DNA from: Escherichia phage A5-4
Strand: one strand, 5' to 3'
Length of the DNA stretch: 64,000 nt
Sequence record: OP744025
Shown here: positions 1 through 64,000 of the stretch, one piece after another
How positions within the stretch are numbered: position 1 is the first letter of the stretch
Layout: every line of letters starts with the position of its first letter
The notes under the pieces: model-generated
The model's database searches: none
What the model saw: only the letters and a program-made list of their open reading frames with translations
What the model was told of the DNA's origin: nothing
Made by a program: the position numbers and the translations under genes

Positions 1-214
1 AAACCCACGTATTAAAATGGTCAGAATATACTATACCCTTTACACTATAAGTTTTATTTTCAAACTTAACTGTTGGGTTATTGACCCTCACCACAGTATC
101 ACTTGCAAACTTAGGCATACCGTGCTTTGAAATTGCTTCACGATCAACTTTGTAAACATCCCTCCCAAAGAACTTTTCTAGTGGACAAAGATTATTCTCA
201 AAATCAGTACCCAT
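1..214 (-). CDS. hypothetical protein, 5' portion only (gene runs off window start)
   Basis: minus-strand ATG at 214-212 overlapping stop of upstream gene; frame open to position 1. Confidence 0.35.
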   Translation of the reverse strand, partial: MGTDFENNLCPLEKFFGRDVYKVDREAISKHGMPKFASDTVVRVNNPTVKFENKTYSVKGIVYSDHFNTWV

Positions 215-470
215 AGTCAACATCTCCATTAATTACCGAGGTGCTTTTGTTTGTCTTACCATTTGAAGTCTTGATATGAGTATCTGCATGAGGACAATAC
301 ACCACATTCAGACTCATATCTCCTGGGTTAGCTTTGAGACGATAAATCTTACAACCTGCCTCTTTCATTTCTTGCGGTAAAATGTAATTAGTAGTCTTAT
401 CGACAACGCCCTTTTGATCACAACCGGAAATGAAACATACCATAAAAATCGCAGCAATAATCTTTTTCAT
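204..470 (-). CDS. putative lipoprotein
   Basis: 88 aa; N-terminal signal peptide ending in lipobox-like ISGC. Confidence 0.55.
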   Translation of the reverse strand: MKKIIAAIFMVCFISGCDQKGVVDKTTNYILPQEMKEAGCKIYRLKANPGDMSLNVVYCPHADTHIKTSNGKTNKSTSVINGDVDYGY

Positions 471-817
471 TTTACCTCCATCATAAATACTTTAACTTTT
501 CGTACCTCTAATCTTACTTTATTAGAGCCTTGAAGTCTATTTCTTTTTTCAATTGCGTCATTAATGTCGCCATAGAAGTAGTGATCCTTACCTATTGTTG
601 GTATTCCATTGCCGCCTTGCATAGCCAGTGTATACATTTCTTTTCCACCTTGCAACCCTTTTGATACTTTTTCTTCAAAATATTTATTGAATTGGGTTGG
701 TGAAGTGTCAATTTCTACATCATCTTCCCATCCCATAACTTTATCCCAAAAACGGTCAATCTTGTCAAGAACTTTGTTACTAATCTTTTTAATCTTCTTC
801 AACATAATCTTCCCCAT
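467..817 (-). CDS. hypothetical protein
   Basis: ORF track; 4-nt overlap with downstream gene. Confidence 0.5.
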   Translation of the reverse strand: MGKIMLKKIKKISNKVLDKIDRFWDKVMGWEDDVEIDTSPTQFNKYFEEKVSKGLQGGKEMYTLAMQGGNGIPTIGKDHYFYGDINDAIEKRNRLQGSNKVRLEVRKVKVFMMEVK

Positions 818-1277
818 TATTTATTTGGATACCGAAACGATTTTCGTTAGTGGAAAAGAAACCATTTTCCATGCGGCGAATCTCTTCTTTCATCACTTCC
901 TGCATCGTTAATTTAAGGATTTCTTTGTTTAATTTTGGCTTAACTTCACGGAGCTTGTCAAGAAGTTTTTCCATTTCTTCTTTTACTTTTTCTTCCTCAT
1001 TTTCTACCTCTAATTGGTCCATTGCATCTTTACAAACACAGCAATGGCCCACAACTCTTAAAATATGATTTTGTATAGGTAATGCTTTTCTTCCACAATA
1101 CCCACAAACAATAGACCCACCGGAGGACCGGGCATCTATCGTCAATGTAGGCTTGGCCCCTTCTGCTTGAGAATGCCAAGTCTTTTTACCCTGGTAATCA
1201 TACATAAAGAATTCGTAGGATCTTTCATCAACGTGGTCTTCGAGCATATGTAAAGTTCGTGTATTGAAATGTTTCAT
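789..1277 (-). CDS. hypothetical protein with cysteine cluster
   Basis: 162 aa; CGYCGRK and HCCVCKD motifs, charged C-terminal half; first gene after divergent promoter region. Confidence 0.5.
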   Translation of the reverse strand: MKHFNTRTLHMLEDHVDERSYEFFMYDYQGKKTWHSQAEGAKPTLTIDARSSGGSIVCGYCGRKALPIQNHILRVVGHCCVCKDAMDQLEVENEEEKVKEEMEKLLDKLREVKPKLNKEILKLTMQEVMKEEIRRMENGFFSTNENRFGIQINNGEDYVEED

Positions 1278-1338
1278 TTTTAACTCCTCGTCGTTTGTAT
1301 GTGCTAACTATACGAGAACTTGAGGGGAAGATCAATAC

Positions 1339-1366
1339 TTGATTTGCATTTTATTTTCATTATACT
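1339..1366 (+). promoter_or_regulatory. sigma70-like promoter for HD-domain gene
   Basis: TTGATT, 16-nt spacer, TATACT; in divergent intergenic region. Confidence 0.55.
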
Positions 1367-1397
1367 GTGCACATCTAAAACGAGAAGGAGATGACAA

Positions 1398-1961
1398 ATG
1401 AGTCAAGATAAAGAGTTAGCCATTGCGATATCCGTAGCTGCTTCTGCCCATGTTGACCAAGTAGATAAAGGGGGGAATATCTATATTCTTCATCCTTTGC
1501 AGGTGATGCAAACATTGCAGCAAAAGGGAAGGGAAGATTTAATGGCAGCAGGAGTTTTGCATGATGTGATTGAAGATACTGAAATCACTATGGAACACCT
1601 CTTTAAAAAGGGGATTTCAGAAAGAACCTTAGTGATTGTCGATGCAGTGACAAAGAAACGTAAGCAATCTTCATCTGATTACCTAGAGGGGATTTTAGAG
1701 AGTGAGGGTGCTTGTCATGTTAAGCTTGCGGATCTTAAACACAACTTAGATATTCTGCGAACTTGTAGCACCACAGAAAAAGACTTGCAACGGGTCAGGA
1801 AGTATGTAACAATGCACTTGTTGATTACGGAGATGGTTGATTGGTATGAAAGTATCGGAAGGTATCTCGATTATTGTGATTCTTTTGCCTATTCTAGCTA
1901 TCTCGACGAACGTAAAGAATTTGTTCAGAAACTTATTAAAAAATGGAAGGAGTTTAAATGA
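1398..1961 (+). CDS. HD-domain phosphohydrolase, RelA/SpoT-type (small alarmone hydrolase-like)
   Basis: HPLQVM, LHDVIEDT and KLADLKHNL motifs typical of (p)ppGpp-hydrolase HD domains; promoter and GGAG RBS upstream. Confidence 0.75.
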   Translation: MSQDKELAIAISVAASAHVDQVDKGGNIYILHPLQVMQTLQQKGREDLMAAGVLHDVIEDTEITMEHLFKKGISERTLVIVDAVTKKRKQSSSDYLEGILESEGACHVKLADLKHNLDILRTCSTTEKDLQRVRKYVTMHLLITEMVDWYESIGRYLDYCDSFAYSSYLDERKEFVQKLIKKWKEFK

Positions 1962-2491
1962 AAAAGGTATTGAGTATTGAGCCGTTCACAACAACATACT
2001 TTGACGATTTGGAACGTCATGGTGATTATGGGGTACAAGACGCTGATGGTTGGAAAGAATTCCCTGAAGAAACAAAAGGTGACATTACAAAGCTCGGTTG
2101 TAAGATCAATGGATCTGAACCAAAAGGTGTTTACACCATGTTTTCTTTCCTTGAAGCTATGAACCCAATGTACAAGGGAGATCGGCAATTTGGTTTTTCT
2201 TTTGCATCATTCCTTACTTGTAGCTGTGGTCATGGGGGTTGTGCAGGCTATCATGATAATGTGGTTATTCGACGTAAAAAGAATACCGTGATGGTCATGG
2301 GTAAAAAGGAAGATGGTTATGACGAAGGTGTTGTATTGACAGGTGAATCTGTTGTATACTTCGATAAAAAGCAGTGGGACGGTGTTCTAGAACACTACCT
2401 TAAACTCTTCAAAGAAAATCCTGATGGTGTTTTTGAAGATGCGGGTTTTATGTTTACTGGTCGTTGGGGGACTAAAAATTTTTCAAAATAA
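1958..2491 (+). CDS. hypothetical protein
   Basis: 177 aa; ATGA start/stop overlap with HD gene. Confidence 0.55.
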   Translation: MKKVLSIEPFTTTYFDDLERHGDYGVQDADGWKEFPEETKGDITKLGCKINGSEPKGVYTMFSFLEAMNPMYKGDRQFGFSFASFLTCSCGHGGCAGYHDNVVIRRKKNTVMVMGKKEDGYDEGVVLTGESVVYFDKKQWDGVLEHYLKLFKENPDGVFEDAGFMFTGRWGTKNFSK

Positions 2492-2503
2492 TTTAAAAAC
2501 TTG

Positions 2504-2531
2504 TTGACTTAAGAAATAGAAAAGATATACT
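2504..2531 (+). promoter_or_regulatory. sigma70-like promoter upstream of AAA+ ATPase gene
   Basis: TTGACT, 16-nt spacer, TATACT. Confidence 0.5.
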
Positions 2532-2561
2532 TATCACATCAAAAACAAGAGGAGATATAAA

Positions 2562-3791
2562 ATGCAAGCAACTTATCAACGTATGGACCAAACCATGTTC
2601 AAAAAACGTATCAGTGTTCGTGATATGGAATCACTGATTCGCCTAGGGGCTTCCATCGGAAAGACCGTATTCTTTTTTGGTGGTGCTGGTCTTGGTAAGT
2701 CTGAAAAAGTAAAACAGATCGCTGATTCCATGTTCCCACATCGTGTAGGTAATAACCTTTGTGATGTTCGTCTGTCGGATAAAGAGCCACAAGATATCGC
2801 AGGTATTCCGATTCCGATCTCTTATCCAGATCCGAAAACTGGTAAAGAAGTCACTCGTACCGTATATGCAGTTCCAAACTTTTGGCCTACTGATCCTGAT
2901 TGGGAAGGTATCGTGTTCTTGGATGAACTGCCAAATGCACCATTGGGCACTCAGCACTCTGCATATCAGGTTATTCTTGATCACGTTGCAGGTGAGCATA
3001 AGTTCCCGAAAGGTACTGTGTTTGTAGGTGCAGGTAACCGTGATACTGATGGAGCAGGGACTACTTCTATGCCTGGCCCATTGGTTAACCGTATGATCAT
3101 TGCAGAAGTTGATTATAATCTGGATGTGTGGATCGAAGACTATGCGATTCCGTTCCGTCTGCACCCGAACATTATTGGTTTCTTGAAGCAGTTTCCAGAG
3201 CATTTCTATACTGGTGACGTAGAAAACCGAAGTACTCCGGTTTATTCATCTCCTCGTCAATGGAAAACAGCATCTGACATTCTGTACAAGTATGATGCGG
3301 GTGAGATTAATGAATTTATCGCAGAGGTTGCTCTTGCAGGTACAGTTGGTGAAGGCCTGGAAGTACAGATCCTTGCTTATCATTTACGTGCTAAAGAACT
3401 TCCTCCGATTGAAGATATCTTTAGTGGTGCAGTTGAAGAACATAAACTTGATCGCAGTAAGAACGACCTTGTTTACGTCCTGGCACAAACTGGCCTTCGT
3501 CGCATGGAAGATGAGGTTATGGATAATGACATGACGGATGATAAGTTCCTTGAACGTGCAGGTAACTTCCTTACGTTCATGTACAATAACTATTATGCAA
3601 ACAACAAGGATACAATGATTGCTTTGATCTTGGGCGTGTTCCGTGGTCCAAACGATAAGCCATCTATCCTGACTGTTAACCCGAAACGTCAGAAAATGAT
3701 TCCGCTCATGCGTAAAAGTTGCCCGACTGTTTCTGCCGCAGTTATGGAATACATGACTCGCTATGGTCAACTGATTAAAGAATTCGAATAA
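2562..3791 (+). CDS. MoxR-type AAA+ ATPase (CobS-like)
   Basis: Walker A GGAGLGKS, Walker B VFLDELPNA; 409 aa; paired with VWA protein downstream. Confidence 0.8.
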   Translation: MQATYQRMDQTMFKKRISVRDMESLIRLGASIGKTVFFFGGAGLGKSEKVKQIADSMFPHRVGNNLCDVRLSDKEPQDIAGIPIPISYPDPKTGKEVTRTVYAVPNFWPTDPDWEGIVFLDELPNAPLGTQHSAYQVILDHVAGEHKFPKGTVFVGAGNRDTDGAGTTSMPGPLVNRMIIAEVDYNLDVWIEDYAIPFRLHPNIIGFLKQFPEHFYTGDVENRSTPVYSSPRQWKTASDILYKYDAGEINEFIAEVALAGTVGEGLEVQILAYHLRAKELPPIEDIFSGAVEEHKLDRSKNDLVYVLAQTGLRRMEDEVMDNDMTDDKFLERAGNFLTFMYNNYYANNKDTMIALILGVFRGPNDKPSILTVNPKRQKMIPLMRKSCPTVSAAVMEYMTRYGQLIKEFE

Positions 3792-3795
3792 TCTC

Positions 3796-3824
3796 TTGAC
3801 AACGAAAAACAGTTAACTTAATAT
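3796..3824 (+). promoter_or_regulatory. sigma70-like promoter upstream of HNH gene
   Basis: TTGACA, 17-nt spacer, TAATAT. Confidence 0.55.
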
Positions 3825-3827
3825 AAG

Positions 3828-3854
3828 GGCATCTCGAAAGAGGTGTCCTTTTTT
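3828..3854 (+). terminator. terminator-like hairpin with T6 between promoter and HNH start (possible attenuator)
   Basis: GGGCATCTC-GAAA-GAGGTGTCC stem-loop followed by TTTTTT. Confidence 0.45.
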
Positions 3855-3866
3855 AATTTGGAGAAA

Positions 3867-4361
3867 ATGATGGATTTCATAAAAGAAGGATTTTCTTTCG
3901 ACCCCCTTGCAAAGTTTCTACTAAGGAGAAATGGAAGAGAAGTAGGGAATGTAGTAAAGAATCATAAAGGTTATGATAAAGACTATGTACGTGTAACATG
4001 GTCAAGGGAAAGGAAAAGAAAATCTGCGTATGCTCACAGGATCATTTGGGAATTGCATTATGGCAAGATACCTGATGGTTATTGTATAGACCACATAAAT
4101 GGAGATGGTTTGGATAACAGGATTGAAAACTTAAGATTGGCAACTAAGAGTCAGAATGGTCAAAACAGGAAAAACAACAAGAATAAAAAGGATGGTCTTC
4201 CTAAAGGTGTAGTTATGAATCATGGAAAATACACAGGAAGGGTCTATGTAAATGGAAAAAGGTTACAGAAAATTAGTTCCGACCTTGACGAAATAGTCAA
4301 TTGGTTGGAGAATAAACGTAAAGAAAATCACGGTGTGTTCATGAACAATGGAGAACAATAA
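3867..4361 (+). CDS. HNH homing endonuclease
   Basis: H-x-IDHINGDGLDNRIENLRLAT-x-N HNH signature; sits between the AAA+ and VWA genes; track ORF starts at GTG 3843 inside a hairpin, ATG 3867 with GGAG RBS preferred. Confidence 0.8.
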   Translation: MMDFIKEGFSFDPLAKFLLRRNGREVGNVVKNHKGYDKDYVRVTWSRERKRKSAYAHRIIWELHYGKIPDGYCIDHINGDGLDNRIENLRLATKSQNGQNRKNNKNKKDGLPKGVVMNHGKYTGRVYVNGKRLQKISSDLDEIVNWLENKRKENHGVFMNNGEQ

Positions 4362-5899
4362 TGTCAAAAATTAGTCAAGAAGAAAAAGATATGATCGAAA
4401 TGCAAGTCTTCGAAGCTGAACGTATTATTGAAGCTGCAAGTCTTCAACTTATGCGCTTCAAAGCGTTCTACGGGGTGATGCTTTCGTCTATGCCTGTTAA
4501 AAAGGCGACGGAATGGTGTAGTACAATGGCGACTGATGGACGTAACCTGTATTACCATCCAGAGTTCGTTGCAGGTATGACAGAAGAACGTAAAAAATTG
4601 GTACTTGATCGACTTTCCAAATCTGAGAAAGATCCTAAAAAGCTGAAAGAGGGTATTGAGTTTATCAATGTCTTCTATCGTCGAAAGACTGCTCGTGAGC
4701 TTGCTCTTATTCTTGAGCATGAATGTGATCATGTGATCTCTGATCATGCTTCTCGTGGCAAGGGGTTTAATCACGAACTTTATAATATTGCTGCGGATCA
4801 TCGTATCAATACAACGGCGGTTCTTATTCACCAAAAGGGGGATGAGTTAGGTAAGGCATGGTTCCCTGCCGGAGAAAGAACAGTATTCGATAAGAATGCA
4901 GAATTTGGATTTATGGCCTGGTCTTACTGTGATTTCCGATTCAAAGATATGTATACTGAGCAGATCTATGAAATCCTGAATAAAGAGCAAGATGATAAAG
5001 AAAAATCCAAAGGGAAAGGTTCTGGTTCTGGAAGTGAAGAGGGTGATGGTGAAGAAGGTGGTCAAGGTCGTAAAGGTGTTGATCAGCACATGGATCAGAA
5101 TGGTGATCCAGAAGATTCAGAAGGTGATGGTATCGAAGATGCACTAGGAATCGACCGTAAAGCGAAGCCTAAGCAAACAGCAGAGGAACGCCAGTATAAC
5201 GATGGGGTTATGCGTCGAGCCATTGAGAATGCCGTACAGGCAGCAGGAAGCGGTGCACCGGAAGATGCTCGTCGTTTTGTAGAAGCGGCGGGTAAACCAA
5301 AGATTAATTATCTTCGTTTGTTGCGTAAAACTATTGAACGTCTGTTCAAAGATGATGTATCATATCGTCGTTTGTCACGCCGTAGTCACTCGTTAACTCG
5401 GACTCTTCGTGGCTCGGGTTACTTATCTGGACGACAGACGATTGGTTTACCCTCAAAGAATAAACAGAAGACTATTCGTGCAGGTGTCTTCTTCGACGTA
5501 TCTGGATCATTTAACGATGATCTGTTAAGACCAACAATGCGTGAGATTCGTGGATTGTGTAATCTTTACGATGAGTTTGAAGTTACAATGGCTTGCTGGT
5601 CAACAAAGGTTGGTAACATTGAAACGTATACGAAGAAGAATGTGAATGAGATTGCTAACTACAAGATCAAGACCACATTTGGTACGGATGTTTCTTGTGT
5701 GTTCGAGGCATTAGATGAAATGAAAGACCCTATGGATCAGATCATCATCTACACTGACGGTTACTTTGCTGATGTATCCCAAAAGAAAGATTGGGCCAAA
5801 AAGTATGGTAAGAATGTTCTTTGGATCATCCTGGGTCGTGGGTCTTCGTTCACCCCGCCTTTTGGCAAGGCAATTGATTTTGACAAGTATCTTAAATAA
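4361..5899 (+). CDS. VWA-domain protein with HExxH motif and acidic linker (CobT-like)
   Basis: ILEHECDH zinc-binding-like motif, Gly/Glu/Asp-rich central stretch, C-terminal MIDAS-like FFDVSGSF; TAATG stop/start overlap with HNH gene. Confidence 0.75.
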   Translation: MSKISQEEKDMIEMQVFEAERIIEAASLQLMRFKAFYGVMLSSMPVKKATEWCSTMATDGRNLYYHPEFVAGMTEERKKLVLDRLSKSEKDPKKLKEGIEFINVFYRRKTARELALILEHECDHVISDHASRGKGFNHELYNIAADHRINTTAVLIHQKGDELGKAWFPAGERTVFDKNAEFGFMAWSYCDFRFKDMYTEQIYEILNKEQDDKEKSKGKGSGSGSEEGDGEEGGQGRKGVDQHMDQNGDPEDSEGDGIEDALGIDRKAKPKQTAEERQYNDGVMRRAIENAVQAAGSGAPEDARRFVEAAGKPKINYLRLLRKTIERLFKDDVSYRRLSRRSHSLTRTLRGSGYLSGRQTIGLPSKNKQKTIRAGVFFDVSGSFNDDLLRPTMREIRGLCNLYDEFEVTMACWSTKVGNIETYTKKNVNEIANYKIKTTFGTDVSCVFEALDEMKDPMDQIIIYTDGYFADVSQKKDWAKKYGKNVLWIILGRGSSFTPPFGKAIDFDKYLK

Positions 5900-5908
5900 G
5901 GAGGATCT

Positions 5909-6280
5909 TTGAGCGAGTATACTTACAAGTTGTCAGTCGGTAGGCGTGGAGTGGTTATGACTATCAACATGATTAATGAAAGTGCGGAGGCTGTGAAATG
6001 GTGGGCCTCCACCTTTAACGGGAAAGGTTTTACTTTATCTCGTCATAAGGTTGGATCAGGAAAGCCAATAGATCTTGTCAAGGAGGACACTTTCTTGTAT
6101 CCTGATCGTATTGCTGATGAAGATATTGATTTCCTATCTGCTACGGTTGGTAGTTTGTTGGATGAGGAGCCAGACATTGTAAGGTTACTCTCTTTACTTA
6201 CAGCAATGTGGTCAGCAGGTCATGATGAGGAAAGTATGCATACGATGGTAAGGAATACGTTGAGACGTTGGTCTAAGTAA
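5909..6280 (+). CDS. hypothetical protein
   Basis: 123 aa; TTG start 4 nt after AAGGAGGA; start uncertain. Confidence 0.45.
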   Translation: MSEYTYKLSVGRRGVVMTINMINESAEAVKWWASTFNGKGFTLSRHKVGSGKPIDLVKEDTFLYPDRIADEDIDFLSATVGSLLDEEPDIVRLLSLLTAMWSAGHDEESMHTMVRNTLRRWSK

Positions 6281-6439
6281 CAACATTTCCTTTATGCCCA
6301 TTTAGGCATACAATACTATATTAGATGATAAACCCCTCAACCTGCTCGGTTGCTTCGACGGGGTTTATATATCTATTAAAAAATTAACCACACTCACATT
6401 CGTTCGGTACTTAATTTTTTAAGTCACCACAAAATTGTG

Positions 6440-6468
6440 TTGACACCACAATGAAACAGATGTAGAGT
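6440..6468 (+). promoter_or_regulatory. sigma70-like promoter
   Basis: TTGACA, 17 nt, TAGAGT. Confidence 0.45.
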
Positions 6469-6600
6469 TAACAAGAGAAGGAAAGTCAATTGGATAAGTT
6501 TTACATATACTGTCTAACATTGGGATTGATCTTCATGATTGTTGGATCAGTGGGTAAAGTTTTACTCAATAGTTTTGGAATTTATTAAGAGGAGATCGTA

Positions 6601-6843
6601 ATGAGAGTACGTCAACATCGTGGTACATTGATCGAAAGTTTGAAAACTGTTAAACAGATTGAAGGTACAAAACAAGCTCTTGTGGATCATATCAACAAAG
6701 AGTTAGGTAAACCGTTTAACTTCTCTGTTGATTCGATCAGTATTGTGGAAAAAGGAGTTGATGAGCGTATCAACTGGAACAACCATCTGATCCTGATTGA
6801 TGGATTTGGTGTATTTGGTTATTGTGATCAACATCCTGTTTAA
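6601..6843 (+). CDS. hypothetical protein
   Basis: 80 aa; AAGAGGAG RBS; promoter near 6440-6468. Confidence 0.55.
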   Translation: MRVRQHRGTLIESLKTVKQIEGTKQALVDHINKELGKPFNFSVDSISIVEKGVDERINWNNHLILIDGFGVFGYCDQHPV

Positions 6844-6852
6844 GAGGTGGTT

Positions 6853-6954
6853 ATGGGTATTAAATGGTGGTTGTTTGTAGTTCCTGCAAATGATAATGCA
6901 GGTGGTGATGGTAAACGTGCAGTCGCACAAACCTATGTCTATGGTCGTCATTAA
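6853..6954 (+). CDS. small hypothetical protein (33 aa)
   Basis: not in >=60 aa track; AAGAGGTGG RBS just upstream of ATG. Confidence 0.3.
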   Translation: MGIKWWLFVVPANDNAGGDGKRAVAQTYVYGRH

Positions 6955-6963
6955 GGGGTTATT

Positions 6964-7371
6964 ATGGATGCTTTTTTGAGTATGGTGTTTGCACTAACAG
7001 TGGTTGATTGGGTATTTATCGGTATCTATTTACTGTGTATTCCTTTTGTGATCTGGTTTTACATTGACCTTTTGGCAGGTACTGGCAAGGTAAGTGGGAT
7101 GGATTACTTCATGTTTATTGTTGTGATCCTGATGGGACCTTTAGCTTTGTTGTCTTTCCTTATTGCAAACATTGTGGTAAGAGGGGGCGCTATCAAACAA
7201 GCCATTCTTTTAAAGGTGAGTGGAACTGATATCGGTAAGAAGATCATTGTCTGGAACATTACACGTAAGCTTAAGAAGACTGATACCAAATGGGTTAATC
7301 CTTTAGAGCGAGCCGTTCAGAAACGTCACAAAGTCTTAATAGGGAGAAAACATGGGAAATGCAATCCGTAA
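6964..7371 (+). CDS. membrane protein
   Basis: 135 aa with hydrophobic helices (VFALTVVDWVFIGIYLL, FMFIVVILMGPLALLSFLIANIVV). Confidence 0.55.
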   Translation: MDAFLSMVFALTVVDWVFIGIYLLCIPFVIWFYIDLLAGTGKVSGMDYFMFIVVILMGPLALLSFLIANIVVRGGAIKQAILLKVSGTDIGKKIIVWNITRKLKKTDTKWVNPLERAVQKRHKVLIGRKHGKCNP

Positions 7372-7516
7372 AATCAAGTGGAAGTTTTGGGAATACGCGC
7401 TGGTTGTTGCTGGATATCTTTTCGGATACGGTCATGAAGTGTACTATGGTGTGAAGCATAATCGAAACATGGCGTACTTCGCGTGGAAGTTTCCAGAGCG
7501 TAAGGAAAAGAAATGA
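7352..7516 (+). CDS. small hypothetical protein (54 aa)
   Basis: GGGAGAA RBS; ATGA overlap with next gene; not in track. Confidence 0.35.
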   Translation: MGNAIRKIKWKFWEYALVVAGYLFGYGHEVYYGVKHNRNMAYFAWKFPERKEKK

Positions 7517-8034
7517 AAGTCACAGAAAGCTTAGTTAAAAAGCTTCGAATAGAAGAACTCCAGGAAGAAAGGCTCGATCCTATCGAGGTTATCATTGAGA
7601 ACTACGAGAATGGTAGAGGTAAGCTTATAGTCACCTCAAGTGGTAAGTCTTGGGTAGGCCAATGGAATGCAATGGGAGGTAGTGTAGAGTCCTTCATCCA
7701 ACGGGTAGATAATGACTACCTTATCGGATGTATGGGGCGAGCGCCTAAATTCATTGAAGACAAGGATGAAGATCCTGTCTTCATTAAGAAGATGATCTTG
7801 AAGCAACGCCGGACCGATTCAATAACTAAAGGGCAGGCGAGATGGGCTTGGGATTATACGGAGACGTTTGCCCCTGACCGTGATCACATCCTTCATGGGG
7901 TTCCTTTTGCGCTTCAACCCCTGAGGGAGTTAGAAGAACCTTGGTATCTGGACTGGCCCACAAAAATCAATACGGATTATGTACACCAAAGTAAGATCCT
8001 GGATGTTGTTCGTAAAGTCATAAAGCCAAATTAA
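7513..8034 (+). CDS. hypothetical protein
   Basis: ORF track, 173 aa. Confidence 0.55.
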   Translation: MKVTESLVKKLRIEELQEERLDPIEVIIENYENGRGKLIVTSSGKSWVGQWNAMGGSVESFIQRVDNDYLIGCMGRAPKFIEDKDEDPVFIKKMILKQRRTDSITKGQARWAWDYTETFAPDRDHILHGVPFALQPLRELEEPWYLDWPTKINTDYVHQSKILDVVRKVIKPN

Positions 8035-8108
8035 TCACAAAAAGGGGTTGACGGGAGTCGCCCCTTAAGTTAGACTTCAGTTATCGAAACAAAGAGGGGA
8101 AACACATA

Positions 8109-8324
8109 ATGACTAAGATTGTAACTTACGTGTTCGAAGGTGATTCTGTACCCAGTGAATTTTTTGAAGATGTTTACAGCAATGATCGTGGAGTGGAACC
8201 TTTAAAGGTTTTACTTGTTGATGTTACCAACTACGGTGATGATATCGAAGTCACAGTGCAAGGAACAACCCGAGAAGTCATTGATGAACGTATGAAGTAT
8301 TGGACACTGTTGCTGAAAAAATAA
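8109..8324 (+). CDS. hypothetical protein
   Basis: ORF track; GAGGGGAAA RBS. Confidence 0.5.
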   Translation: MTKIVTYVFEGDSVPSEFFEDVYSNDRGVEPLKVLLVDVTNYGDDIEVTVQGTTREVIDERMKYWTLLLKK

Positions 8325-8356
8325 AAAAGTTATTTTAAATTACATAGGAGAAAGAA

Positions 8357-8980
8357 ATGGCTATCTATGCAAAACTGAAAGAAAGTAAGAAAAGTTATTT
8401 TATTTCAATGGACCCATCTAACCGACGTATGATTGAAAATCATGGTGATCGATTCATTGTTCGACCTTCTGAGAATAACGATTCTTACTTACGTCCGGTG
8501 GGTCCACGTATTGAGGGTCAGTTCTTAACATCCCGAGATATCGAAGAGTATTTCACATTCTTCCCTAAATGGTCAGCAGAGTCAGCAGAATACATCGTTA
8601 ACCTAGCGGTTCCACGGGGTCAAGTGGCTATCGACAATCAGTATCTGTTAGGGGATGGAAGTGTTAGTGATTACAAAATTAAAACAAGTCATCCGAATAT
8701 GTGGCGACTGTATAACTCTGATAACCCTGACGATTACGTTATGCTCAACCAAAGTAATTTAGAGAAATACTTCACTTTACAGGAAGATAGCTTAAAGAAA
8801 GCATTGGCTAAGTTTGATAATTACACTCCTGCACCTGTAGAAAAAGAACAGGAAGTTGTAGATACGTATGTTTTTGAAGTGAACATTAAGCGCACAGTCA
8901 GAGTTAAGGATGCGGAAGTCACAGAGGACAATCTGGATCAATTCATTGCACAGCTTACTAAACTGGTTAAAGGAGAATAA
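8357..8980 (+). CDS. hypothetical protein
   Basis: ORF track, 207 aa; AGGAGAAAGAA RBS. Confidence 0.6.
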   Translation: MAIYAKLKESKKSYFISMDPSNRRMIENHGDRFIVRPSENNDSYLRPVGPRIEGQFLTSRDIEEYFTFFPKWSAESAEYIVNLAVPRGQVAIDNQYLLGDGSVSDYKIKTSHPNMWRLYNSDNPDDYVMLNQSNLEKYFTLQEDSLKKALAKFDNYTPAPVEKEQEVVDTYVFEVNIKRTVRVKDAEVTEDNLDQFIAQLTKLVKGE

Positions 8981-8983
8981 AAG

Positions 8984-9298
8984 ATGATTATCGATGAAAG
9001 AACGCAAGTAGTTATTGACAAGACTTTCAGTGTACGTAAAAGTATCATTGCAGACATTAGTCTTGAGCGTATCACCGAGGAGGGTATTGATACTTCTGTA
9101 AACTATCCCTTGGTGGAAGAAGACTTCCTACGTAAAATTATGAAGCAGGGTTTTACCGACTACGTTCGGGTAGAAACGAACAAAGACATGTGGTTAGTTT
9201 TTACATTAACTGCGGACACTGATCACGAACAAGAATTCAATGTGGCATTGGCCTGGATTCTTAAATACTGTGATGACAATGATCTGGAGGTGATGTAA
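8984..9298 (+). CDS. hypothetical protein
   Basis: ORF track; tight spacing after previous gene. Confidence 0.55.
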   Translation: MIIDERTQVVIDKTFSVRKSIIADISLERITEEGIDTSVNYPLVEEDFLRKIMKQGFTDYVRVETNKDMWLVFTLTADTDHEQEFNVALAWILKYCDDNDLEVM

Positions 9299-9525
9299 TG
9301 CACAAGCTTCCAAAGAACTTTCGATTCTATCGTGATCTGAAATTAAAGTCTGTACTGTTTGTCGAGAATTTAGAGTTAGAGGAGTTTTATGGTTTTGAAT
9401 GGTACAAAGGGGATATGGGAGAGATGAACTTAGAGAATGTTCTCAAATTTTGGGGAAATGATGATGGGGAAGGATACAGCCCCACACCAAAACACAAGCT
9501 TTCCCTTGTTGAGATTAGACAGTAA
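9298..9525 (+). CDS. hypothetical protein
   Basis: ORF track; start overlaps previous stop. Confidence 0.5.
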   Translation: MHKLPKNFRFYRDLKLKSVLFVENLELEEFYGFEWYKGDMGEMNLENVLKFWGNDDGEGYSPTPKHKLSLVEIRQ

Positions 9526-9630
9526 CAAAAGAAGGGGCCTAAACAGGCCCCTGTAAACATAAACAAGCACAAGACGATAAATAACCTTACCAAAGATAAA
9601 AGGTCCTCACAAACGCATACAGGAGCTTAC

Positions 9631-10449
9631 ATGGCCTACCGTAAATTTGACCCACTGATCATTTATGAAGTTGTCCCAATGAGCGTCACCAATCCTCATG
9701 GTTTGCAATCACCTACTCCACTTGACCATAAGACAATGATCAGGAATGCAGAGTACACCTTAAGAGATCTTGAGAACGAAGAGATTGAAAGTGCTGTGCA
9801 TGGATTGAAAGACCTGATCCGTGAACTTGATACGGATGATTCTGTTCAAGAATATATTGAAAAGTCAGAGGCGCTAATCACGAAGTTTCATGAGTACCGC
9901 ACTAAGGTATCGCGTATTCTTGATGAAGCTTTTGATCCTTCATCAAAAGACCCGATAAATGATGACAAGGCAATAGCCTTACTCAGCCAAATAGCTGACG
10001 CTACTGACAGCATGGACCCTGGTTTTGTAAGGGCTGATCATACCTGTGTAGATCAGTTTCCTTTAGCCTATCTTAAATCCAAAAAAGCATTCGGTAGTCT
10101 GGCTTTTGTCTGGGAGTATGAGAAAGATTCCCTTACTCGTTACATCAATCGGGTAGGTAAGAAAGATACTTCAGTTACGTTAAATATCTTTTGTGATGGT
10201 TCCTTGATGGTCCATAACAACTGGACAAAAGAGAGCATCCTCTTTGGTAAAGAAAGAGATCAGAAATTTAAACTGGTAAACTATATCCGTTTCGCAACAG
10301 AGGATAGTAAAATGGGTAAGTCATTTAAAGAGGAGGACTTTAAAACTTTCTTTGAGGATTGGCTTTCCCCAACAGAAGAAGAGATCCAACTCTTCAAGGC
10401 TGTAAATGGGGATGTTTCGTTCGACCTCTACACACTTTTTAATGAGTGA
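9631..10449 (+). CDS. hypothetical protein
   Basis: 272 aa; AGGAG RBS; last gene of rightward unit before repeat region. Confidence 0.6.
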   Translation: MAYRKFDPLIIYEVVPMSVTNPHGLQSPTPLDHKTMIRNAEYTLRDLENEEIESAVHGLKDLIRELDTDDSVQEYIEKSEALITKFHEYRTKVSRILDEAFDPSSKDPINDDKAIALLSQIADATDSMDPGFVRADHTCVDQFPLAYLKSKKAFGSLAFVWEYEKDSLTRYINRVGKKDTSVTLNIFCDGSLMVHNNWTKESILFGKERDQKFKLVNYIRFATEDSKMGKSFKEEDFKTFFEDWLSPTEEEIQLFKAVNGDVSFDLYTLFNE

Positions 10450-10469
10450 TATTTGTTCGCTGAAACAAA

Positions 10470-10566
10470 TTCAGATTTCAGATCCAAAATCTATTTGAGA
10501 TATTTCCCTGTGATATTTGTTTCATGGGGAATTTTCAGATTTCAATTTGAAATTCTATTTGAGATA
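10470..10566. repeat. imperfect 33-bp direct repeat x2 (TTCAGATTTCA-N9-TCTATTTGAGATA)
   Basis: copies at 10470-10502 and 10534-10566, 64-bp period. Confidence 0.6.
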
Positions 10567-10748
10567 AATTTAAGACTCCTGCCACCGTGCCCCATCCATA
10601 CTGTGTCATTCCTGCATACCTGCACCACTAGATCAACTTAGTTGATGCCCCTCTTACAGACTCACCCTCCAGATTCAATACGTTACTGCTCCACTATACA
10701 TACGATACAAAGCAAACATACGACACTCATGACCAGAATAATTTGAGA

Positions 10749-10912
10749 ACTTGAGAGGTTTTTCATTTTTGAGATCGTAACCTGAAAACTGTGCACGAGA
10801 ACTTGAGAGGTTTTTCGATACAGGGATTAGGAACTTGATAGCTTTTTCATTTTTGAGTTTGCATTTGAACTTGAGAACTTGAGCTACAGGCCAGATACTT
10901 GAGAGGTTTTTC
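10749..10912. repeat. iteron-like 16-bp direct repeats ACTTGAGAGGTTTTTC
   Basis: copies at 10749, 10801, 10897 plus variant ACTTGATAGCTTTTTC at 10834 and partial ACTTGAGA copies at 10868-10883. Confidence 0.7.
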
Positions 10913-11269
10913 AAATTTCAGTTTCATTTCAAAATTGAAAAATTTTTCATAAGCATAAAAGTATAGAGGTTGTCAAGGTCTTTGATAAGAAATTTTTCAG
11001 GGGGTGAGAATTATTCTCATTTGCAAAATAGCGGGCAGGGGTGGTGATTGCCTCGTGAAACCGTCCTCATCACCGTGAATATATAATAGCACCGTTTTTG
11101 ATTCGAAAGCAACAACATTTTAAAAATATTTTTCGGTAAATTTTAGGCGAGCTACCAGCGATTATAGCTATCGATGCCCTTCGGCTATCATCACCCAAGT
11201 TTAACGCCGTTGGTAGGCGATTGTTTTCCTATGTAGGCATTATGGCCCCTGGCGGGGCCGTTGTCAACA

Positions 11270-11551
11270 TTATTTTTTATCTTCTTGCCAGGTAAGAACG
11301 CCTAACCAAAAATACACGTCGCCCTTAGCGTTCGGCGGTATCTTGCTTTCTTTCCCGCCAGCACACGCCCAAAGGTAACCATCGGTAAACGTATCAAGGT
11401 AGTCCATATCTTCCACCTTTCGATCCGCCAGGTTAAGGATAGTATTAACGTCTAAGCCTGTTGCGCTTGCTACCTGGTAGACCGTGCCACCTTGCCAGCC
11501 TAACGAGTGCATAAGATGCAAAGTAGTAGTAGTAGTGGTGATGGTAGTCAT
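11270..11551 (-). CDS. hypothetical protein (orphan leftward ORF)
   Basis: 93 aa, Thr-run at N-terminus; isolated between repeat region and small-gene array; weak support. Confidence 0.3.
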   Translation of the reverse strand: MTTITTTTTTLHLMHSLGWQGGTVYQVASATGLDVNTILNLADRKVEDMDYLDTFTDGYLWACAGGKESKIPPNAKGDVYFWLGVLTWQEDKK

Positions 11552-11662
11552 AGTATCGCCCTTTCTTCTGTTGTGCGCCCTGGTTGGCGCGGTAAAAAGA
11601 CTATAAATGATCTTCCTTTATATGGCAAGGAAAAAGAAAATTAAAAAAGATTGAAAATAATG

Positions 11663-11691
11663 TTGACGTGGTGAATCTGGTAGCGTAGTAT
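11663..11691 (+). promoter_or_regulatory. sigma70-like early promoter (first of array)
   Basis: TTGACG, 17 nt, TAGTAT. Confidence 0.5.
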
Positions 11692-11748
11692 TCATCTCAT
11701 CGAACGGCGACATGCCAACAAGTAAACAAATAAAAGGGCAACAACAAA

Positions 11749-11934
11749 ATGAATAAAAGAATTACAAACGTAAATCCTGGCGAACGTTTCCAACATGAGG
11801 GGCATTTGCACACTGTAGTAAGCAACAAAGAGCATACTGTAAGAGTAAATAGAAATATCTTGCAACTTCGCGATCGTTTTGGTATCGTACAGACTTACAC
11901 TTTCGAAGCAAATAAAACAGTTAAAACTTTCTGA
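11749..11934 (+). CDS. hypothetical small early protein
   Basis: promoter approx 11663-11691 upstream; ORF track. Confidence 0.5.
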   Translation: MNKRITNVNPGERFQHEGHLHTVVSNKEHTVRVNRNILQLRDRFGIVQTYTFEANKTVKTF

Positions 11935-11945
11935 GGATTTTTAAA

Positions 11946-12281
11946 ATGGCACTAGTCACTAAGTATTTCATTGAAGGCCAGCAAGCGGCGCAACAAGGTT
12001 ACAGCCGTGTTACTCGTTACAAGAAAGAAGAAAACAAGATTGAATTTTTCAAGGGTTACGATAGTGTAAACCGTGATGCAATGGTCCTACGCTTCGAATC
12101 CGATCCAGTGGGCAAGCCTGTTACCTCTTACCAGGCATCACCGCAGATTGTTTATGTTGGTACTGTTAAAGAATGTAACGACAAGTTAATCACTTTGAAG
12201 CAGGCCGATCGTGCGGGTTACTTTGTTGTTTACACTGCTGACGGTAAGCCTTACCAGTACGAAAGCAAATATTTTAAATAA
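11946..12281 (+). CDS. hypothetical small early protein
   Basis: ORF track; GAGGA RBS. Confidence 0.55.
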   Translation: MALVTKYFIEGQQAAQQGYSRVTRYKKEENKIEFFKGYDSVNRDAMVLRFESDPVGKPVTSYQASPQIVYVGTVKECNDKLITLKQADRAGYFVVYTADGKPYQYESKYFK

Positions 12282-12287
12282 AAAGTA

Positions 12288-12344
12288 TTGACAGAAAGAA
12301 AGAAGTAAATTAAATTATACCACGTAACGCCGCAATCGTGCGGC
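12288..12344 (+). promoter_or_regulatory. promoter + 5' stem-loop cassette
   Basis: TTGACA ... TAAATT then hairpin GCCGCA-ATCG-TGCGGC. Confidence 0.5.
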
Positions 12345-12371
12345 AATAAAAACTGATAGGAATTGAACAAA

Positions 12372-12584
12372 ATGGCTAAAATCATCATTAAAAAATCCCG
12401 TGTATCTTCTGTTGCTCGCGTCGAAATGGTAAACACTATGCCAGGTTACCGGACTCGCGAGGAAGCCCGAAGCGTTGCAAAACAGATTAAAGCCCGTGGC
12501 TTAACTGTAAGTGCACCGACCAAAACACAAGAAGGATGGAAGGTATCTATTAAATCCGGTACACTGTCAATCAATAAACACTAA
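12372..12584 (+). CDS. hypothetical small early protein
   Basis: track ORF begins at TTG 12363; ATG 12372 preferred; promoter+hairpin cassette upstream. Confidence 0.5.
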   Translation: MAKIIIKKSRVSSVARVEMVNTMPGYRTREEARSVAKQIKARGLTVSAPTKTQEGWKVSIKSGTLSINKH

Positions 12585-12646
12585 TAGCCAAAACATTAAC
12601 GGGGCAACTTTGCCCTCATTAAATAACATTATCCAGGAGTATTAAC

Positions 12647-12805
12647 ATGACTAGCCAAAACACTAACATTGAAAAAATCAACATTACTAAAGAGCGTAAA
12701 GCATGGAATGAAACATTAAATCTCAAAGGTAAGAAGCTGAATAAAACTAAACGCGATCGCAGTACAAAGCGGGCCTTTTGTGAATTTACAGCGGATCAAG
12801 AGTGA
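12647..12805 (+). CDS. small hypothetical protein (52 aa)
   Basis: not in track; hairpin GGGCAACTTTGCCC and GGAG upstream. Confidence 0.35.
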   Translation: MTSQNTNIEKINITKERKAWNETLNLKGKKLNKTKRDRSTKRAFCEFTADQE

Positions 12806-13101
12806 TGATTAAAGTTATTGCACTTACTGCTTTATTGTGTATACCATTTTTGGCGCACGGTACTAAGTTTTACGGTGCTAACTTGATAGATTGTAAAGCT
12901 CATATGCTGGACCATGAAACAGGCAACAAATTTCTTAAGCCTTTCCAGATCAATCCGGCGGCATTTAGTGACGGTGTTTTGTATCAGGAAGGTAAAGCCA
13001 GTACGCTGATAATGCATTACGATCCGGCAACAAAGAAAGGTAGTCTATCAATCCAGGTTGGAGAGGTGGAAGAGTTTTCCGGTGAAATAGTCTGTAATTA
13101 A
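12805..13101 (+). CDS. secreted/periplasmic small protein
   Basis: N-terminal signal peptide MIKVIALTALLCIPFLAHG; track ORF starts at GTG 12802. Confidence 0.5.
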   Translation: MIKVIALTALLCIPFLAHGTKFYGANLIDCKAHMLDHETGNKFLKPFQINPAAFSDGVLYQEGKASTLIMHYDPATKKGSLSIQVGEVEEFSGEIVCN

Positions 13102-13163
13102 TATCTTGAGGCCCGTCATTGTACGGGCCTTTTTCTTTTATGAAAATAATTTTGAAAATGTTG

Positions 13164-13231
13164 TTGACAGTAAAATCGATTCTGTTAAGATGTATCACAT
13201 CAGGACGGGGAACGAAGTAAACACTCCCCGT
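13164..13231 (+). promoter_or_regulatory. promoter + 5' stem-loop cassette without downstream ORF
   Basis: TTGACA, 16 nt, TAAGAT, GTATCACAT, hairpin ACGGGGA-13nt-TCCCCGT; next promoter starts about 60 nt later. Confidence 0.5.
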
Positions 13232-13289
13232 TAAGTAGTCCAGGAGTAAGACATACGAAAAACTCCCCTGATAAAAAGATTTAAAAGTG

Positions 13290-13346
13290 GTTGACACAAA
13301 ATTAAAAACTGTTAAGATGTATCACATACGGCGGCAATAGTGCCGC
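13290..13346 (+). promoter_or_regulatory. promoter + 5' stem-loop cassette
   Basis: TTGACA, 16 nt, TAAGAT, GTATCACAT, hairpin GGCGGCA-ATAG-TGCCGCC. Confidence 0.6.
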
Positions 13347-13367
13347 CTCCAACAAAGAGAAATTATC

Positions 13368-13619
13368 ATGGCTAACAAAACTAAAACCACTAAAACTTAT
13401 AACGGTCACAAAAACAAAAATCATTGGAACGTTTCTCTATGGCTTAACAATGATTCATCACTTTACCAGCTGGCGAAAGAATTTATTAACGCTAACACTA
13501 ATCGTAATGATGCGGCGCGGGATATGATGATTTTTCTGGAACAAACTGGACAATATAAAACTCCAGACGGTTTCAAGTACAGCACTACGGCGATCCGTGC
13601 TGCAATGGTTGGAATGTAA
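13368..13619 (+). CDS. hypothetical small early protein, paralog family A
   Basis: paralog of 15186-15425 (shared HWNVSLW and C-terminal TPDGFKYSTTAIRAAMVGM); cassette upstream. Confidence 0.6.
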   Translation: MANKTKTTKTYNGHKNKNHWNVSLWLNNDSSLYQLAKEFINANTNRNDAARDMMIFLEQTGQYKTPDGFKYSTTAIRAAMVGM

Positions 13620-13675
13620 TATTCAATACTGTAACAATGGCGGGATTAGTTCCCGCCTTTGCGGAGAAATATCTA

Positions 13676-13963
13676 ATGAGCAAAGTAATTGACTGTAAAG
13701 TGTTAACCAAATCATTGTCAATCAGTGAGTGCACCAATGGTTATTGGCTTTATGATGAAACACGCGGCATGAATCTGGCTATGGAAGCTAAAACGGCTGA
13801 GGCGGCGTATGTGCAAGCCCTGGAATACTACCAGAGACGTTTAAAGGAAGTAGAAAACAATTATCAGAATCTCAAAGAGAAAGTAGATCATTTCGTTGGT
13901 CAATTCGTTGACGATGACGAGGAAGACGGGCACTACTGCAACCGCTGCGGATCTTACAGTTAA
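13676..13963 (+). CDS. hypothetical small early protein
   Basis: track ORF starts at 13637 inside hairpin; ATG 13676 after GGAG preferred. Confidence 0.5.
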   Translation: MSKVIDCKVLTKSLSISECTNGYWLYDETRGMNLAMEAKTAEAAYVQALEYYQRRLKEVENNYQNLKEKVDHFVGQFVDDDEEDGHYCNRCGSYS

Positions 13964-13967
13964 GTAC

Positions 13968-14026
13968 TTGCAATTAGTTTTAAGTACTGTATAATGTTTT
14001 ACATCGAGAGCGGGAATAGTTCCCGC
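13968..14026 (+). promoter_or_regulatory. promoter + 5' stem-loop cassette
   Basis: TTGCAA, 16 nt, TATAAT, hairpin GCGGGAA-TAG-TTCCCGC. Confidence 0.6.
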
Positions 14027-14049
14027 CTCACATCAAAGAGATTAAAATT

Positions 14050-14277
14050 ATGGCTATCCTTATTGTTCGTGTATCCGGTACAGTTGGTAACTCCCAGGTT
14101 GTAGCAGTTGTAACAAGCAAAAAGATTAATGAATCTTCTAAAATCTTGAACGAATGGGCCGTTGCTAACTTTGGTCAATGGTCGAGCGTCGAGTATCTCG
14201 AATCTTACCAGGTGCCAACTATTAGCCTAACCGATCTCAATGTTGATCGCCTGTTATGCCTGGATGAATTGATTTAA
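14050..14277 (+). CDS. hypothetical small early protein
   Basis: cassette 13968-14026 upstream; ORF track. Confidence 0.55.
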   Translation: MAILIVRVSGTVGNSQVVAVVTSKKINESSKILNEWAVANFGQWSSVEYLESYQVPTISLTDLNVDRLLCLDELI

Positions 14278-14284
14278 AAAGTAG

Positions 14285-14344
14285 TTGCAAAGTAAAACGA
14301 ATAAAGTATAATACATTACATCAGGGGGAGAAATGATTCTCCCC
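14285..14344 (+). promoter_or_regulatory. promoter + 5' stem-loop cassette
   Basis: TTGCAA, 16 nt, TATAAT, hairpin GGGGAGAA-ATGA-TTCTCCCC. Confidence 0.6.
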
Positions 14345-14361
14345 ACTAAAAGGAAACTAAA

Positions 14362-14505
14362 ATGAAAACTTGTCAGTGTGGTAAAAAGTCTATTGCTGGT
14401 CTGCGTCGCGGTGTTGCTTTATGCCAGTATCATTACAATAGTCAAGTATGGGGTAAAACGTGGGCTGACCAGGTTGAAGCAGCAAAGAAAGCAAAAAGTA
14501 ATTGA
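14362..14505 (+). CDS. small Cys-rich protein (47 aa)
   Basis: CQCGKK-x12-CQYHY; cassette upstream; not in track. Confidence 0.4.
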   Translation: MKTCQCGKKSIAGLRRGVALCQYHYNSQVWGKTWADQVEAAKKAKSN

Positions 14506-14558
14506 CAGCAAGAAGAAAAAGAGTAAACTGTATTACGTAGGGCGGCAATAGCGCCGCC
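14502..14558 (+). promoter_or_regulatory. promoter + 5' stem-loop cassette
   Basis: TTGACA overlapping stop codon of previous ORF; hairpin GGCGGC-AATAGC-GCCGCC. Confidence 0.5.
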
Positions 14559-14582
14559 ACATCAAAGATAGAGAGAATCAAA

Positions 14583-14801
14583 ATGGCCAATATCCGCACT
14601 GTACTGAAAAATGCAAAACAAGTTTTATTTTCTGACGATGAATATTTTAATCGCAATATCAAAGGCGTTCGGAACATTGAGGATGTAAAGGAATTATTTG
14701 GAATCAAAGGTAACGTATATCGTAAAGGATTGCACGGTAATAATTTTGAATATAAGTTGGCTGATAGTGATTATAATTTTACACTGACCACCATTAGTTG
14801 A
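14583..14801 (+). CDS. hypothetical small early protein
   Basis: cassette 14502-14558 upstream. Confidence 0.55.
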   Translation: MANIRTVLKNAKQVLFSDDEYFNRNIKGVRNIEDVKELFGIKGNVYRKGLHGNNFEYKLADSDYNFTLTTIS

Positions 14802-14820
14802 AAGTTTTAATCTAGCGCTA

Positions 14821-14849
14821 TTGACTTAAGCCGATAGTGCTGGCATAAT
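14821..14849 (+). promoter_or_regulatory. sigma70-like early promoter
   Basis: TTGACT, 17 nt, CATAAT; near-duplicate of 15114-15142. Confidence 0.55.
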
Positions 14850-14881
14850 AACTTTTATCAAGAACATCAAAGGAAAGTAAA

Positions 14882-15094
14882 ATGGCTATCATTACTAAAA
14901 TCAAAGTAAACAAAACACTGGTTAAGCTGGAAGAAGTGAAAGCAGGTTATAAAGTATCTTGGTGTGGCATGTATCGGATGTTCACAGATATAGACGATGC
15001 AATCAATTACTACACTAACACGATTAAAAACTTTGTTCGTGCTGATGTGATTATTGCAGTGGAAGCACATAAAGCATCGAAAGAAAGTAAGTAA
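14882..15094 (+). CDS. hypothetical small early protein
   Basis: promoter 14821-14849 upstream; AAGGAAAG RBS. Confidence 0.55.
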   Translation: MAIITKIKVNKTLVKLEEVKAGYKVSWCGMYRMFTDIDDAINYYTNTIKNFVRADVIIAVEAHKASKESK

Positions 15095-15113
15095 AATTAT
15101 TACCACAGTACTA

Positions 15114-15142
15114 TTGACAACTGCTGATAGTACTGACATAAT
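15114..15142 (+). promoter_or_regulatory. sigma70-like early promoter
   Basis: TTGACA, 17 nt, CATAAT, then AACTTTTATCAAG as in 14821 copy. Confidence 0.55.
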
Positions 15143-15185
15143 AACTTTTATCAAGTAGTACAAATCAAAAAGAGAGAATATCATC

Positions 15186-15425
15186 ATGGCTAAATCTAAA
15201 ACTTTCAACGATCACAAAAACAAAACTCATTGGAATGTTTCCTTGTGGATTAATAATGGTGAAGCACTGTATCGGCTTGCTCAAAATTGCATTGCACAAA
15301 GTAAAACTAAAGATATTGCTGCGGAATGTATGTACCGCAGATTAAAAGCGAACGGCACTACAACAACGCCGGACGGATTTAAGTATAGCACCACTGCGAT
15401 CCGTGCCGCGATGGTTGGAATGTAA
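15186..15425 (+). CDS. hypothetical small early protein, paralog family A
   Basis: paralog of 13368-13619; promoter 15114-15142. Confidence 0.6.
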   Translation: MAKSKTFNDHKNKTHWNVSLWINNGEALYRLAQNCIAQSKTKDIAAECMYRRLKANGTTTTPDGFKYSTTAIRAAMVGM

Positions 15426-15444
15426 AAAGAAAAAGTAAAAGTAG

Positions 15445-15501
15445 TTGACACAAAGAAACAAAACAAGTAAATTAATCACATCAGGCGGGGAATGGCCCCG
15501 C
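15445..15501 (+). promoter_or_regulatory. promoter + 5' stem-loop cassette
   Basis: TTGACA, 17 nt, TAAATT, AATCACATCAGG, hairpin GCGGGG-AATGG-CCCCGC; near-identical to 17565-17621. Confidence 0.6.
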
Positions 15502-15523
15502 TAAAAGAGAAGAGAGAAATCAA

Positions 15524-15856
15524 ATGAGCTTTTTATCTATCGTGCAGACTAACTTTGAAAATGATTTTATTGCTCAAGCTATCAACATTGACAAAGGTAT
15601 CCCAAATATCAATTTTGGTTTTAATAGTGGTGGTTATGAGAGATACCAGTATTTTGTAACTGACGATGGAAGTGTTTTAGGTATCAATACGGTGATGGCT
15701 AATATCCAAAACATTAATTTCAATGATCCCGATGAGCGCTCATTCTATATCGTCGGTGTCCAGGTGAACTACAATGATGACTCTTTAATCGATGATTACA
15801 CTGGCGAGACGTTAGAGAGTGCTTACGGTGACGAATCAGAAGAAGAAGAAGAATAA
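15524..15856 (+). CDS. hypothetical small early protein with acidic C-terminus
   Basis: ends DESEEEEE; cassette 15445-15501 upstream. Confidence 0.55.
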   Translation: MSFLSIVQTNFENDFIAQAINIDKGIPNINFGFNSGGYERYQYFVTDDGSVLGINTVMANIQNINFNDPDERSFYIVGVQVNYNDDSLIDDYTGETLESAYGDESEEEEE

Positions 15857-15870
15857 GATTAAAAAAGTAG

Positions 15871-15930
15871 TTGACTGAAAGACTACAAAGAAGTAAGATA
15901 ATTAACGAATAGGGGGAAACATCTTCCCCC
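15871..15930 (+). promoter_or_regulatory. promoter + 5' stem-loop cassette
   Basis: TTGACT, 17 nt, TAAGAT, hairpin GGGGGAA-ACATC-TTCCCCC. Confidence 0.6.
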
Positions 15931-15956
15931 ATAAACAAAAGAAAGAGAGATTAAAA

Positions 15957-16139
15957 ATGACAGAACTGATTGCAACTACAAAGATCGAAGGCGTTAACGA
16001 TGTTACTTTGTCCTATGATCCTTCTACTCTGGTTTATGTTGTGAAATATGGCAGAATGATCGCAGAACTTGATTGCATTGATGAGGCTTTCGAAAAATAT
16101 TTCGAACTTATCAATATTGCTTATGATGACTACCGTTAA
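15957..16139 (+). CDS. hypothetical small early protein
   Basis: cassette 15871-15930 upstream. Confidence 0.55.
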   Translation: MTELIATTKIEGVNDVTLSYDPSTLVYVVKYGRMIAELDCIDEAFEKYFELINIAYDDYR

Positions 16140-16169
16140 TATACAACGCAAAAATAGAAAGGTGATAAA

Positions 16170-16379
16170 ATGATCAATGAAAAAACAATCAATGACGTTC
16201 GAGAGGAAGTTTTAGCCGTTGCCGTAGAATCTGGCGCACGTCAGGCATTTTGGAAAGCTACTGATCTTTACCCTGAGCAAGCCGAAAATATTCTCAATCA
16301 GGTCAGCGTTAAACTTGAACAAATGGGAAAACTGAAAACAAGTGAGCGCCTCGACCAAATCATTAAAGAAAGTTTTTGA
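16170..16379 (+). CDS. hypothetical small early protein
   Basis: ORF track; AAAGGTGA RBS. Confidence 0.55.
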   Translation: MINEKTINDVREEVLAVAVESGARQAFWKATDLYPEQAENILNQVSVKLEQMGKLKTSERLDQIIKESF

Positions 16380-16416
16380 TTGACTTTTAACATTGCCCCT
16401 ATTAGTATTCAGGGGC
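16380..16416 (+). promoter_or_regulatory. promoter with hairpin overlapping -10
   Basis: TTGACT, 17 nt, TAGTAT inside GCCCCT...AGGGGC inverted repeat. Confidence 0.5.
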
Positions 16417-16443
16417 AAGATTAAAAGAAACAAGGACACGAAG

Positions 16444-16755
16444 ATGAATGATATTGTTAGCATCATAGGTTTACTCGGCATAGGTTACATCGCCACATCA
16501 ATTACAATGAGTTACTTCAATAAAAGGCGTGATAAAATGTTTTGTTACTTTGAGTATCGTTACCGTGGTAAGGTTGGATCATCCCGTGACTATGGTCCGA
16601 TGTTAGAGATTGATGCGGTTGGCGCTATGCAGTATCGCCAGTCACTAGGGGCTGAAATAATTTTTGAAGTGTACCGCAGTACAGAAGAAGAGATCCACGA
16701 CATTATTGATGAGCGTCAATATTATCACGAACAACAAACTAAACGCAGGGCTTAA
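16444..16755 (+). CDS. hypothetical small early protein with N-terminal TM helix
   Basis: track ORF starts 16393 inside promoter; ATG 16444 preferred. Confidence 0.5.
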   Translation: MNDIVSIIGLLGIGYIATSITMSYFNKRRDKMFCYFEYRYRGKVGSSRDYGPMLEIDAVGAMQYRQSLGAEIIFEVYRSTEEEIHDIIDERQYYHEQQTKRRA

Positions 16756-16758
16756 GAT

Positions 16759-16896
16759 ATGACTAATACAAACCGACAAAAAATCATCAAAACTAAAAAG
16801 CTTGATTTCAATACTTATCAAGAATGCAAGAAGAAAGTAAAAGATAAGCGAGAGAACAAGCGGCATGAATGGATCACTAATACAATCGATCTTTAA
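16759..16896 (+). CDS. small basic protein (45 aa)
   Basis: not in track; followed by terminator 16904-16930. Confidence 0.35.
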   Translation: MTNTNRQKIIKTKKLDFNTYQECKKKVKDKRENKRHEWITNTIDL

Positions 16897-16903
16897 CAAT
16901 CAA

Positions 16904-16930
16904 GGCCCGCTATGATGTGGGCCTTTCTTT
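16904..16930 (+). terminator. rho-independent terminator
   Basis: GGCCC-GCTATGATGT-GGGCC followed by TTTCTTT. Confidence 0.6.
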
Positions 16931-16943
16931 ATGGAGAACAGAC

Positions 16944-17171
16944 ATGATTAATATTCTTTCACTTACAGAAGTGATCCGCTTCCTCAAAAACAACGCCCTG
17001 GGAACGTCTATAGCGTATCTAATCCCTCAAGGTAAAGATTATGCCAGCGTTACACGTTCAATCACTGCTACGGCCTCCAGAGAAGAAATAAAGGTCAGTG
17101 TAAGCCAATTGCTCATCGTTGATCCTTCCTCCTGTGAAACAACCCAGGCTGTAAAGATAATTAGAAAATAA
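16944..17171 (+). CDS. hypothetical small early protein
   Basis: track ORF starts inside terminator; ATG 16944 after GGAG preferred. Confidence 0.5.
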   Translation: MINILSLTEVIRFLKNNALGTSIAYLIPQGKDYASVTRSITATASREEIKVSVSQLLIVDPSSCETTQAVKIIRK

Positions 17172-17256
17172 TTTAAAAAACTTCTTGCATCCATTATCGA
17201 GAAGATGTACATTAGTTTCATCAAGACGAGATGAAGATAACCCAAAGGTGATTACT

Positions 17257-17550
17257 ATGTTATACGAAGTTTTTGCAGGTTTCTGTTTTTATGGTGCTGC
17301 CGCCGTTCGCCAGTGTGATGACTATGTAGTTGAGTCATTCGATGATCCTTTGGCGTGTGAGATTGTTACTACAACTTATGAGCAAGATCGCCGTTGGATT
17401 AATCCGGCCTGTATTGCATCGCCTGAGGTTGAAGCTATGCCGGAAGGTGAGGAATTGACAGAAGAAGACTTGCAAGAAGTAAAAGAAGTTATGAGTTACA
17501 TGATTGATAATCTGGACGCTGAAAACTTGCAACGTGCCTTACAAAAATAA
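17257..17550 (+). CDS. hypothetical small early protein
   Basis: track start 17185; ATG 17257 after AAAGGTGA preferred. Confidence 0.5.
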   Translation: MLYEVFAGFCFYGAAAVRQCDDYVVESFDDPLACEIVTTTYEQDRRWINPACIASPEVEAMPEGEELTEEDLQEVKEVMSYMIDNLDAENLQRALQK

Positions 17551-17564
17551 TTTTAAAAAAGTAG

Positions 17565-17621
17565 TTGACTCGAAGAAACAAAACAAGTAAATTAATCACA
17601 TGAGGCGGGGAATGGCCCCGC
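17565..17621 (+). promoter_or_regulatory. promoter + 5' stem-loop cassette
   Basis: duplicate of 15445-15501 cassette. Confidence 0.6.
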
Positions 17622-17637
17622 TGAACAAAAAGAGATT

Positions 17638-18018
17638 ATGAAAATGGCTAAAAATACTAACGTTTGTGATTACGCTGATCTGGTTACTCTGAATGCAGAT
17701 TCTAAAATCAACCTGTCAAACGTGGAAGCGGTGCACGTCCTGGCCCGCCGCTGGTTCCAAAAGTTATATGGTAATACTTATTTCTCTTTAAGTGTGGATG
17801 TGGAGATCGCTGGTAAATTGGTAGAAGTAGTTAACGTCCCGTTTAAATATGGTTATGGTGATCATTTCGATACCGTGGCACTGGAAGAATTTAGCAAGGT
17901 TATCAACATGGAAGGAAAAGAGTTTTCAGAGTATAGTTACCTTTCCCGTTTTTGCCGTGACAATAACATCCCTGTTTATTCGAACGCTGTTGATGTTAAA
18001 CGCAAAAAAGATATGTAA
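17638..18018 (+). CDS. hypothetical small early protein
   Basis: cassette 17565-17621 upstream. Confidence 0.55.
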   Translation: MKMAKNTNVCDYADLVTLNADSKINLSNVEAVHVLARRWFQKLYGNTYFSLSVDVEIAGKLVEVVNVPFKYGYGDHFDTVALEEFSKVINMEGKEFSEYSYLSRFCRDNNIPVYSNAVDVKRKKDM

Positions 18019-18024
18019 TTATTA

Positions 18025-18084
18025 TTGACAGTACATAGAAAACAAGTAAACTGTATTACATAGAAAGCGGGAACACTTCCCGCT
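18025..18084 (+). promoter_or_regulatory. promoter + 5' stem-loop cassette
   Basis: TTGACA ... TAAACT, hairpin AGCGGGAA-CAC-TTCCCGCT. Confidence 0.5.
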
Positions 18085-18105
18085 TATATTTCAGGAATAA
18101 GAGAA

Positions 18106-18357
18106 ATGATCGAACAAATCAAAACTACGACGGCTAACGTAACGGGTACAATATCGCACTTTATTAGTGATGAATCGCGGGGCGTTCCTTATTGTGCAGT
18201 ACATGTAAACAAAAATGGCGACTACTGGTTAACGGCGTATGGATCTTATTCTTTCGGACGTAGTGCACACCAAAAGATCCTGGATAAAGTACAACCAACG
18301 GGTAAAAATATTACCGCTGAGATGTTTAATAAATCACTTGCAAAGTTAAAAGCGTAA
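18106..18357 (+). CDS. hypothetical small early protein
   Basis: cassette 18025-18084 upstream. Confidence 0.55.
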   Translation: MIEQIKTTTANVTGTISHFISDESRGVPYCAVHVNKNGDYWLTAYGSYSFGRSAHQKILDKVQPTGKNITAEMFNKSLAKLKA

Positions 18358-18397
18358 AGTATAATACATCACATCAGGCGGGGAGTGTTTCCCCGCC
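18338..18397 (+). promoter_or_regulatory. promoter + 5' stem-loop cassette
   Basis: TTGCAA, 16 nt, TATAAT, ACATCACATCAGG, hairpin GGCGGGGA-GTGT-TCCCCGCC. Confidence 0.6.
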
Positions 18398-18418
18398 ACA
18401 AAATGAAAGGCCAACAAA

Positions 18419-18598
18419 ATGAAATCAAGCATGATGGTAGCGACTGTAAACATTATCATTGGTAACGGAACTGGACACCACGAAATCATAAAAAACAAGG
18501 CTTACTCTATTAGCTCCCTCAAAAACGACATGCGTTTATCTTTGGGCCAAATCCGCGCTTACTTTCGTGAAGGCTATCAGAAAAAAGTAGCAAATTAA
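18419..18598 (+). CDS. small hypothetical protein (59 aa)
   Basis: cassette 18338-18397 upstream; not in track. Confidence 0.4.
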   Translation: MKSSMMVATVNIIIGNGTGHHEIIKNKAYSISSLKNDMRLSLGQIRAYFREGYQKKVAN

Positions 18599-18601
18599 TA
18601 G

Positions 18602-18630
18602 TTGACGCAAAGGTCATTTTAATTTAATCT
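18602..18630 (+). promoter_or_regulatory. sigma70-like early promoter
   Basis: TTGACG, 17 nt, TAATCT. Confidence 0.45.
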
Positions 18631-18658
18631 ATAACAAATCGACAAATGAGGCATAATC

Positions 18659-18961
18659 ATGTTTACCAAAGCAAATGAGTATTTCTTTTTAGATTTACTT
18701 GATGAAAGTATCTTTGTAGCTATGGGCAAAAAGTCAATGGTCTTTAAACGCAAAAAAGATAATGGTGACTTTGAAGATAGCGAAGCCGTGCTAACAGTCA
18801 AGGAAGGTAGAGATCCTGCTACGTCTGTTTTAATCTACACCTTGACCAACGGCGGTGAAGTTATCGCATCAGGTAGTAGCCATCCGATCCCAAAATCGGA
18901 AGTGAACACTGTAATTATTGGTTTTGTTGTAGCTTGTTTCTACGAGGAAAAAAGCAAATGA
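18659..18961 (+). CDS. hypothetical small early protein
   Basis: promoter 18602-18630; GAGG RBS. Confidence 0.55.
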   Translation: MFTKANEYFFLDLLDESIFVAMGKKSMVFKRKKDNGDFEDSEAVLTVKEGRDPATSVLIYTLTNGGEVIASGSSHPIPKSEVNTVIIGFVVACFYEEKSK

Positions 18962-19122
18962 ATCCGCAAAATTTATCTTATGTAAACTGGCCCAATAAGG
19001 CTGAGAAGAAAGAAAACTTGAAACGTCTGGTTAACTTTTATCGTGAAGCTGGTCATAGTAAAGTAACAGCGGTTAAAATGGCAAAGCGCCACCTTAACAA
19101 GCCAAGTACTAAACTAATTTAA
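18958..19122 (+). CDS. small basic protein
   Basis: ATGA overlap with upstream gene; track ORF start 18934. Confidence 0.45.
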   Translation: MNPQNLSYVNWPNKAEKKENLKRLVNFYREAGHSKVTAVKMAKRHLNKPSTKLI

Positions 19123-19129
19123 AAACTTG

Positions 19130-19165
19130 TTGACGTTGGCTTGTGCCGTACCTATAATGGACGGC
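19130..19165 (+). promoter_or_regulatory. promoter with hairpin overlapping -10
   Basis: TTGACG, 17 nt, TATAAT inside GCCGT...ACGGC inverted repeat. Confidence 0.55.
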
Positions 19166-19193
19166 ATAGGCAAACGAAATAGGATTTATAGAA

Positions 19194-19400
19194 ATGAAAA
19201 AGAAAATTGTATATAATATTATTAGCTTTATCGCAACTATCCTCCTGGCTATTGCTGGTCTATCTTTGATTGTTGCAGTAGGATCTCTGTTTCCTGGGGC
19301 AATAAGTATTAGCATAGCTTTCGCCGCATTGTCTGTTTTTACAGGGTATGCAGGGATTAAAGTTACTTATTGGTCAGAAGATTACAAATATTCAAACTGA
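19194..19400 (+). CDS. small membrane protein
   Basis: two hydrophobic helices; cassette 19130-19165 upstream. Confidence 0.55.
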   Translation: MKKKIVYNIISFIATILLAIAGLSLIVAVGSLFPGAISISIAFAALSVFTGYAGIKVTYWSEDYKYSN

Positions 19401-19413
19401 ATTGAGGTGTAAG

Positions 19414-19563
19414 ATGTACAAGCTATTAACCTGGGAAACAGAATCATCGTCACCGATCAGCCGGACCTTTTTTGATTTGTGCACGGCTTACAGGCTGGCA
19501 AAGGGAGGGTATCATAAGGCCCAAATCATTGATGAATTTAATGTTATCCTTTATGAATTTTAA
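19414..19563 (+). CDS. small hypothetical protein
   Basis: track start 19348; ATG 19414 after GAGGTG preferred. Confidence 0.4.
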   Translation: MYKLLTWETESSSPISRTFFDLCTAYRLAKGGYHKAQIIDEFNVILYEF

Positions 19564-19610
19564 TCAATTCATATACTTAAAAGAAAGTTAGAAAAAGTTT
19601 TAAAAAGTGG

Positions 19611-19639
19611 TTGCAACAGGTATTGGATAGTAGTATAGT
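19611..19639 (+). promoter_or_regulatory. sigma70-like early promoter
   Basis: TTGCAA, 17 nt, TATAGT. Confidence 0.5.
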
Positions 19640-19692
19640 ACTTTCAACGGGGCGAGATGGCCCAAAACGAAAAAACTTGAAAGGTGATTATC

Positions 19693-19785
19693 ATGATGGC
19701 AATTTTCTTAATTTCTCTTCTGGTCGCTGTATGTTCTGCCACTGCTGCCGCTGTACTTTATGACACCCGCTACAATGAGGAATAA
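19693..19785 (+). CDS. small hydrophobic peptide (30 aa)
   Basis: promoter 19611-19639; AAGGTGA RBS; not in track. Confidence 0.3.
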   Translation: MMAIFLISLLVAVCSATAAAVLYDTRYNEE

Positions 19786-19790
19786 TAAAA

Positions 19791-20009
19791 ATGAATATTG
19801 TCAACATTACAGGTAAGACCGAGATCCTTAAGAATCTTGCGCCAGGTGAGTCCACCGTATGGATCTGCAAAGATGGCGAAGTAGAAAAACAAATGAGATT
19901 GTTTACCGCTATTTGTTGTCGGTTAAATATGAAAGTTACACAAATCCGATCGATGATTGTTAGTGTGGGAAACATTCCGACTGAATGCATAATTCTTACA
20001 AAGATTTAA
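19791..20009 (+). CDS. hypothetical small early protein
   Basis: ORF track; GAGGAA RBS. Confidence 0.5.
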   Translation: MNIVNITGKTEILKNLAPGESTVWICKDGEVEKQMRLFTAICCRLNMKVTQIRSMIVSVGNIPTECIILTKI

Positions 20010-20085
20010 AAATAGCTTTACAACAACGATAAAATCAGTACAATACAAATCAGGCAATAAAGCCAACTAAAGAAAGGTAAAGACC

Positions 20086-20325
20086 ATGCAAACTATTATC
20101 ACTAAATTTCTTCCTCCTACGAATACCCGTGGCGCTCGCATCAAAGCAAAATGTTGGTTGACAGATATCACTATCGCCTATCCGGTAGCCGAGATCAACG
20201 AAGCCCATAAACTGGCGGCAGAAGTGTTAATTACAAAATTGAAGATGACAACAGATATTGATTGGAAAATTGTTGCAAGTGGTGAAACACCGGACGGATC
20301 AGGTTATGCATTTATCATCAAATAA
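20086..20325 (+). CDS. hypothetical small early protein
   Basis: ORF track; AAAGGTAAAG RBS. Confidence 0.55.
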   Translation: MQTIITKFLPPTNTRGARIKAKCWLTDITIAYPVAEINEAHKLAAEVLITKLKMTTDIDWKIVASGETPDGSGYAFIIK

Positions 20326-20328
20326 TTG

Positions 20329-20384
20329 TTGACAACAGCAAAGTAAGCGCGTAGTATTCATTTTACAGGGGCGACAAGCGCCCC
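20329..20384 (+). promoter_or_regulatory. promoter + 5' stem-loop cassette
   Basis: TTGACA, 17 nt, TAGTAT, hairpin GGGGCG-ACAAG-CGCCCC. Confidence 0.6.
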
Positions 20385-20393
20385 GCTTATCAG

Positions 20394-20675
20394 ATGAGAC
20401 AAATCATGAAAATATCATTGGACGTTGCAATCAAGGCCATCGAATCCGGTTACACTCTGGTTAAGGACGATAAGGCTAAAATCGTGCATCACGTTAACAA
20501 GGAAACAGGCGAAAGCATGATCACATATAAAGCCGCCTACTTTCTCCAATCAGTAGCAGATCCGCGCCTGCAACGCCAGGTTACGGCGGCTATCGCTAAA
20601 AAATTATGTGCTTTACAGGGTACAAGTTTTAACGAGATCGCCCCGTGTTTTGATTGGTCAAGCTTGAAAAAATAG
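20394..20675 (+). CDS. hypothetical small early protein
   Basis: cassette 20329-20384 upstream; start 20394 or 20406 uncertain. Confidence 0.5.
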   Translation: MRQIMKISLDVAIKAIESGYTLVKDDKAKIVHHVNKETGESMITYKAAYFLQSVADPRLQRQVTAAIAKKLCALQGTSFNEIAPCFDWSSLKK

Positions 20676-20676
20676 T

Positions 20677-20733
20677 TTGACAATACGCAGTTATCTGGTA
20701 AAGTGTACTACATAGCGCGGAAATACTTCCCGC
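20677..20733 (+). promoter_or_regulatory. promoter + 5' stem-loop cassette
   Basis: TTGACA then imperfect hairpin GCGGAAATACTTCCCGC. Confidence 0.45.
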
Positions 20734-20752
20734 CATTAATGAGGATAATTTA

Positions 20753-20890
20753 ATGAAAACTTTCAACGCAACAGCCTCGACAATTGGTTATATTATTACA
20801 GTGCAAGCCGTAGATCTGGTAGCAGCAGCAAACAAGATTAAAAGAATGATCCCGCTAGGTAGTGAATTTTCCGTTTGGGAAGTAAAATAA
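20753..20890 (+). CDS. small hypothetical protein (45 aa)
   Basis: cassette 20677-20733 upstream; GAGGA RBS; not in track. Confidence 0.4.
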   Translation: MKTFNATASTIGYIITVQAVDLVAAANKIKRMIPLGSEFSVWEVK

Positions 20891-20893
20891 TTC

Positions 20894-20955
20894 TTGACAA
20901 TAGTTTGTTACTTGATAGAATGTATTTCGTAGGGCGGGGCAATGGAGCAACGCCC
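20894..20955 (+). promoter_or_regulatory. promoter + 5' stem-loop cassette
   Basis: TTGACA, 16 nt, TAGAAT, GTATTTCGTAGGGCGGGG...CGCCC. Confidence 0.55.
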
Positions 20956-20973
20956 ATTAATGAGGCTAGCATC

Positions 20974-21078
20974 ATGTTAGAGAAAATTTTCACGGTTGCA
21001 GTGGTTGGCCTGGCGTTATCGGTTGGAGTGGTTGCAACTATGGCTAATATGATCCTATCTTCCCACGGTATCGGTTAA
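20974..21078 (+). CDS. small membrane peptide (34 aa)
   Basis: track start 20875 inside promoter; ATG 20974 preferred. Confidence 0.35.
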   Translation: MLEKIFTVAVVGLALSVGVVATMANMILSSHGIG

Positions 21079-21090
21079 GAGAGACACATC

Positions 21091-21477
21091 ATGAAAACAG
21101 AAATCATTATTGAAATCATCAACGGTTACAAAGAGGCTTTTATCTTTGCTGAATCAGCCAGGAATCACGAAGGTGATTTTATAGATGACATGACTGATTA
21201 TGATTTTTCAGATCAAGCCCAGCAACGGATCATTCGTGACGTGGCGGCTTTTTGTGACGCCAATGATGCCGCTATCTCTGAGGCAATGAGCGACGGCGCA
21301 ACAGCCAACCAGATCGGGAATGATTTACATTTTACCCGTAACGGTCACAGCGTAGGCTTTTGGGATCGCCCTGAGATATACACTACTAACACGGCTAACC
21401 GTTTGACCAATGCCGCTAAATTTATGCCAAACGTGTCAGCCTACATTGGGAAAGATAATCTGATTTATATTGAATAA
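21091..21477 (+). CDS. hypothetical early protein
   Basis: 128 aa; AAGAGAGA RBS. Confidence 0.55.
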   Translation: MKTEIIIEIINGYKEAFIFAESARNHEGDFIDDMTDYDFSDQAQQRIIRDVAAFCDANDAAISEAMSDGATANQIGNDLHFTRNGHSVGFWDRPEIYTTNTANRLTNAAKFMPNVSAYIGKDNLIYIE

Positions 21478-21483
21478 AAAGTA

Positions 21484-21538
21484 TTGACAAGCTGAATCAA
21501 CCTGACAAGATGTATCACATAGGGGCGATAAACGCCCC
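21484..21538 (+). promoter_or_regulatory. promoter + 5' stem-loop cassette
   Basis: TTGACA ... CAAGAT GTATCACAT, hairpin GGGGCG-ATAAA-CGCCCC. Confidence 0.55.
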
Positions 21539-21558
21539 ATAACAGAAAGGGTAATCTT

Positions 21559-21753
21559 ATGACGTTAGCAACATGTACCGGATCAAAAATTGCTTGCTTT
21601 GAGTTTATGGAAGACTACCACACGACCGCAATCACTGACCAATATATTACAGTGATCACGCGTGACGGTATCGCCTGGCATGTTCCGGTTTATGATGGGG
21701 ATACCTATGAAGTCACCGACAGCGACGGCAATACAGCTATCTTTGTTGTCTAA
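21559..21753 (+). CDS. hypothetical small early protein
   Basis: cassette 21484-21538 upstream. Confidence 0.55.
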   Translation: MTLATCTGSKIACFEFMEDYHTTAITDQYITVITRDGIAWHVPVYDGDTYEVTDSDGNTAIFVV

Positions 21754-21765
21754 GGGGGAAACACT

Positions 21766-21993
21766 ATGCACAATAACATCATTACCGATCGTGCCGCCAC
21801 TATGCGCCCTGGCGATCGGGCACGTTTACAGGTTGGCGCTTATCCGTTCCCTACTTATGACTTTTGCAAGGTGACGGCAGTCGAAAACAATCCCTTTGAT
21901 CCTGATACCGTGATCATCTGGTACGAAGGAAGGGGAAATAAGTATGAAGATGTTTTATGGCGGGATGAGCATATCAACATTATTCGTTACTAA
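21766..21993 (+). CDS. hypothetical small early protein
   Basis: GGGGGAA RBS; ORF track. Confidence 0.55.
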   Translation: MHNNIITDRAATMRPGDRARLQVGAYPFPTYDFCKVTAVENNPFDPDTVIIWYEGRGNKYEDVLWRDEHINIIRY

Positions 21994-22111
21994 TCGCCAC
22001 CTAACAGCCTAAATAGTAGGAGGTAATGCAATCCCCTACTCAATGAGAATGGAGCGCCCTGGCTTATGCTGGGGCGTTTTATGTTGTATGGAAATAATTT
22101 AGAAAATAAGC

Positions 22112-22168
22112 TTGACGCCGGGAATGTTAGCGCGTATAGTTTATCACATAGGGCGGCAATAGTGCCGC
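22112..22168 (+). promoter_or_regulatory. promoter + 5' stem-loop cassette
   Basis: TTGACG, 17 nt, TATAGT, TTATCACAT, hairpin GCGGCA-ATAG-TGCCGC. Confidence 0.6.
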
Positions 22169-22188
22169 TCATAATTGGAGTAGAGATC

Positions 22189-22362
22189 ATGGCAATTCTG
22201 GCGAAAGATGTAAAAGTAGGTATGACCTTTAATGATTGTGAAGTTGTCTATGTTGCCGCGCACGGCGACGGTATCATTACCATTGAAACAGAACACTTTG
22301 ATCGAGATTGTGGCGAGATGGAATATTTTTCTTGCGAGTATCATGAAAACGATGAGTTTTAA
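22189..22362 (+). CDS. small acidic protein (57 aa)
   Basis: track start 22066 spans promoter; ATG 22189 after GGAG preferred. Confidence 0.45.
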   Translation: MAILAKDVKVGMTFNDCEVVYVAAHGDGIITIETEHFDRDCGEMEYFSCEYHENDEF

Positions 22363-22366
22363 ACTA

Positions 22367-22421
22367 TTGACACTGTAAGTAATTGTGTTAATATTTTTGT
22401 GTAGGGCGGCAATGTTGCCGC
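22367..22421 (+). promoter_or_regulatory. promoter + 5' stem-loop cassette
   Basis: TTGACA, 16 nt, TAATAT, hairpin GCGGCAA-TG-TTGCCGC. Confidence 0.6.
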
Positions 22422-22442
22422 TCACTGACTGGAGCTATCACC

Positions 22443-22844
22443 ATGACCTTTACAATCACCTCTTACACTGACGTTGCCAGCATTGCTAAAACTTTCGGCC
22501 CTGAAGCCCTTAAATATGCGGTATCCAATGGTAATCTGACAAAAGAGGAATGTTATCTGATTGGAAGCTGTAAACGTTGGGCGGTATCTCGTAACATCGA
22601 GATTGAAAACGTAAATGATGGCAACATCGAATATAGCGTTGATGCAGTATTCCAAGTTGTTGATTTAGGTGGTATCTATAATACCAATCTTAATGATGTG
22701 CGTATCGTTCGCACTGGCTTTGGGGCTTATGATGTTCCAGTTCGTGAAGCTATGGAAAAAGGTTATATTAATCCAGCCATTTTAAGCATGATCATGACTG
22801 AGGCCAAACAACGTAACGAGATACGGGCTATCCTGGGCCTGTAA
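22443..22844 (+). CDS. hypothetical early protein
   Basis: cassette 22367-22421 upstream; GGAG RBS. Confidence 0.6.
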   Translation: MTFTITSYTDVASIAKTFGPEALKYAVSNGNLTKEECYLIGSCKRWAVSRNIEIENVNDGNIEYSVDAVFQVVDLGGIYNTNLNDVRIVRTGFGAYDVPVREAMEKGYINPAILSMIMTEAKQRNEIRAILGL

Positions 22845-22865
22845 TGAAATATTAATGGAAAACTA

Positions 22866-22917
22866 TTGACACGGATCGTCAATATGCTAATATTTATCAC
22901 GTAGGGCGGCAACGCCC
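22866..22917 (+). promoter_or_regulatory. promoter + 5' stem-loop cassette
   Basis: TTGACA, 16 nt, TAATAT, TTATCACGTAGGGCGGCAACGCCC. Confidence 0.55.
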
Positions 22918-22943
22918 CAGATTAATAAAAATAGGAAATAAAT

Positions 22944-23150
22944 ATGACTACTTCAATGATCAGATCTTCCGACATTAAAAAGGCTTTATCTGCATTGCGT
23001 TATCATCATAGAATGAAAGTAATCAACGATGAGAGCTATCTAGATTCATCGTTAGAAAGCGATACGTTGGAAGCCATTTCAAAATTATCTGATTTGCATA
23101 AACGCATGACCGAAAGCAACCGATCCGACTTCATAGGGGGCGAAATATGA
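22944..23150 (+). CDS. hypothetical small early protein
   Basis: cassette 22866-22917 upstream. Confidence 0.55.
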   Translation: MTTSMIRSSDIKKALSALRYHHRMKVINDESYLDSSLESDTLEAISKLSDLHKRMTESNRSDFIGGEI

Positions 23151-23407
23151 GCATTGCAATGTTAATCAATACCGTAGAAGAGGCGAAAGCATTAAAGTTA
23201 CGTGTTGAACTGATTGATCAGCCAGGTGGAGATCTCCTTGTACAAATCTATCCCCCAAAGGATGATTCTGGCGCTTATGATTGGTGCTACTCTGACACGT
23301 TCGAACAAGTAGACATTAAAGCAATAACATCATTTATCAATAGGGCTATACTTGAGCAAACGATAGAACTTAACGGGATGTTAAAAACACCCTGGCACAT
23401 TTACTGA
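23147..23407 (+). CDS. hypothetical small early protein
   Basis: ATGA overlap; followed by terminator 23419-23444. Confidence 0.55.
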   Translation: MSIAMLINTVEEAKALKLRVELIDQPGGDLLVQIYPPKDDSGAYDWCYSDTFEQVDIKAITSFINRAILEQTIELNGMLKTPWHIY

Positions 23408-23418
23408 GTTCGACAAAA

Positions 23419-23444
23419 GGGCTTGACTTGTTCAGCCCTTTTTT
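23419..23444 (+). terminator. rho-independent terminator
   Basis: GGGCTTGACTTGTTCAGCCC followed by TTTTTT. Confidence 0.7.
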
Positions 23445-23584
23445 GCTATTCTTATCAAACGGGCGGCACCTGGGAACAGGGGGGAGGTAATCACTGGACG
23501 ACTCCGCTATATAGTGATAGTAAATAGCTATCAATAATCTCCAAAAATAAAATAAAACCTATCGAGTCTTTACAATTCTTTCTA

Positions 23585-23613
23585 TTGACACAACAACCGC
23601 ATTACAGTATTAT
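23585..23613 (+). promoter_or_regulatory. strong sigma70-like promoter with no ORF downstream
   Basis: TTGACA, 17 nt, TATTAT, then ATCTCGTAGGGCAGCG start region; no ORF of 60 aa or more for about 350 nt. Confidence 0.55.
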
Positions 23614-23886
23614 TTATCTCGTAGGGCAGCGAAGCAGTGATGTAAAGTAGTTACTCTATGATGTAAGTTCTGAGAAGTCGAATCCGATAAAGTATCAGAA
23701 AGTTTCTAAGTTTTCGAATCGTCCAGATGAAAAAGGCTGGCAAGTGTTGAGAAAGGGCACGTTGAGTAAGTCCTGAACAGGGGCGCTCCTAGACACCTTC
23801 TACTGAGATTGCGATCGAAGTGTTAAACTGTGAGAAACGATAAAGAGTACCAGGAAAGAAAGAAGTAAAAGAAGTGAAAAAGATTG
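23614..23886 (+). ncRNA. candidate non-coding transcript (promoter-driven, ORF-free)
   Basis: lies between terminator 23419-23444/promoter 23585 and next promoter 23887; only stop-rich frames; no structure or homology evidence. Confidence 0.25.
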
Positions 23887-23916
23887 TTGACACGAAGGTA
23901 AGTTTTGTACTATTAT
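23887..23916 (+). promoter_or_regulatory. sigma70-like early promoter
   Basis: TTGACA, 18 nt, TATTAT, ATCTTGTAGGGCA. Confidence 0.5.
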
Positions 23917-23960
23917 CTATCTTGTAGGGCAAACTTCAAGAACATTAAAAAGGGTACAAA

Positions 23961-24236
23961 ATGTTACAGCTTAACGCCAAATTAGACAAAGAAATCACTG
24001 AGTTTTGGGATATGGTAGTGGCTACAGATGTTGACGGTGTAGCAAGTCCTTACCTCAATAACATTGAGTATCATAATGTTGCAGCTATGAATGCAGAATA
24101 CGCAGAAGAAGGCGGCGCGGATAAGTTTGCTAAAAGCAACGGTTTCACTGATGCTAACGACATGATGCAATCAGTTTTGTGGCAAGCCCAGGAAGATTTT
24201 GAAGAAAAAACTCTTGAATTCGCCAGACGTTCATAA
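23961..24236 (+). CDS. hypothetical small early protein
   Basis: promoter 23887-23916 upstream. Confidence 0.55.
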   Translation: MLQLNAKLDKEITEFWDMVVATDVDGVASPYLNNIEYHNVAAMNAEYAEEGGADKFAKSNGFTDANDMMQSVLWQAQEDFEEKTLEFARRS

Positions 24237-24291
24237 TAGAATAATCAAACGGGCCGAAAGGCCCACTAATTGACCTAACAGGATTAACATC

Positions 24292-24561
24292 ATGAATCGC
24301 ATCGACCAGCTTAAAGTAGTTCAGCATATGGCTTACCGTATCCTTGAAGTTCAGAAAGGGAGCAAAAAAGAAGTATGTGAGAAGGCTTATAAGGTATTCA
24401 GCCACAAAGCTGATGATTGGAAGTTGCAGAAAGTAAAAAAGGCCGATATCCTGGGATACCTTGAAGAAGAGATCCGCATTGCAGACCAAAAACAGATTCG
24501 TCGTGATGAAGCAGAACATAACCAGGCCTGGCAAGAATGGTTTAAAGGCTACACTAAGTAA
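24292..24561 (+). CDS. hypothetical small early protein
   Basis: ORF track; hairpin 24251-24264 upstream. Confidence 0.5.
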   Translation: MNRIDQLKVVQHMAYRILEVQKGSKKEVCEKAYKVFSHKADDWKLQKVKKADILGYLEEEIRIADQKQIRRDEAEHNQAWQEWFKGYTK

Positions 24562-24624
24562 AATTGAAAACGGGGGGCCATATGGTCCCTTTGTAAATAT
24601 TCCATTAATTTACAATTCTCCCTA

Positions 24625-24654
24625 TTGACAAGAAAGTCAATTTTGCAGTATAGT
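24625..24654 (+). promoter_or_regulatory. sigma70-like early promoter
   Basis: TTGACA, 18 nt, TATAGT. Confidence 0.5.
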
Positions 24655-24694
24655 TATATCTCTAGCAGCAAACAACAAAACAAAGGACAACGAC

Positions 24695-25114
24695 ATGAAC
24701 ATCAAATCAACTAATCCGGCTTACTCTTTCGATAACGCTTTTTGTCACGGTAGCGCCGCCAAAGGTTTTGAAATTGATGGTAAACTGGTTATCGTCAATG
24801 TTGATGGGGAAGAGGTTGCAGTTTATCCAGTGGCAGACGTTAAAAGCCGTTTACAATGTCGCATGGACGTTAATGAATACCGCCTTGATCCGGTTCGTGT
24901 CGTTGCCCTGGTCCTGGAAGAAGAAATTAAAGCAATGCAGCACGGTAATAAGTTTATTGGTGATGCACAGGACAACATGAAAGTAAGCCGCCACAAAGTT
25001 AATGAAGCACTGAAAGATTTTGGCTTTAAAGACCTGATTATCAAACGTGATGAAAAATTCCGCTTTCGTAATGATCTGGCAAATCGCTACTATGAAATCT
25101 ATGAAGCACTTTAA
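24695..25114 (+). CDS. hypothetical early protein
   Basis: 139 aa; promoter 24625-24654; followed by terminator. Confidence 0.6.
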   Translation: MNIKSTNPAYSFDNAFCHGSAAKGFEIDGKLVIVNVDGEEVAVYPVADVKSRLQCRMDVNEYRLDPVRVVALVLEEEIKAMQHGNKFIGDAQDNMKVSRHKVNEALKDFGFKDLIIKRDEKFRFRNDLANRYYEIYEAL

Positions 25115-25131
25115 GAGGTAAGACAACAAGG

Positions 25132-25153
25132 GGCCGCAATAGCGGCCTTTTCT
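25132..25153 (+). terminator. rho-independent terminator
   Basis: GGCCGC-AATA-GCGGCC followed by TTTTCT. Confidence 0.7.
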
Positions 25154-25154
25154 A

Positions 25155-25183
25155 TTGACACCTGCTAACCATTCCTTTAATAT
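25155..25183 (+). promoter_or_regulatory. sigma70-like early promoter
   Basis: TTGACA, 17 nt, TAATAT, GCATCTTGTAGGGCA. Confidence 0.55.
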
Positions 25184-25234
25184 GCATCTTGTAGGGCAAG
25201 CAATAACGCAAGCCCACAAATAGGACAAACCATC

Positions 25235-25432
25235 ATGACCATCGCTAATCAACTGATCGCCGTATTGAATGAAGCCAAATCTAATGAAATCGATGTACAG
25301 ATCAAAGAATTGCCCAATGGCCTGATCGGTTGCACTTGCACCTGCTTCGGAAGTGACTACACAGAGGTAAGCTCTCTAGAATCTCTCATTCGTCACTTGA
25401 AATCAATAGTTGAAGATTGGAGAATCATCTAA
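25235..25432 (+). CDS. hypothetical small early protein
   Basis: promoter 25155-25183; last rightward gene before repeat region. Confidence 0.55.
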   Translation: MTIANQLIAVLNEAKSNEIDVQIKELPNGLIGCTCTCFGSDYTEVSSLESLIRHLKSIVEDWRII

Positions 25433-25442
25433 TCAACCAGGG

Positions 25443-25460
25443 GCCGCAATAGTGGCCCTT
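25443..25460 (+). terminator. terminator-like hairpin ending rightward small-gene array
   Basis: GGGCC-GCAATAGT-GGCCC then TTGTC; weak U-tract. Confidence 0.4.
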
Positions 25461-25664
25461 GTCATGTCCATCGGTGCGACTCTCCCAACTCTATTAATCC
25501 CTTCCCCATTTGGATCATCATAACTTATCTCATCTAATCATTAATCTAATCCCCTTTGGAATCTCTCCCCCACAAATCTAAACTAATCTGATAGCTTACC
25601 ATAACATAATCCACAAAGAAAGAACTATTTTGCCCACAAAGAAAGGCAGTTTTAAAGAGATACC

Positions 25665-26085
25665 ATTGCCAGAGTATGGAGGTGGCGCGACCGTAGGGAG
25701 CGACACTATAAAACGAGTATACCCCTCCTACCGCCCTGCGGTCATCGGTGATAACCGATAACATACTGTTATCTGTTCTCTTCGTTTCCTCGTTTTATAG
25801 TGTCTATATGTAGTAATCTTTTATTCTTTGTCAACAGATTAATTGGCTTATAGACAATTATTTATAGTGATTTATTATGCATAGTTATTGATTATGTATG
25901 CAATAAGGATACAATAAGGATACAGTAGCGGTAGTGTAGCGACGCTGTAAATATCAACAAAGAGAGGCCGTATTTGCCCACAGAATGAACAAGTAAGCAG
26001 GGCGGTACGCCCTTTTGCTAGGTAAAACTCTCTTCTCTCTTCTTTCCCAAATAAATTTTTTCTTGCTTTTATTGCCAGAGTATGG
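25665..26085. repeat. dispersed direct repeats ATTGCCAGAGTATGG (x2) and TTTGCCCACA(A/G)A (x2)
   Basis: copies at 25665 and 26071; TTTGCCCACA motif near 25630 and 25973. Confidence 0.55.
26000..26016 (+). terminator. terminator-like hairpin inside non-coding region
   Basis: GGGCG-GTA-CGCCC followed by TTTT. Confidence 0.45.
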
Positions 26086-26447
26086 CGGGCGCTCAGGCTA
26101 TTGATGGCCCTGATGGAGTCGCTCCTGCACAGTTGGGATAGTTCATCGTTGGATAGTCACAAGTTGGTATTATTCTTCCCACTAGTTGGAACAGGCCAGG
26201 CCTGGCAAGGCTTAGAGTCGCCTCACTTGTTGGACGGAAGGAGGGCGCTTGCGGTGCGTATAAGTTGTATTATGTTAAATGCAGATCGAAATTGGTATTC
26301 TAAACCAGATTCAGAAGTCAAGGGAAATCTTTAACTTTATTGTTGGAGTAGCACAACATTTTTCTTGACAAGTCGAATCAAAGATGTATTGTGGATTGAA
26401 AATAAATGAAGATAATGCTTGACTTCTTGGATATTTTGAAAACATCG

Positions 26448-35396: not shown

Positions 35397-35636
35397 TCAA
35401 TCCTTAATCACGTAGAATCCTGATTCGTTCATCAGGACAAAGGACTTGCCGAAGAAATCCTTACGATTATCCAAAACAAGGTAGAATCTTCGCTCAGACG
35501 AGAGGTGATGTGGGTCAGCCATATAGCTTACCCTCGCCGTCATGCCCTTATTCTTGCCCCTCGTGATCCTTACCCTTGTACCATTCTCATATTTAATAGA
35601 CACCGAACCTCCCTTGCAACTCTTTATGAACCGCAT
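35397..35636 (-). CDS. hypothetical protein
   Basis: ORF track. Confidence 0.5.
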   Translation of the reverse strand: MRFIKSCKGGSVSIKYENGTRVRITRGKNKGMTARVSYMADPHHLSSERRFYLVLDNRKDFFGKSFVLMNESGFYVIKD

Positions 35637-36096
35637 CTAATCCTGGCTTCAGTTTTGGAAGATCTCTTATAAACTCAGGGTATAGGATATTAACGAACTC
35701 AATCTCATCATCAGTAGGCTTTTGGGTATCTTCAAAATACTCGTCAAGATTGAATATCTGCCAATCCTTATGCCTTGCCTTTCGTATAGCTATGAAGATT
35801 TCATTGTTGCAGGTAGCCATCCAGGAAATCCTAGAACCTTCACCTTTACCACTTGGTAGTGTGGAAACACAGAAGCGTGGTACTTCCCGAACCTTAAAAC
35901 CCTCGTCATAGTATCCACGACCACGTTGAAATTTAAACTTGGTCTTCCCCACTCTCTGACTAATCTTCATGTCACGACGAAAGCTGTGGTCAGAAGTATA
36001 AATAAGTGGCCTAATGTATCCCGTATGACGGATCTTTTTCCAATTCCAATCTCGAATCAGTATCTCATAAACTTCCTTAAATGCTTCATACGCCAT
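35593..36096 (-). CDS. hypothetical protein
   Basis: 167 aa ORF track. Confidence 0.55.
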   Translation of the reverse strand: MAYEAFKEVYEILIRDWNWKKIRHTGYIRPLIYTSDHSFRRDMKISQRVGKTKFKFQRGRGYYDEGFKVREVPRFCVSTLPSGKGEGSRISWMATCNNEIFIAIRKARHKDWQIFNLDEYFEDTQKPTDDEIEFVNILYPEFIRDLPKLKPGLDAVHKELQGRFGVY

Positions 36097-36325
36097 CGAA
36101 CGATTCCTTATCTAGAGCACCAACAATCTCGAACTTTGCTACGCCTAAAACAACCACATGACCCAAGGATTGTACACCTGTCCACGGAGTACCATTCCTC
36201 TTAGGTCGCTTACCAGTTACATCGCAGAAATCATTCCGCATTTCTGTTGCATCAAACAACTCGCCTTTCGGAAAAACATCTTTGAAGTCAGCGATCACGT
36301 TAAGACATTTCAGTTTCATATTCAA
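36086..36325 (-). CDS. hypothetical protein
   Basis: ORF track. Confidence 0.5.
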   Translation of the reverse strand: MNMKLKCLNVIADFKDVFPKGELFDATEMRNDFCDVTGKRPKRNGTPWTGVQSLGHVVVLGVAKFEIVGALDKESFDGV

Positions 36326-36644
36326 ACACTCCTCTCTCTAATCTTTGTTTGGCAAGTAACTCCCTTTGTGCTCTAAGTGGCATCCTGAAAAATATCACAA
36401 CATTCTCCAAATCTGCCGCCCGTTTTTTAAGCTCTTTGGTGAATTTACCTTCCCGCTTAATTGCATCGTATATCTCTCTATACTCATATTCGATAGAGTT
36501 GTCTTCAAATATCCGGTTGGCGACCATATTATCAATCTCCATACCGATAGCTTCAAAGCTATACCAGTCTACATGTTCTTCTGTAACAGGACCTCTTTCT
36601 TTGTACACTTGTCCAGTTATTTCATTAACTACGATCGTTGTCAT
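36300..36644 (-). CDS. hypothetical protein, paralog family C
   Basis: start moved to ATG 36644 with AAGGAG RBS; shares FFRMP motif with 36625-36933. Confidence 0.5.
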   Translation of the reverse strand: MTTIVVNEITGQVYKERGPVTEEHVDWYSFEAIGMEIDNMVANRIFEDNSIEYEYREIYDAIKREGKFTKELKKRAADLENVVIFFRMPLRAQRELLAKQRLERGVFEYETEMS

Positions 36645-36933
36645 TGGAGTATCTCCTTGCATTATACGGCATCCTGAAAAAGTTTAAAAGGTTGTAGATA
36701 GCAGCAACCCTCTCTCTTACCTTTTCGTCAGAGAAACAATCAGGACCTTCGCTGCAAAGTTTAAAATCTATATCTTCCCACTCAGCGACCACAGATTCGT
36801 CTTCGAAAACTCCCTTTTCAAACATCATTCGAATCTCCATCTCCATACCCTTGAAGATTGTAAAAGTAACATCTTCAGGATCAAGGTATGATACATTGTC
36901 TATAAAGAGGCCCCTTTCGGGATAAATGACCAT
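36625..36933 (-). CDS. hypothetical protein, paralog family C
   Basis: track start is GTG 36969; ATG 36933 after AGGAGG preferred. Confidence 0.5.
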   Translation of the reverse strand: MVIYPERGLFIDNVSYLDPEDVTFTIFKGMEMEIRMMFEKGVFEDESVVAEWEDIDFKLCSEGPDCFSDEKVRERVAAIYNLLNFFRMPYNARRYSNDNDRS

Positions 36934-37057
36934 ATGCAAAATAATCCTCCTGTGTCCAATATAATCCACCCAGAAGCGATTTTGACGAGGTTTTCTTAAG
37001 ATAATGATAAATCACCTTACCTCGTCGTAGACCTCGTTAGAATCGTTCTGAGAGCGT

Positions 37058-37309
37058 TTAAGCCATACCGAGCAAATTCATCTCTTTTAACAGGCCTTCC
37101 AAGGTAGCATTAAACAACACTGGCTTGCCTTCCTCCAGCTTATTGAAGAAGATTTCATGAGTTTCATTATCTATCTTCTCCATCTCTTTTACCACTTCCT
37201 CTGACAAAAAGATATCACTACCTTTTAAACCAGGAAACATCAAGAGAATTGCAGTTTTTGCATTTGTTGCCCAACCCTGACCACCATTCAGACTGAATAT
37301 CTTAATCAT
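37058..37309 (-). CDS. hypothetical protein
   Basis: start moved to ATG after GGAGG (track start 37390 overlaps upstream gene by 89 nt). Confidence 0.45.
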   Translation of the reverse strand: MIKIFSLNGGQGWATNAKTAILLMFPGLKGSDIFLSEEVVKEMEKIDNETHEIFFNKLEEGKPVLFNATLEGLLKEMNLLGMA

Positions 37310-37610
37310 CATTTTCCTCCAAATTAACCAGTGCAGTTCGGACTTCAAGAAGAGTTGCTGCCCTTGCCTCGTTTCTCTCTGAGAAATCACGAATCATCAT
37401 CTTGTACTTCATTTCTTCTTCAGTACGAAGAATTTTCTGTTCGATCAGTTTGTAAACTTGGCCTGCTCTTTCTGGAAACAACGCTGCAAAGAGATTCCAA
37501 TCTTCCAATCTACCTTCGTAAGACTCTCCAGAAGTAAAGTACCGATCTCTTTCGATACTGTCAACAAAATAGTAGCCGAATTCACCATAACGCCAAGTTT
37601 CATTTTTCAT
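37302..37610 (-). CDS. hypothetical protein, paralog family D
   Basis: paralog of 37772-38011 (YFTS-x-EGR-EDW motif). Confidence 0.55.
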   Translation of the reverse strand: MKNETWRYGEFGYYFVDSIERDRYFTSGESYEGRLEDWNLFAALFPERAGQVYKLIEQKILRTEEEMKYKMMIRDFSERNEARAATLLEVRTALVNLEENDD

Positions 37611-37768
37611 TTGATGTACCGAGCAGCAGCCGTACCGATAAGGAAGCCAGCAGGAACTGCGACAATGATAGCTTCAATCATTTTAAGATCTGCTGCAACA
37701 CATGCTGCACCAACAACAACAGAACCAGCCCAGATAGCAATTACACGTTTCAAAAATTTAGTATTCAT
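37607..37768 (-). CDS. small membrane protein (53 aa)
   Basis: not in track; hydrophobic (AIWAGSVVVGAACVAA, IVAVPAGFLIGTAAA); ATGA overlap with next gene. Confidence 0.4.
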   Translation of the reverse strand: MNTKFLKRVIAIWAGSVVVGAACVAADLKMIEAIIVAVPAGFLIGTAAARYIK

Positions 37769-37771
37769 TCG

Positions 37772-38011
37772 TTAGTCTCCTGATTTTGTTAAGTTTTCTT
37801 TTATTTTTACGTACTCGATTAAAGATTTTGCGAGATCACCATCGATTTTCTCACAAACCATGAGTATCTCTCTTACCTTTTCGGGATGAACAGATTCATA
37901 AAATTTCCAATCCTCTGTTCTCCCCTCTGTGGTTTGGGAAGTGAAGTATTCTTCTCTGTCTCGCTCCGGTAAGAGATAATATACAAGACTTAGCTTCCTC
38001 TCGTCAAGCAT
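37772..38011 (-). CDS. hypothetical protein, paralog family D
   Basis: ORF track. Confidence 0.55.
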   Translation of the reverse strand: MLDERKLSLVYYLLPERDREEYFTSQTTEGRTEDWKFYESVHPEKVREILMVCEKIDGDLAKSLIEYVKIKENLTKSGD

Positions 38012-38020
38012 TTTATCACC

Positions 38021-38392
38021 TTATTCGTAAAAAACCTTATCCGCTTGTTCTTTTAACCAACCCCGTCGGAAAGCACTCTTAAGTATTTCTGCCCACTTCG
38101 GATTTGCTGCCTCTAAGAGAAGTACCTCTTCTTTCTCTATGTTCATAGGATCAGCAAAGAAATCCAAAATCTCCTCATTGAAGACACCCTCTATCAAGAT
38201 CCCTTTATATTTCAACGTCAAAAGTTTTGCCATAAAACCTTGAGATATTGCTCCCTCTCTATCAATTGTCGTAGTTGGGGGATTTGGAAAAGGGAAACCC
38301 TGCATCGGTGTTGGTGATGCACCTGTCTTCACAAAAGTGTTCCCGCCAGTGTTATTGAAGAAACCTTTCATATTTTTATCGTACAATGACAT
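38021..38392 (-). CDS. hypothetical protein
   Basis: ORF track. Confidence 0.5.
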   Translation of the reverse strand: MSLYDKNMKGFFNNTGGNTFVKTGASPTPMQGFPFPNPPTTTIDREGAISQGFMAKLLTLKYKGILIEGVFNEEILDFFADPMNIEKEEVLLLEAANPKWAEILKSAFRRGWLKEQADKVFYE

Positions 38393-38831
38393 TTTCTACC
38401 CTCTCTTGAATTTTTATCTCTGCCTCATCTAAAGCTTCCCCCATTGCAAGGATATACCTTGAAATTTCAGGGAACAACGCTTCAAACATCTCTATCTCCT
38501 CTTCAAGTATATCTGTTGGATCGAAGAAATACTCTTCAAGGACTATTCGCTTTGTCACGATCTTGTTGCCGTAAGTAACAAAAACGAAACGATCAGGTTT
38601 CCCAATAGAATCTTTGGAGGTTCTCCATTGGAAAAGATGCCTGTTTGAACTTATGTTTATCCTTTTGTCAGCCTTGTCCAGCGGGATTCTAAAACTTACG
38701 GATGCTGACATTCCTTCGGATTGAGTCCATTTTTCACTCTTCTTAAAAATATTGTTCCGGTATCTGTTTTTACCTAAGGCATTAAAAGTCCACTGCCTGC
38801 TCAATCTCTCGATTATCTCTTTAGTTTTCAA
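38376..38831 (-). CDS. hypothetical protein
   Basis: ORF track. Confidence 0.5.
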   Translation of the reverse strand: MKTKEIIERLSRQWTFNALGKNRYRNNIFKKSEKWTQSEGMSASVSFRIPLDKADKRINISSNRHLFQWRTSKDSIGKPDRFVFVTYGNKIVTKRIVLEEYFFDPTDILEEEIEMFEALFPEISRYILAMGEALDEAEIKIQERVENVIVR

Positions 38832-39379
38832 AACGGTATGTCCTCGTCAACAATAAATTTTATAGCATTCTTTACAGCCGCTTTATTCAGATGTTGAACA
38901 CGCTGGAAGAACATTAGGTTCAAGTCAAGAAGAATATCATCATCTCCGTACAACGCCGTGAAAAGATCAAGCTCTTCATCTGTCGGATGCGTGGGATTCT
39001 CAAATAAGCCCTCAAACACCACCTGGGCCTCATTTCTTTTAGCCAGCGTGGTTGAGTCTCGATAGATATTTAATACCGTGTGTACATCATCTACGCTTAG
39101 GATTTTGACACATTCCAGATCTCCTGTGTCACCATCGAGATAAAGAGTGATCGCAGGAGTTGACCAATTTGATTCACTTATTGCATAAACGTAGATGCTT
39201 TTGCGATTACCAACTGCAATAGACTCTTCAATTTTCTTTTCTGCCGCCTTAAAGAAAGGTTGGTGTTTGATCCAATGCTCCCAACCAATCCAACGAGCAC
39301 CCTTACCATACGCATTCAGCACATGATTCTCAATGTTACGTTTACTCTTTAAAACCTCCATAAAAGAAAAGCCAGCCAC
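38828..39379 (-). CDS. hypothetical protein
   Basis: 183 aa; 4-nt overlap. Confidence 0.55.
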   Translation of the reverse strand: MAGFSFMEVLKSKRNIENHVLNAYGKGARWIGWEHWIKHQPFFKAAEKKIEESIAVGNRKSIYVYAISESNWSTPAITLYLDGDTGDLECVKILSVDDVHTVLNIYRDSTTLAKRNEAQVVFEGLFENPTHPTDEELDLFTALYGDDDILLDLNLMFFQRVQHLNKAAVKNAIKFIVDEDIPF

Positions 39380-39400
39380 CTTTCGGTGACTGGCCTAGAG

Positions 39401-39868
39401 TTAGCTACTAATCACCACGAATGCAGTAACTATAGCATACAGAAATCCAATTGCAACAAAAATTATCATAATGGGGTCAGAGGTTACTCGCTTAAGTTTT
39501 CCTAAGAAAGTTGATCGGTATTTGTGTTCCTTCTCCATTTTGTTTATCAAAATGATGAAAGAGTTGATATGAATATCTTCAGCACTCTCTGCAAAAGGTG
39601 TGTACTTGAACGTACCTTCTGTATTTGCAACAAAGCTGCGATGATACTTTTTACCGTCATAACTTTCTATAAGAAGACCATCCTTTGTCACCCGATAACT
39701 AACTGAACGGAACTTGTCATAAAAAACGTATGCCCTGAATCCATCTTGATCGGGAACAGCCTTTCTGACGTAGCCGTCAAAAAACTCCAATCTCTTTCCA
39801 GAATTCAGTTCCAAGTTGTCAGCTAACATAGGGAGTTGACTTACGTATGTAAAGTACATAATGATCAT
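39401..39868 (-). CDS. hypothetical protein with C-terminal TM helix
   Basis: ends IMIIFVAIGFLYAIVTAFVVISS; first gene after intergenic hairpin 40014-40039. Confidence 0.55.
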   Translation of the reverse strand: MIIMYFTYVSQLPMLADNLELNSGKRLEFFDGYVRKAVPDQDGFRAYVFYDKFRSVSYRVTKDGLLIESYDGKKYHRSFVANTEGTFKYTPFAESAEDIHINSFIILINKMEKEHKYRSTFLGKLKRVTSDPIMIIFVAIGFLYAIVTAFVVISS

Positions 39869-40013
39869 CCTTCCACTAAGCTGAAATCATTTTATCATAT
39901 TATGAAAAAATACAACAGCGAAGATCGGTCATGAACACTATGTTGTTAATTTTTACAACAGGACTCCAAAAAAGTATTTAAATCACTTAAATCGATTTTA
40001 ATACATAGAAAAT

Positions 40014-40039
40014 ACCTATGGACCAGATCTGACCCATAG
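40014..40039 (-). terminator. terminator-like hairpin
   Basis: CCTATGG-12nt-CCATAGG inverted repeat just downstream of gene ending at 40061; moderate T-richness. Confidence 0.35.
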
Positions 40040-40060
40040 GCTATACCTTAATGTGAAATT

Positions 40061-40639
40061 TTATTCATTTCCCCGATATTTTTGAATTGCGATCGAAGTC
40101 CTTGGTTCAGCCAGTCCAGTTCCATATGCATACCATTTGCCAGTGAGTGTTTTTCGAGCACCGTAGGACCCAATCTCCATGTCGTCACAATAAACATCGT
40201 AACCGATCGGGGTCTTAACTAAAAAGAGTACATTACGAGGAATCCCTAAGAGGGTAAACATCGATATGGCATCTTTTGCGATCTCGTGAGAAATCTTCTC
40301 TGCATTCTTTTTACTGGTTGCACTTCTAAACAGTTCCATCTTTAAGAAGATATTGAAATGAATATCATCAAGAACCATCTCATCACGGAAGCATGGGGTC
40401 ACAGCCATCCAACTGCCATCTTCCAACTTCCCTTCTTTGTCGAGTTGGAGGAATGATTGCTCTGCGGAAGCCACTGCATATTTCCCGTTCTGGACAATTC
40501 GAAGATCAGTAACATCTTCGGGGCATGTATGATCCATAGCATCATCATCCACATAGCTTGGGACAACCTTATCATTGAAACCTTTACATTTCCACCAACT
40601 GTGGGCATCAATAAACAATGTGAAGTCGATGTTTGACAT
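40061..40639 (-). CDS. class-II aminoacyl-tRNA-synthetase-like (AsnA/AspRS motif-2-like) protein
   Basis: TPCFRDE resembles the GPCFRNE motif of class IIb aaRS/AsnA catalytic core; only about 190 aa; start moved to ATG 40639 (GAGG RBS). Confidence 0.35.
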   Translation of the reverse strand: MSNIDFTLFIDAHSWWKCKGFNDKVVPSYVDDDAMDHTCPEDVTDLRIVQNGKYAVASAEQSFLQLDKEGKLEDGSWMAVTPCFRDEMVLDDIHFNIFLKMELFRSATSKKNAEKISHEIAKDAISMFTLLGIPRNVLFLVKTPIGYDVYCDDMEIGSYGARKTLTGKWYAYGTGLAEPRTSIAIQKYRGNE

Positions 40640-40640
40640 T

Positions 40641-41144
40641 TTAGCCTCGCTTACCATTCTGGAATGCACGTTTAGTAATTTTTGACATAACCATCAGGTC
40701 TTCTATTGAAGTGCTTGGATGATACTTATTCAGGTAGGCTTCCATAGCGCCGACCAGATCAGAAAGCTCTACCAACTCCATGATCTTACATTTTTGTTTA
40801 GCTGCATCCTTGAGTTCATCAAGTTCTTCTTGAATCTTAGTGATCTCTCCAAGCTCTCCGCGAGGGAAAGTATCCAGATGATAACCAGGTTTTTGTTCTT
40901 CAATGCCCTCATGTCCGACAACACGAAATTTTCCGGCAGCGAAACGCCAAACACCTTCAAAATACACAATGTAATGTTCCGACTCTGCAATGAAGATAGT
41001 GTCGAAATTTTTAAATTTAAAAAATCCTTCGATAAGATTATCTTCTGTACTGAAACTTCCTAAGAAGTTGAGTTCTTGCTCCGTATGAAATTCCATAACC
41101 ATATTTTCGTTCTGGAGTTTCGTCAGCAATTTTAAAATTTTCAT
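40641..41144 (-). CDS. hypothetical protein, possible MazG-like all-alpha NTP pyrophosphohydrolase
   Basis: EELDELKDA ... ELVELSDLVGAMEAYL pattern; start moved to ATG 41144 with AAGAGGAGAG RBS. Confidence 0.3.
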   Translation of the reverse strand: MKILKLLTKLQNENMVMEFHTEQELNFLGSFSTEDNLIEGFFKFKNFDTIFIAESEHYIVYFEGVWRFAAGKFRVVGHEGIEEQKPGYHLDTFPRGELGEITKIQEELDELKDAAKQKCKIMELVELSDLVGAMEAYLNKYHPSTSIEDLMVMSKITKRAFQNGKRG

Positions 41145-41155
41145 TTTCTCTCCTC

Positions 41156-41644
41156 TTATGGGCAACACCGTGGAGATCTTCCACAGAAGAATTGCCAATT
41201 GGTTTCTGAGTCTTTGTAATTTACAAACCCTATCCTTCCGCACCCTTTCCCACTACAAACCGCTTCACGAGGATGATAGTCTATACTGCAAGAGTGGGGA
41301 TGATCAAACGCTTCTCGTATTTCAACACAGAGTCTACTTAACCAAGCGAACATTTTTGGCATAGAAGCTTCAAGGAGTTTAAGTTCATCGACCGTAGGTT
41401 TGTCTTTCTCCATGAAGAAGTCATTTATCTCGGAAAACAAAATCACGTTTTGAACTATACCGCTGCTTACCTTGTAAGAGAACTCCTCAGTAAGTCTCAC
41501 AGTAACTTCCTCTATCAATTCTTTTTCATTATCTTGATCTTTTGCTAATCTTTCTTCAATCCATCGGATAACGAAGAATCTTTCTCTCTGAACATCCATG
41601 TTCAAAGTATTGATTATTTTTTCATAGATTAGGTTTCCTTCCAT
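41156..41644 (-). CDS. hypothetical protein with C-terminal Cys/His cluster
   Basis: HPHSCS...CSGKGCGRIG...CGRSPRCC. Confidence 0.5.
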   Translation of the reverse strand: MEGNLIYEKIINTLNMDVQRERFFVIRWIEERLAKDQDNEKELIEEVTVRLTEEFSYKVSSGIVQNVILFSEINDFFMEKDKPTVDELKLLEASMPKMFAWLSRLCVEIREAFDHPHSCSIDYHPREAVCSGKGCGRIGFVNYKDSETNWQFFCGRSPRCCP

Positions 41645-42756
41645 ACCTTGTCTTGTGCCTCCAGGATAAGTTTTTCAACAATCTTCAGATCTGTTTTCTT
41701 TGGTAAGCTCGATTGCTTATAAAGAACATCTGTGATCATTTTATCTTTTTCTTCAGCCCAGTCAACAATTTCTTCATAGCGGTATTCACCATTTCGGATT
41801 GCGAGGAGTTCTTCAGCGTCTGGTCGATTAACTAAAACTTTACCTTCTGTGAGGATTTCTTCACCCATCCGAAGAAGCCGGACCAAATGCATAGCATGTT
41901 TAGTGTCGTAACCGAACTTCTCTTCCAGTTCATGACGCTTCTCGTTACGATTCTTAACCCATTCCCAATAGTTGTGGTGTTTCTCCTTGGCCCATTTATG
42001 ATCGTCAGCACAATACTTAACAATCATCAGTGTCTTACCTCTTTTAACTTCATCTGGGATTTCTTCATAGTCCAGCTTACGGATAGAACCATCTTTGTTA
42101 AACATAGGTTCAACATTTTCACGACGATCCTCTACAACGCCGTAAATGTTACTGCCGTAATGAACCAAAGTACAGAAGCCTTCCATGTTTTTAAATTTAC
42201 GAACAAAGTCTTCGTACTTCAACTCACCTTCTCCGAGATAGCTCTGCACCAGACGGAAATAGTCAAATTGAGTTGGTGGCTCTTTTGGTTGCGGATTATT
42301 AATGTGTTTGTTGTGACCCTTGATCCGCTTTAACTGAGACATTGCATAACCACTGAAGCGAAATGCAACTTCACGAGACAGTAAGGAGTAGAAATGTTCT
42401 TTCATCTCTTTCCAAGCTTCGTGCTCGTACAATGTGGCTTTCGGATCAGTAAAACCCAGTTCAATGATATTTGGGTTCATCTTCGAAAACAGTTGAAGGA
42501 AAGTTCCCAATTCGTAGATCTTGGCATCCTCTTCACCAGGGATGTTTAATTCAGTAACCTCTTTGAATGGGGTACGAACCACATTTGGGGTTGCAACAAA
42601 AACCCCACGGATATCAATATCACTACCTTCGTTATTCGTACCATACGCATGAGATCCTGCCAGACTCAACATCAGTACCTTCGCCACGTCTGGATGATTT
42701 TCCATCTTCTCTACGATACTTTTTACCTTTCCAGCACTCACAACTGAATTTTCCAT
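41629..42756 (-). CDS. Pol-beta superfamily nucleotidyltransferase
   Basis: LAGSHAYGTNNEGSDIDIRGV = G-S-x10-D-x-D NTase signature; 375 aa. Confidence 0.65.
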   Translation of the reverse strand: MENSVVSAGKVKSIVEKMENHPDVAKVLMLSLAGSHAYGTNNEGSDIDIRGVFVATPNVVRTPFKEVTELNIPGEEDAKIYELGTFLQLFSKMNPNIIELGFTDPKATLYEHEAWKEMKEHFYSLLSREVAFRFSGYAMSQLKRIKGHNKHINNPQPKEPPTQFDYFRLVQSYLGEGELKYEDFVRKFKNMEGFCTLVHYGSNIYGVVEDRRENVEPMFNKDGSIRKLDYEEIPDEVKRGKTLMIVKYCADDHKWAKEKHHNYWEWVKNRNEKRHELEEKFGYDTKHAMHLVRLLRMGEEILTEGKVLVNRPDAEELLAIRNGEYRYEEIVDWAEEKDKMITDVLYKQSSLPKKTDLKIVEKLILEAQDKVWKET

Positions 42757-42846
42757 TTATCCTCCAATCATGTAAGTCACACAAGCCAACCCAGTTGGCC
42801 TGTTTAATCTTTATAAAGTTTACGCAGCTTGTGCAGTCTTTTTTAT

Positions 42847-43242
42847 TTATAGGCATTTCACACCATAAATGATCATCAATACAACAAGTGTCAGTGTATA
42901 GATCAAACTCCCATAAAGTCCATGACTGGTGATTTTAAGCTTTTTCTTAAAGCACATCATTGTACTATAAATTACACCAGTCCAGTGAATCACTAAAATC
43001 GCGGTGGCAATATCTGAAACATTACCCGCCCAAAGCATCAAAGAGTATGAGAGGTACATTGCAAAACCTGATAGTAGGAATGTAAACAAATAACCAATTA
43101 CACTTTTCTTTTTCTGATCTACGATTTTATTTTTCATGGTATCGATGTTCAGATTGTAATAGGCAACTGCCACTATCTGGATAATCAGCCCCAAAATAAA
43201 GAAAGAGATCAGTGTAACGTATTCAAAAATTGGTGCAGTCAT
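42847..43242 (-). CDS. membrane protein (about 4 TM helices)
   Basis: 131 aa with four hydrophobic segments. Confidence 0.55.
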   Translation of the reverse strand: MTAPIFEYVTLISFFILGLIIQIVAVAYYNLNIDTMKNKIVDQKKKSVIGYLFTFLLSGFAMYLSYSLMLWAGNVSDIATAILVIHWTGVIYSTMMCFKKKLKITSHGLYGSLIYTLTLVVLMIIYGVKCL

Positions 43243-43640
43243 TATAATTTCTCCTCAATAATTTCAGAAATGAGATTCGAGATCTCGAAAGTTTCTAACT
43301 CTTCGACGTGTGACAAGCGCTGGAGGCGCTCGATAACAAAGTCTTTCTTCACAAACACATCCGACAGATGCTCAATGTCCTGCTTACCACGCATTCCGCT
43401 AACCAACTGCTTGTATCGGATGAGTTCAATATACTCCTCTTTAGACATTACTGTCAAGCGTTCATCTGCACAAATATGCAAAAATACTTGCTTGCTGTCC
43501 CAGTCAAATCCTCTGTACACTGCCTCTACTTCACGGCGTGGTGTCCCGCCCAGTGTTACATGACCAACCTCAACAGGGATAGATACCTGATCATCAGGTC
43601 GGCACTGCTGCAACTCCTCAATCAATTCAGATACTTTCAT
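43242..43640 (-). CDS. hypothetical protein
   Basis: ORF track. Confidence 0.5.
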   Translation of the reverse strand: MKVSELIEELQQCRPDDQVSIPVEVGHVTLGGTPRREVEAVYRGFDWDSKQVFLHICADERLTVMSKEEYIELIRYKQLVSGMRGKQDIEHLSDVFVKKDFVIERLQRLSHVEELETFEISNLISEIIEEKL

Positions 43641-43642
43641 AG

Positions 43643-44098
43643 TTACCCCTGTTTAAGCTTAAAAGATTTAAAGGCTTCGATAAAGTCCATTTCTTTTTGC
43701 GTGTATTTGTGGTCAATTGTATCAGAGAAAAGAGGGCAACGACCATCAACCAACTTCACATCCCACAGATGTTGAGGGAGAATAAATGCAATGGCTGTAA
43801 GTGCACCATTCAAAGAATCATTCTCCTCGCAGAAAAATGCGTAAGGAATCTTCTCTATGTTTGGAGCTAAAAATCCTTCTGCAAAATTAAGCATCTTCGA
43901 TTGATAGCCTCCGTTCAACAAGATCATTGTTTGGTCTTTGCTTTGCCACTGATCTACAAGGTTGTATCTGTCATCATATCGATCGGCATAGGCAAATCCA
44001 TAATGACCTACAAGGTTTGCTGCTGCATGTGCTGCTTGGATACCTGCTTGGATTCCCATCATGTAGCTGTTTACCAATACGTACATCCGAGTTTTCAA
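43643..44098 (-). CDS. peptidyl-tRNA hydrolase PTH2-like protein
   Basis: VLVNSYMMGIQAGIQAAHAAANL and NGALTAIAFILP resemble PTH2 core motifs; motif-level only. Confidence 0.45.
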   Translation of the reverse strand: MKTRMYVLVNSYMMGIQAGIQAAHAAANLVGHYGFAYADRYDDRYNLVDQWQSKDQTMILLNGGYQSKMLNFAEGFLAPNIEKIPYAFFCEENDSLNGALTAIAFILPQHLWDVKLVDGRCPLFSDTIDHKYTQKEMDFIEAFKSFKLKQG

Positions 44099-44415
44099 TT
44101 CTTACCTCCAAAAATTCGTTTTGCAAACTTTTCATTACCAATCGTTAGATTATAAACAACCATAGTTGAATAAACAATCCACGCAAGAGCATAAAACAAA
44201 ATCAAGAAAGGCCACCCTACAAACCAGAATACAGTCATTATTAACCAACCTAGCATCAGGAGTTTATAATTAACATTTCCGTGATTTAAAGGGTCGAGTA
44301 AGTTACTGTTTTCTGGCAAAGGGATACGAAACCCGCCCTGGCGAAGCTTGATTAACAAGAACCAAGCGGCAGAACTTATAATGCAACATAAAATATACGT
44401 TAATAAACTTGTCAT
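44095..44415 (-). CDS. membrane protein, paralog family E
   Basis: tandem paralog of 44412-44741 (WFLLIKLRQ-GF-IP-P, TIGN-K). Confidence 0.55.
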   Translation of the reverse strand: MTSLLTYILCCIISSAAWFLLIKLRQGGFRIPLPENSNLLDPLNHGNVNYKLLMLGWLIMTVFWFVGWPFLILFYALAWIVYSTMVVYNLTIGNEKFAKRIFGGKN

Positions 44416-44741
44416 TTTTTAACCCCAAAGATCTTAGTTAGTAATTTATCATTCCCTATAGTAAGGCCACATAAACTTTTTATACCGAACACCAAGTACG
44501 ACCCAATTGTAACACAGATAATAATTGGGTAAACAAGATACCAGAAGAATGTTGCACATAGCCAACCAACCATGACCATACGTAAATTTACATTTTCATT
44601 GTTCAGGGGTTCTAGGATATACAGGTCTTCACTATCCTTGGGGAAGGGGATGTTGAACCCCTTCTGCCGTAATTTGATCAATAAGAACCAAAGTGGACAA
44701 CTGATCAAACAACCTATTAAATAACCTTCAACCATTTTCAC
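44412..44741 (-). CDS. membrane protein, paralog family E
   Basis: ORF track; 4-nt overlap. Confidence 0.55.
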   Translation of the reverse strand: MKMVEGYLIGCLISCPLWFLLIKLRQKGFNIPFPKDSEDLYILEPLNNENVNLRMVMVGWLCATFFWYLVYPIIICVTIGSYLVFGIKSLCGLTIGNDKLLTKIFGVKK

Positions 44742-45978
44742 TCTCCTTCAACTTGTCAAGGTATTGTGTAACGTATCTTACTTTTACATTTCGGATTCTG
44801 CTCTTGATCTCATTTGGACGTCCCGCGAATTTTTCAGAAATCTCTTTACTTTCTTTTGAGATTGCAACACTGTTCTGGATAATCCCTGCCAGTGCTGAGA
44901 ATAATACCAAAGGCTGAGTGTAACTGTCAAACATTTTTTCAGGACCACGACCACGAGAATCACAGATGCAAGCATCAATGAATTCAGAAAGGAATGCTTG
45001 GTCCTTTTCACCACGTAAGGCTACTAACAAGTCATAAACTTTCTTCGGCTTCATTTCTTTGATACGGTGGAGTCGCGTATGATGCTCAGTCACAGCTAAA
45101 GCCAACTTCTTCCAACTATTGGGGACACCAAAGCGATCACAAACTTGTTCAGTTAACTTGATACCGTGCTCTTCGTGACCGTGCAGTTTACCCGTTACCC
45201 AGTAAATACATTTACCTAAGTCGTGACACAGAACTGCCCACTTCACAGCTTCACTTGCACGAGTCGCCTGGGCATAATCCATGCAAAGTAAAGTGTGAAC
45301 AAATGCATCACCTTCAGGATGGTGCTCCTTGGGTTGAACAACATCGTATAAATCCACAAGCTCAGGAAATTCTCCCAGTTGAGTCAACATACGGATCATT
45401 ACCGAAGGTTTATTCATTTCTGACTGATCACTAAAGCATTTCTTAATCTCTGCAAATTTACGCTCTTTTGGAAGTGCACTTAAGTCTACATTTTGGCACA
45501 TTCCCCAAGTGTCATGATCAATTGTAAACTCACCGCCGTATCGGGCGTGTAGTCTGGCTAATCGGTATACACGTAAAGGGTCTTCGATAAATGCTTTAGT
45601 GGATACACAACGTAACCGACTATTTTCAATATCAAGTACACCACCACAAGGGTCAATAATTTCACCCGTGGAAAGATCCTTGGCAATAGCATTAATGGTC
45701 AAATCTCTTCGCATCAGATCTTGTTCGATTGTAACGTCTGGAGAGAACACAACCTCGAAGTCGTGATAACCAGGGCCTGTTGATCTTTCTGTCCGAGCAA
45801 GAGCGTACTCTTCTTTGGTGTCTGGTTCAAGGTACACAGGGAAAGCTGCACCAACCTTAGTGAATCCTTTTTCAATCATCTCTTCGTGGGTCGCACCAAC
45901 AACCACGTAGTCTCGATCCTTACTTTCAACGCCCATTAGTTCATCACGAACTGCTCCACCTACCAAGTAAACTTTCAT
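44728..45978 (-). CDS. cca: tRNA nucleotidyltransferase (CCA-adding enzyme) with C-terminal HD domain
   Basis: MKVYLVGGAVRDELMG N-terminal head motif, later HDLGK; start moved to ATG 45978 with AAGAGGAGAAAG RBS. Confidence 0.8.
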   Translation of the reverse strand: MKVYLVGGAVRDELMGVESKDRDYVVVGATHEEMIEKGFTKVGAAFPVYLEPDTKEEYALARTERSTGPGYHDFEVVFSPDVTIEQDLMRRDLTINAIAKDLSTGEIIDPCGGVLDIENSRLRCVSTKAFIEDPLRVYRLARLHARYGGEFTIDHDTWGMCQNVDLSALPKERKFAEIKKCFSDQSEMNKPSVMIRMLTQLGEFPELVDLYDVVQPKEHHPEGDAFVHTLLCMDYAQATRASEAVKWAVLCHDLGKCIYWVTGKLHGHEEHGIKLTEQVCDRFGVPNSWKKLALAVTEHHTRLHRIKEMKPKKVYDLLVALRGEKDQAFLSEFIDACICDSRGRGPEKMFDSYTQPLVLFSALAGIIQNSVAISKESKEISEKFAGRPNEIKSRIRNVKVRYVTQYLDKLKESENG

Positions 45979-46238
45979 ACTCTTTCTCCTCTTAAGTTTA
46001 AAGACCAATCTTTTATTTCTTCTTTCCAGTTTGTATTTCTCTCAATGTCTTGCTTTTGACCACGAAGATAGTTGATGATCTCAAGCGGGTCTTGCTTAAC
46101 AAAAGAAATATTATCGATCGGACACTCAACTAACTTAAGCATCCTTTCAAAACGATTATACTCATCTTCTGACTTTGATGCAACAGGAATAACATCGTAA
46201 TCTTCAAGATTATTGAGAGTTTCAAGAGTGACCTTCAT
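45975..46238 (-). CDS. hypothetical protein
   Basis: start moved to ATG 46238 (GAAGG RBS); ATGA overlap with cca. Confidence 0.45.
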   Translation of the reverse strand: MKVTLETLNNLEDYDVIPVASKSEDEYNRFERMLKLVECPIDNISFVKQDPLEIINYLRGQKQDIERNTNWKEEIKDWSLNLRGERV

Positions 46239-46357
46239 CTCGTAACCTTCTAATTTCTTTGTCTTGATACCAAACACTCTTCGAAAGTAAATGTAATATT
46301 TCATTATGTTCTCCTAGTTGATGACTATCATTATACACATCTATGAATTCAAGTCAA

Positions 46358-46393
46358 TAAAAAAAAAAAAAAAAAGGCCACCCGAAGGTGACC
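46358..46393 (-). terminator. strong rho-independent terminator after methyltransferase gene
   Basis: minus strand hairpin GGTCACCTTCGGGTGGCC followed by T18. Confidence 0.75.
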
Positions 46394-46400
46394 TTTAAAT

Positions 46401-46910
46401 TTAAGGGTGAATCCAGTAAAAAGGTTTTGTTAAACCAAGTTTACCTTTTTTATCCCAAATAAAATAACCATATGCTGCACCATCTGTTTTACCATCGTCA
46501 GTAAAAGAAGGTCGCTTAGATAAAGTAACTAAGTGATCAACAGGGTATTGCTTCCAGAACTCAACACGTTTGGTACTCTCAAGGAAACCTAAACGAAGAA
46601 GCATGATCACTACATCAGCATCCTTGTGCGCTTTTTCTACAAACTCTTGAGCTAAATTGTAAGGTGGATTAGTTAACACACAATCTACCTTATTGTATTT
46701 AGTTGCAAGATAATCAACACCTTCTTGAATCTCTCCCCAGGCTGAACCAATTGGCATTTCATTATAAAAACTTCCAGAGGCTCTGCAAGGTTCCAGATAA
46801 GTCCAATCCTGACGGATTGGAACTAAATTCAAGAAAGCATCTACTGCCCATTTCGGAGTTTCATAGCGATCATTTTCACGGCGCTCTGCTTTAGGTTTCA
46901 ATGCTGCCAC
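46401..46910 (-). CDS. phage-type DNA N6-adenine methyltransferase
   Basis: EPCRASGSF (motif I-like) and TNPPY (motif IV); 169 aa. Confidence 0.7.
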   Translation of the reverse strand: MAALKPKAERRENDRYETPKWAVDAFLNLVPIRQDWTYLEPCRASGSFYNEMPIGSAWGEIQEGVDYLATKYNKVDCVLTNPPYNLAQEFVEKAHKDADVVIMLLRLGFLESTKRVEFWKQYPVDHLVTLSKRPSFTDDGKTDGAAYGYFIWDKKGKLGLTKPFYWIHP

Positions 46911-46912
46911 TC

Positions 46913-47758
46913 TTATTTGCCCCCTTCTTTCGCCGCAGTGATGATCTGTTCAATTAACTCGTCACGATAATAAACGTACTGTTCAACACCGAAACATTCC
47001 GCAATCTCGTCTAGTTCGTCGAGGTTGTACTCGTCAAAGTCTCGTGGGTTAAGAGTAAAGATGTTGAATTTTTTGGCGTAGCCTTCGTCGAGGACGATTT
47101 CAAATTCTCCCTCTCCGATTTCCTTCGCATCATCAACATCACTCGATTCGATTGACCCTTCAACCTTAATCCCCCCTGTATTTTGTTGATCGGCTTCCAT
47201 TTGCTTTTTAATTGCTTCATCTTCAGCGGTCAAACGGGCTTGCATCTGAGAGGAAGTGAAGTAAATTTCGCCAGCACGATCAAACAGTTCAACGAGTTCA
47301 TCTTCTGTCATAACACCCTTGTACAGATCGTAGTATTTCTCTTTGAACAGGTCTTTGTAGAAATCGCTACGTTTAAATACCAGCGCCGAGTCACCACCCA
47401 TACTCATCTGAACGTTGTGGAACATATAATGAGAACCTGGACGACAAATTCGAACATGACCAGATAAGAAGATCATTGTTGCAGCACTTGCCACTTCACC
47501 AATGCCGTGTGTCACAACAGTCGCCTTAGCTTCAGAGATCGCTGTCATGTACATATCTGCGATATCACAATAACCACCGCAAGAAGTAATGTATAGATTT
47601 ACAATATCACCTTCTGGTGCTGAACGAATCAGATCAACAGCCTCAATATGTGCTTCAGGTGAGTTGTGCAGATCGGTAACATAGATACGCCAATCGTTAG
47701 AAGTTACTGGAGATACCCAAATGTTTTTTGCTGGACCATTCATTACGATTTCTTCCAT
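46913..47758 (-). CDS. ClpP-family serine peptidase with C-terminal extension
   Basis: ITSCGG, GEVASAAT and MFHNV align with ClpP catalytic regions; 281 aa. Confidence 0.65.
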   Translation of the reverse strand: MEEIVMNGPAKNIWVSPVTSNDWRIYVTDLHNSPEAHIEAVDLIRSAPEGDIVNLYITSCGGYCDIADMYMTAISEAKATVVTHGIGEVASAATMIFLSGHVRICRPGSHYMFHNVQMSMGGDSALVFKRSDFYKDLFKEKYYDLYKGVMTEDELVELFDRAGEIYFTSSQMQARLTAEDEAIKKQMEADQQNTGGIKVEGSIESSDVDDAKEIGEGEFEIVLDEGYAKKFNIFTLNPRDFDEYNLDELDEIAECFGVEQYVYYRDELIEQIITAAKEGGK

Positions 47759-47770
47759 ATTAATTCCCCC

Positions 47771-48241
47771 TTAGCTGATTAAAGTACGGATGCGGGTAGC
47801 GTTTTGCAGAACCCAGTCTACTACGATAGAATGGTCAGAGTCAACAATTACTTCATGATGACGTTTGAACATATCAAGAATCTTTGCTGCTTCGGCAGTA
47901 TAAAGTGCCGCACGATCTAAAAAGATAATCTGCTCTTTAAGTTCTTCTGTAATCGGACATAACTTACTTGGGACCTTGATGGCTGACAAATGTTCTACCA
48001 ACTCTTTTCGAGTAGAGAACATAATATCAACCTCCTGATCGATACTAAGAGAGCCTAAGAATAAGCGAGAAAACCATCCACGATACTCATCGTTGTTTTT
48101 ACGCAAAGTCTTAATTCCAAATATTAACTCTTCGAACAGGGCTGTTGCAATTTCTTCAATACGATCAGGAACAATAGCCCCACAATTTTTCAATTCCATC
48201 AGTTTACGATGATCAACTGTTGCGTACATACCCTTATCCAT
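47771..48241 (-). CDS. hypothetical protein
   Basis: ORF track. Confidence 0.5.
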   Translation of the reverse strand: MDKGMYATVDHRKLMELKNCGAIVPDRIEEIATALFEELIFGIKTLRKNNDEYRGWFSRLFLGSLSIDQEVDIMFSTRKELVEHLSAIKVPSKLCPITEELKEQIIFLDRAALYTAEAAKILDMFKRHHEVIVDSDHSIVVDWVLQNATRIRTLIS

Positions 48242-48249
48242 ATCACCCC

Positions 48250-48567
48250 TTAAATTCCGATTAAATATTTAAACTTCCCGTCGTTCTCTGCGATCTTGTG
48301 GATTACATAGAACCAATTTTCAATTCCGTCTTCATCTTCCTCTTTCACACGATCACCAGTTTTCAACTCAACCTCGGAAACGTACTCCTTACTTTCAAGA
48401 AAATACTTCCACTGAACCATGTCTTTAAAATTACAGATTAGTTTATTTTTGCCATCTGTCGTCCAAAGGTCCTGATTGACCCACATACCAACAACGAAAT
48501 TCTTTTCTTTTTTAGGACGACCAAGTGCATAAGTGTTGTTTAACATCTTTGCTTTATCTAAGACCAC
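48250..48567 (-). CDS. hypothetical protein
   Basis: ORF track. Confidence 0.5.
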   Translation of the reverse strand: MVLDKAKMLNNTYALGRPKKEKNFVVGMWVNQDLWTTDGKNKLICNFKDMVQWKYFLESKEYVSEVELKTGDRVKEEDEDGIENWFYVIHKIAENDGKFKYLIGI

Positions 48568-49171
48568 GTTTTGACTCCAAGTTAACTAAGAAATTCTCAA
48601 GCACTGTGATGTTGTCTTCTTTCCAAAGATTAAGTGTTCTTACTCCACTCTTCTTTGCAAGATTGACTGCTGTAGCAGTGCCGCCCTTGGGATTGCCCGT
48701 TCTTGTTTCCTTTGCGTAGTATATCACAAACTTACTTTGCATCAAGTATGCATTTGAAAGATTTTTACCAAAAATCTGGTGTACGTTTCTTTCGTGCAAC
48801 TTCCTTGCCCCCTGACTCAACTTATCCCAACCACCATGAACTTCCTTTATCCATTCCCACCTCATTTCCTTATGTTCTGGAAATTCTATATCAATCGCGT
48901 TTAGTGAGATATTATACAGATCTTTAAGTCCCTGTCCACCTTTAAAGTTGTCCCAAGGAACATATACCTCTGCAAGTTTGCTCGGCGATTGAGCCATATT
49001 ACAATCTTCATGAAACCTCTGCATACCCCTTTGGAAGGCTGCATCTGCACCACCTGCACCACCAGATCGTAATGTGTACCCAACCCTTGCTAATCTCCAA
49101 CCTGCATCTTCCATAATTTTTAATATTTCTTCAGGAGTCTCCCTTGAACCTATTCCTGTATAAGCTGGCAC
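48554..49171 (-). CDS. DprA/Smf-like Rossmann-fold (SLOG) protein
   Basis: GIGSRETP and SGGAGGADAAFQRG match DprA core motifs; start moved to GTG 49171 with AAGGAGG RBS (track start overlaps nrdG by 100 nt). Confidence 0.55.
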   Translation of the reverse strand: MPAYTGIGSRETPEEILKIMEDAGWRLARVGYTLRSGGAGGADAAFQRGMQRFHEDCNMAQSPSKLAEVYVPWDNFKGGQGLKDLYNISLNAIDIEFPEHKEMRWEWIKEVHGGWDKLSQGARKLHERNVHQIFGKNLSNAYLMQSKFVIYYAKETRTGNPKGGTATAVNLAKKSGVRTLNLWKEDNITVLENFLVNLESKRGLR

Positions 49172-49172
49172 T

Positions 49173-49655
49173 TTAACCTCCTTCATCTTCAGTTGACCAG
49201 TACCCATTAACTTTTTTCCAAAGCCTTTGGTTATCTGATCCCCTGAATCTTTTAGTTGTAGGTTTGTTTTCATTATACTTACCGTCCATGATTAAGTCAA
49301 CGTGTTTCTTTATTTCCTCATCCAAGTCTTCAAAAAGATACCCTGTCCACACCATGATATCTTTACTCTCACCAAAGCACAACTTTACTTCCTTGATGAT
49401 TCTTTTTACAATATCAATATTCTCAGGGTCAAGAGGTTCTCCACCCATAATTGACAATCCACTGATAAAGTTTCGAGAAAGATCTTTTTTCAATCTCTCC
49501 ATATCTTCATCTGTGAATTCTTTTCCATACCTGTATGACCAAGCCTTTTGGTTAAAACAGCCTTTGCACTTATGGCTGCATCCACTAACCCACAGGGAGG
49601 TTCTTACACCCTCCCCGTTGATGAAGTCTGTGCTTTCATACCCGCAGATGTTCAA
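49173..49655 (-). CDS. nrdG: anaerobic ribonucleotide reductase activating protein
   Basis: radical-SAM CSHKCKGC near N-terminus; directly downstream of nrdD with 4-nt overlap. Confidence 0.85.
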   Translation of the reverse strand: MNICGYESTDFINGEGVRTSLWVSGCSHKCKGCFNQKAWSYRYGKEFTDEDMERLKKDLSRNFISGLSIMGGEPLDPENIDIVKRIIKEVKLCFGESKDIMVWTGYLFEDLDEEIKKHVDLIMDGKYNENKPTTKRFRGSDNQRLWKKVNGYWSTEDEGG

Positions 49656-51730
49656 ACGTGTTTTTCCCTTTGTAAGACCTCCTGCATCTTACCCTTATTA
49701 TAAGGTCTTGCATTCGGAGCCGATAAATAACCAGAAACCCGTCGGATTACTGAAATTGTTCCTTCTTCTTTATTCCCGCAACAAGGGCATTCAAAACCTT
49801 TTGCTGTTGCATGGAATTCACCACTAAAGTTACACTTAAAGCACTGGTCCACAGGTTGATTGACACCAAAGTAAGGTATCATTTTATAACCGTAATCGAT
49901 CAATGTTTCAAGTGCCTTCATATTATTTTTCAAGTTTGGCGTTTCAACATAACCAATATTACCGCCTGAACTTATTGTTGCGAAACCGGATTCATACTTC
50001 CACTTAGCGAAAGGATCTGAATGTTCCCAAACAGGTACATGAAAAGAGTTTGTAAGGTAGTCTCGCTTAATGGCTTCTGGATATTTTTCCTTCAGCTTTG
50101 TGGCGAAACGATAGCACAGACTCTCCGCAGGTGTTCCATAAAGACTGAAAGAAAGGTGTGAACGATCTCTGAACTCGTCACACTTAAGTTTCATATGATT
50201 AAGGATCATTATCGCTAAACCCTTATGCTTTTGCCCCAAGATAATATCAACTGCTTCCGATAAGCCTACATATCCAATACTGATCGATGCGTACCCGTCA
50301 TAGAATAACTTACTAATCTTTTCATCAGCGCCCAACCTTGCTAAAGCACCCTCCATAAACAGGGTTGGGTTTTGAGATGCTTTCACATTCTTGAGTCTAT
50401 TGACACGAACCATGTGAGATTCGTATGCCTTTTCCATATGCTCGTCAAGGAAAGCGTAAAAATCACCACCTTTTGCTTTGTACTCTGCTGCAATCAGCGG
50501 TAAATTTATAGAGACAACACCTAAATTGAATCTACCATCATACTTCTCTCCATGTTCTGTCGTAAATTTGGAAAGGAAGCTCCTACAACCCATACTTGTA
50601 ACTTTCCCATCTGAAGATCCAGTAACCTCTTTATTTAATGGCACAGAGATGAAGTCAGGATAGATCCTTTCAACACAGCACTGCATTGCCATTTGTTTAA
50701 GGTCATAATTAACATCACCAGGTTTCAGGTTTACACCATCTTGCAAAAAGAAGACAACCTTCGGAAAAACTGGAGTTACCTTATCCTTGCCAAGCCCCTC
50801 AGTATGGACCTTTAGATAGTTTTTGGTAATCATTCTACCAAACTCTGAAGTTTCAAGACCCATACTGATCGTAATGAAAGGCGATTGACCGTTAACACTC
50901 ATTAAAGTATTAACCTGATAAACCAGAGTCTGCATTGCATCATACACATCTCGGTCTGTCATTTCCATTGCTAAAGATTCATTAGGTTTTCCGATCTTTT
51001 CTAAAAACTCGATATTCTTTTTGTGACTCATCTCAACATATGTTTTCAAACCCTCATCGATATGAGCACATGTTTGTCCTCCGTATTGACTGGATGCTAC
51101 AGCCTGAATGATTTGAGTCAGAACTGTTGTTGCAACACCAATCGACTTAGGTTTTTCGATCTTTGCATTTCCAATCTTAAAACCATTTTCAAGCATGTCC
51201 CGATAGTTAACAAGACAACAGTTAGTTAATGGACTAACCAAATAATCCAAGTCGTGAATGTGACCATAACCTTCATTGTGCCAAGCAGCGAGGTCTTTTG
51301 GCAAGATCTGATTAATACTGACATGCTTGCTTAAAATACCTGCCAGCAAGTCCCGATGAGTATTTACCAAATTGCTAGGTTTGTTTGCATTCTCACGAGT
51401 AAATTCTTCAGCCGTTTGATCCAAAAATCCGCTAATATCTGAATAAAGTTTACCTTTGCCTTCACGAACTGAATCCCGATCATGACGGTATTCAATATAG
51501 CATCTGGCAGCATCTTGAAGATTTTTCTGACTCATTAAGGTATTCTCAACAACCTTATGAATCTCTTCTACAGATATACGATCTTTATCTTCAATCTGAC
51601 TAACGACTTCAGTAATGAGTTTATCAACATCGGCTTTAGTGCCTGCGGATAAAAGAGCGCCCCGAAGGGCTGCTCCGATCTTATCCGTGCACAAGGTTTC
51701 TTCACGCCCGTCACGTTTTGCAATAATCAA
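49652..51730 (-). CDS. nrdD: anaerobic ribonucleoside-triphosphate reductase
   Basis: 692 aa; C-terminal Zn ribbon CFKCNFSG...CPCCGN and glycyl-radical motif RRVSGY. Confidence 0.9.
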   Translation of the reverse strand: MIIAKRDGREETLCTDKIGAALRGALLSAGTKADVDKLITEVVSQIEDKDRISVEEIHKVVENTLMSQKNLQDAARCYIEYRHDRDSVREGKGKLYSDISGFLDQTAEEFTRENANKPSNLVNTHRDLLAGILSKHVSINQILPKDLAAWHNEGYGHIHDLDYLVSPLTNCCLVNYRDMLENGFKIGNAKIEKPKSIGVATTVLTQIIQAVASSQYGGQTCAHIDEGLKTYVEMSHKKNIEFLEKIGKPNESLAMEMTDRDVYDAMQTLVYQVNTLMSVNGQSPFITISMGLETSEFGRMITKNYLKVHTEGLGKDKVTPVFPKVVFFLQDGVNLKPGDVNYDLKQMAMQCCVERIYPDFISVPLNKEVTGSSDGKVTSMGCRSFLSKFTTEHGEKYDGRFNLGVVSINLPLIAAEYKAKGGDFYAFLDEHMEKAYESHMVRVNRLKNVKASQNPTLFMEGALARLGADEKISKLFYDGYASISIGYVGLSEAVDIILGQKHKGLAIMILNHMKLKCDEFRDRSHLSFSLYGTPAESLCYRFATKLKEKYPEAIKRDYLTNSFHVPVWEHSDPFAKWKYESGFATISSGGNIGYVETPNLKNNMKALETLIDYGYKMIPYFGVNQPVDQCFKCNFSGEFHATAKGFECPCCGNKEEGTISVIRRVSGYLSAPNARPYNKGKMQEVLQREKHV

Positions 51731-51732
51731 CC

Positions 51733-52479
51733 TTAATTACCTCCTTTAAGATCCTTTTCACGAGCCTTGACAACTGCCTTACAGAATGGACTACGAACGA
51801 TTTCTTCACTAGTCGCTTCAACATAATCGGCAAAGTCGTAAAGTTCATGACGATCAATGAATTCGATTGCCCATTCTAATCCAGTTTCACGATTACGCAT
51901 ATCGTTCTGTGTGATATCGCCTAAGCAGAACAGCTTAGAACTTTCACCTTTACGAGTCATGATCGTGTAAGCCGTATCTTCATCTGTGTTCTGAAACTCA
52001 TCGACAATAACAACCGCATTATCGAAAGAACGCCCACGGATATATTCCAGAGGAACAAATTCAATGTTACCACAACCCAACTGAGTTTCAAAGAAACCGT
52101 GACCGTAGCGTTGCTGAATAACCTGAATAAGTGCCTGAAGGAAAGGCTCGAATTTCTCACGGATAGTCCCAGGTAGTAACCCGAGGCTGTTCCCCATTCC
52201 CAATGTTGGTCGAGTAAGGACGATCTTTTCAATCTTACCTTGCTTCAGCCAATCAATAACGGTACTCATAATGACAAATGTCTTACCTGTACCCGCCGGA
52301 GCGTTAACGAAAACAACTTCCTTCTCGTTAACCAGAGATAACAATTCCTTTTGGAATCGGTTCTTTGGAGTAATAGGTTTTTTCAACTCTTCATAGGCTT
52401 TAGGTGTTACCTGACGGCCTTTTGAACGCTTCTCTTCACGACGATCCTGACGAGATTTACGATTAGTATGACGTTGCAT
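51733..52479 (-). CDS. phoH: PhoH-like ATPase
   Basis: P-loop APAGTGKTF, 248 aa. Confidence 0.8.
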   Translation of the reverse strand: MQRHTNRKSRQDRREEKRSKGRQVTPKAYEELKKPITPKNRFQKELLSLVNEKEVVFVNAPAGTGKTFVIMSTVIDWLKQGKIEKIVLTRPTLGMGNSLGLLPGTIREKFEPFLQALIQVIQQRYGHGFFETQLGCGNIEFVPLEYIRGRSFDNAVVIVDEFQNTDEDTAYTIMTRKGESSKLFCLGDITQNDMRNRETGLEWAIEFIDRHELYDFADYVEATSEEIVRSPFCKAVVKAREKDLKGGN

Positions 52480-52494
52480 AGAGTACCTCGCTTC

Positions 52495-52878
52495 TTAAGG
52501 GTAGAGTTTATGAGGGAGTTGGAAATGAGGACCATCTTTAAATGAAGTCCAATCACCGCCCCACTCAATCGGGATGTTTAATTCTTTTGCTGCATCCTTA
52601 ACAGCTTCTGCCATCGGGTAATAATATTTCCAGTCCCAAGTAACCGATCCGTTAACCAAAGGCCACAAATCTACAGCATGTCCGGTCAGATGACGACTGT
52701 TCATCGTCTTACTCTTACCTTCTGCAACATACTTACGTTGGGTTTCTATTGTACGTAGACCTTCACCAACAGTAAAGTCAATCGTACTCTTTTTGATTGC
52801 CAGTTTCACAACTTCAACCAAGTCGGGATGAACGCCCTTAAGACGTTCAATACTCCGTTTACCTAATACAAATCCCAT
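52495..52878 (-). CDS. M15-family peptidase (L-alanyl-D-glutamate peptidase-like, probable endolysin)
   Basis: HLTGHAVDL and GGDW motifs of VanY/M15 zinc peptidases; 127 aa. Confidence 0.7.
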   Translation of the reverse strand: MGFVLGKRSIERLKGVHPDLVEVVKLAIKKSTIDFTVGEGLRTIETQRKYVAEGKSKTMNSRHLTGHAVDLWPLVNGSVTWDWKYYYPMAEAVKDAAKELNIPIEWGGDWTSFKDGPHFQLPHKLYP

Positions 52879-52886
52879 TAAGTCTC

Positions 52887-53297
52887 CTAGTGAGTAACTT
52901 CAGTTTTTACATACCCCAAGATCAAATCATCTTGGATCTCTTTCATCGCCACAGACATTTTCAACTGAACTTCAGCGATAGCTTCTGAATATTCAATTTC
53001 GTCTACAAAGCGTTGAAGATGTTCAGTGGATAACGAATCCATATTTTCCACGATCGCATTCTGCATTACCTTTTCGTAATTTTCAGAAGTCATCGCTTCA
53101 ACGATCTTCTGTTGATTTCGGACCTTAATGATATCTTCTTCTGTCTTATCTTCAATACCTTTCAGGAAGTCCAGCGTCATCACTGCCACTTCAAGGTTTG
53201 CGTCAATTGCCTTACCAACAACGTACTTTGCAATTTTATGAAGCAGACGCTCACGATCAGTCAGTTCTTTTTCAATTTTATCAACGGTATTAGTCAT
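52887..53297 (-). CDS. hypothetical protein
   Basis: ORF track. Confidence 0.5.
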   Translation of the reverse strand: MTNTVDKIEKELTDRERLLHKIAKYVVGKAIDANLEVAVMTLDFLKGIEDKTEEDIIKVRNQQKIVEAMTSENYEKVMQNAIVENMDSLSTEHLQRFVDEIEYSEAIAEVQLKMSVAMKEIQDDLILGYVKTEVTH

Positions 53298-53590
53298 TAC
53301 AGATCTCCCAGGTCATCGTTATTGAAGTCAAGTTCTACTTTGCTCGGCAAATTCTTTGCTACCAGTTCAGTGTAGCCTCCAACGTACTCGCTGTCAATAA
53401 AAATCTGAGGAACTGTACGTGGAACATAACCAACAGCATCGCTTACCTTTTTAACCATCTCTTGCAGATTGCCAGAGTTTGCACCCACGTCAATATACTC
53501 ATACTCATAACCTTTCTGATCAAGGAGGGTTTTTGCATTGTCACAGAATGGGCAGTTTACTTTACCATAAATCACATTACTCATTATCAA
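53297..53590 (-). CDS. glutaredoxin-like protein (NrdH/Grx family)
   Basis: CPFC active-site motif near N-terminus; located in nrd cluster. Confidence 0.75.
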   Translation of the reverse strand: MIMSNVIYGKVNCPFCDNAKTLLDQKGYEYEYIDVGANSGNLQEMVKKVSDAVGYVPRTVPQIFIDSEYVGGYTELVAKNLPSKVELDFNNDDLGDL

Positions 53591-53621
53591 TCTCCTTTAT
53601 CCAGAAAACAAAACTATTTAA

Positions 53622-53885
53622 TCACACTTCTTTGAACGTTGCAAGCACTGTTGATTCAATTTCGTAATAATTTTCACGAACTTTGATATCTTCATTCAAT
53701 GCCCAAGGTACACCAAGGTCAGTGCTTACATATTGGAGATCATCTGATCCATCATAAACAGAATTCTGTTCAAACACAAAACCTTCCACTGCAAAAGTAC
53801 AAATAAGTTTTTTCACTTTTAGAATCTCCAGGTTAAGGGCCTTTCGGCCCAGCTTATTAAAGTTCGAAATCGAAGTCAGATGCAC
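53622..53885 (-). CDS. hypothetical protein
   Basis: ORF track. Confidence 0.5.
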
Positions 53886-54954
53886 TTACTGAAGAGTCAA
53901 CCTGACCAGACAGATATTGACCATTTTCTAGTTCCTGTGGAGTCACCTGGACGTTTTTAGTATTCAGGTGGCTATTGATCCAAGGGATCGGGTTCTTCAG
54001 TGGCTTACCGATGAAACTATCTAAACCAACTGCTCGCATACGTTGGTCAGCCATATAATCTACGTATTGCCACAGGATCTCTTTATTCAGTCCAACCATC
54101 GAACCATCTTTGAACAGGTATTCTGCCCAATCACGTTCTTGCTGTCGTGCCTGTAAGAACAACTCACGGGCTTCATCTTTACAATCTTCTGCGACTCGTG
54201 CAATAAGGTCACCTTCACGACCACTCTGCATTTCGTTCAGAATATACTGAGTACCCGACAAATGCAATGCTTCATCACGAGCGATCAGTTCGATAATGTT
54301 GGTGTTGCCAGTCATGATACTACGCTCACCAAATGCAAACGAACATGCAAAACTCACATAGAAGCGGATTGCTTCCAAAGCATTAATACTGTGCATACAC
54401 AGATACAGTGCTCGTGCATGTGCATAACGATCGACTGGCAAGTTCAAAGCGTAACGACTGTTCAACTGGAATAAATCGTCATACAGCTTCGTAACTGCAT
54501 CTGCACGTTCCAGAATTTCTGGAGTTTTCATGATCTCATCAAGAATTGCAGAAGGATCACTAAATACATTTCGAATAATGTGTGTATATGAACGGCTGTG
54601 GATTGTTTCACTGAAACCCCAAGTCTCAATCCAAGTTTCCAAAGCTGGGTCAGAAACAATTGGAAGTAATACTGCATTCGGGCCACGCCCTTGAACTGAA
54701 TCAAGCAATGTTTGATACTTAAGGTTACTAATGAAAATATGTTTTTCATGATCAGGTAATCCCATAAAGTCAATTCGGTCACGGGTCACATCGATTTCTT
54801 CCGGTCGCCAGAAGAATGCCAACTGCTTTTCTGTCAGCTTTTCAAATTTGTTGTGTTTTTGCTTGTCGTAACGAGAAACGTTAACAGACTCACCAAAGAA
54901 CATCGGTTGTTCCATGAAATCAAACTGGTTTTTATTAAAAGTCGTGTAGCTCAC
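53857..54954 (-). CDS. nrdB: ribonucleotide reductase class Ia beta subunit
   Basis: [31 protein letters not shown] closely resemble E. coli NrdB. Confidence 0.9.
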
Positions 54955-55009
54955 TTATTATCTCCTCTTCGTTAATCTGAAAACCATTATACCTGAACTT
55001 ACCAAGAAA

Positions 55010-55351
55010 TCAATAGTTATTTCTTAAAATTTCAATTCCGTATCGCTTAAAAACTTCCTTCGCTGCCATAAACTTCTGTGCTGCACTTGGATTTGAAGTA
55101 TGAACAAACAGAACAGCAGGATACAGGATCGGCTTCCCAAATACAAGCTTTTCTTCTAACATTTCTAAACAACGGTAGCCTTCTTTTGAATCTTCACCAA
55201 GGTCATTGTCGAAGTGCCATTCTGTTACCCGACGATACATTTTATTGGGGTCATCAAGGAACTCGATAAACTGGTCAGAATTTTTAAACCAGATGGCATC
55301 ATCATGCCCGTAATCTTTTGGATCTCTCAAATCATCAAGCCAAATCTTCAT
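55010..55351 (-). CDS. hypothetical protein (inserted between nrdA and nrdB)
   Basis: own promoter at 55381-55408 and AGGAGG RBS. Confidence 0.55.
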   Translation of the reverse strand: MKIWLDDLRDPKDYGHDDAIWFKNSDQFIEFLDDPNKMYRRVTEWHFDNDLGEDSKEGYRCLEMLEEKLVFGKPILYPAVLFVHTSNPSAAQKFMAAKEVFKRYGIEILRNNY

Positions 55352-55380
55352 CTTTTCCTCCTGTCTCGTTTATGTGGTTT

Positions 55381-55408
55381 ATTATACGGATTACCTTACC
55401 GAAGTCAA
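55381..55408 (-). promoter_or_regulatory. sigma70-like promoter inside nrdA-nrdB insert
   Basis: minus strand TTGACT, 16 nt, TATAAT, then AGGAGG RBS and ATG at 55351. Confidence 0.55.
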
Positions 55409-55413
55409 TAAAA

Positions 55414-55433
55414 AACCGCCCCGAAGGGCGGTT
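55414..55433 (-). terminator. terminator hairpin AACCGCCCCGAAGGGCGGTT (copy 1)
   Basis: perfect 8-bp stem, CGAA loop, T-run on minus strand; identical copies at 55639 and 61459. Confidence 0.65.
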
Positions 55434-55437
55434 AATT

Positions 55438-55626
55438 TTAATTGTACTTGTTGAGAATGTTAAACATATCTTTTGCAATATATTTATTGTCTCGACAACC
55501 AGCAAGGTTGTTACGAAGTGCAGCCATATAGATCTCTGTGCCGCAACCTGGGTAGGATGTGCCGAATCTTTTTGCCTGTCGTTTAAATGTCCAACGATCA
55601 ATAAAGAACCACGAGATAAATTTCAT
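55438..55626 (-). CDS. hypothetical small protein (inserted between nrdA and nrdB)
   Basis: 62 aa; flanked by identical hairpins AACCGCCCCGAAGGGCGGTT; GAGGAGG RBS. Confidence 0.5.
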   Translation of the reverse strand: MKFISWFFIDRWTFKRQAKRFGTSYPGCGTEIYMAALRNNLAGCRDNKYIAKDMFNILNKYN

Positions 55627-55638
55627 ATTCCTCCTCAG

Positions 55639-55658
55639 AACCGCCCCGAAGGGCGGTT
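55639..55658 (-). promoter_or_regulatory. hairpin AACCGCCCCGAAGGGCGGTT (copy 2) in 5' leader of small ORF
   Basis: identical hairpin directly upstream of GAGGAGG RBS; no T-run on minus strand. Confidence 0.5.
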
Positions 55659-55666
55659 ATTTATTG

Positions 55667-57925
55667 TCACAGTTTACAAGCACCTGATTCGCAGCCTTCA
55701 TCCTCTTCATCTTCACCATCACGAGTTTCTTGATAGTAAACAGTCTTCAGGCCAATCTTGTAAGCATACATCAGGTCACGCAGTACAATCTTAATCGGCA
55801 GTTTGCCACCTGGATAATCCCAAGGTTTGTAGAAGGTATTGGTCGAGATCGACTGGTCAATAAACTTCTGGATGATAGCCATCAGGTTAAGATAAGCTGT
55901 CGGTCCGTTCATATCCCATTTGTACTCGTATACCACACCTTCCTCACCAACACCAGGAACCAGCGTCGGAAGCATACCCGCAGGTGACTTCTTAAACGTC
56001 ACTGGACCACGAGGAGGTTCAATGCCGTTGGTAGAGTTAGTGATCTGGCTCGATGTTTCACAAGGCATCATTGTGGACAACGTTGAGTTACGTAATCCGT
56101 GCAATGCGATATCCAGACGCAAACTTTCCCAATCTTGTTGCAATTCTGCGGTATGCAACTGATCAACTTCTTTCTTGTAGCGATCGATAGGTAAGATGCC
56201 ACGAGAATAAGATGTTTGATCGTACCACTCACAAGCACCACGCTCTTTCGCCAACTGAACAGAAGCTTTCAGCAGGTAGAACTGGAATGCTTCCGCGAGT
56301 TTATGAACTTCATTGGCAGCTTCCGGCGAACTATATTTAAGTCCACGTTTAGCCAAGTAATACGCCAAGTTAGTCCAGCCAATACCTAAAGTACGACGCA
56401 GTAACGTTTTCTCTGCTGCAAGAACAGGGTAGTTCTGATAATCAAGCAGGTTATCAAGAGCACGTACCGTGATCATAACAGGTTCTTCTAAATCTTCAAG
56501 CTTCTCGATCTTTCCGAGGTTGATTGCTGATAAAGTACACAGTGCAACTTCACCAGAATCTTTCGGGTCCTTAATGTTATTGATCGGAGCCGTAGGTAAT
56601 GCAATTTCCATACACAGGTTAGACTGCTTAATCGGAGCCACTTCAGGAAGGAACGGACTGTTGCTATTGCAATGGTCAACGTTCTGAATATAAATACGAC
56701 CCGTCTGGCTACGTTCTTGAGCTAAACGAGTGAAAGCATCAGTCGCTTCAAGCTCTTTGCGAGGAATGGAAGGATCTGCTTCCAATTTCTCATACAGTTC
56801 TGCAAATGCTTCTTGATCCGAGAAGAAGTATTTATACAGATCACCGTTTGCTACGTTTGGATGGAAGAAACTGATCTTGCCACCTTTCTGTAAGCGAGTA
56901 TAGAAGAACTTGTTGATCTGAACACCATAATCAACATGTCGTGCACGGGTGCTTTCAGTACCACGGTTGTTCTTCATTACGATCAGGTTTTCAAAGTCCC
57001 AGTGCCAAATCGGGTAGAAGTAGTTAGCTGAAGCTTTACGCAGACCACCTTGAGATGCCCAACCTAAAGATTCTTGATACATTCGAACAATGCCAACCGT
57101 ACCTGCATGTTTAACTTCCCCGCCGCGAATAGGAGCGTCCTGTCCACGAATAGCACCAAAGTTCAAACCGATACCTGCTCGCTGTGCTGCATACTTACCT
57201 TGTGCTTCAACTGCTGCAAAGATCTGGTTAATATCATCACCGGACTCAATCAGTACACAAGAACTGAATTGTCGAGTCGGGGTTCGTACCCCACCCATAA
57301 TCGGAGTAGGCAGAGAAACCTTCATGGTAGAAACCATATTGTACAGATCAATCACTTTTTGTAAACGCTTCTTAGGATCTTCTTTACTCATCAAACACAT
57401 TGCGATCAGCATCAGTGCTGTCTGAGGGGATTCAAAGATTTCACCTGTTACACGATCCTTGACCAAATACTTATCTTCATACTGACGCATAGCTGCGTAA
57501 GTGTAATCAAAATCACGGTCATGATCGATAACTGTATCTAAGAATTCAATCTCTTCCTTCGTATAATCTGAAATCAGATGTTCATCGTATTTACCGCGAG
57601 CCACAGTCATAAGAATGTGAGCATACAGTGGACGAGGTTCAAAACCACCATAAGCCTGCTTACGCAGTTTAAACAGAAGCAGACGTGCTGCTGGATACTG
57701 ATAGTTTGGACTTTCTACACTAATTAGGTCCGCTGCGGACTTGATCAGGGTATCGTGGATCGCGTCTGTTTCTACACCATCATACATCTGAATCTGAGAT
57801 TTCATCAGGATATCAGAAGGACTTACATCATTAACCCCTTCACAAGACCAAACTACAACACGGTTTATTTTCTCAGCTTCGAATTTCTCTACAGAACCAT
57901 TACGCTTACGAACAGTAATACCCAA
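55667..57925 (-). CDS. nrdA: ribonucleotide reductase class Ia alpha subunit
   Basis: 752 aa; N-terminal ATP-cone-like region, C-terminal CESGACKL tail; strong resemblance to E. coli NrdA. Confidence 0.9.
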   Translation of the reverse strand: MGITVRKRNGSVEKFEAEKINRVVVWSCEGVNDVSPSDILMKSQIQMYDGVETDAIHDTLIKSAADLISVESPNYQYPAARLLLFKLRKQAYGGFEPRPLYAHILMTVARGKYDEHLISDYTKEEIEFLDTVIDHDRDFDYTYAAMRQYEDKYLVKDRVTGEIFESPQTALMLIAMCLMSKEDPKKRLQKVIDLYNMVSTMKVSLPTPIMGGVRTPTRQFSSCVLIESGDDINQIFAAVEAQGKYAAQRAGIGLNFGAIRGQDAPIRGGEVKHAGTVGIVRMYQESLGWASQGGLRKASANYFYPIWHWDFENLIVMKNNRGTESTRARHVDYGVQINKFFYTRLQKGGKISFFHPNVANGDLYKYFFSDQEAFAELYEKLEADPSIPRKELEATDAFTRLAQERSQTGRIYIQNVDHCNSNSPFLPEVAPIKQSNLCMEIALPTAPINNIKDPKDSGEVALCTLSAINLGKIEKLEDLEEPVMITVRALDNLLDYQNYPVLAAEKTLLRRTLGIGWTNLAYYLAKRGLKYSSPEAANEVHKLAEAFQFYLLKASVQLAKERGACEWYDQTSYSRGILPIDRYKKEVDQLHTAELQQDWESLRLDIALHGLRNSTLSTMMPCETSSQITNSTNGIEPPRGPVTFKKSPAGMLPTLVPGVGEEGVVYEYKWDMNGPTAYLNLMAIIQKFIDQSISTNTFYKPWDYPGGKLPIKIVLRDLMYAYKIGLKTVYYQETRDGEDEEDEGCESGACKL

Positions 57926-57936
57926 TTTATTTCTCC

Positions 57937-58185
57937 TTATTTAGTTTCAGTTTTAGTTGCAGACTTGTTGATCAGGGTATCATATTTATCGACATTTTCA
58001 AGTGTCGGTTCACCTAATCGAACAGTTAATCCAGAATATTGATCGTGGTAAGTGTCGTCATAACCAAACGAGTCATCAACCAGATCATTAAACTGCAACC
58101 AACCTAAGTATTCATGCTTACTTGCAAAACCACGCTGGAACCATTTAGTTTGTTCAACCGGAACTGTTAATTTAGATTTACCCAT
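57937..58185 (-). CDS. hypothetical protein
   Basis: ORF track. Confidence 0.5.
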   Translation of the reverse strand: MGKSKLTVPVEQTKWFQRGFASKHEYLGWLQFNDLVDDSFGYDDTYHDQYSGLTVRLGEPTLENVDKYDTLINKSATKTETK

Positions 58186-58199
58186 AATATCTCTCCTTA

Positions 58200-58673
58200 T
58201 TATTTAATCAGTGTTTCAGAAAACTCAGGAAGATCCATAACGATTGTTTCGGAACGATCTTCTTTTCGTGTGTACTTACGGGTATTCACCTTTTCAACAA
58301 CCGGAATATCAAAATCTAAAGAGTTAACAAAAGCTGTTGCTTTTGAACTTCTAACATCCAGAATGTCCATCTTTTCATAGATATCTACCAGCGGGAATTC
58401 TGATTTGTCACGTAGACGTCCAGAAAACACTGTTGTTTCACGGCAAAGGTACGGCTTGTCGATACAACGCACATTCACTCGGTTAATTCGGTCAATCTGG
58501 CAAGGTTTATATTCACCAGTCTCTTCATTCAGAATTGAAACTTGGAAACCGATCAGGTGAAGGACTTTACGAAGAGTTTTGTCATCCTTCGGGTCGAAGT
58601 TCATGATTTTTGCACATTCCAAAATGAAATCCAGAGTTACTGCACCGTATTTAACTTCTTTCTTAAAACCCAT
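58200..58673 (-). CDS. hypothetical protein
   Basis: start moved to ATG 58673 with GAGGAG RBS. Confidence 0.5.
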   Translation of the reverse strand: MGFKKEVKYGAVTLDFILECAKIMNFDPKDDKTLRKVLHLIGFQVSILNEETGEYKPCQIDRINRVNVRCIDKPYLCRETTVFSGRLRDKSEFPLVDIYEKMDILDVRSSKATAFVNSLDFDIPVVEKVNTRKYTRKEDRSETIVMDLPEFSETLIK

Positions 58674-58760
58674 TTTAATCTCCTCGTACAACATTTTAAA
58701 AGTGGGGCAACATGCCCCAGCGCCGATAATGATATAAAATTAACTAACCAATGTCAATAA

Positions 58761-59783
58761 TTATTTTGCAACATGTCCAGGAATTAACTGACGATGTTGA
58801 ACAAACCCTTTCAGGTTACCACTCCAGAAGTTACCGTCGCGATCTACGTGAGTAATGCCTTCTTCCCAAGATTCTGGACACCACGGCACGTTCACCATGC
58901 TCTGCCCTTCTTCAACATCCTCACACGTTTCCTGGATCTCCTTCGCCTGATGCTCGAATGGAGAAGCGTGAACCTTTTTACCCGATACAAGCTTGGCATA
59001 AATATCCAGAGCCTTATCTTTCGTATTGTTAAGACGACGATAACTTACCTGCCCACAACAAGAGGAAGAGATAGACAAAGCTTCTTCTTCAGACAGCATA
59101 ATATGATTACCATCTTCATCCTGTACACAATACCCTGCGAAAATATGTCCATCGCCCAAAGGTCCAGAGTCGAAGCAATGATCTACGTAAGGAGTATGCC
59201 ACACCCCAGGCTGTAACCATTCTGGAGTAGAAGCTTTATAAGCTTCGTGCATTTTCTTAGCCAATACTTCGATCGTTGGATCTGCATCTGCATCAACACG
59301 TAGCCAGAAGAAGTTTTCAAATTCCGTTGCTGTAACGATAGTCTTCATCATCTGGAACGGTTCGATCAATCGGTTAGCAATCTGCTTATGGAACCCTGCC
59401 GTCTCGAAACGTTCTGCCCATTCACAGGCATTTTCCGCAGCCTTGGCCCAAGCTTCTCGTCCGGTACAGTACAGTTCATGACACACGCCACTTGTATCTT
59501 CCACCCAATCATACCATACTTTACCATCATGTTCTGTTCCTTTATCCTGCATACCAGGTTGGTTAGCACCAAATCGAACAGGCATTGCCATATTTTCACG
59601 GATCAGTTTAACCATTGTCTTGATCGGCACTGCACGAGAAGACATTGCATTTCGGCTAAACAGTCGGTGCGTCATAAGTTCTGAGTGAATGAATCGAGGA
59701 TAGGTCAATTCAAACGTGGTGATACGAGCTTTACTACGATAGCCAACAGAATCTGCAATAATACGGGCTTCAATCATGGACAT
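58761..59783 (-). CDS. thyX: ThyX-family (flavin-dependent thymidylate synthase-like) protein, atypical
   Basis: THRLFSRNAMSSR matches ThyX signature RHR-x7-S except first Arg is Thr; FFW motif; 340 aa, longer than canonical ThyX. Confidence 0.55.
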   Translation of the reverse strand: MSMIEARIIADSVGYRSKARITTFELTYPRFIHSELMTHRLFSRNAMSSRAVPIKTMVKLIRENMAMPVRFGANQPGMQDKGTEHDGKVWYDWVEDTSGVCHELYCTGREAWAKAAENACEWAERFETAGFHKQIANRLIEPFQMMKTIVTATEFENFFWLRVDADADPTIEVLAKKMHEAYKASTPEWLQPGVWHTPYVDHCFDSGPLGDGHIFAGYCVQDEDGNHIMLSEEEALSISSSCCGQVSYRRLNNTKDKALDIYAKLVSGKKVHASPFEHQAKEIQETCEDVEEGQSMVNVPWCPESWEEGITHVDRDGNFWSGNLKGFVQHRQLIPGHVAK

Positions 59784-59799
59784 TCAAATCTCCTCTCTA

Positions 59800-60006
59800 T
59801 TAATTTAAATCTTCAACAAATTGTGGCAAGTAATCTTCAATTGGGCTACTCAAATCATTTTCTCTTACAATTTCCAAGTTAGCAAGTCTTTTCTTTGCCA
59901 AGTAAGAAATAAATTCCTTAGTATCTACCCTGTGTCCTTCTAGTGCCAACTTACCGTCAATATAAACACCTTCCCAATCTTCACCTTCGAAAAATACTAT
60001 TTTCAT
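59800..60006 (-). CDS. hypothetical protein
   Basis: ORF track. Confidence 0.5.
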   Translation of the reverse strand: MKIVFFEGEDWEGVYIDGKLALEGHRVDTKEFISYLAKKRLANLEIVRENDLSSPIEDYLPQFVEDLN

Positions 60007-60188
60007 TTTATTTTCCTGATTTTGTAATCAACACGAACATCATACATAACGTGAAGATACATGTCAAACATTTCTTTGCACATATCGCTTTTTACTTTGA
60101 AGGAAGCCAAAAGGCTTCCATTTTCTTTAGAAAGGATCTCTACATAATCCCCTTCCCTAACTACCCACCTTCCTTTACCACATCTCAA
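60003..60188 (-). CDS. hypothetical protein
   Basis: ORF track; 4-nt overlaps both sides. Confidence 0.5.
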   Translation of the reverse strand: MRCGKGRWVVREGDYVEILSKENGSLLASFKVKSDMCKEMFDMYLHVMYDVRVDYKIRKIK

Positions 60189-60790
60189 GATTCTCTCTCC
60201 AAAATAAATTCAGCAATCGATGCCCAATCGCTAGTTACCAAGTCGTAACATCCGATCTCTTCTTCATCTTGACTGAAGGGTGTATCATACTTGATTTTTA
60301 CTACCTTGTCACTAAATTGATTCAAAAATTTATTACGATCATCAATGATGTAATCACCCGAAACTCCAGCCTTGTACTTTGTAGCATAAAAACCACACCC
60401 GTCTGTTCCATTTTCAAGGTCCAGGTTAGGGAAGTGTCGCTTCAAGAAACGAACCTTACTGCTAAAATGACCTTTCTTGCAATAAGAAACAAACCGAATA
60501 GGGAATCCTGCGGCATGTAACTTGTTGATTGCATCTACCGCTCCCGCAATAGGGAACATCTTATCATACAAGAAAGGATCTTCCCAATAATCATACGGAG
60601 GGATAGCCTTCTTACAGCGATCAGGGAAGTACCGAGAAAGATTGTAATCAAAATACCCATTCTCGCTAATGTCCTTTTCCATAAGGTCAGAATCAGCCTC
60701 CATATTATAGATGCTTTCCATCCAGTGCAACCAAGGCCATCCAGAATCAACGATAGTTAAGTCAACATCCACAATGATCGCTTTTTTCAT
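60185..60790 (-). CDS. HAD-superfamily phosphatase (5'-nucleotidase-like)
   Basis: N-terminal DVDLT (DxDxT) motif; adjacent to dNMP kinase. Confidence 0.6.
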   Translation of the reverse strand: MKKAIIVDVDLTIVDSGWPWLHWMESIYNMEADSDLMEKDISENGYFDYNLSRYFPDRCKKAIPPYDYWEDPFLYDKMFPIAGAVDAINKLHAAGFPIRFVSYCKKGHFSSKVRFLKRHFPNLDLENGTDGCGFYATKYKAGVSGDYIIDDRNKFLNQFSDKVVKIKYDTPFSQDEEEIGCYDLVTSDWASIAEFILERES

Positions 60791-61429
60791 TTACTCTTTC
60801 CCCTCTGAGAGTTTGATAATTAATTTTGCAGTTTCAGTTAGCTTACCATTAACGTTTTCAACGTCGAAATCTCTAGGTCGTGCACTTTCAGGGAAATTCT
60901 CAGAGTAAATATAATTACGAGAATCACCTTCAAAAGTTAATTTATTACCTGTTCGTGGATCAGTACGATGTAAACGGATCAGGGTGTAATCACCATTTAC
61001 CGCTTTAACTACCGGAACACTTTCATGAATAAATCCACCATCAGAGCTAATAAATGTACAAGTATAACCATCCATTTCCATACTTTTCGCAATATCTTTA
61101 ACACGCTTGGCAAGAGCAACACCGAAGTATTCTTCCCCGAAGAGAGGCTTCGCAACATTCTCCGAGATGTGGATCAGCCAGTTACGTGGGGACACTTGTT
61201 TACCTGCAACATTAAAATATGGTTGAGGTACTTCTTTATAATCACGGTGGTAAAGTGCATCCCACAGTTCACGATTAATACCTGCAATACGAATAGCTAG
61301 ATCGATAAGGGAACCTTTAAACTCCACATGAATACCCACGTTGTTGCCTACGGTAACTAACTGAGCGATCTCACCAGCAAGAGCATCTTTACCAGAAAAA
61401 GCAGGACCATTCAAATTGATAAATTTCAT
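60791..61429 (-). CDS. deoxynucleoside monophosphate kinase-like P-loop kinase
   Basis: NGPAFSGKD P-loop at N-terminus; 212 aa. Confidence 0.6.
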   Translation of the reverse strand: MKFINLNGPAFSGKDALAGEIAQLVTVGNNVGIHVEFKGSLIDLAIRIAGINRELWDALYHRDYKEVPQPYFNVAGKQVSPRNWLIHISENVAKPLFGEEYFGVALAKRVKDIAKSMEMDGYTCTFISSDGGFIHESVPVVKAVNGDYTLIRLHRTDPRTGNKLTFEGDSRNYIYSENFPESARPRDFDVENVNGKLTETAKLIIKLSEGKE

Positions 61430-61458
61430 ATTAATCTCCTCTCAGTTTCACAATAAAA

Positions 61459-61478
61459 AACCGCCCCGAAGGGCGGTT
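61459..61478 (-). terminator. terminator hairpin AACCGCCCCGAAGGGCGGTT (copy 3)
   Basis: followed by T6 on minus strand, 30 nt upstream of dNMP kinase start. Confidence 0.65.
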
Positions 61479-61487
61479 AAATCAAAA

Positions 61488-62582
61488 TTACAGAATGTTT
61501 GCCAGCGTTTTCTTCATCGCTGCCTTCTCGCGAACATTCTGACGATCTCGTGCACAAGAACCACATTCTTGACAACGATAAATCTTGAACTTAGACAAGA
61601 ACGTTACTGCTGACTTACCTTCCTCAATAACCAAGTCGTCACTACCACAACGAACACAACGCATTGCCGTCTGATCTTTGTGGAACAATGCAATGTTCGG
61701 ATGTTTACGCATGAAAGGTCGTACAGTCAGATACAGTTCTTCCAGCGTTGGAATATCACCAATGTTATATTCTTCCATCTCTTCAAATGCGGTTGGGTCA
61801 CCTTCAACACAACGTCGCCACAGACTGAAACCTTCGTGCGACAGCTTACGACTATCAAGTTCAAAATAGTTACATGCTGCTTCAAGTGCATTTGAAGGAA
61901 GAGAGAAAGCTTCTTTCAGTGCAGCCAATGTATCGATCGTAATGTAAGGACTTGGTGGTTGCATACCGTAATATGCGAAACGCTGATTTGCCCAACCACG
62001 GTCAAAGCGAGCATTATGTGCGATGAAGATATCACATTCATCCAGAACTTTCCACAGGTCTTCGATCAACTTACGATCTGACTGGTGATCTCGTGCAAAC
62101 TCTTCTGGATAATCCGTCAGCTTACGGCTGAAGATCGACGGGTTGTGCAACCACTTACCAGCAAATGTCAGCATGTACGGTTCCATAATTACCTGCTTCG
62201 GTGCAATGAACTGTTTAAATCGTCCAAACGAATATGCAACAGAAGGAGATGTTTCAACGTCACCAAGGAAAACTTTAGCACCTGGGTTCTGCTCTTTGAT
62301 CTTTTCAATGAAATCTTTTTGAATCTTAGCAACAGGTTCACCACCCGACTCTTTCTGCTGCATATATTCTGCATAGTTTTCGTAATCTTCATACGCCGGA
62401 GTGATTTCAAGGAGTTCTTTAACGCTTGAAACATCATTCTTTTCAATTTCACGACGGATCATATTACGAACCGTGGATTCCTGAGACTCTTTACCCAATT
62501 GGCGAGCTACTTCGCGCTGAGACAGACCGTGTTTCATCAGTTGCAGAACTTGTTCAACAGTAAAAGTTACTTTATTAGTCAC
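61488..62582 (-). CDS. DEDD-type 3'-5' exonuclease (RNase H-like fold) with N-terminal HTH
   Basis: GDVETS (Exo I-like) and FIAHNARFD (Exo II-like); N-terminal LSQREVARQLG helix-turn-helix. Confidence 0.6.
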   Translation of the reverse strand: MTNKVTFTVEQVLQLMKHGLSQREVARQLGKESQESTVRNMIRREIEKNDVSSVKELLEITPAYEDYENYAEYMQQKESGGEPVAKIQKDFIEKIKEQNPGAKVFLGDVETSPSVAYSFGRFKQFIAPKQVIMEPYMLTFAGKWLHNPSIFSRKLTDYPEEFARDHQSDRKLIEDLWKVLDECDIFIAHNARFDRGWANQRFAYYGMQPPSPYITIDTLAALKEAFSLPSNALEAACNYFELDSRKLSHEGFSLWRRCVEGDPTAFEEMEEYNIGDIPTLEELYLTVRPFMRKHPNIALFHKDQTAMRCVRCGSDDLVIEEGKSAVTFLSKFKIYRCQECGSCARDRQNVREKAAMKKTLANIL

Positions 62583-62592
62583 TAAAAACTCC

Positions 62593-62838
62593 TTATTTAA
62601 AAAATTCGATTACATCGGCAACAGCAAAGTCACGGATATCTTGTTTATCTACATCATACGCTTTCATAAACCACTGTTCGCCACGATGATACGGCGATTC
62701 ACCATACCACATCACTGGCGTTCCAGTTACAGTACGATAACCACACTCACCTTTCCAATTGCGGTAATAAAACCGCAAGGTTGGTAAACCGTAGGTGTTA
62801 TGGTCAACTTCTTGACTCATACAAATAACCCTCCTCAA
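62593..62838 (-). CDS. hypothetical protein
   Basis: ORF track. Confidence 0.5.
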   Translation of the reverse strand: MRRVICMSQEVDHNTYGLPTLRFYYRNWKGECGYRTVTGTPVMWYGESPYHRGEQWFMKAYDVDKQDIRDFAVADVIEFFK

Positions 62839-63382
62839 GTTTATCGATAAACGCTTTCACATAAAGAGTTATCATCTCTCCTTTATCCAAACCCTCATCG
62901 ATAACTACATTGTACCTCAATAAAGCGTTCGTTGCAATTGTTTCTTTCTTTAATCTCTTCAAATATTTTTTCAGGTCAGCAACAATCTCACCATGAAACT
63001 TTCTTGAAGAGTAATCCCTTTCGAGATAGTCAGCCATTCTACGCAGAACTTCACTCATTGTCAAGTCTGTTTTATCTTCCATGTGCTTAGACCAAAGTTT
63101 TTGTACACCACCTTCGAAAAGGTTCAGTGTGCTTCCAATAACACCTCTGACCTTTCCGTCAAAGTGATCATGGTCTAAACAAGGCTTCTCCATAACTTCA
63201 CCCAGTATAGCACAAACTCCTTGTTGGTCAAGCAATATTTCATCACGATATTTTGCTATTTCTTTTGACCCACTTACCCAAAGATCCTTATTTAGTTTCA
63301 CACGGATAGGTGTAGTCGCCTTATCCTTTGCTGTGAATAGAGGCTTCTTTGACCGCCGCTTCCTCACTCTCGGTACTCGCAT
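62804..63382 (-). CDS. recombination endonuclease VII-like Holliday junction resolvase
   Basis: CLDHDHFDGKVRGVIGSTLNLFEGG closely resembles the T4 gp49 active-site region; GGAGGGAG RBS. Confidence 0.75.
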   Translation of the reverse strand: MRVPRVRKRRSKKPLFTAKDKATTPIRVKLNKDLWVSGSKEIAKYRDEILLDQQGVCAILGEVMEKPCLDHDHFDGKVRGVIGSTLNLFEGGVQKLWSKHMEDKTDLTMSEVLRRMADYLERDYSSRKFHGEIVADLKKYLKRLKKETIATNALLRYNVVIDEGLDKGEMITLYVKAFIDKLEEGYLYESRS

Positions 63383-63989
63383 GTACTCCCTCCAAGGCTA
63401 AAGCCATTAAGAACTCACCATGTGTTGGTTCAAGAGGGTTTTCAAAATACTCTTCCATTCCGAAACGATAAAGTGACATTGGGAAGTTTATACTACTAAA
63501 CAAGCTGTTGTCAACATTATTTTTAAATTCCGGTGGGACGTTCGTATCAAATTCCCTAAAGAATTCAGATCGACTAGAGTTTATAAAAACCCTTAGAGCA
63601 TTATCAAAAATTGGATTACCTTTTTGCTTAGTCAGATAAAGCAATTCTTTTAGCGAAGCCTTATCAGAAACAGACTTAAAAGAATATCCACTAATAATGA
63701 TCTCGTCAAAACACATACCTCTAACTTTTTGCCAAAAAGACCACTGTGCAGAACTGATCGTCTGAATGTGCATGTTCAGCTTAGACCGTTCATTAAACAG
63801 GTTTATATCGTAACCACTACGATCTTTCTGATAAGAACCAAACCCCAAGCTATTTGCAGTGTGCTTCAGTTTAGCAATGAAATCCCCCCTTTCGAGGGTA
63901 TTCCAACAGATCACTAATTTCTTACTTTGGTAAAACTCTTCCGATTCGTATCGTTCAATAACCGTTTCGTTCAAGGTAGCATCTCCCAA
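63321..63989 (-). CDS. hypothetical protein
   Basis: 222 aa; track start is TTG next to window end, true start uncertain. Confidence 0.45.
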   Translation of the reverse strand: MGDATLNETVIERYESEEFYQSKKLVICWNTLERGDFIAKLKHTANSLGFGSYQKDRSGYDINLFNERSKLNMHIQTISSAQWSFWQKVRGMCFDEIIISGYSFKSVSDKASLKELLYLTKQKGNPIFDNALRVFINSSRSEFFREFDTNVPPEFKNNVDNSLFSSINFPMSLYRFGMEEYFENPLEPTHGEFLMALALEGVHASTESEEAAVKEASIHSKG

Positions 63990-64000
63990 TTAAGTAGGCA

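Follow-up and report, generated by a model that had tools for sequence, protein, structure and literature searches.

The window, that is, the whole 64,000-nt stretch of Escherichia phage A5-4 DNA analyzed here (OP744025), comes from a phage of the Vequintavirinae, and its positions 12600 to 13700 are 99.7% identical to Escherichia phage A7_1. Between approximately 11.7 and 24 kb, it carries a plus-strand array of small genes of unknown function, each usually preceded by its own near-consensus sigma-70 promoter, a (C/T)ACAT start region, a G/C-rich hairpin in the 5' untranslated region (5'-UTR), a Shine-Dalgarno sequence, and an ATG. The part of the array addressed in this study harbors two near-consensus sigma-70 promoters, P1 and P2, spaced 127 bp apart, and is organized as follows.

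12802-13101, plus strand: 99-aa gene with a GTG start, in the unit upstream of P1
13108-13140, plus strand: intrinsic terminator closing the upstream unit, GAGGCCCGTCATTGTACGGGCCTT followed by a T-run (terminator scan)
13141-13163, plus strand: A/T-rich stretch ATGAAAATAATTTTGAAAATGTTG in the position of an UP element, kept in phages A73, W70, UPEC06, and LTH01
13164-13191, plus strand: promoter P1 with an extended -10 (TTGACA at 13164-13169, 16-nt spacer, TGn, TAAGAT at 13186-13191), followed by GTATCACAT up to 13200
13291-13318, plus strand: promoter P2 (TTGACA at 13291-13296, 16-nt spacer, TAAGAT), with TAAGATGTATCACAT at 13313-13327
13330-13347, plus strand: 5'-UTR hairpin of the second cassette, GGCGGCA-AUAG-UGCCGCC, followed by a Shine-Dalgarno sequence and the ATG at 13368
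13368-13619, plus strand: first gene served by both promoters, 83 aa, unknown function, DUF7249/phrog_871

The original prediction for this locus described two near-identical promoter-hairpin cassettes, the first of them empty, and its promoter and hairpin features were recovered within 1 nt, the second TTGACA beginning at 13291 and not at 13290. Both promoters contain the common core that it had noted, TTGACA-N16-TAAGATGTATCACAT, whose 21 specified bases are matched exactly at 13164 to 13200 and at 13291 to 13327 and in 0 of 100 shuffles. The tandem promoter arrangement, which it had offered as one option, also holds, with P1 and P2 placed in series upstream of the gene at 13368. Transcription from P1 would start at approximately 13197 to 13199; the ends and the abundance of the RNA are predictions as well, and the stretch at 13141 to 13163 would take the role of an UP element. 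The two promoters also have in common 19 nt, CTGTTAAGATGTATCACAT, over the -10 and start region (13182 to 13200 and 13309 to 13327), an identity that fits recombination between promoters; the A73 counterparts are not identical. A third promoter, at 21484 to 21520, has one mismatch to the specified bases of the same core, and the likeness of the three suggests homogenization (gene conversion) among promoters of the window lineage.

Downstream of P1, approximately 90 nt are devoid of an ORF. The absence of a start codon between the cassettes was confirmed, with no ATG in positions 13232 to 13290, and no plus-strand ORF of at least 25 aa starts between P1 and 13368; two listed ORFs, at 13106 and 13119, begin upstream of P1 and read through it. 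Among approximately 25 strong plus-strand promoters between 11.6 and 24 kb, only P1 and the promoter at 23585 lack a Shine-Dalgarno sequence and start codon within approximately 100 nt, and the promoter without an ORF is therefore a true exception rather than a chance occurrence. P2 leads into a hairpin of ordinary layout, which is repeated at approximately 15 other promoters between 13 and 23 kb. The cassette hairpins lie 3' of the inferred start site, have no U-tracts, and were not called by the terminator scan, which in 10.5 to 24 kb reported only two strong plus-strand terminators, at 13108 to 13140 and 16902 to 16925. The flanking proteins matched only families of unknown function (PHROGs and Pfam). 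The DUF7249/phrog_871 gene at 13368 to 13619 (MANKTKTT...HWNVSLW) has a paralogue at 15186 to 15425 (MAKSKTF...HWNVSLW), 1.8 kb apart. The second promoter region without an ORF spans 23408 to 23960 and comprises a terminator (23411 to 23445), a promoter (TTGACA-17-TATTAT, 23585 to 23613), and approximately 270 nt without a ribosome-binding site or start codon before the next promoter at 23887. Within it, 86 nt (23714 to 23801) match, at 85 to 92% identity, unannotated DNA close to the genome termini of the unrelated Rtp-like siphoviruses Rtp, WildeMaa, SLUR75, and ZL19, and the predicted fold of this segment was not better than that of shuffles.

Next, we analyzed the transcribed stretch between P1 and P2, in which the following parts were recognized.

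13197-13276, plus strand: leader RNA element without an ORF, approximately 78 nt, in the form termed type 1 (sequence conservation and folding)
13205-13231, plus strand: hairpin 1, ACGGGGA/UCCCCGU with a 13-nt loop
13233-13266, plus strand: core motif, made of AAGUAGUC at 13233-13240, the stem GGAG (13243-13246)/CUCC (13263-13266), and the 16-nt loop UAAGACAUACGAAAAA at 13247-13262

Hairpin 1 is the 7-bp stem already described for the first cassette (ACGGGGA at 13205 to 13211 and TCCCCGT at 13225 to 13231). A terminal stem, AUCAGG (13199 to 13204) with CCUGAU (13267 to 13272), encloses hairpin 1 and the core motif and is followed by an A-run at 13273 to 13277. The predicted minimum free energy of the type 1 element is -21.6 kcal/mol (z = -2.1), and the copy in phage EmilieFrey reaches z = -3.6. 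The 36-nt core has a simple plan, in which a AAGUAGNC linker and a gap of 1 to 3 nt are followed by a stem of 4 to 5 bp closing a 16- to 17-nt loop, UAAGNCNNANGAAAAN. The core is separated from P1 by 41 nt, inside the distance of approximately 100 nt taken to define the motif, and from the -35 hexamer of P2 by 29 nt, P2 beginning 19 to 29 nt past the core motif. We propose that GUAGUC (13235 to 13240) pairs with GAC-A-UAC (13250 to 13256); this pairing between linker and loop probably gives rise to an H-type pseudoknot with an A-rich third loop, GAAAA(N). The order of parts, namely, promoter, ACAUCAGG, G-rich hairpin, and GGAG, is that of an ordinary cassette 5'-UTR, from which the element therefore probably evolved.

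The close relatives of the window phage differ at this junction. In A73 and W70, P1 and the stretch without an ORF are kept at 93% identity up to 13276; past this point, a promoter leads directly into a homologue of the window gene at 14050, and homology resumes at the promoter at 13968. The window thus carries two extra genes (13277 to approximately 13966), bounded by promoter -35 regions. In UPEC06 and LTH01, which diverge at 13171 and 13223, the promoter is kept and followed by another stretch of approximately 70 nt without an ORF and then by a different gene. As seen, the first promoter still leads into an ORF-less transcript in every relative. The cassette idea of the original prediction thus stands in part: the junction is a site of cassette gain and loss in A73, W70, UPEC06, and LTH01, but the first cassette is not empty. 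The ordinary 5'-UTR hairpins also vary among these phages, and the orthologous hairpins of the window (14004 to 14022, GCGGGAAUAGUUCCCGC) and A73 (L002 2724-2742, GGGGAGAAUAGUUCUCCCC) differ by compensatory changes, so that the ordinary cassette hairpins are selected for structure, unlike the sequence-conserved element.

The public annotations of this region are not uniform. The GenBank record of A7_1 (L001 1801-2199 for this locus) places a minus-strand coding sequence, A71_225, across the RNA element and the terminator and omits the plus-strand 99-aa gene (12802 to 13101 of the window), which is annotated in A73, W70, and UPEC06; the UPEC06 record has a 37-aa coding sequence reading through promoter 1. 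Both A71_225 and the 37-aa coding sequence look like misannotations. The minus-strand ORF (12965 to 13297, A7_1) overlaps the plus-strand 99-aa gene and crosses the conserved RNA and was taken as spurious.

Conservation extends beyond these relatives. A sensitive BLAST search with positions 13100 to 13300 found 13190 to 13276 at 86 to 92% identity in approximately 40 Asteriusvirus jumbo phages (PBECO4, 121Q, G17, and others), with 2 to 4 unannotated copies each, and at 85 to 87% identity in the Justusliebigvirus phages EmilieFrey, outra, and muut. In the jumbo phages, 2 to 3 copies lie near the genome end or inside the terminal repeat. A homologue of the DUF7249/phrog_871 gene is also present downstream of the Justusliebigvirus copies. 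Type 1 copies have a uniform layout, in which a sigma-70 promoter is followed by the element and at once by another promoter, in at least six gene contexts and three phage taxa. Alignment of these copies gave a mean column identity of 92%, with the P1 spacer and hairpin-1 loop scrambled and of varying length and with the hexamers, the stems, and the 3' half nearly invariant. Justusliebigvirus copies have ACA in place of the ATA downstream of the Shine-Dalgarno-like GGAG. The hairpin-1 stem is retained while its loop varies, and in copy B of 121Q, a C-to-U change creates a G.U pair, which preserves hairpin 1 only in sense-strand RNA. The invariant stems and 3' half, the lack of an ORF, and this G.U pair form the pattern of a selected RNA rather than of a decaying scar.

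We also observed a shorter form, type 2, in UPEC06, LTH01, and the jumbo phages EJP2, Turkey5, and PBECO4. It keeps the linker AAGUAG(N)C and the 16-nt loop UAAG(N)C(NN)A(N)GAAAA(N), and its closing stem stands in the same place with another sequence, ACUUG/CAAGU, CCUG/CAGG, or CCAG/CUGG versus GGAG/CUCC. Jumbo phages carry the short form as the 5'-UTR belonging to a protein of 160 to 200 aa, phrog_27871 (EJP2, L023 603-701; Turkey5, L024 603-713; PBECO4, L152 300-399). The C terminus of this protein resembles H-NS by eye; Pfam gave no confirmation, and the identity was not retained. A strict type 1 pattern scan of IMG/VR returned only 121Q, and one metagenome scan returned only further jumbo-phage copies. 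Scanning IMG/VR with the linker-plus-loop pattern led to genomes of the T7 group, one locus being Yersinia phage phiA1122.

In the T7 record, the start sites of the early promoters A1, A2, and A3 are at 498, 626, and 750. A hairpin, CCGGGGUCAACCGG, occupies 537 to 550, and the core, AAGUAGACAGCCUGAUAAGUCGCACGAAAAACAGG, occupies 552 to 586, corresponding to +55 to +89 of the A1 transcript and lying directly before A2, whose -35 hexamer is at 590 to 595. The arrangement of the window (promoter, noncoding stretch, promoter) is that of the T7 early promoter cluster, and the two noncoding stretches are considered homologous. The A1-A2 interval of the Studiervirinae, and also of the Melnykvirinae, resembles the window in having a hairpin, the AAGUAGNC linker, and a stem that closes the loop UAAGNCNNANGAAAAN, in the same order and on the sense strand between two promoters. 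It differs from the window in that the T7-group copies lie approximately 55 nt into the transcript behind another hairpin and have no terminal closing stem; their loop is one base longer, and the A2 -35 hexamer is 7 nt away, versus 19 to 29 nt in the window form. At the hairpin-1 position, the T7 group has at least 10 different complementary stems, e.g., CCGG/CCGG, UCCAG/CUGGA, GCCAC/GUGGU, and CGGG/CCCG. The T7 spacer between A2 and A3 (626 to 750) looks like a degenerate duplicate of the A1-A2 interval, with CUUAAGCGCAC...CAUAAGGUGAAACAAAAC and then TTGACAACATGAAGTAA, in which stem complementarity is lost. T7 also has a boxA sequence, CGCUCUUUAACAA, downstream of A3 (812 to 824).

No other piece of the early control region of the T7 group is retained as widely as the motif, which matches 519 phage records. 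A covariance model built from 27 distinct cores returned 64 loci at 44 to 65 bits, T7 scoring 61.7 bits, and sequences outside its training set (T7, Kayfunavirus, a Melnykvirinae phage of Kosakonia, and an Aeromonas phage) scored 51 to 62 bits. In the 64-kb window, the model found a single copy, 13231 to 13269, at 54 bits; since this copy belongs to the training set, independent support comes from the equal scores of the T7, Kayfunavirus, and Melnykvirinae copies. The motif always occurs in sense orientation and promoter proximal, a short way downstream of a strong sigma-70 promoter, with no terminator of its own. A promoter follows it in 53 of 55 distinct contexts, and type 2 copies are without a following promoter. 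Two T7-like IMG/VR contigs (L067 4113-4190 and L055 5388-5460) carry a variant with C:G at a pseudoknot pair and then a boxA-like sequence without a promoter; the boxA stands approximately 15 nt after the stem in L067 and approximately 10 nt further, one base off consensus, in L055.

To evaluate the proposed fold, covariation was scored in an alignment of 27 distinct sequences, prefiltered for at least four stem pairs, and in one of 37, fitted to a model holding that stem. The fraction of paired cells in the stem plus the proposed linker-loop helix was 94.6% and 95.1%, respectively. The covariation scores were 0.38 and 0.34, compared with 0.13 and 0.11 for shuffles, of which 0 of 500 reached the observed value, and slid registers scored at most 0.084. 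Double (compensatory) changes were present in four of the five stem pairs, and G.U pairs were confined to the sense strand. The pseudoknot pair 13239:13251, U:A in the window, is AU in 27, CG in 5, UA in 4, and otherwise in 1 of the 37 distinct sequences. Its variants occur in separate lineages, and a copy from a Hafnia phage, which was recovered by BLAST rather than by the pattern scan, carries U-A against an A-U background. Support for the pseudoknot comes mainly from this one covarying pair, and the extension pair 7:25 is unpaired in 10 of the 37 sequences. Within the type 1 group, no covariation was found, and the terminal stem is backed by one cross-type comparison and the folding prediction.

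Several known classes of element were compared with the locus. Rfam 15 gave no gathering-score match in the whole window, none on the element at E values up to 10, and none on T7 positions 480 to 930; weak matches at 13100 to 13140 correspond to the upstream terminator only. ARAGORN found 0 tRNA or tmRNA genes in the window. A small ORF was rejected, with no ATG, ATA changed to ACA in relatives, and a frame that is not conserved. No host copy or antisense target was found in 5,426 E. coli genomes apart from one 20-nt chance match, and among 185,579 bacterial genomes, one per species, six pattern matches comprised two tiny T7-like contigs and four sequences that are unrelated and lack the stem. 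No boxA was detected near the element in the window, where two matches with two mismatches are within chance expectation. A CsrA decoy, suggested by two CAGGA motifs, was dropped, as the motifs are missing from T7-group and type 2 copies. Mimicry of a strand of the 16S rRNA decoding site was also dropped; the 9-nt identity in UPEC06, AAGUCGUAA, has a chance of approximately 40% across variants by rough estimate. No description of the motif, and no function for the T7 segment, was found in the searched literature, whose reach leaves out older T7 papers.

Overall, the stretch is very likely a selected functional RNA element, homologous to the motif between A1 and A2 of T7. The original prediction had suggested, as another option, a footprint of deletion or duplication, which is contradicted by a conserved ORF-less transcript with covarying stems; it had also named a structured RNA between the cassettes in relatives as evidence to the contrary, and comparison with related genomes found such an RNA conserved in A73, W70, Justusliebigvirus, and Asteriusvirus, with the core also present in the T7 group. 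Our best explanation, held at a probability of roughly 40%, is that cassette 1 is a dedicated early host-type promoter driving a short structured noncoding leader RNA and is neither a gene nor a scar. The terminal stem would join the 5' end of this RNA to its 3' boundary, inside which lie the variable hairpin and the conserved 36-nt core. Transcription from P1 would first produce the folded RNA and then continue through P2 into the small early genes. The holders of the element are the T7 group, the rV5-like and phi92-like myoviruses, and the jumbo Asteriusvirus.

How such a leader would act can be approached in two ways, which we regard as about equally plausible. By analogy with the HK022 put RNA, which counters pausing and termination in cis through the beta' zinc-binding domain, the nascent RNA might act in cis on the very host RNA polymerase from which it emerges, a tentative idea in which this polymerase would no longer pause or terminate readily while crossing the long early array, and the -10 element of the following promoter might serve as a sigma-dependent pause, giving the RNA time to fold and bind. 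The promoter-proximal sense placement without a terminator and the promoter that follows, with constant spacing, in 53 of 55 contexts are in favor of this idea, as are the host and its sigma-70 polymerase being all that these phages have in common, the boxA approximately 15 nt after the motif in T7-like contigs, and the position of the next strong terminator after P1, only at 16902. Against it, transcripts from A2, A3, or P2 would be without the element, no boxA lies near the window element, and there is no sequence relation to HK022. In addition, since the downstream cassette hairpins have no U-tracts, there would be few terminators to bypass.

Alternatively, the RNA could possibly act in trans as a small RNA or decoy. 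An abundant RNA of approximately 80 nt, made within seconds of DNA entry and cut free in its A/U-rich tail, would neutralize a conserved enterobacterial protein or RNA, the proposed targets being a defense nuclease, an RNA-decay factor, or a ribosomal factor. The type 1 promoter without its own gene and the terminal stem, as in stable small RNAs, point in this direction, and such an RNA would be able to act before any phage protein. The approximately 25 invariant loop bases suggest that a host component common to Enterobacterales and Aeromonas recognizes the sequence specifically, but the varying pair of linker base X and loop base Y covaries inside the molecule, which argues against a free seed for target pairing, and E. 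coli showed no complementarity of at least 20 nt. With its sequence AAAAUAG/UUU or AAAAAG/AUU, the tail is compatible with the cleavage preference of RNase E, which is loose, yet there is neither a terminator nor a conserved processing signal. Jumbo-phage copies near the genome end or terminal repeat lie in the part likely to enter first; however, the type 2 form of these phages is a plain 5'-UTR of a protein gene, and in the T7 group, the terminal stem is absent and the motif abuts the A2 -35 hexamer.

A role at the DNA level, in which the stretch would be a spacer in a tandem promoter cluster, kept for an UP element/A-tract or a protein-binding site of the next promoter, is improbable. Tandem strong early promoters are a known design, 53 of 55 contexts have a next promoter with fixed spacing, and the T7-group GAAAAA falls at approximately -46 to -40, the position of the proximal UP subsite of A2. 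In type 1, however, an additional 20 nt separate the A-run from the -35 hexamer, and type 2 has no next promoter at all. Compensatory double changes in four of five stem pairs and the sense-strand G.U pairs also argue against a DNA-level role, as does the covariation of hairpin-1 stems.

A neutral footprint, i.e., an ordinary cassette that lost its ORF by recombination between cassettes and is now decaying, is very unlikely, even though the layout copies that of a normal cassette (ACAUCAGG, G-rich hairpin, GGAG, approximately 7 nt, ATA in place of ATG, and a stop-rich tail) and cassette insertions and deletions occur at exactly this junction. Useless DNA is quickly lost from phage genomes, and this stretch is conserved at 90 to 92% in three taxa and at least six gene contexts next to a promoter spacer that is scrambled; the shared copies lack identical flanks, and the core recurs in the T7 group at 44 to 65 bits with covariation. 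Finally, a very small peptide from a noncanonical start codon, for which the Shine-Dalgarno-like AGGAG, 7 nt, and ATA open a 13-codon frame in the window, has a negligible probability, given that ATA is ACA in Justusliebigvirus, the frame shrinks to 8 codons with a nonsynonymous change in A73, and other forms have CUUG, CCUG, or CCAG where GGAG would stand.

The retention of the same RNA by unrelated enterobacterial phages suggests a common host target, one that has to be dealt with before phage proteins exist. We therefore raise, with reserve, the possibility of an undescribed protein-independent RNA device, common to T7-group podoviruses, rV5-like and phi92-like myoviruses, and jumbo phages and overlooked in T7, which the first host-type promoter would produce within seconds of entry and which would either reprogram the RNA polymerase elongation complex or disarm a conserved enterobacterial factor of defense or RNA decay. 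If the leader RNA is functional, the A1-A2-A3 early promoter region of T7, among the best-studied stretches of DNA, holds an unrecognized structured RNA, and cassettes with a promoter and no gene in phage early regions need another annotation. The element is compact (36 nt) and present in T7, a phage that is easily engineered.

Among known systems, the put RNA of phage HK022 is approximately 70 nt long, has two stem-loops, lies just downstream of the early promoters, and requires no phage protein, and a sigma-dependent pause may aid its folding (PMC9378689). The leader element resembles it in its promoter-proximal place, its size of approximately 70 nt, its two stem-loops, and its presence in more than one copy per genome, as for putL and putR; it differs in having another fold and no sequence similarity. 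A search of the whole HK022 genome with the covariance model, which asks whether HK022 holds the motif and is not a put model, gave at best 9 bits (E of approximately 1).

A phage related to rV5 uses an RNA decoy against ToxN (PMC3475682). In this regard, the core has a weak likeness, seen by eye, to ToxI-like type III antitoxins, being a small pseudoknotted RNA of approximately 36 nt with an A-rich segment; unlike these, it is single copy in 64 kb, with no tandem array, no adjacent toxin gene, and no Rfam match to ToxI.

The closest parallel for the cassettes themselves is with the PeSL cassettes of T4-type phages, which undergo modular shuffling with breakpoints in promoters and whose stem-loop is a terminator, usually placed over the -35 and -10 hexamers or in the space separating them (PMC2839356, PMC4122927). 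The window shares with them sigma-70 promoters with A/T-rich upstream DNA, G/C-rich stem-loops before small orphan genes, and insertion or deletion of whole cassettes at promoters, so that both the early promoter and the indel breakpoints were found as in PeSL. By placement and terminator scan, no stem-loop lies within or overlaps a promoter: the window stem-loops are in the 5'-UTR, without a U-tract, and the phage is not T4 type. Cassette 2 has a Shine-Dalgarno sequence and start codon, and cassette 1, without a start codon, carries an RNA payload in place of an ORF, which would mean that orphan genes are not the only cargo that PeSL-like shuffling moves between phage families and that RNA payloads travel in the same way.

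Follow-up and report, generated by a model that had tools for sequence, protein, structure and literature searches.

A structured noncoding RNA element carried as a mobile cassette in the early regions of three groups of coliphages

Downstream of a strong promoter, the genome of Escherichia phage A5-4 (sequence record OP744025) holds a stretch of DNA in which no gene is evident, and the question it raises is whether this stretch specifies an RNA and, if so, what such an RNA might do. The window analysed here comprises 64,000 nt of this genome, the source phage being a Vequintavirinae (rV5-like) coliphage with ∼99 % identity to Escherichia phage A7_1 across the RNA locus. A previous reading, made from the letters alone (hereafter the sequence-only reading), had proposed a candidate small RNA or leader here, bounded by a terminator upstream and by the promoter of the next cassette downstream. 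These landmarks stood up well: the terminator, the strong promoter and the next promoter were each recovered (Table 1), and the motif at the start of the presumptive transcript, said to be shared with coding cassettes, likewise proved to be real. We found nine matches to this motif, TATCNCGTAGGGCR, compared with 3.3 expected, a number that none of 100 shuffles reached, and it stood directly after six promoter-like sites (at 20923, 22142, 22895, 23615, 23918 and 25185). Promoter-like sites were themselves enriched, with 36 in the 20–28 kb region against 19.3 ± 4.0 in shuffled sequences. As the start-region motif is common to the family, promoter P1 is a regular member of the early-promoter family of the phage. 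A hairpin homologous to the upstream terminator is also found in AlexBoehm, a phage without the RNA cassette, and no intrinsic terminator was detected on the + strand between 23620 and the next gene. Taking these signals together, we infer that the cassette is transcribed from an early sigma-70 promoter as an RNA of ∼265 nt. The 266 nt leader is rich in purines (63 %) and poor in C (14 %), and it finishes in a polypurine tract; a similar A/G-rich tract also precedes TTGACA in Rtp and in 7-11-like Salmonella phages, and thus the 3′ purine tract may belong to promoter P2 as its A-rich upstream portion.

Table 1. Features of the RNA locus, in window positions
Feature	Position	Strand	Remarks
Terminator hairpin and U-run	23419–23444	+	Closes the preceding gene cassette (ORF 23147–23407); ∼−15.3 kcal/mol, followed by UUUUUU
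Promoter P1, sigma-70-type, early	23585–23613	+	TTGACA-N17-TATTAT, 11/12 match to consensus; −35 box 23585–23590, −10 box 23608–23613
Initial-transcribed motif TATCTCGTAGGGCA	23615–23628	+	Conserved; predicted transcription start ∼23620, from the spacing to the −10 box
5′ module, two stem-loop domains	23621–23715	+	Alignment pairing, model R2
Helix H2 (5′ module)	23668–23673 with 23695–23700	+
Helix Ha (5′ module)	23677–23680 with 23685–23688	+
Conserved 86 nt core, probable functional unit	23716–23801	+	Cross-group identity, compensatory changes, model R1
Hairpin P1 (core)	23723–23726 with 23737–23740	+	Compensatory changes
Helix P1b	23744–23748 with 23756–23760	+	Invariant
Helix P2 (core)	23764–23767 with 23785–23788	+	Invariant
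Helix P3	23770–23774 with 23780–23784	+	Compensatory changes; GAACA pentaloop 23775–23779
3′ part, poorly conserved	23802–23886	+	20–37 % identity across phage groups; purine-rich tract ∼23846–23880 abuts the next promoter
Promoter P2, resident promoter of the next cassette	23887–23916	+	TTGACA-N18-TATTAT; followed by start motif 23918–23931 and ORF 23961–24236

A blastn search of 50,697 phage records returned 12 carriers of the element. The whole region was present in four close relatives (A7_1, A73, UPEC06 and LTH01), and an 86–88 nt piece of it, corresponding to the core in Table 1, was found in unannotated intergenic DNA of unrelated siphophages, namely Drexlerviridae of the Rtp type (Rtp, ZL19, BUCT-XGG-1 and PH1062) and members of Seuratvirus, subfamily Queuovirinae (SA80RD, SLUR75 and WildeMaa). 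In both groups the core is 85–92 % identical to that of the window, whereas the flanks of the same leader show 30–53 % identity in the 5′ part and the low values of Table 1 in the 3′ part. Conservation in related phages, a check named beforehand by the sequence-only reading, was therefore seen across three unrelated phage groups, with diverged flanks on either side. Six further assemblies, all with copies of the Vequintavirinae type, were obtained by looking up the exact protein encoded downstream. The sample comprises ∼10 distinct core sequences in three clades. The core model (R1) scored 111.9 bits and found one copy within the window. Pattern scans of IMG/VR, JGI metagenomes and GTDB returned only Rtp itself together with chance matches in coding DNA, and blastn against the plasmids of PLSDB gave no match.

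The position of the element is as consistent as its sequence. In all carriers it lies on the operon strand, 50–110 nt behind a strong early promoter; the core itself begins ∼95 nt after the predicted transcription start in the window, ∼50 nt after it in Rtp and ∼110 nt after it in Seuratvirus. No intrinsic terminator follows the core in any of the three groups. The first downstream genes are unrelated among the groups, and in an all-against-all BLASTP comparison of the neighbourhoods the only shared sequences were translations of the core itself, with no common protein.

In order for the element to be a small protein gene, a reading frame would have to be kept across the homologues, and none is; we therefore rejected this candidate. 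A 1 nt insertion in SLUR75 and WildeMaa shifts all frames amid invariant core sequence, and the stop codons of the + strand differ in position between copies of the core. For these same reasons the ORF annotations that cover the element in UPEC06 and PH1062, or its 3′ tail in the case of A7_1, are very probably artefacts. Additionally, a concatenated probe made from the translated core matched no called protein among 5.8 billion proteins. The claim that ∼270 nt of this locus contain no ORF was upheld in its substance, as there is no credible ORF up to 23887, and was slightly too strict in its limit of under 10 aa: the longest peptides from any start codon on the + strand between ∼23620 and 23886 measure 12 aa (GTG at 23830) and 10 aa (GTG at 23744). 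The longest ATG-initiated + strand peptide within the leader has 7 aa. Two further ORFs cross the edges of the region, one of 17 aa (GTG at 23874) that extends into promoter P2 and one of 21 aa (TTG), listed at 23585, that begins within the −35 box and hence upstream of the predicted transcript.

The element also matches none of the RNA classes with which we compared it. A search of the whole window against Rfam 15 at the gathering score gave zero matches; for positions 23400–24000 at E ≤ 10 only chance-level matches were obtained (the best, E = 0.24, to a Drosophila snoRNA model), so that the Rfam search suggested by the sequence-only reading yielded no family above noise. The C4 family, which is part of Rfam, is among those left unmatched. 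That reading had been unable to draw a tRNA-like cloverleaf, and ARAGORN agreed, reporting 0 tRNA genes in the whole window. A four-way junction is predicted for the Seuratvirus copies only; its closing helix is unconserved elsewhere and there is no conserved 3′ CCA, and a tRNA-like cloverleaf was accordingly rejected. The hallmark of Hfq-type sRNAs, a Rho-independent terminator of their own with its U-tail, is absent after the element in all three groups. The core bears no resemblance to CRISPR repeats and contains neither tandem repeats nor tRNA features. With regard to the host, neither the core nor the whole leader gave a blastn match in 5,426 E. coli genomes even at E ≤ 10, and mimicry of host RNAs was discarded, as the resemblances to 16S rRNA, 4.5S RNA and rrn boxC span ≤ 10 nt and are unconserved across groups. 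A search of the literature found no description of the element.

Evidence that the core folds as an RNA comes from its pairing pattern. Across nine distinct sequences, 95.1 % of the cells in the core helices form standard pairs, compared with 35–51 % when the partners were slid by 1–3 columns and with 79.0 % when the − strand was read. In hairpin P1 an A–U pair is switched for G–C, both between groups and within the Drexlerviridae. Helix P3, a G+C-rich stem of 5 bp, shows C–G to U–A and G–C to C–G changes, with several stem positions altered and pairing always kept. Its loop, G-A-A-N-A, gives it a boxB-like shape; position 4 may be C, A, U or G, whilst positions 1, 2, 3 and 5 are fixed throughout the phage copies and the six assemblies. 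Helices P1b and P2 never vary and so are neither supported nor contradicted by covariation; the 1 nt insertion of SLUR75 and WildeMaa falls in the P1b loop, where it is tolerated. The tail of the core, CACCUUCU, is invariant across groups. In Seuratvirus it is predicted to pair with GGAAGGUG, closing the four-way junction, and in the Drexlerviridae and Vequintavirinae it could pair with other purine segments or with the loop region of P1b; as the partner thus differs, we rejected a universal closing helix. A UCAG/CUGA closing pair considered for the window, with CUGA lying 3′ of the core, was also set aside, since the UCAG is part of H2 in the 5′ module. With a closing helix that differs between groups and two invariant helices, covariation backs part of this architecture only, and the small number of distinct sequences in three clades makes the covariation statistics indicative rather than conclusive. 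A further hairpin 3′ of the core, of the same 7 bp bulged design, covaries between Drexlerviridae and Seuratvirus.

The 5′ module is better supported than the core. Using RNAalifold and pair counts on an alignment (A4) of Vequintavirinae, Seuratvirus and one 7-11-like Salmonella phage, we found 97.2 % of cells to be paired on the + strand, compared with 22–44 % in slid controls and 90.7 % on the − strand, and 9 of the 18 pairs had changes on both sides. The corresponding model (R2) scored 102.6 bits in the window and recovered an independent copy in Salmonella phage SE131 (62 bits), where the sequence after the module is unannotated, unrelated and devoid of the core; module and core are therefore separable. 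For the leader as a whole, the centroid fold of the single 266 nt sequence recovers H2/Ha, hairpin P1 and P3. Owing to G·U pairs the structure is strand-specific, and the favoured + strand is the one that the promoters transcribe. Fold stability is ordinary (thermodynamic z-scores of −0.9 to +2.1) and, being unremarkable, was not counted as support. The proposal of a small RNA or leader thus gains support from cross-group conservation, compensatory pair changes, the + strand bias and the lack of a conserved reading frame, and we hold with high confidence that the locus contains a real, conserved and structured noncoding RNA element.

Comparison of carriers with their relatives showed that positions 23585–23886 form a self-contained, horizontally mobile noncoding RNA cassette. 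Amongst Vequintavirinae, a homologue of the downstream protein occurs in 125 records and the RNA in only four; in AlexBoehm, conserved post-terminator sequence leads straight to a single promoter, without the RNA. The core model likewise gave no match in three rV5-type Vequintavirus relatives or in one unverified Dhillonvirus record. For Drexlerviridae, the early genes downstream in Rtp are present in 106 records and the core in 4: in AHP24 a single promoter (AATAGCACTTTTTGCTAAAGACA...TATAGT) leads to the gene, whereas in phages of the Rtp type this promoter is followed by the RNA, and the RNA by a second copy of the promoter. In Seuratvirus, SLUR76 carries the same promoter as its element-bearing relatives, the start sequence tcaaaggaaag and a 30 nt leader without the RNA, whereas in SA80RD, SLUR75 and WildeMaa the RNA is inserted directly after this start sequence, giving a 5′ UTR of ∼270 nt. 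A duplicated resident promoter stands between RNA and gene in two of the three groups (the window and the Rtp type), and no promoter does so in Seuratvirus. Since close relatives in all three groups lack it, the element is accessory and horizontally exchanged, an 'RNA moron'. The core at 23716–23801, its mobility across families and the nature of the cassette as an insertion missing from ordinary rV5-like phages had no place in the sequence-only reading.

As to function, the carriers share E. coli as their host and have no accompanying phage protein, which suggests that the RNA works through a host component; on balance we think it somewhat probable that the element acts through a host factor. 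The mechanism that we tentatively prefer, though with well under even confidence, is that of a decoy acting in trans. The RNA would be made in bulk within the first minutes of infection, would fold hairpin by hairpin during transcription and would be trimmed out of the read-through transcript by host RNases, in the way that phage tRNAs whose genes lack terminators are released. The core would be the payload, acting in trans as a sequence-specific decoy that would bind and titrate a host protein, and the structured 5′ module may provide a platform for the stability or processing of the RNA. A likely target would be a defence or RNA-metabolism factor found in some strains only, which would explain the patchy, accessory distribution. 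In favour of a decoy, this distribution resembles, by analogy, that of anti-defence genes; in two groups the cassette forms a unit with a promoter of its own, followed by a second promoter; and intrinsic terminators downstream are at chance level, leaving little need for antitermination. The reuse of the 5′ module with different downstream sequence in 7-11-like Salmonella phages additionally speaks for an independent RNA gene. Against a decoy is the lack of a terminator or evident 3′ end in any group, which is unusual for an sRNA and fits a cis-acting element equally well.

Such an element, which we regard as unlikely, would promote read-through in the manner of HK022 put or of lambda or rrn nut sites: as it emerged, the core, which has a boxB-shaped P3 and invariant junctions, would bind the RNA polymerase transcribing it or recruit host Nus factors, and transcription from promoter P1 would resist pausing, Rho and terminators across early cassettes. 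The element is always found on the early-operon strand, a short distance after a strong early promoter, and in Drexlerviridae and Seuratvirus it opens the early operon; such placement is what would be expected, as are the absence of any intrinsic terminator between element and genes, the C-poor leader and a portability that calls for host factors only. The put RNAs of HK022 are protein-independent, structured RNAs downstream of early promoters on the operon strand that need only host machinery, and they lie at comparable positions, 0–270 nt from the start (PMC9378689). Like putL and putR, the element follows an early promoter, shares the strand of the operon and has hairpins able to fold during transcription. 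Unlike put, which spans ∼70 nt as two adjacent stem-loops and is confined to lambdoid phages, it has an 86 nt core of four helices and a separate 95 nt 5′ module; the latter does have two stem-loop domains, yet is not homologous to put. The put RNAs curb pausing and termination in cis through contact with the β′ zinc-binding domain of RNA polymerase, an activity that is hypothetical for the element. When models R1 and R2 were run with filters off against the whole HK022 genome, only scattered matches (E 0.3–10) were obtained, and neither model matched the early PL/PR region. The pentaloop of lambda boxB follows the pattern GNR(N)A, being GAAAA in nutR and GAAGA in nutL, and P3 resembles it as a short stem with a GAANA pentaloop that varies at its fourth base only. 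Within a 7 kb lambda segment searched with R1 (filters off), local matches to P3 (model positions 52–70) fell only on the annotated nutL and nutR, at non-significant E-values of 2–5. Unlike lambda nut sites and rrn leaders, however, the element has no boxA conserved across groups: the boxA-like segment is an exact CGCUCUUA in copies of the UPEC06 type only, and reads CGCUCCUA in the window, CGCUCCAA in SA80RD, AAACUCCCA in Rtp and GGCCUCCAA in SLUR75. The order is also unlike that of nut, with the hairpin first and then the boxA-like segment, which is base-paired as the 3′ strand of helix P2. No N-like partner was found among the neighbourhood proteins of the three groups, and the carriers are virulent and non-lambdoid. 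Furthermore, canonical + strand terminators downstream are at chance level, close relatives that lack the element express these operons too and show no evident need for it, and an unmodified promoter of the P2 kind stands between element and genes in two groups.

Three other readings we rank as less likely than both the decoy and the cis-acting element. It is improbable that the element is a riboswitch-like or protein-responsive cis regulator, with the core as aptamer and the pyrimidine tail CACCUUCU switching between purine partners. Its covarying helices and invariant junctions do form an aptamer-like pattern, the tail has two possible partners, a purine motif upstream and the loop region of P1b, and in Seuratvirus, where no promoter intervenes, the element is part of a genuine 5′ UTR; there, however, at least ∼75 nt separate it from the start codon, and neither a terminator nor a helix sequestering the Shine–Dalgarno sequence adjoins a regulated gene. 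The downstream genes are, moreover, unrelated across groups, two of the three have a second promoter that bypasses the element, and no riboswitch family of Rfam was matched. More improbable still is an element acting at the DNA level or in replication, whether as an accessory origin with a purine-rich R-loop primer, a site of single-strand initiation or a protein-binding site. The copies of Drexlerviridae and Seuratvirus are indeed situated where promoters diverge, ahead of operons of replication genes, and the purine content and 3′ polypurine tract of the transcript would suit such a primer; compensatory changes and G·U pairs nevertheless indicate a strand-specific folded single strand and not a duplex site, relatives replicate without the element, PLSDB contains no plasmid carrier and the purine tract also precedes other promoters. 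Least credible of all, in our estimation, is that this is recently transferred promoter-proximal DNA with no function of its own, conserved in appearance through recency. The family is small, its core sequences are close to one another and their thermodynamic stability is ordinary. Against this, the core has held its identity whilst the flanks of the same alignable leader diverged, the stem of P3 has retained pairing through changes at several positions, its loop is free at position 4 and fixed at the other four, and the element has been placed independently behind the native promoters of three phage groups.

Returning to the decoy that we prefer, its presumed route of production has counterparts in other phages. 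P4 CI RNA, the C4 RNA of P1 and P7, RNAs C and D of T4 and phage tRNAs are structured RNAs of early units that lack terminators of their own and are freed by host RNases. The element shares with these processed leader RNAs the order of promoter, structured RNA and next cassette, its processing being putative; the RNAs of P4 and phage P1 differ from it in that they act on their own operon and belong to temperate elements. RNA anti-CRISPRs and the antitoxin mimics known as pseudo-ToxI show that phage RNAs can serve as decoys or substitutes against host systems. In a preprint (bioRxiv 10.1101/2023.03.15.532788), a phage tRNA-Tyr is described as replacing a cleaved host tRNA, which is a form of counter-defence. 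Like such RNA counter-defence elements, the cassette is accessory, patchy in distribution and positioned for early expression, with a putative defence target. Its mobility likewise has a parallel. In the promoter-stem-loop (PeSL) cassettes that shuffle genes in T4-type phages, the exchangeable units lie between conserved early-promoter sequences, at which recombination probably inserts them, and in both the Rtp-type phages and the window the RNA cassette is similarly bounded by duplicated native promoters. Unlike in PeSL, the cargo consists of a conserved structured RNA in place of a protein gene, and it crosses family lines.

What sets this phage-encoded, structured early RNA apart is that one noncoding core occurs in three phage families. 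The accessory early regions of virulent phages have been mined for proteins of anti-defence or host takeover, and noncoding cargo has almost never been considered; here, a noncoding RNA is under stronger sequence constraint than the neighbouring small genes. Independent placement in three families that share only their host, together with absence from most relatives, is the signature of a portable, RNA-only anti-host function. In its boldest form, which we consider rather doubtful, the core would be the first protein-free, cross-family mobile 'RNA moron' of virulent coliphages, founding a novel class of structured early RNA, either a decoy against a strain-specific E. coli defence or RNA-metabolism factor or a reprogrammer of host RNA polymerase that needs no phage protein, and exchanged among Vequintavirinae, Drexlerviridae and Queuovirinae in the way that anti-defence genes are. 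This, if true, would add to phage biology a new decoy RNA or else a new transcription modifier independent of protein, and would be grounds for systematic covariance-model searches of phage intergenic regions. Culturable natural carriers and non-carriers exist for direct comparison, with WildeMaa (Bas23) or SA80RD set against SLUR76, and Rtp against phages of the AHP24 type. Finally, the spurious ORF annotations over the element in UPEC06, PH1062 and A7_1 need correction.

The promoter and 5′ module that open the RNA cassette also occur together in 7-11-like Grimontviridae, namely the Salmonella phages SE131 (MG873442.1, positions 2–1979; locus L060) and pSal-SNUABM-01 (loci L011 and L051). 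In these phages the shared platform is followed by ∼800 nt without an annotated gene, lying within roughly 2 kb that lacks any annotation. No copy of the conserved noncoding core was found in this ∼800 nt stretch, where the platform may carry a further noncoding payload.

A small early protein encoded at about 20071–20320 (+) of the window shares ∼35 % identity over 63 aa (E-value 9 × 10−9) with a Seuratvirus early protein (VOG5306), specified by a minus-strand gene in loci L008 and L009. This likeness is a second sign of early-cargo exchange between the two phage groups, Seuratvirus and Vequintavirinae. For the 91 aa downstream protein, the product of the first gene after the RNA cassette, the closest homologue outside the Vequintavirinae (58.6 %) is found in the Dhillonvirus Escherichia virus TH11 (locus L054), a 45 kb siphophage whose record (MT446389.1) is marked UNVERIFIED. 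Its presence there points either to one more gene transfer across families or to a chimeric assembly. A further 17 matches to the downstream protein bear the record name 'Campylobacter phage' (e.g. MG065653.1, MG065635.1 and MG065672.1), at the same identity as Escherichia coli rV5-like phages. Among the matches listed, records so named are mostly 135–143 kb, and the 17 look mislabelled or contaminated.

Directly 3′ of the terminator upstream of the RNA cassette, ∼55 nt (23445–23500; gctattcttatcaaacgggcggcacctgggaacaggggggagg..aatcac) are kept in AlexBoehm, an rV5-type relative without the cassette, where the surrounding sequence is otherwise divergent. The UPEC06 annotation places a 36 aa ORF over the counterpart of this segment, which may be either a micro-ORF or a further short noncoding element that has been conserved. 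Elsewhere in UPEC06 (locus L002, 3386–3655), the early protein QUL77437.1, a homologue of the product of window ORF 24292–24561, is annotated as 'DNA translocase FtsK', an implausible label as the protein is only 89 aa long.

By their scores, the five hairpins within the early block are terminators of antisense transcripts rather than of transcripts from the early genes' own strand. The plus-strand early block ends at the bidirectional terminator, past which the minus strand holds most promoter-like sites.

Hairpins and terminator of the early block (window coordinates)
Feature	Position	U-tract or T-runs	Context
G+C-rich hairpin	24248–24267	U-tract, minus strand	3′ of plus-strand early gene
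G+C-rich hairpin	24471–24487	U-tract, minus strand	3′ of plus-strand early gene
G+C-rich hairpin	25132–25147	U-tract, minus strand	3′ of plus-strand early gene
G+C-rich hairpin	25999–26013	U-tract, minus strand	3′ of plus-strand early gene
G+C-rich hairpin	26630–26650	U-tract, minus strand	3′ of plus-strand early gene
Perfect bidirectional terminator, AAACCGCCCGAAGGCGGTTT	30176–30195	T-runs, both strands

Follow-up and report, generated by a model that had tools for sequence, protein, structure and literature searches.

In phage T4, Pnkp and Rnl1 repair tRNA that has been cut by the anticodon nuclease PrrC. Another family, the RNA ligase-associated Pol-beta nucleotidyltransferases (RlaP), is defined by its association with RNA ligase. 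Purified RlaP adds one or two NMPs onto 3′-OH ends of RNA, with a preference for damaged ends, and restores the aminoacylation of repaired tRNA (preprint PMC12776372). RlaP, CCA-adding enzymes and PTH2, genes for which were reported from jumbo phages, are listed as RNA-repair and ribosome-rescue genes of phages; a tRNA-repair kit is already described for large phages, and the general idea is published for jumbo phages (PMC7824862). In genome papers, the CCA gene of Certrevirus is said simply to influence the tRNA pool, and rV5 is without such a gene (PMC7344957).

Here we describe a locus of Escherichia phage A5-4 (record OP744025), analyzed within a window of 64,000 nucleotides. The phage belongs to the Vequintavirinae (Septuagintavirus) and displays 96% identity with Escherichia phage A73. 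This E. coli phage of 140 kb bears an early-type unit on the minus strand, running from about 46330 to 40014, with the nucleotide-metabolism genes RNR, ThyA and PhoH upstream. All genes between 40061 and 45978 lie on the minus strand, at the coordinates given before. That they form one operon, as the initial annotation had proposed, was supported by the borders of the unit, since its 12 genes are bracketed by a terminator and a promoter-like site (46396-46330) and by a hairpin (40041-40014). The transcription signals were identified by consensus match. At the upstream border, directly after a DNA methyltransferase gene, lies an intrinsic terminator-like hairpin (46396-46373) with a 10-bp stem, a GGGT/TTCG loop and a run of 16 T. 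It is followed by a sigma-70-type promoter-like site (TTGACT-16-TATAAT, 46357-46330; 11 of 12 consensus positions), an AGGAG ribosome-binding site and an ATG at 46304. Promoter-like matches in the region of the unit were not more common than in shuffled sequence. At the other end, a terminator-like hairpin (40041-40014; 12-bp stem, weak T-run ATTTTCT) starts 20 nt past the last stop codon. Neighboring genes abut or overlap; for instance, a single base separates the TAA of g2 (40641-41243) from the ATG of the aaRS-like gene.

We consider it on the whole somewhat probable that this is a single early-type transcription unit with two functionally separate accessory modules. One would be a tRNA end-repair and recycling set, consisting of Cca, RlaP and a PTH2-fold hydrolase, and the other a tightly coupled pair, in which a minimal SerRS-like core that would form adenylates is joined by a MazG/HisE-like pyrophosphohydrolase. 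Family and fold assignments, conservation and gene linkage were established as follows.

The gene at 44728-45978 encodes a bacterial-type (class II) CCA-adding tRNA nucleotidyltransferase that has an HD phosphohydrolase domain at its C-terminus. Matches to Pfam (PolyA_pol, 5.9e-20; HD, 4.3e-08), NCBIfam and PHROG (PHROG 2244, 2.9e-132) agree on this assignment, made earlier from motifs, and the translation contains GGAVRD..DRD, RRD and EDPLR as well as the HD motifs. As in E. coli Cca (NCBIfam NF008137), a PolyA_pol head is joined to an HD domain, and motifs A, B, D and the HD residues are kept. Residues 11-417 align with positions 1-404 of the 409 in the profile of the multifunctional CCA addition/repair protein (E = 2e-113), although the score of 379 bits lies under the equivalog cut-off of 451. 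Unlike E. coli Cca, the enzyme is encoded by a phage, whose host already has this function. CCA is encoded in all five tRNA genes of A73; thus, as in E. coli, the genes that the enzyme could serve already carry CCA, and its role would be repair rather than maturation. Cca would rebuild the missing C-C-A of tRNAs, while its HD domain could remove 2′,3′-cyclic or 3′-phosphate ends.

The Pol-beta nucleotidyltransferase noticed previously at 41629-42756 (signature GSHAYGTNNEGSDIDI) could be assigned to the RlaP family by Pfam (PF10127, 68.9 bits; cut-off 23). It shares the Pol-beta signature with the known examples PfRlaP/PaRlaP and T4 NrdC.11, and may add one or two nucleotides at damaged 3′-OH ends of RNA. 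Unlike these examples, it has Cca and the PTH2-fold protein as neighbors, and searches for an RNA ligase of either kind, RtcB or the Rnl type (from L161), found none in the window or in the A73 genome. For a family defined by such ligases, this weighs against the proposed reading. Repair would therefore concern ends and not broken anticodon loops. The likeness to Pnkp and Rnl1 of T4 lies in phage enzymes undoing host-inflicted tRNA damage. T4, however, restores an anticodon loop that has been broken, by healing and sealing, whereas the present unit, which is without kinase-phosphatase or ligase, would have 3′ ends and acyl groups as its targets.

The third enzyme (43643-44098) is a PTH2-fold hydrolase from a large and divergent phage family (2,525 representatives when clustered at 50% identity), in which Q21, H24, E91 and T101 are invariant. 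The PTH2-like assignment of the initial annotation holds at the level of the fold: identity to archaeal and eukaryotic Pth2 (PF01981; 1wn2, 1xty) is about 14%, the PF01981 score of 16.4 bits is below the Pfam threshold of 23, and the phage protein is extended by about 40 aa at its C-terminus. In place of the catalytic Lys of Pth2 the family has Gln, sometimes His, and in place of Asp it has Glu; the name peptidyl-tRNA hydrolase is therefore a fold-level one, and the substrate may differ. A PTH2-fold esterase of this kind could release tRNAs from a blocking peptidyl or N-acyl-aminoacyl group.

The other module begins with g2, probably translated from the ATG at 41144. Its C-terminal 83 aa (about 40644-40892, PHROG 6408) form a MazG/HisE-like all-alpha NTP pyrophosphohydrolase domain, with MazG-like SSO3215 and HisE as best PDB profile matches. 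Independent annotators labeled Lazarus gp119 as MazG-like, and 34 of 43 family members matched PF01503; all hits were below threshold. The domain keeps the invariant EExxE...ExxD metal-binding signature of MazG and HisE (PRA-PH), but differs in comprising only about 80 aa, in the invariant motifs peculiar to it (GYH, K25 and, at the C-terminus, F..G.R), and in being always coupled to the mini-SerRS. The latter (40061-40639), rightly recognized earlier as a short class II aaRS-core-like protein with a PCFRDE motif, is a minimal catalytic core of 192 aa, nearest to SerRS, with motifs 1-3 conserved. Invariant residues align between phage and E. coli SerRS (SAEQ/TAEV, TPCFRDE/TPCFRSE, TGLAEPR/SGLAVGR, as well as FxKxE and ExxS), including conserved positions that we take to be serine- and ATP-binding in SerRS. 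The phage core has no arm for tRNA binding, and its motif-2 loop falls short of that of SerRS by about six residues. The labels "histidyl" and "seryl tRNA synthetase" (PHROG, GenBank) were rejected. Among truncated aaRS paralogs, the amino acid:carrier-protein ligases (Bll0957, 3mey), AsnA, EpmA/PoxA, HisZ and GluQRS were compared; their aligned PDB chains are longer, mostly about 300 aa or more, and the partner here is a MazG/HisE-like domain instead of a carrier protein, EF-P or HisG. In the contexts examined, the aaRS-like protein occurred on phage contigs only. A g2 homologue adjoins its gene in 74 of 80 diverse phage loci (E ≤ 1e-5), two more being gained at E ≤ 1e-3, and three fusions were found (L050, L085 and Ma-LMM01 gp131). 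In the lineage of the window, the pair is linked to a 162-aa protein (41156-41644, PHROG 12113) with a C-terminal Zn ribbon (CSGKGCGRIGFVNY..CGRSPRCCP, 41162-41257); in some relatives, the aaRS-like protein itself carries this ribbon, fused to its C-terminus.

The remaining genes include two tandem membrane paralogs, A (44095-44415) and B (44412-44741, PHROG 17692), with 43% identity (E = 1e-31) and about three TM segments each, and a 131-aa membrane protein (42847-43242, PHROG 12739) with about four TM segments, all in line with their first description. No function could be assigned to the 132-aa protein at 43242-43640 (PHROG 12566), which is syntenic in Vequintavirinae-like relatives, or to the 109-aa product of the gene that opens the unit (45975-46304, PHROG 12008). 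The initial annotation had missed this first gene and, within the stretch, three others (40641-41243, 41156-41644 and 43242-43640).

Linkage across phages separated the two modules. PTH2-like homologues had CCA, RlaP, Thg1 or RtcB within 5 kb in 27 of 61 loci, compared with 12 of 80 in the control set of aaRS-like loci. Expressed as clusters at 50% identity, the counts were 12/27 and 7/48 (Fisher p = 0.006), and are still inflated by synteny among related large phages. The PTH2-like gene lies directly beside Thg1 and PhoH in marine phages, and a 39%-identical lineage shows the order CCA - PTH2-like - RlaP. Of the tRNA-maintenance grouping proposed for the four enzymes, the part comprising Cca, RlaP and the PTH2-fold protein stood: these families are known or proposed to act on tRNA or RNA 3′ ends or acylated tRNA, and their genes share one apparent early unit. 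The aaRS-like gene was not a specific member, its constant partner being g2. That all four form one restore-and-recharge pathway, in which the mini-SerRS re-aminoacylates repaired tRNAs, is in our judgment improbable. The four do share a transcription unit, and the core has an active site that seems fit to form seryl-adenylate; moreover, 5 of 48 clusters, jumbo phages L029, L039, L041 and L053 among them, have RlaP no more than 5 kb from the aaRS-like/g2 pair, and 17 of 80 loci have tRNA genes at such a distance from the aaRS-like gene. However, among the same 80 loci only 6 had CCA, 8 RlaP and 2 PTH2-like genes nearby, the partner is pyrophosphohydrolase-like and no tRNA enzyme, the core lacks both the N-terminal arm that binds tRNASer and the full motif-2 loop, and none of the five tRNAs of A73 is tRNASer. 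Independent gain and loss among relatives (L011-L013 without PTH2-like, L014 without RlaP, rV5 without CCA) argues against an obligate pathway, in the two-module reading as well.

Such independent losses, the five of 12 genes without assignable function, and the many nucleic-acid enzymes held by early regions of large phages would also fit accessory genes without relation to each other, placed under one early promoter by phage genome organization, the tRNA theme being a coincidence of annotation. We regard this as unlikely, because four different tRNA-end repair enzymes occur in linkage with the PTH2-like family, in several lineages and gene arrangements, and more often than in the control set. 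General translation housekeeping, rather than counter-defense, is a possibility of some weight, though not a probable one: late-gene translation load, peptidyl-tRNA drop-off and host expression shut-off would make host Cca and Pth limiting, and the phage would boost tRNA 3′-end turnover repair and peptidyl-tRNA recycling. The same enzymes do such work in cells, as is generally known for E. coli Cca, and Pth limits the growth of lambda on pth(rap) hosts. The unit lies downstream of RNR, ThyA and PhoH, which are typical of auxiliary metabolic regions, and influence on the tRNA pool is all that was ascribed to the Certrevirus gene (PMC7344957). Ordinary turnover accords less well with the preference of RlaP for damaged RNA ends (PMC12776372), with the association of the PTH2-like family with Thg1 and RtcB, which points to damage repair, or with the dispensability of the genes among close relatives.

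For the favored two-module reading, we infer activities, substrates and any counter-defense role of the proteins. A PADLOC search gave no match, and no published anti-defense role of these genes was found in the literature searched. The host already possesses Cca and Pth1, which leaves the need for phage copies unexplained. The linkage of the PTH2-like gene to tRNA-end repair enzymes, together with the CCA-encoding tRNA genes of A73, makes a role of the first module in tRNA repair or recycling plausible. It would maintain a chargeable tRNA pool through infection, and its likeliest adversaries would be host nucleases or toxins attacking tRNA 3′ ends or aminoacyl-tRNA. The uncharacterized mini-SerRS/g2 pair, which may activate serine with ATP and then hand it to an acceptor, is separate from the tRNA-end set and recurs independently of it in large phages that differ widely.

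The four gene assignments made at 40061-45978 in the initial annotation were confirmed by the analysis. Their grouping as clustered tRNA and translation-maintenance genes was retained in part: it is plausible, and corresponds to a published concept, for the CCA-adding enzyme (Cca), the RlaP-type nucleotidyltransferase and the PTH2-fold protein, whereas the aaRS-like protein belongs with its neighbour g2 (40641-41243). The region is shared at 95-96% identity with the Escherichia phages A73, W70 and LTH01 (Vequintavirinae) and at 93% with UPEC06, and a protein of Septuagintavirus sv54 is identical to the PTH2-like protein of the window. Almost all genes from about 27 kb onward lie on the minus strand. 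The transcription unit comprises twelve genes, four of them previously unmentioned. At its upstream border, the stop codon of a methyltransferase gene is directly followed by a hairpin (10-bp stem, T16 run), then by TTGACT-16-TATAAT, AGGAG and the start codon (ATG) of a gene for 109 aa; at the other border, a hairpin with a 12-bp stem and a weak T-run is located 20 bases 3' of the aaRS-like stop codon. Genes between the two hairpins overlap or abut, and the suggestion of a single operon is therefore plausible, with the transcription signals being consensus matches only and promoter-like sites not commoner than in shuffled sequence. The tandem membrane paralogs and the 4-TM protein were found as described. 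Plain scans with Pfam and NCBIfam gave no match for the PTH2-like, g2, g3 and membrane genes, and PDB searches with single sequences were uninformative; the fold library searched was BFVD. Neither tRNA genes nor Rfam structured-RNA matches were detected in the window.

Genes upstream of the unit encode aerobic and anaerobic ribonucleotide reductases, PhoH, a thymidylate-synthase-like protein of 340 aa (58761-59783), longer than a typical ThyA, and, just upstream (46401-49273), a short DNA methyltransferase of the N6-adenine type (NPPY), a ClpP-like protease whose C-terminal tail is acidic, and a DprA/SLOG-like protein (PHROG 768). In related phages, the latter two genes accompany the CCA gene. 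Elsewhere in the window, we noted (i) small paralogous proteins, linked by jackhmmer, that have in common a short C-terminal motif, ..E[DE]..[LF]F.ALFPE.. (35593-39379, i.e. 35593-36096, 37302-37610, 37772-38011, 38376-38831 and 38828-39379); (ii) three tandem RCC1-like-repeat paralogs (PHROG 4219) within 30211-33742 (30211-31353, 31363-32607 and 32510-33742); and (iii) a 512-aa protein with DUF2201 metallopeptidase-like and VWA-like domains, preceded by a 409-aa protein without Pfam match (2562-5899).

Cca (44728-45978) was assigned correctly as a CCA-adding enzyme with an HD domain. Its head domain matches PF01743 (PolyA_pol) at 5.9e-20, the C-terminal HD phosphohydrolase domain (residues 238-326) matches PF01966 at 4.3e-08, and the translation contains GGAVRD..DRD (motif A), RRDLTINA (motif B) and EDPLRVYR (motif D). 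Alignment with the multifunctional CCA addition/repair protein of enterobacteria covered almost the full length (E 2e-113), yet the score of 379.3 bits remained under the NCBIfam equivalog cut-off of 451. A poly(A) polymerase was rejected on the scores (79 bits for PcnB versus 379 for Cca). CCA genes have already been annotated in Certrevirus genome papers (PMC7344957). The A73 genome contains five tRNA genes (Met, Tyr, Gly, Gln and Pro) at 30424-32134, which are absent from its GenBank annotation. All five encode CCA, which led us to discard a function of Cca in the maturation of CCA-less phage tRNAs; the enzyme, as in E. coli, could then only repair ends. A73 also encodes a NADAR-domain protein (18204-18848).

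The Pol-beta nucleotidyltransferase (41629-42756) is a clear member of the Pfam family RlaP (PF10127; 68.9 bits against a gathering threshold of 23) and carries the Pol-beta G[GS]..DxD signature (GSHAYGTNNEGSDIDI). The name of this family derives from its genomic association with RNA ligase. A search for RtcB and for the Rnl type represented by that of L161 gave no match at E <= 1 in the window and the whole A73 genome; no RNA ligase is annotated, and Thg1 was detectable neither in the window nor in that genome. Any repair would therefore act at ends and on acyl groups rather than on cut anticodon loops. According to a preprint, RlaP enzymes extend damaged 3'-OH ends of RNA by one or two nucleotides, and heavily damaged tRNA needs them to regain aminoacylation (PMC12776372). 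The RlaP gene beside the PTH2-like gene in a related lineage encodes a protein of 699 aa, almost twice as long as the window's RlaP (L004, 11269-13368).

For the PTH2-like protein (43643-44098), the expected PTH2 alpha/beta fold was found, and hydrolase activity is presumed. The score against PF01981 was 16.4 bits, below the gathering threshold of 23; 18 of 43 members matched weakly (best E 0.0012), and an hhalign comparison of the family with PTRH2, for which the Pth2 set was narrow (vertebrates only), was not significant. The family has no Pfam model and comprises 2,525 cluster representatives (50% identity) at E <= 1e-3. Four residues (Q21, H24, E91 and T101) are invariant across 188 members; a partial HMM alignment with S. 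solfataricus Pth2, together with the register from hhalign, places Q21 and H24 in an AAQxxHA helix. By this partial alignment and register only, Gln17 (87% Gln, otherwise His) occupies the position of Lys18 in Pth2, and the invariant Glu91 that of Asp86; K18 and D86 are the catalytic residues of the S. solfataricus enzyme. The protein keeps the fold and, by this register, some of the active site, but its chemistry may be altered. The name 'peptidyl-tRNA hydrolase' is presumptive, and the protein may instead be an esterase acting on some other tRNA-linked substrate.

PTH2-like genes were linked to genes of tRNA-end repair. After clustering at 50% identity, CCA, RlaP, Thg1 or RtcB genes were located within 5 kb in 12 of 27 PTH2-like clusters, compared with 7 of 48 in a control set of aaRS-like loci from similar large phages (p 0.006). 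A lineage with 39% identity shows the order CCA, two small genes, PTH2-like, one gene, RlaP. A CCA gene lies 1.9 kb upstream of the PTH2-like gene in L121-L125, and RtcB is found at a distance of 2.7-4.6 kb in L104 and L111. Marine phages display PhoH, PTH2-like and Thg1 genes in this order, directly adjacent in contig L006. Here (8508-11291), and also in L003, L099, L101, L102 and L107, the PTH2-like gene is placed between PhoH and a Thg1-like 3'-5' polymerase; these contigs carry PrkA/SpoVR-like genes upstream and ThyA, DHFR and Acb1 downstream.

The short class-II aaRS-core-like protein with a PCFRDE motif (40061-40639) was likewise recognized correctly: motifs 1-3 and the serine/ATP-binding residues are kept, and the protein is SerRS-like. 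P27, S58-A-E60, R85/E87, F98-K100-E102, E155..S158 and T174..R180 are all invariant or nearly so. In E. coli SerRS, S58-A-E60 corresponds to T-A-E, TPCFRDE to TPCFRSE, F98-x-K100-x-E102 to F-D-K-V-E, E155..S158 to E-I-S-S, and T174-GLAEP-R180 to S-GLAVG-R. The aligned invariant residues are the serine- and ATP-binding positions of SerRS, as described for the T. thermophilus enzyme. The protein has only 192 aa; its catalytic core begins at the start (aligned from residue 186 of E. coli SerRS), the N-terminal coiled-coil tRNASer-binding arm is absent, and the motif-2 loop is about six residues shorter. TIGR00414 scored 20.9 bits against a cut-off of 301. Judged from its sequence, the protein is not a SerRS; from the retained SerRS-type site, the absent arm and the shortened loop, we infer that it would form seryl-adenylate. 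HisRS/HisZ, the label given in PHROG, was rejected, as SerRS was best by both sequence and fold; HisZ is further ruled out by the catalytic arginines, which HisZ lacks and which are invariant here. By tblastn, the protein was found in 274 phage records, mostly as 'histidyl' or 'seryl tRNA synthetase' or as hypothetical.

To characterize its genomic context, 80 viral loci were compared (homologues of 29-48% identity on contigs of 9 kb to 578 kb). CCA, RlaP and PTH2-like genes were present nearby in only 6, 8 and 2 of them, respectively, mostly in close relatives. The C-terminal 83 residues of g2 have a homologue next to the aaRS-like gene in 74 loci at E <= 1e-5, with two further loci at E <= 1e-3; in L050, L085 and gp131 of Microcystis phage Ma-LMM01, this domain and the aaRS-like protein form a single fused protein. 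The pair occurs in Straboviridae, Vequintavirinae, Stephanstirmvirinae, phiCbK-like and jumbo phages. In the g2 domain, E28, E29, E32, E48 and D51, which make up the metal-binding signature EExxE...ExxD of MazG/HisE all-alpha NTP pyrophosphohydrolases, are invariant (n=43 sequences). The best PDB profile matches, MazG-like SSO3215 and HisE, were weak (E 0.033-0.6), and PF01503 matched 34 of 43 members below the cut-off (best E 2e-4). Independently, the annotators of Acinetobacter phage Lazarus called gp119 MazG-like, beside a 'histidyl/seryl tRNA synthetase'. The gene upstream of g2 terminates in a Zn ribbon (C..C..VNY..CG[GR][SG]PRCC; 41162-41257), which flanks the pair in all Vequintavirinae-like loci and is fused to the aaRS-like C-terminus in the homologues P0111 and P0116; in other relatives it is found in the gene downstream of the aaRS-like gene (e.g. 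L158, 9005-9097). Six contigs of large (jumbo) phages encode the MazG/HisE-like domain with an N-terminal domain of about 200 aa, cupin-like by eye, that contains FGLGFIQLK...HDHRY..S..L.G (L076, 8925-9830; L039, 9064-10011; L041, 9049-9954; L029, 9154-9981; L028, 8797-9615; L073, 10573-11442). This HxH-containing domain matched nothing in Pfam and lacked a homologue in the window.

Several functions can be considered for the pair. For an amino acid:[carrier protein] ligase of the SerRS-like Bll0957 type, an adjacent carrier protein or phosphopantetheinyl transferase would be expected; neither was a conserved neighbour in the 80 loci, where only the g2 domain is kept, and neighbour clustering yielded no third conserved gene beyond RlaP (8 loci). 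tRNA genes are located within 5 kb of the aaRS-like gene in 17 of the 80 loci, and several jumbo phages have RlaP beside the pair, which makes a tRNA-related acceptor possible. The pair might constitute a serine-activating system that is specific to phages, lacks the tRNA arm and has a novel product or acceptor, a reading that we regard as tentative and rather unlikely. Its product could be a seryl-nucleotide, or seryl could be transferred to a nucleic-acid base or a protein; tRNA that is damaged or modified by a toxin might also be acted on directly at its 3' end. No functional study of the pair was found in the literature searched.

RNA repair and ribosome rescue by RlaP, CCA-adding enzymes and PTH2 have already been proposed for jumbo phages (PMC7824862). 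The gene cluster had been suggested to counteract tRNA-targeting host systems; PADLOC, which covers defence and not anti-defence proteins, returned only a generic similarity of the Cca HD domain to that of Cas3. A putative anti-defence role is reasonable because many tRNA-targeting defences are now known, including anticodon nucleases, PARIS, retron-Eco7/Septu, CCA-end pyrophosphorylation by toxSAS and tRNA-tail cutting by Cas12a3, and tRNA is now one of the main fronts between bacteria and phages. A housekeeping role of these genes is a serious rival explanation; relatives can dispense with any one of them. As a lead, the mini-SerRS/MazG-like pair is the more original.

Cca, RlaP and a PTH2-fold esterase without a ligase would form a compact test bed for phage tRNA 3'-end repair, which could separate this process from tRNA replacement or anticodon-loop sealing. 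As the PTH2-like family is large (about 2,500 representatives) and lacks a Pfam model, a correct name would improve many phage annotations. The mini-SerRS/MazG-like pair is present under a misleading name in at least 274 sequenced phages. Its acceptor, once identified, could extend the short list of aaRS paralogs acting outside translation. If the serine-activating reading is true, the system would represent a new class of aaRS paralogs now mislabelled 'histidyl/seryl tRNA synthetase'.

Follow-up and report, generated by a model that had tools for sequence, protein, structure and literature searches.

A gene lying directly behind nrdG in Escherichia phage A5-4 (sequence record OP744025) raises two questions: at which codon its translation begins, and what a protein with DprA-like motifs does in such a place. 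A preliminary description, made from the sequence alone, had read it as a DprA/Smf-like, RecA-loading protein started from a GTG just after the nrdG stop codon, and had regarded its location within a nucleotide-metabolism operon as unusual. The whole stretch of DNA analysed here, 64,000 nt in length, is called the window. The gene model comprises these features:

49173..49655, minus strand: nrdG, encoding the class III RNR activase, the upstream neighbour, whose stop lies 1 nt before the GTG
49172..49273, minus strand: in-frame upstream extension of the mechanically called open reading frame, 34 codons, judged non-coding in the frame of the SLOG gene
49177..49183, minus strand: Shine–Dalgarno sequence AAGGAGG, within the last nrdG codons, with a 5-nt spacer to the GTG
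49169..49171, minus strand: GTG start codon of the SLOG gene, aligned with the ATG start of its homologues
48554..49171, minus strand: CDS of the 205-aa DprA-clade SLOG protein (PHROG 768), with a GTG start and a TAA stop at 48554..48556
48250..48567, minus strand: downstream 105-aa gene (PHROG 5456), overlapping the SLOG gene by 14 nt

In its GTG form, the SLOG gene occupies positions 48554..49171 of the minus strand, stop codon included, and encodes 205 aa. The mechanical open reading frame is longer, as it runs from an ATG over 48554..49273 (minus strand, 239 aa) and overlaps nrdG (49173..49655) by 101 nt, in agreement with the overlap of about 100 nt described earlier. At the junction, which reads GAAGGAGGTTAAAGTG on the minus strand, the nrdG stop codon TAA (49175..49173) is followed by a single nucleotide and then by the GTG (49171..49169). 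For AAGGAGG-N5-RTG, the window has a single match where 0.27 would be expected, which is weakly unusual. At least one such match also appears in 24 of 100 shuffles, and the Shine–Dalgarno sequence alone is therefore not decisive for the start.

The choice of start is decided by homology instead. In a protein search, the pattern M-x(1-4)-Y-[TS]-G-[IV]-G-S-R stands at the N-terminus of 118 of 120 homologues and corresponds to the GTG position; the two proteins without this start are fragments. In five related loci, GGAG or GGAGG is present 5–8 nt upstream of the aligned ATG. Moreover, two loci (L009 and L010) encode a 74% identical protein, likewise 3' of nrdG, and there the nrdG TAA is in frame and abuts the ATG, so that an N-terminal extension is impossible in them. 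From the homologue starts and this in-frame stop, it follows that the 239-aa form is an artefact of extending the open reading frame, and the 34 codons at 49172..49273 are judged non-coding because they are the 3' end of nrdG. In other words, the GTG is almost certainly the correct start, and the earlier claim of a GTG preceded by AAGGAGG-N5 just after the nrdG stop is upheld by the junction itself, the starts of the homologues and the stop codon in L009 and L010.

A longer overlapping product from the ATG at 49273, 49207 or 49186 would be the real form only if several observations were set aside, and we consider it hardly credible. The reading frame is indeed open upstream of the GTG, one metagenomic gene call (P0001) begins at M23, and the GenBank records conflict, with the 618-nt form annotated in phage A73 and the 720-nt form, that is the 239-aa version, in UPEC06. 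In the UPEC06 annotation, however, nrdG was missed and a spurious plus-strand open reading frame was called in its place. Against the longer product also stand the start position shared by the 118 homologues, the in-frame stop before the ATG in L009 and L010, the lack of any Shine–Dalgarno sequence before the upstream ATGs, and the PHROG alignment, which begins only at residue 37 of the 239-aa version.

That alignment is a full-length match to PHROG 768, ‘DprA-like DNA recombination-mediator protein’ (E 9.6e-63, 212 bits, profile positions 5–186 of 191). Together with 523 homologues and a confident structural model (AlphaFold2 pLDDT 96.5), it confirms that the gene is real. It is thus very nearly certain that A5-4 makes, from the GTG at 49171 and by way of the AAGGAGG in the end of nrdG, a stand-alone 205-aa DprA-clade SLOG Rossmann domain that belongs to PHROG 768. 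The preliminary description had named a profile search as a check on its assignment, and the outcome divides: the PHROG match is full-length, whereas Pfam PF02481 (DNA_processg_A) is matched at 12.7–16.9 bits, below the gathering cut-off of 29.6. The PF02481 match is confined to about 45–60 N-terminal residues in the glycine-rich region (profile positions about 31–91), and such weak matches occur in 37 of 42 family members, with a best E of 1.5e-4. Searches of the SLOG protein against NCBIfam and against the Pfam LOG family (PF03641) gave no match. The PADLOC model PsyrA (= ShosA) was matched over residues 7–47 only, 41 residues in all, at E 4e-4.

The AlphaFold2 model built from 42 homologues (pTM 0.92) has the three-layer Rossmannoid fold of solved SLOG proteins, and in the fold comparison DprA ranked first by a small margin, with MCP (13.5), TM1055 (13.4) and LOG (13.0) scoring nearly as high. 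On the basis of the model and this comparison, the fold of the 205-aa protein is unambiguously SLOG, with DprA as its nearest relative by that small margin only. The best structural match is the Rossmann domain of bacterial DprA/Smf (HpDprA 4ljk/4ljr, RpDprA 3maj, SpDprA 3uqz), and the superfamily also includes the viral SLOG domains of Iyer et al. 2022, the SLOG domain of ThsA (7uxs) and YpsA (2nx2). A fold search of BFVD returned only further uncharacterised phage homologues and a few fused proteins. A sequence-only profile against PDB sequences recovered no DprA and gave only a spurious match of 0.72. Comparison of the family profile with E. coli Smf by hhalign and hmmsearch aligned only about 20 residues and was uninformative.

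The family profile gathers 5,499 clusters at 50% identity (E <= 1e-3) and does not sweep in cellular DprA. Judged by these profiles, PHROG 768 is a self-contained family, separate from the far larger cellular DprA family. A tblastn search detected homologues in 1,419 phage records out of 50,697, from many unrelated genera; the carriers include phages of Klebsiella, Pseudomonas, Escherichia, Vibrio, Aeromonas and Acinetobacter, as well as T4-like phages (RB49), Phapecoctavirus, PAK_P3-like phages and jumbo phages. When 185,579 species genomes were scanned with a limiting pattern, only nine loci came up, mostly on MAG contigs, and no ART toxin neighbour suggesting a toxin–antitoxin-like context was identified at these nine. 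The breadth across unrelated genera, the few loci in species genomes and the variable genomic position give the family the look of a phage-specific accessory gene.

Within PHROG 768, the A5-4 protein is an ordinary member of a catalogued and routinely annotated family. Other members (RB49 gp164, Pseudomonas phage CHA_P1 gp150 and those of Phapecoctavirus and Slopekvirus) have the same length and five collinear motifs, and start likewise three residues before YTGIGSR. Nothing essential differs in the A5-4 copy, which has a GTG start, abuts nrdG and carries a longer helical insert that is typical of Vequintavirinae. The short gene model is already in GenBank for A73, and there is nothing new in kind about the A5-4 copy.

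Only two residues of the protein precede strand 1, and a single helix follows strand 5, so both the N-terminal SAM domain and the C-terminal DML1/winged-helix domain are absent. DprA/Smf proteins commonly have three domains, yet single-domain DprAs exist (PMC3950713), so that the missing domains do not by themselves disqualify the protein. The motifs, numbered on the GTG form, are located as follows:

49133..49156, minus strand: GIGSRETP, residues 6–13
49142..49150, minus strand: G8-S9-R10, DprA motif 1
49025..49066, minus strand: S36-G49, SGGAGGADAAFQRG, residues 36–49, the glycine-rich loop and helix after strand 2
48785..48799, minus strand: L125-H126-E127-R128-N129, DprA motif 2 (F/L/Y-x-x-R-N/D), in predicted helix 120–134
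48665..48691, minus strand: P161-V169, the PKGGTATAV loop, which resembles SGSLITA of DprA and is without the LOG catalytic Glu

Both segments quoted in the preliminary description, GIGSRETP and SGGAGGADAAFQRG, are thus present, and the segment S36-G49 is the only part of the protein that aligns by HMM to Pfam DprA and to PADLOC PsyrA. Motif 1 (G-S/T/A-R), which was placed by the motif and predicted secondary structure rather than by residue-level superposition, has an invariant G8, with S9 and R10 conserved in at least 90% of members; in motif 2, H126, R128 and N129 are invariant. Wang et al. 2014 use these two motifs to tell DprA from LOG, and in HpDprA the two make up the pocket for an ssDNA base (PMC3950713). 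Binding of ssDNA by the HpDprA motifs was shown experimentally (PMC3950713), and the pocket holds a thymine. Inspection by eye shows five motifs in the same order as in E. coli Smf, namely GSR, SGxAxGxD, a strand-3 segment, RN and the SGS/GGT loop. The protein therefore shares with bacterial DprA the G-S-R and [FLY]-x-x-R-N pocket motifs, the SGxAxGxD loop, the SGS/GGT loop and a basic pI, which is 9.2 here. It differs from bacterial DprA in having only 20–23% identity to it, in falling below the Pfam cut-off, in being restricted to phages, and in lacking the SAM domain and the C-terminal winged helix. It also has its own helical insert, at about residues 74–120, and its own family-specific residues (Y4, H126 and Q132 invariant; E68, W73 and H112 in at least 90% of members).

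These features bear most directly on the possibility that the protein is a classical DprA-like mediator, which would form a dimer, bind and protect phage ssDNA through two base pockets, and load host RecA or a phage recombinase. This RecA-loader role is the reading of the preliminary description, the meaning of the PHROG label and the main rival to the ADP-ribose reading developed below. The conserved pocket, being that which holds a thymine of ssDNA in HpDprA, speaks for it, as does a basic pI fitting a minimal ssDNA binder, and it agrees with Iyer et al. 2021, who read the jumbo-phage DprA/Smf copies as extra ssDNA binders. The missed Pfam DprA threshold, the absent SAM and DML1 domains, the failure of the family profile to reach cellular DprA and a sporadic, position-variable distribution that looks accessory all weigh against it, and so do the fusions found, whose partners are NADAR and DUF4326. 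RB49 and other T4-like carriers already possess UvsY mediators, which also counts against this role. When 121 immediate neighbours from 31 lineages were matched to PHROG or Pfam, the 25 most frequent families included no recombinase or SSB, although a lone rare match would escape such a ranking. On balance, a classical mediator appears rather unlikely. The DprA-like fold and motifs claimed in the preliminary description are retained, while its placement in the strict DprA/Smf family, or as a RecA loader, is not supported, given the sub-threshold PF02481 match and the missing SAM and DML1 domains.

Another possibility is an enzymatic role of the LOG type. In this account, the protein would be a nucleotide N-glycosidase or another nucleotide-processing enzyme of the dNTP-supply module (RNR I, RNR III, PhoH, thymidylate synthase and dNMP kinase). 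The sequence PKGGTATAV departs from the LOG motif PGGxGTxxE, and V169, at the position of the catalytic Glu, is kept in at least 90% of members; the protein differs from LOG, TM1055 and Moco-carrier proteins in lacking this motif and having the DprA-type R-N helix motif in its place. Adjacency to nrdG is lineage-specific, and no nucleotide-metabolism neighbour is conserved across lineages. A LOG-like function is consequently improbable. No catalytic residue can be named for the protein, the LOG catalytic Glu being absent.

A further proposal is that the protein mimics ShosA/PsyrA, the DprA-like antitoxin of ShosTA (8zva), and neutralises the host ShosT toxin. The PADLOC match on which it would be founded covers the 41 residues of a shared glycine-rich loop only, and the fold match is weaker than that to DprA, MCP or LOG. 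ShosA needs its SAM domain for stability, and the A5-4 protein has none. Its gene is also without an adjacent PRTase toxin, since its neighbours are nrdG and the PHROG 5456 gene rather than the ShosT PRTase, and the host breadth of the family reaches far beyond one defence system. Such mimicry is very improbable.

The position behind nrdG was the second point of interest. The product of nrdG matches Fer4_12/radical-SAM and PHROG 626, and the gene stands in a tightly packed minus-strand array of the order phoH–nrdD–nrdG–SLOG–p105–p156–ClpP-like–MTase. The nrdG–SLOG pair has the geometry of a coupled pair, with a 1-nt gap, a Shine–Dalgarno sequence inside nrdG and no terminator-like site in between, and translational coupling is plausible on that footing. 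All junctions of the array lie between -14 and +12 nt, however, and the ‘coupled’ geometry is therefore the local norm and no sign of a special link with nrdG.

Comparison with relatives points the same way. The region is 95–96% identical to Escherichia phages LTH01, A73, W70, UPEC06 and A7_1 (Vequintavirinae, about 140 kb). The paper describing the Septuagintavirus clade, which deals with A73 and W70 among other phages, makes no mention of the SLOG gene (PMC11370258). In Certrevirus and Mydovirus, the order is nrdA, nrdB, grx, ..., endolysin, phoH, SLOG, a small gene, ..., ClpP-like, MTase and CCA-adding enzyme, and nrdDG is lacking. In Salmonella phage SSBI34, the SLOG gene lies 3' of the endolysin gene, again without nrdDG, and in Avunavirus it follows tail-fibre genes of divergent orientation. 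Only in the clade of A5-4 and its 74% relative do nrdD and nrdG separate phoH from the SLOG gene. Beyond the subfamily, the SLOG gene adjoins a capsid vertex gene in RB49, endolysin and helicase genes in CHA_P1 and a phosphatase gene in Phapecoctavirus, and in other phages it stands beside capsid, tail-fibre, helicase or NAD-salvage genes. Across 80 IMG/VR loci from 31 lineages, no universal neighbour was found.

A functional linkage to nrdG is rejected because the adjacency is missing in Certrevirus, Mydovirus, SSBI34, Avunavirus and all carriers outside Vequintavirinae. As far as gene order can tell, it is a lineage-specific quirk, a by-product of an nrdDG cassette carried by only part of the subfamily. 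The meaning attached earlier to an unusual place in a nucleotide-metabolism operon does not hold, since the gene follows phoH or endolysin without nrdDG in Certrevirus, Mydovirus and SSBI34. The 105-aa gene of PHROG 5456 was likewise considered and rejected as a universal partner, because jackhmmer detected it at just 11 of the 80 loci, each time directly downstream and in a Vequintavirinae-type context with the phoH, ClpP-like and MTase neighbours.

The associations of other family members are more suggestive of function. Four proteins (P0140, P0228, P0129 and P0133), found among the ten longest of the best 150 family representatives, carry a NADAR domain fused to the SLOG domain with scores above the Pfam cut-off. 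Two of them are NADAR–SLOG proteins of 322–333 aa, and the other two, polyvalent and about 1,480 aa long, contain YAcAr and LDcluster4 SLOG domains as well. A bacterial MAG locus (L096), one of the nine from the scan of species genomes, encodes a DUF4326–SLOG fusion (75.6 bits). An overlap of 4 nt exists between the SLOG gene and a NADAR gene of Vibrio phage VPMCC14, and in Xanthomonas phage XacN1 an array consists of NADAR, an unknown gene, Nudix and SLOG. Furthermore, a Macro-domain neighbour cluster, whose tested representative scores 23.9 bits against a cut-off of 22, is found one or two genes upstream in 5 of 31 lineages, and a cluster assigned to NAMPT/NAPRTase by its representative lies upstream in 4 of 31. 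As raw counts, fusions and adjacencies are a small minority, that is, 4 of the 150 best representatives and 9 of about 1,400 phage records. In the other fused members tested, no recombination domain was matched, and several extensions are without any Pfam match.

These fusions and adjacencies with NADAR, DUF4326, Macro and Nudix are the ones described for viral SLOGs. Iyer et al. 2022 reported fusions of viral SLOGs to Macro, NADAR and DUF4326, predicted that viral SLOG domains act on ADP-ribose derivatives, and placed SLOG with NADAR, Macro, Nudix and DUF4326 in a viral ADP-ribose-processing network (PMC9503650). Experiments have proven that phages counter ssDNA ADP-ribosylation by DarT with NADAR (T4 gp30.3, AdfN) and with DarG-like Macro proteins (PMC11257639/PMC11825919, PMC11481870, PMC13309987). 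For PHROG 768 itself, a literature search found no experimental study.

On the strength of the NADAR, DUF4326, Macro, Nudix and NAMPT associations, the ADP-ribose counter-defence reading is favoured. Tentatively, and at somewhat less than even confidence, the protein is proposed to be a nucleotide- or ssDNA-base-binding accessory factor in NAD+/ADP-ribose counter-defence; the analysis shows its gene model, family, fold and motifs and the distribution, fusions and neighbourhoods of its relatives, while its ligand, activity, dimerisation and defence-evasion role are what we infer for it. The DprA-type pocket, composed of the G-S-R loop, the SGxAxGxD loop, the L-H-x-R-N helix and the GGT loop, would hold a nucleotide base, which may belong to ssDNA or to an ADP-ribose-bearing nucleotide. 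A DprA-type ssDNA base pocket is compatible with the ADP-ribose theme because DarT modifies ssDNA bases. The protein might then recognise, shield or de-modify ssDNA that has been ADP-ribosylated in a DarT-type attack or, alternatively, might bind or degrade ADP-ribose-derived signals. It would not be a RecA loader for transformation-like recombination, and its nrdG neighbour would be an accident of the nrdDG cassette lodged between phoH and the SLOG gene in the A5-4 lineage. Extended to the whole family, the proposal becomes more doubtful: PHROG 768 could possibly comprise no recombination mediators but phage-specific SLOGs that recognise a flipped ADP-ribosylated ssDNA base or an ADP-ribose immune signal, and that act by N-glycosidic hydrolysis or by sequestration.

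The pocket motifs, being those that bind ssDNA in HpDprA, fit the mediator role equally well. The neighbours of the gene in A5-4, nrdG and proteins of unknown function, stand against the ADP-ribose reading. A phmmer search of the window found no NADAR, Macro or NAMPT gene at E < 0.05, and no recombinase was found among its large open reading frames.

For the A5-4 locus, the result is mostly housekeeping, in that the gene model is fixed with a GTG start and no overlap with nrdG. In a wider sense, the ‘recombination mediator’ label carried by this protein in about 1,400 phages derives from remote similarity alone. If the ADP-ribose reading is true, the usual label misleads, and easily handled E. 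coli phages carry an anti-defence activity that is new. If the family-wide proposal is true, PHROG 768 would represent a new counter-defence against DarT-type DNA ADP-ribosylation or TIR/Thoeris-type signalling, widespread in that about 3% of sequenced phages carry it, and such SLOG proteins would work beside NADAR and Macro enzymes.

Transcription signals around the array complete the description. A promoter-like site at 49300..49272 matches 11 of 12 consensus positions and might also feed the SLOG gene; A73 has a degraded -10 box at this site and L009 has none, and promoter-like sites overall are no more numerous than in shuffles. Downstream on the minus strand, a consensus scan found a single long-stem terminator-like site, at 46396..46373, which lies 3' of the MTase gene and consists of a 10-bp stem followed by T10.

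The public record of one close relative is in error around the SLOG gene, the minus-strand DprA-like gene at 48554..49171 that starts with GTG downstream of nrdG. In the GenBank annotation of Escherichia phage UPEC06 (L002, MW250786.1, 2355..3376), nrdG is missing, a plus-strand "hypothetical protein" is annotated in its place, and the SLOG ORF is over-extended to 720 nt; this is an annotation error of the nrdG/SLOG region. The start of the downstream 105-aa gene is also placed differently among the relatives, with two candidates on the minus strand at 48546..48567 of the window. The GTG at 48567, chosen in the close relative A73, gives a 14-nt overlap with the SLOG gene, and the ATG at 48546, chosen in UPEC06, lies 7 nt past the SLOG stop. 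The PHROG 5456 alignment of this gene begins at residue 8 and is compatible with either start.

The following promoter-like and terminator-like sites were found:

49272..49300, minus strand: promoter-like site TTGACT-17-TATAAT, with 11 of 12 consensus matches
46373..46396, minus strand: strong intrinsic-terminator-like hairpin, a 10-bp stem followed by T10
46330..46357, minus strand: promoter-like site TTGACT-16-TATAAT

The first of them lies within the nrdG 3' end, about 100 nt before the SLOG GTG, with its -10 box overlapping the start ATG of the long 239-aa SLOG ORF, which is spurious. This site is weakly conserved, since the -10 box reads TATGAT in A73 and is unrecognisable in L009, a related locus with a 74% identical SLOG protein. 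The hairpin follows directly after the methyltransferase (MTase) gene and is itself followed directly by the second promoter-like site; together they probably mark the end of the transcription unit running from phoH to the MTase gene and the beginning of the next unit.

Within this array, nrdD (49652..51730) is a single intact ORF of 692 aa with a TTG start, whereas two ORFs are called for it in the 74%-identical relatives (L009:191-2533, L010:1-2533):

First ORF of split nrdD, L009/L010: 386 aa, ATP-cone and NRDD domains
Second ORF of split nrdD, L009/L010: 312 aa, NRDD and Gly_radical domains

In L009 the two are about 240 nt apart; the dividing stretch of L010 contains an additional ORF of 169 aa. 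The split looks like the insertion of an intron or a homing endonuclease, as known from nrdD of T4.

In the Avunavirus Escherichia phage Av-05 (L005, NC_025830.1, 4016..4561), the SLOG homologue starts with TTG at LRSGKAEGAD and lacks both strand 1 and the G-S-R motif; upstream, a short intergenic stretch is followed by tail-fibre genes in the opposite orientation. This copy is probably truncated and inactive. Two polyvalent proteins from metagenomes, each about 1,480 aa long (P0129, P0133), carry three different SLOG-type domains (the DprA-like one of this family, YAcAr and LDcluster4) and, at the C terminus, a NADAR domain; this multi-SLOG architecture is unusual. In two IMG/VR contigs of about 50-95 kb (L030, L033), a conserved array at about 1000-8400 comprises a 271-aa gene with no assignment, genes for NAMPT and a Macro protein, one small gene, the SLOG gene, more small genes and a TelA-like gene (PF05816), and it looks like an NAD+/ADP-ribose counter-defence islet of an uncultured phage group.

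Paralogous genes occur elsewhere in the window:

30211..33742, minus strand: three tandem paralogous ORFs of 380, 414 and 410 aa
44095..44741, minus strand: two paralogous small membrane-protein genes of 106 and 109 aa

All three tandem ORFs match PHROG 4219/7220, "regulator of chromosome condensation" (RCC1-like repeats), and mechanical ORF calling gives an overlap of about 100 nt between the second and third. The membrane-protein genes are adjacent and overlapping, and their products have the sequence ...WFLLIKLRQ[GK]GF.IP.P... in common, as well as the motif TIGN[ED]K at the C terminus.
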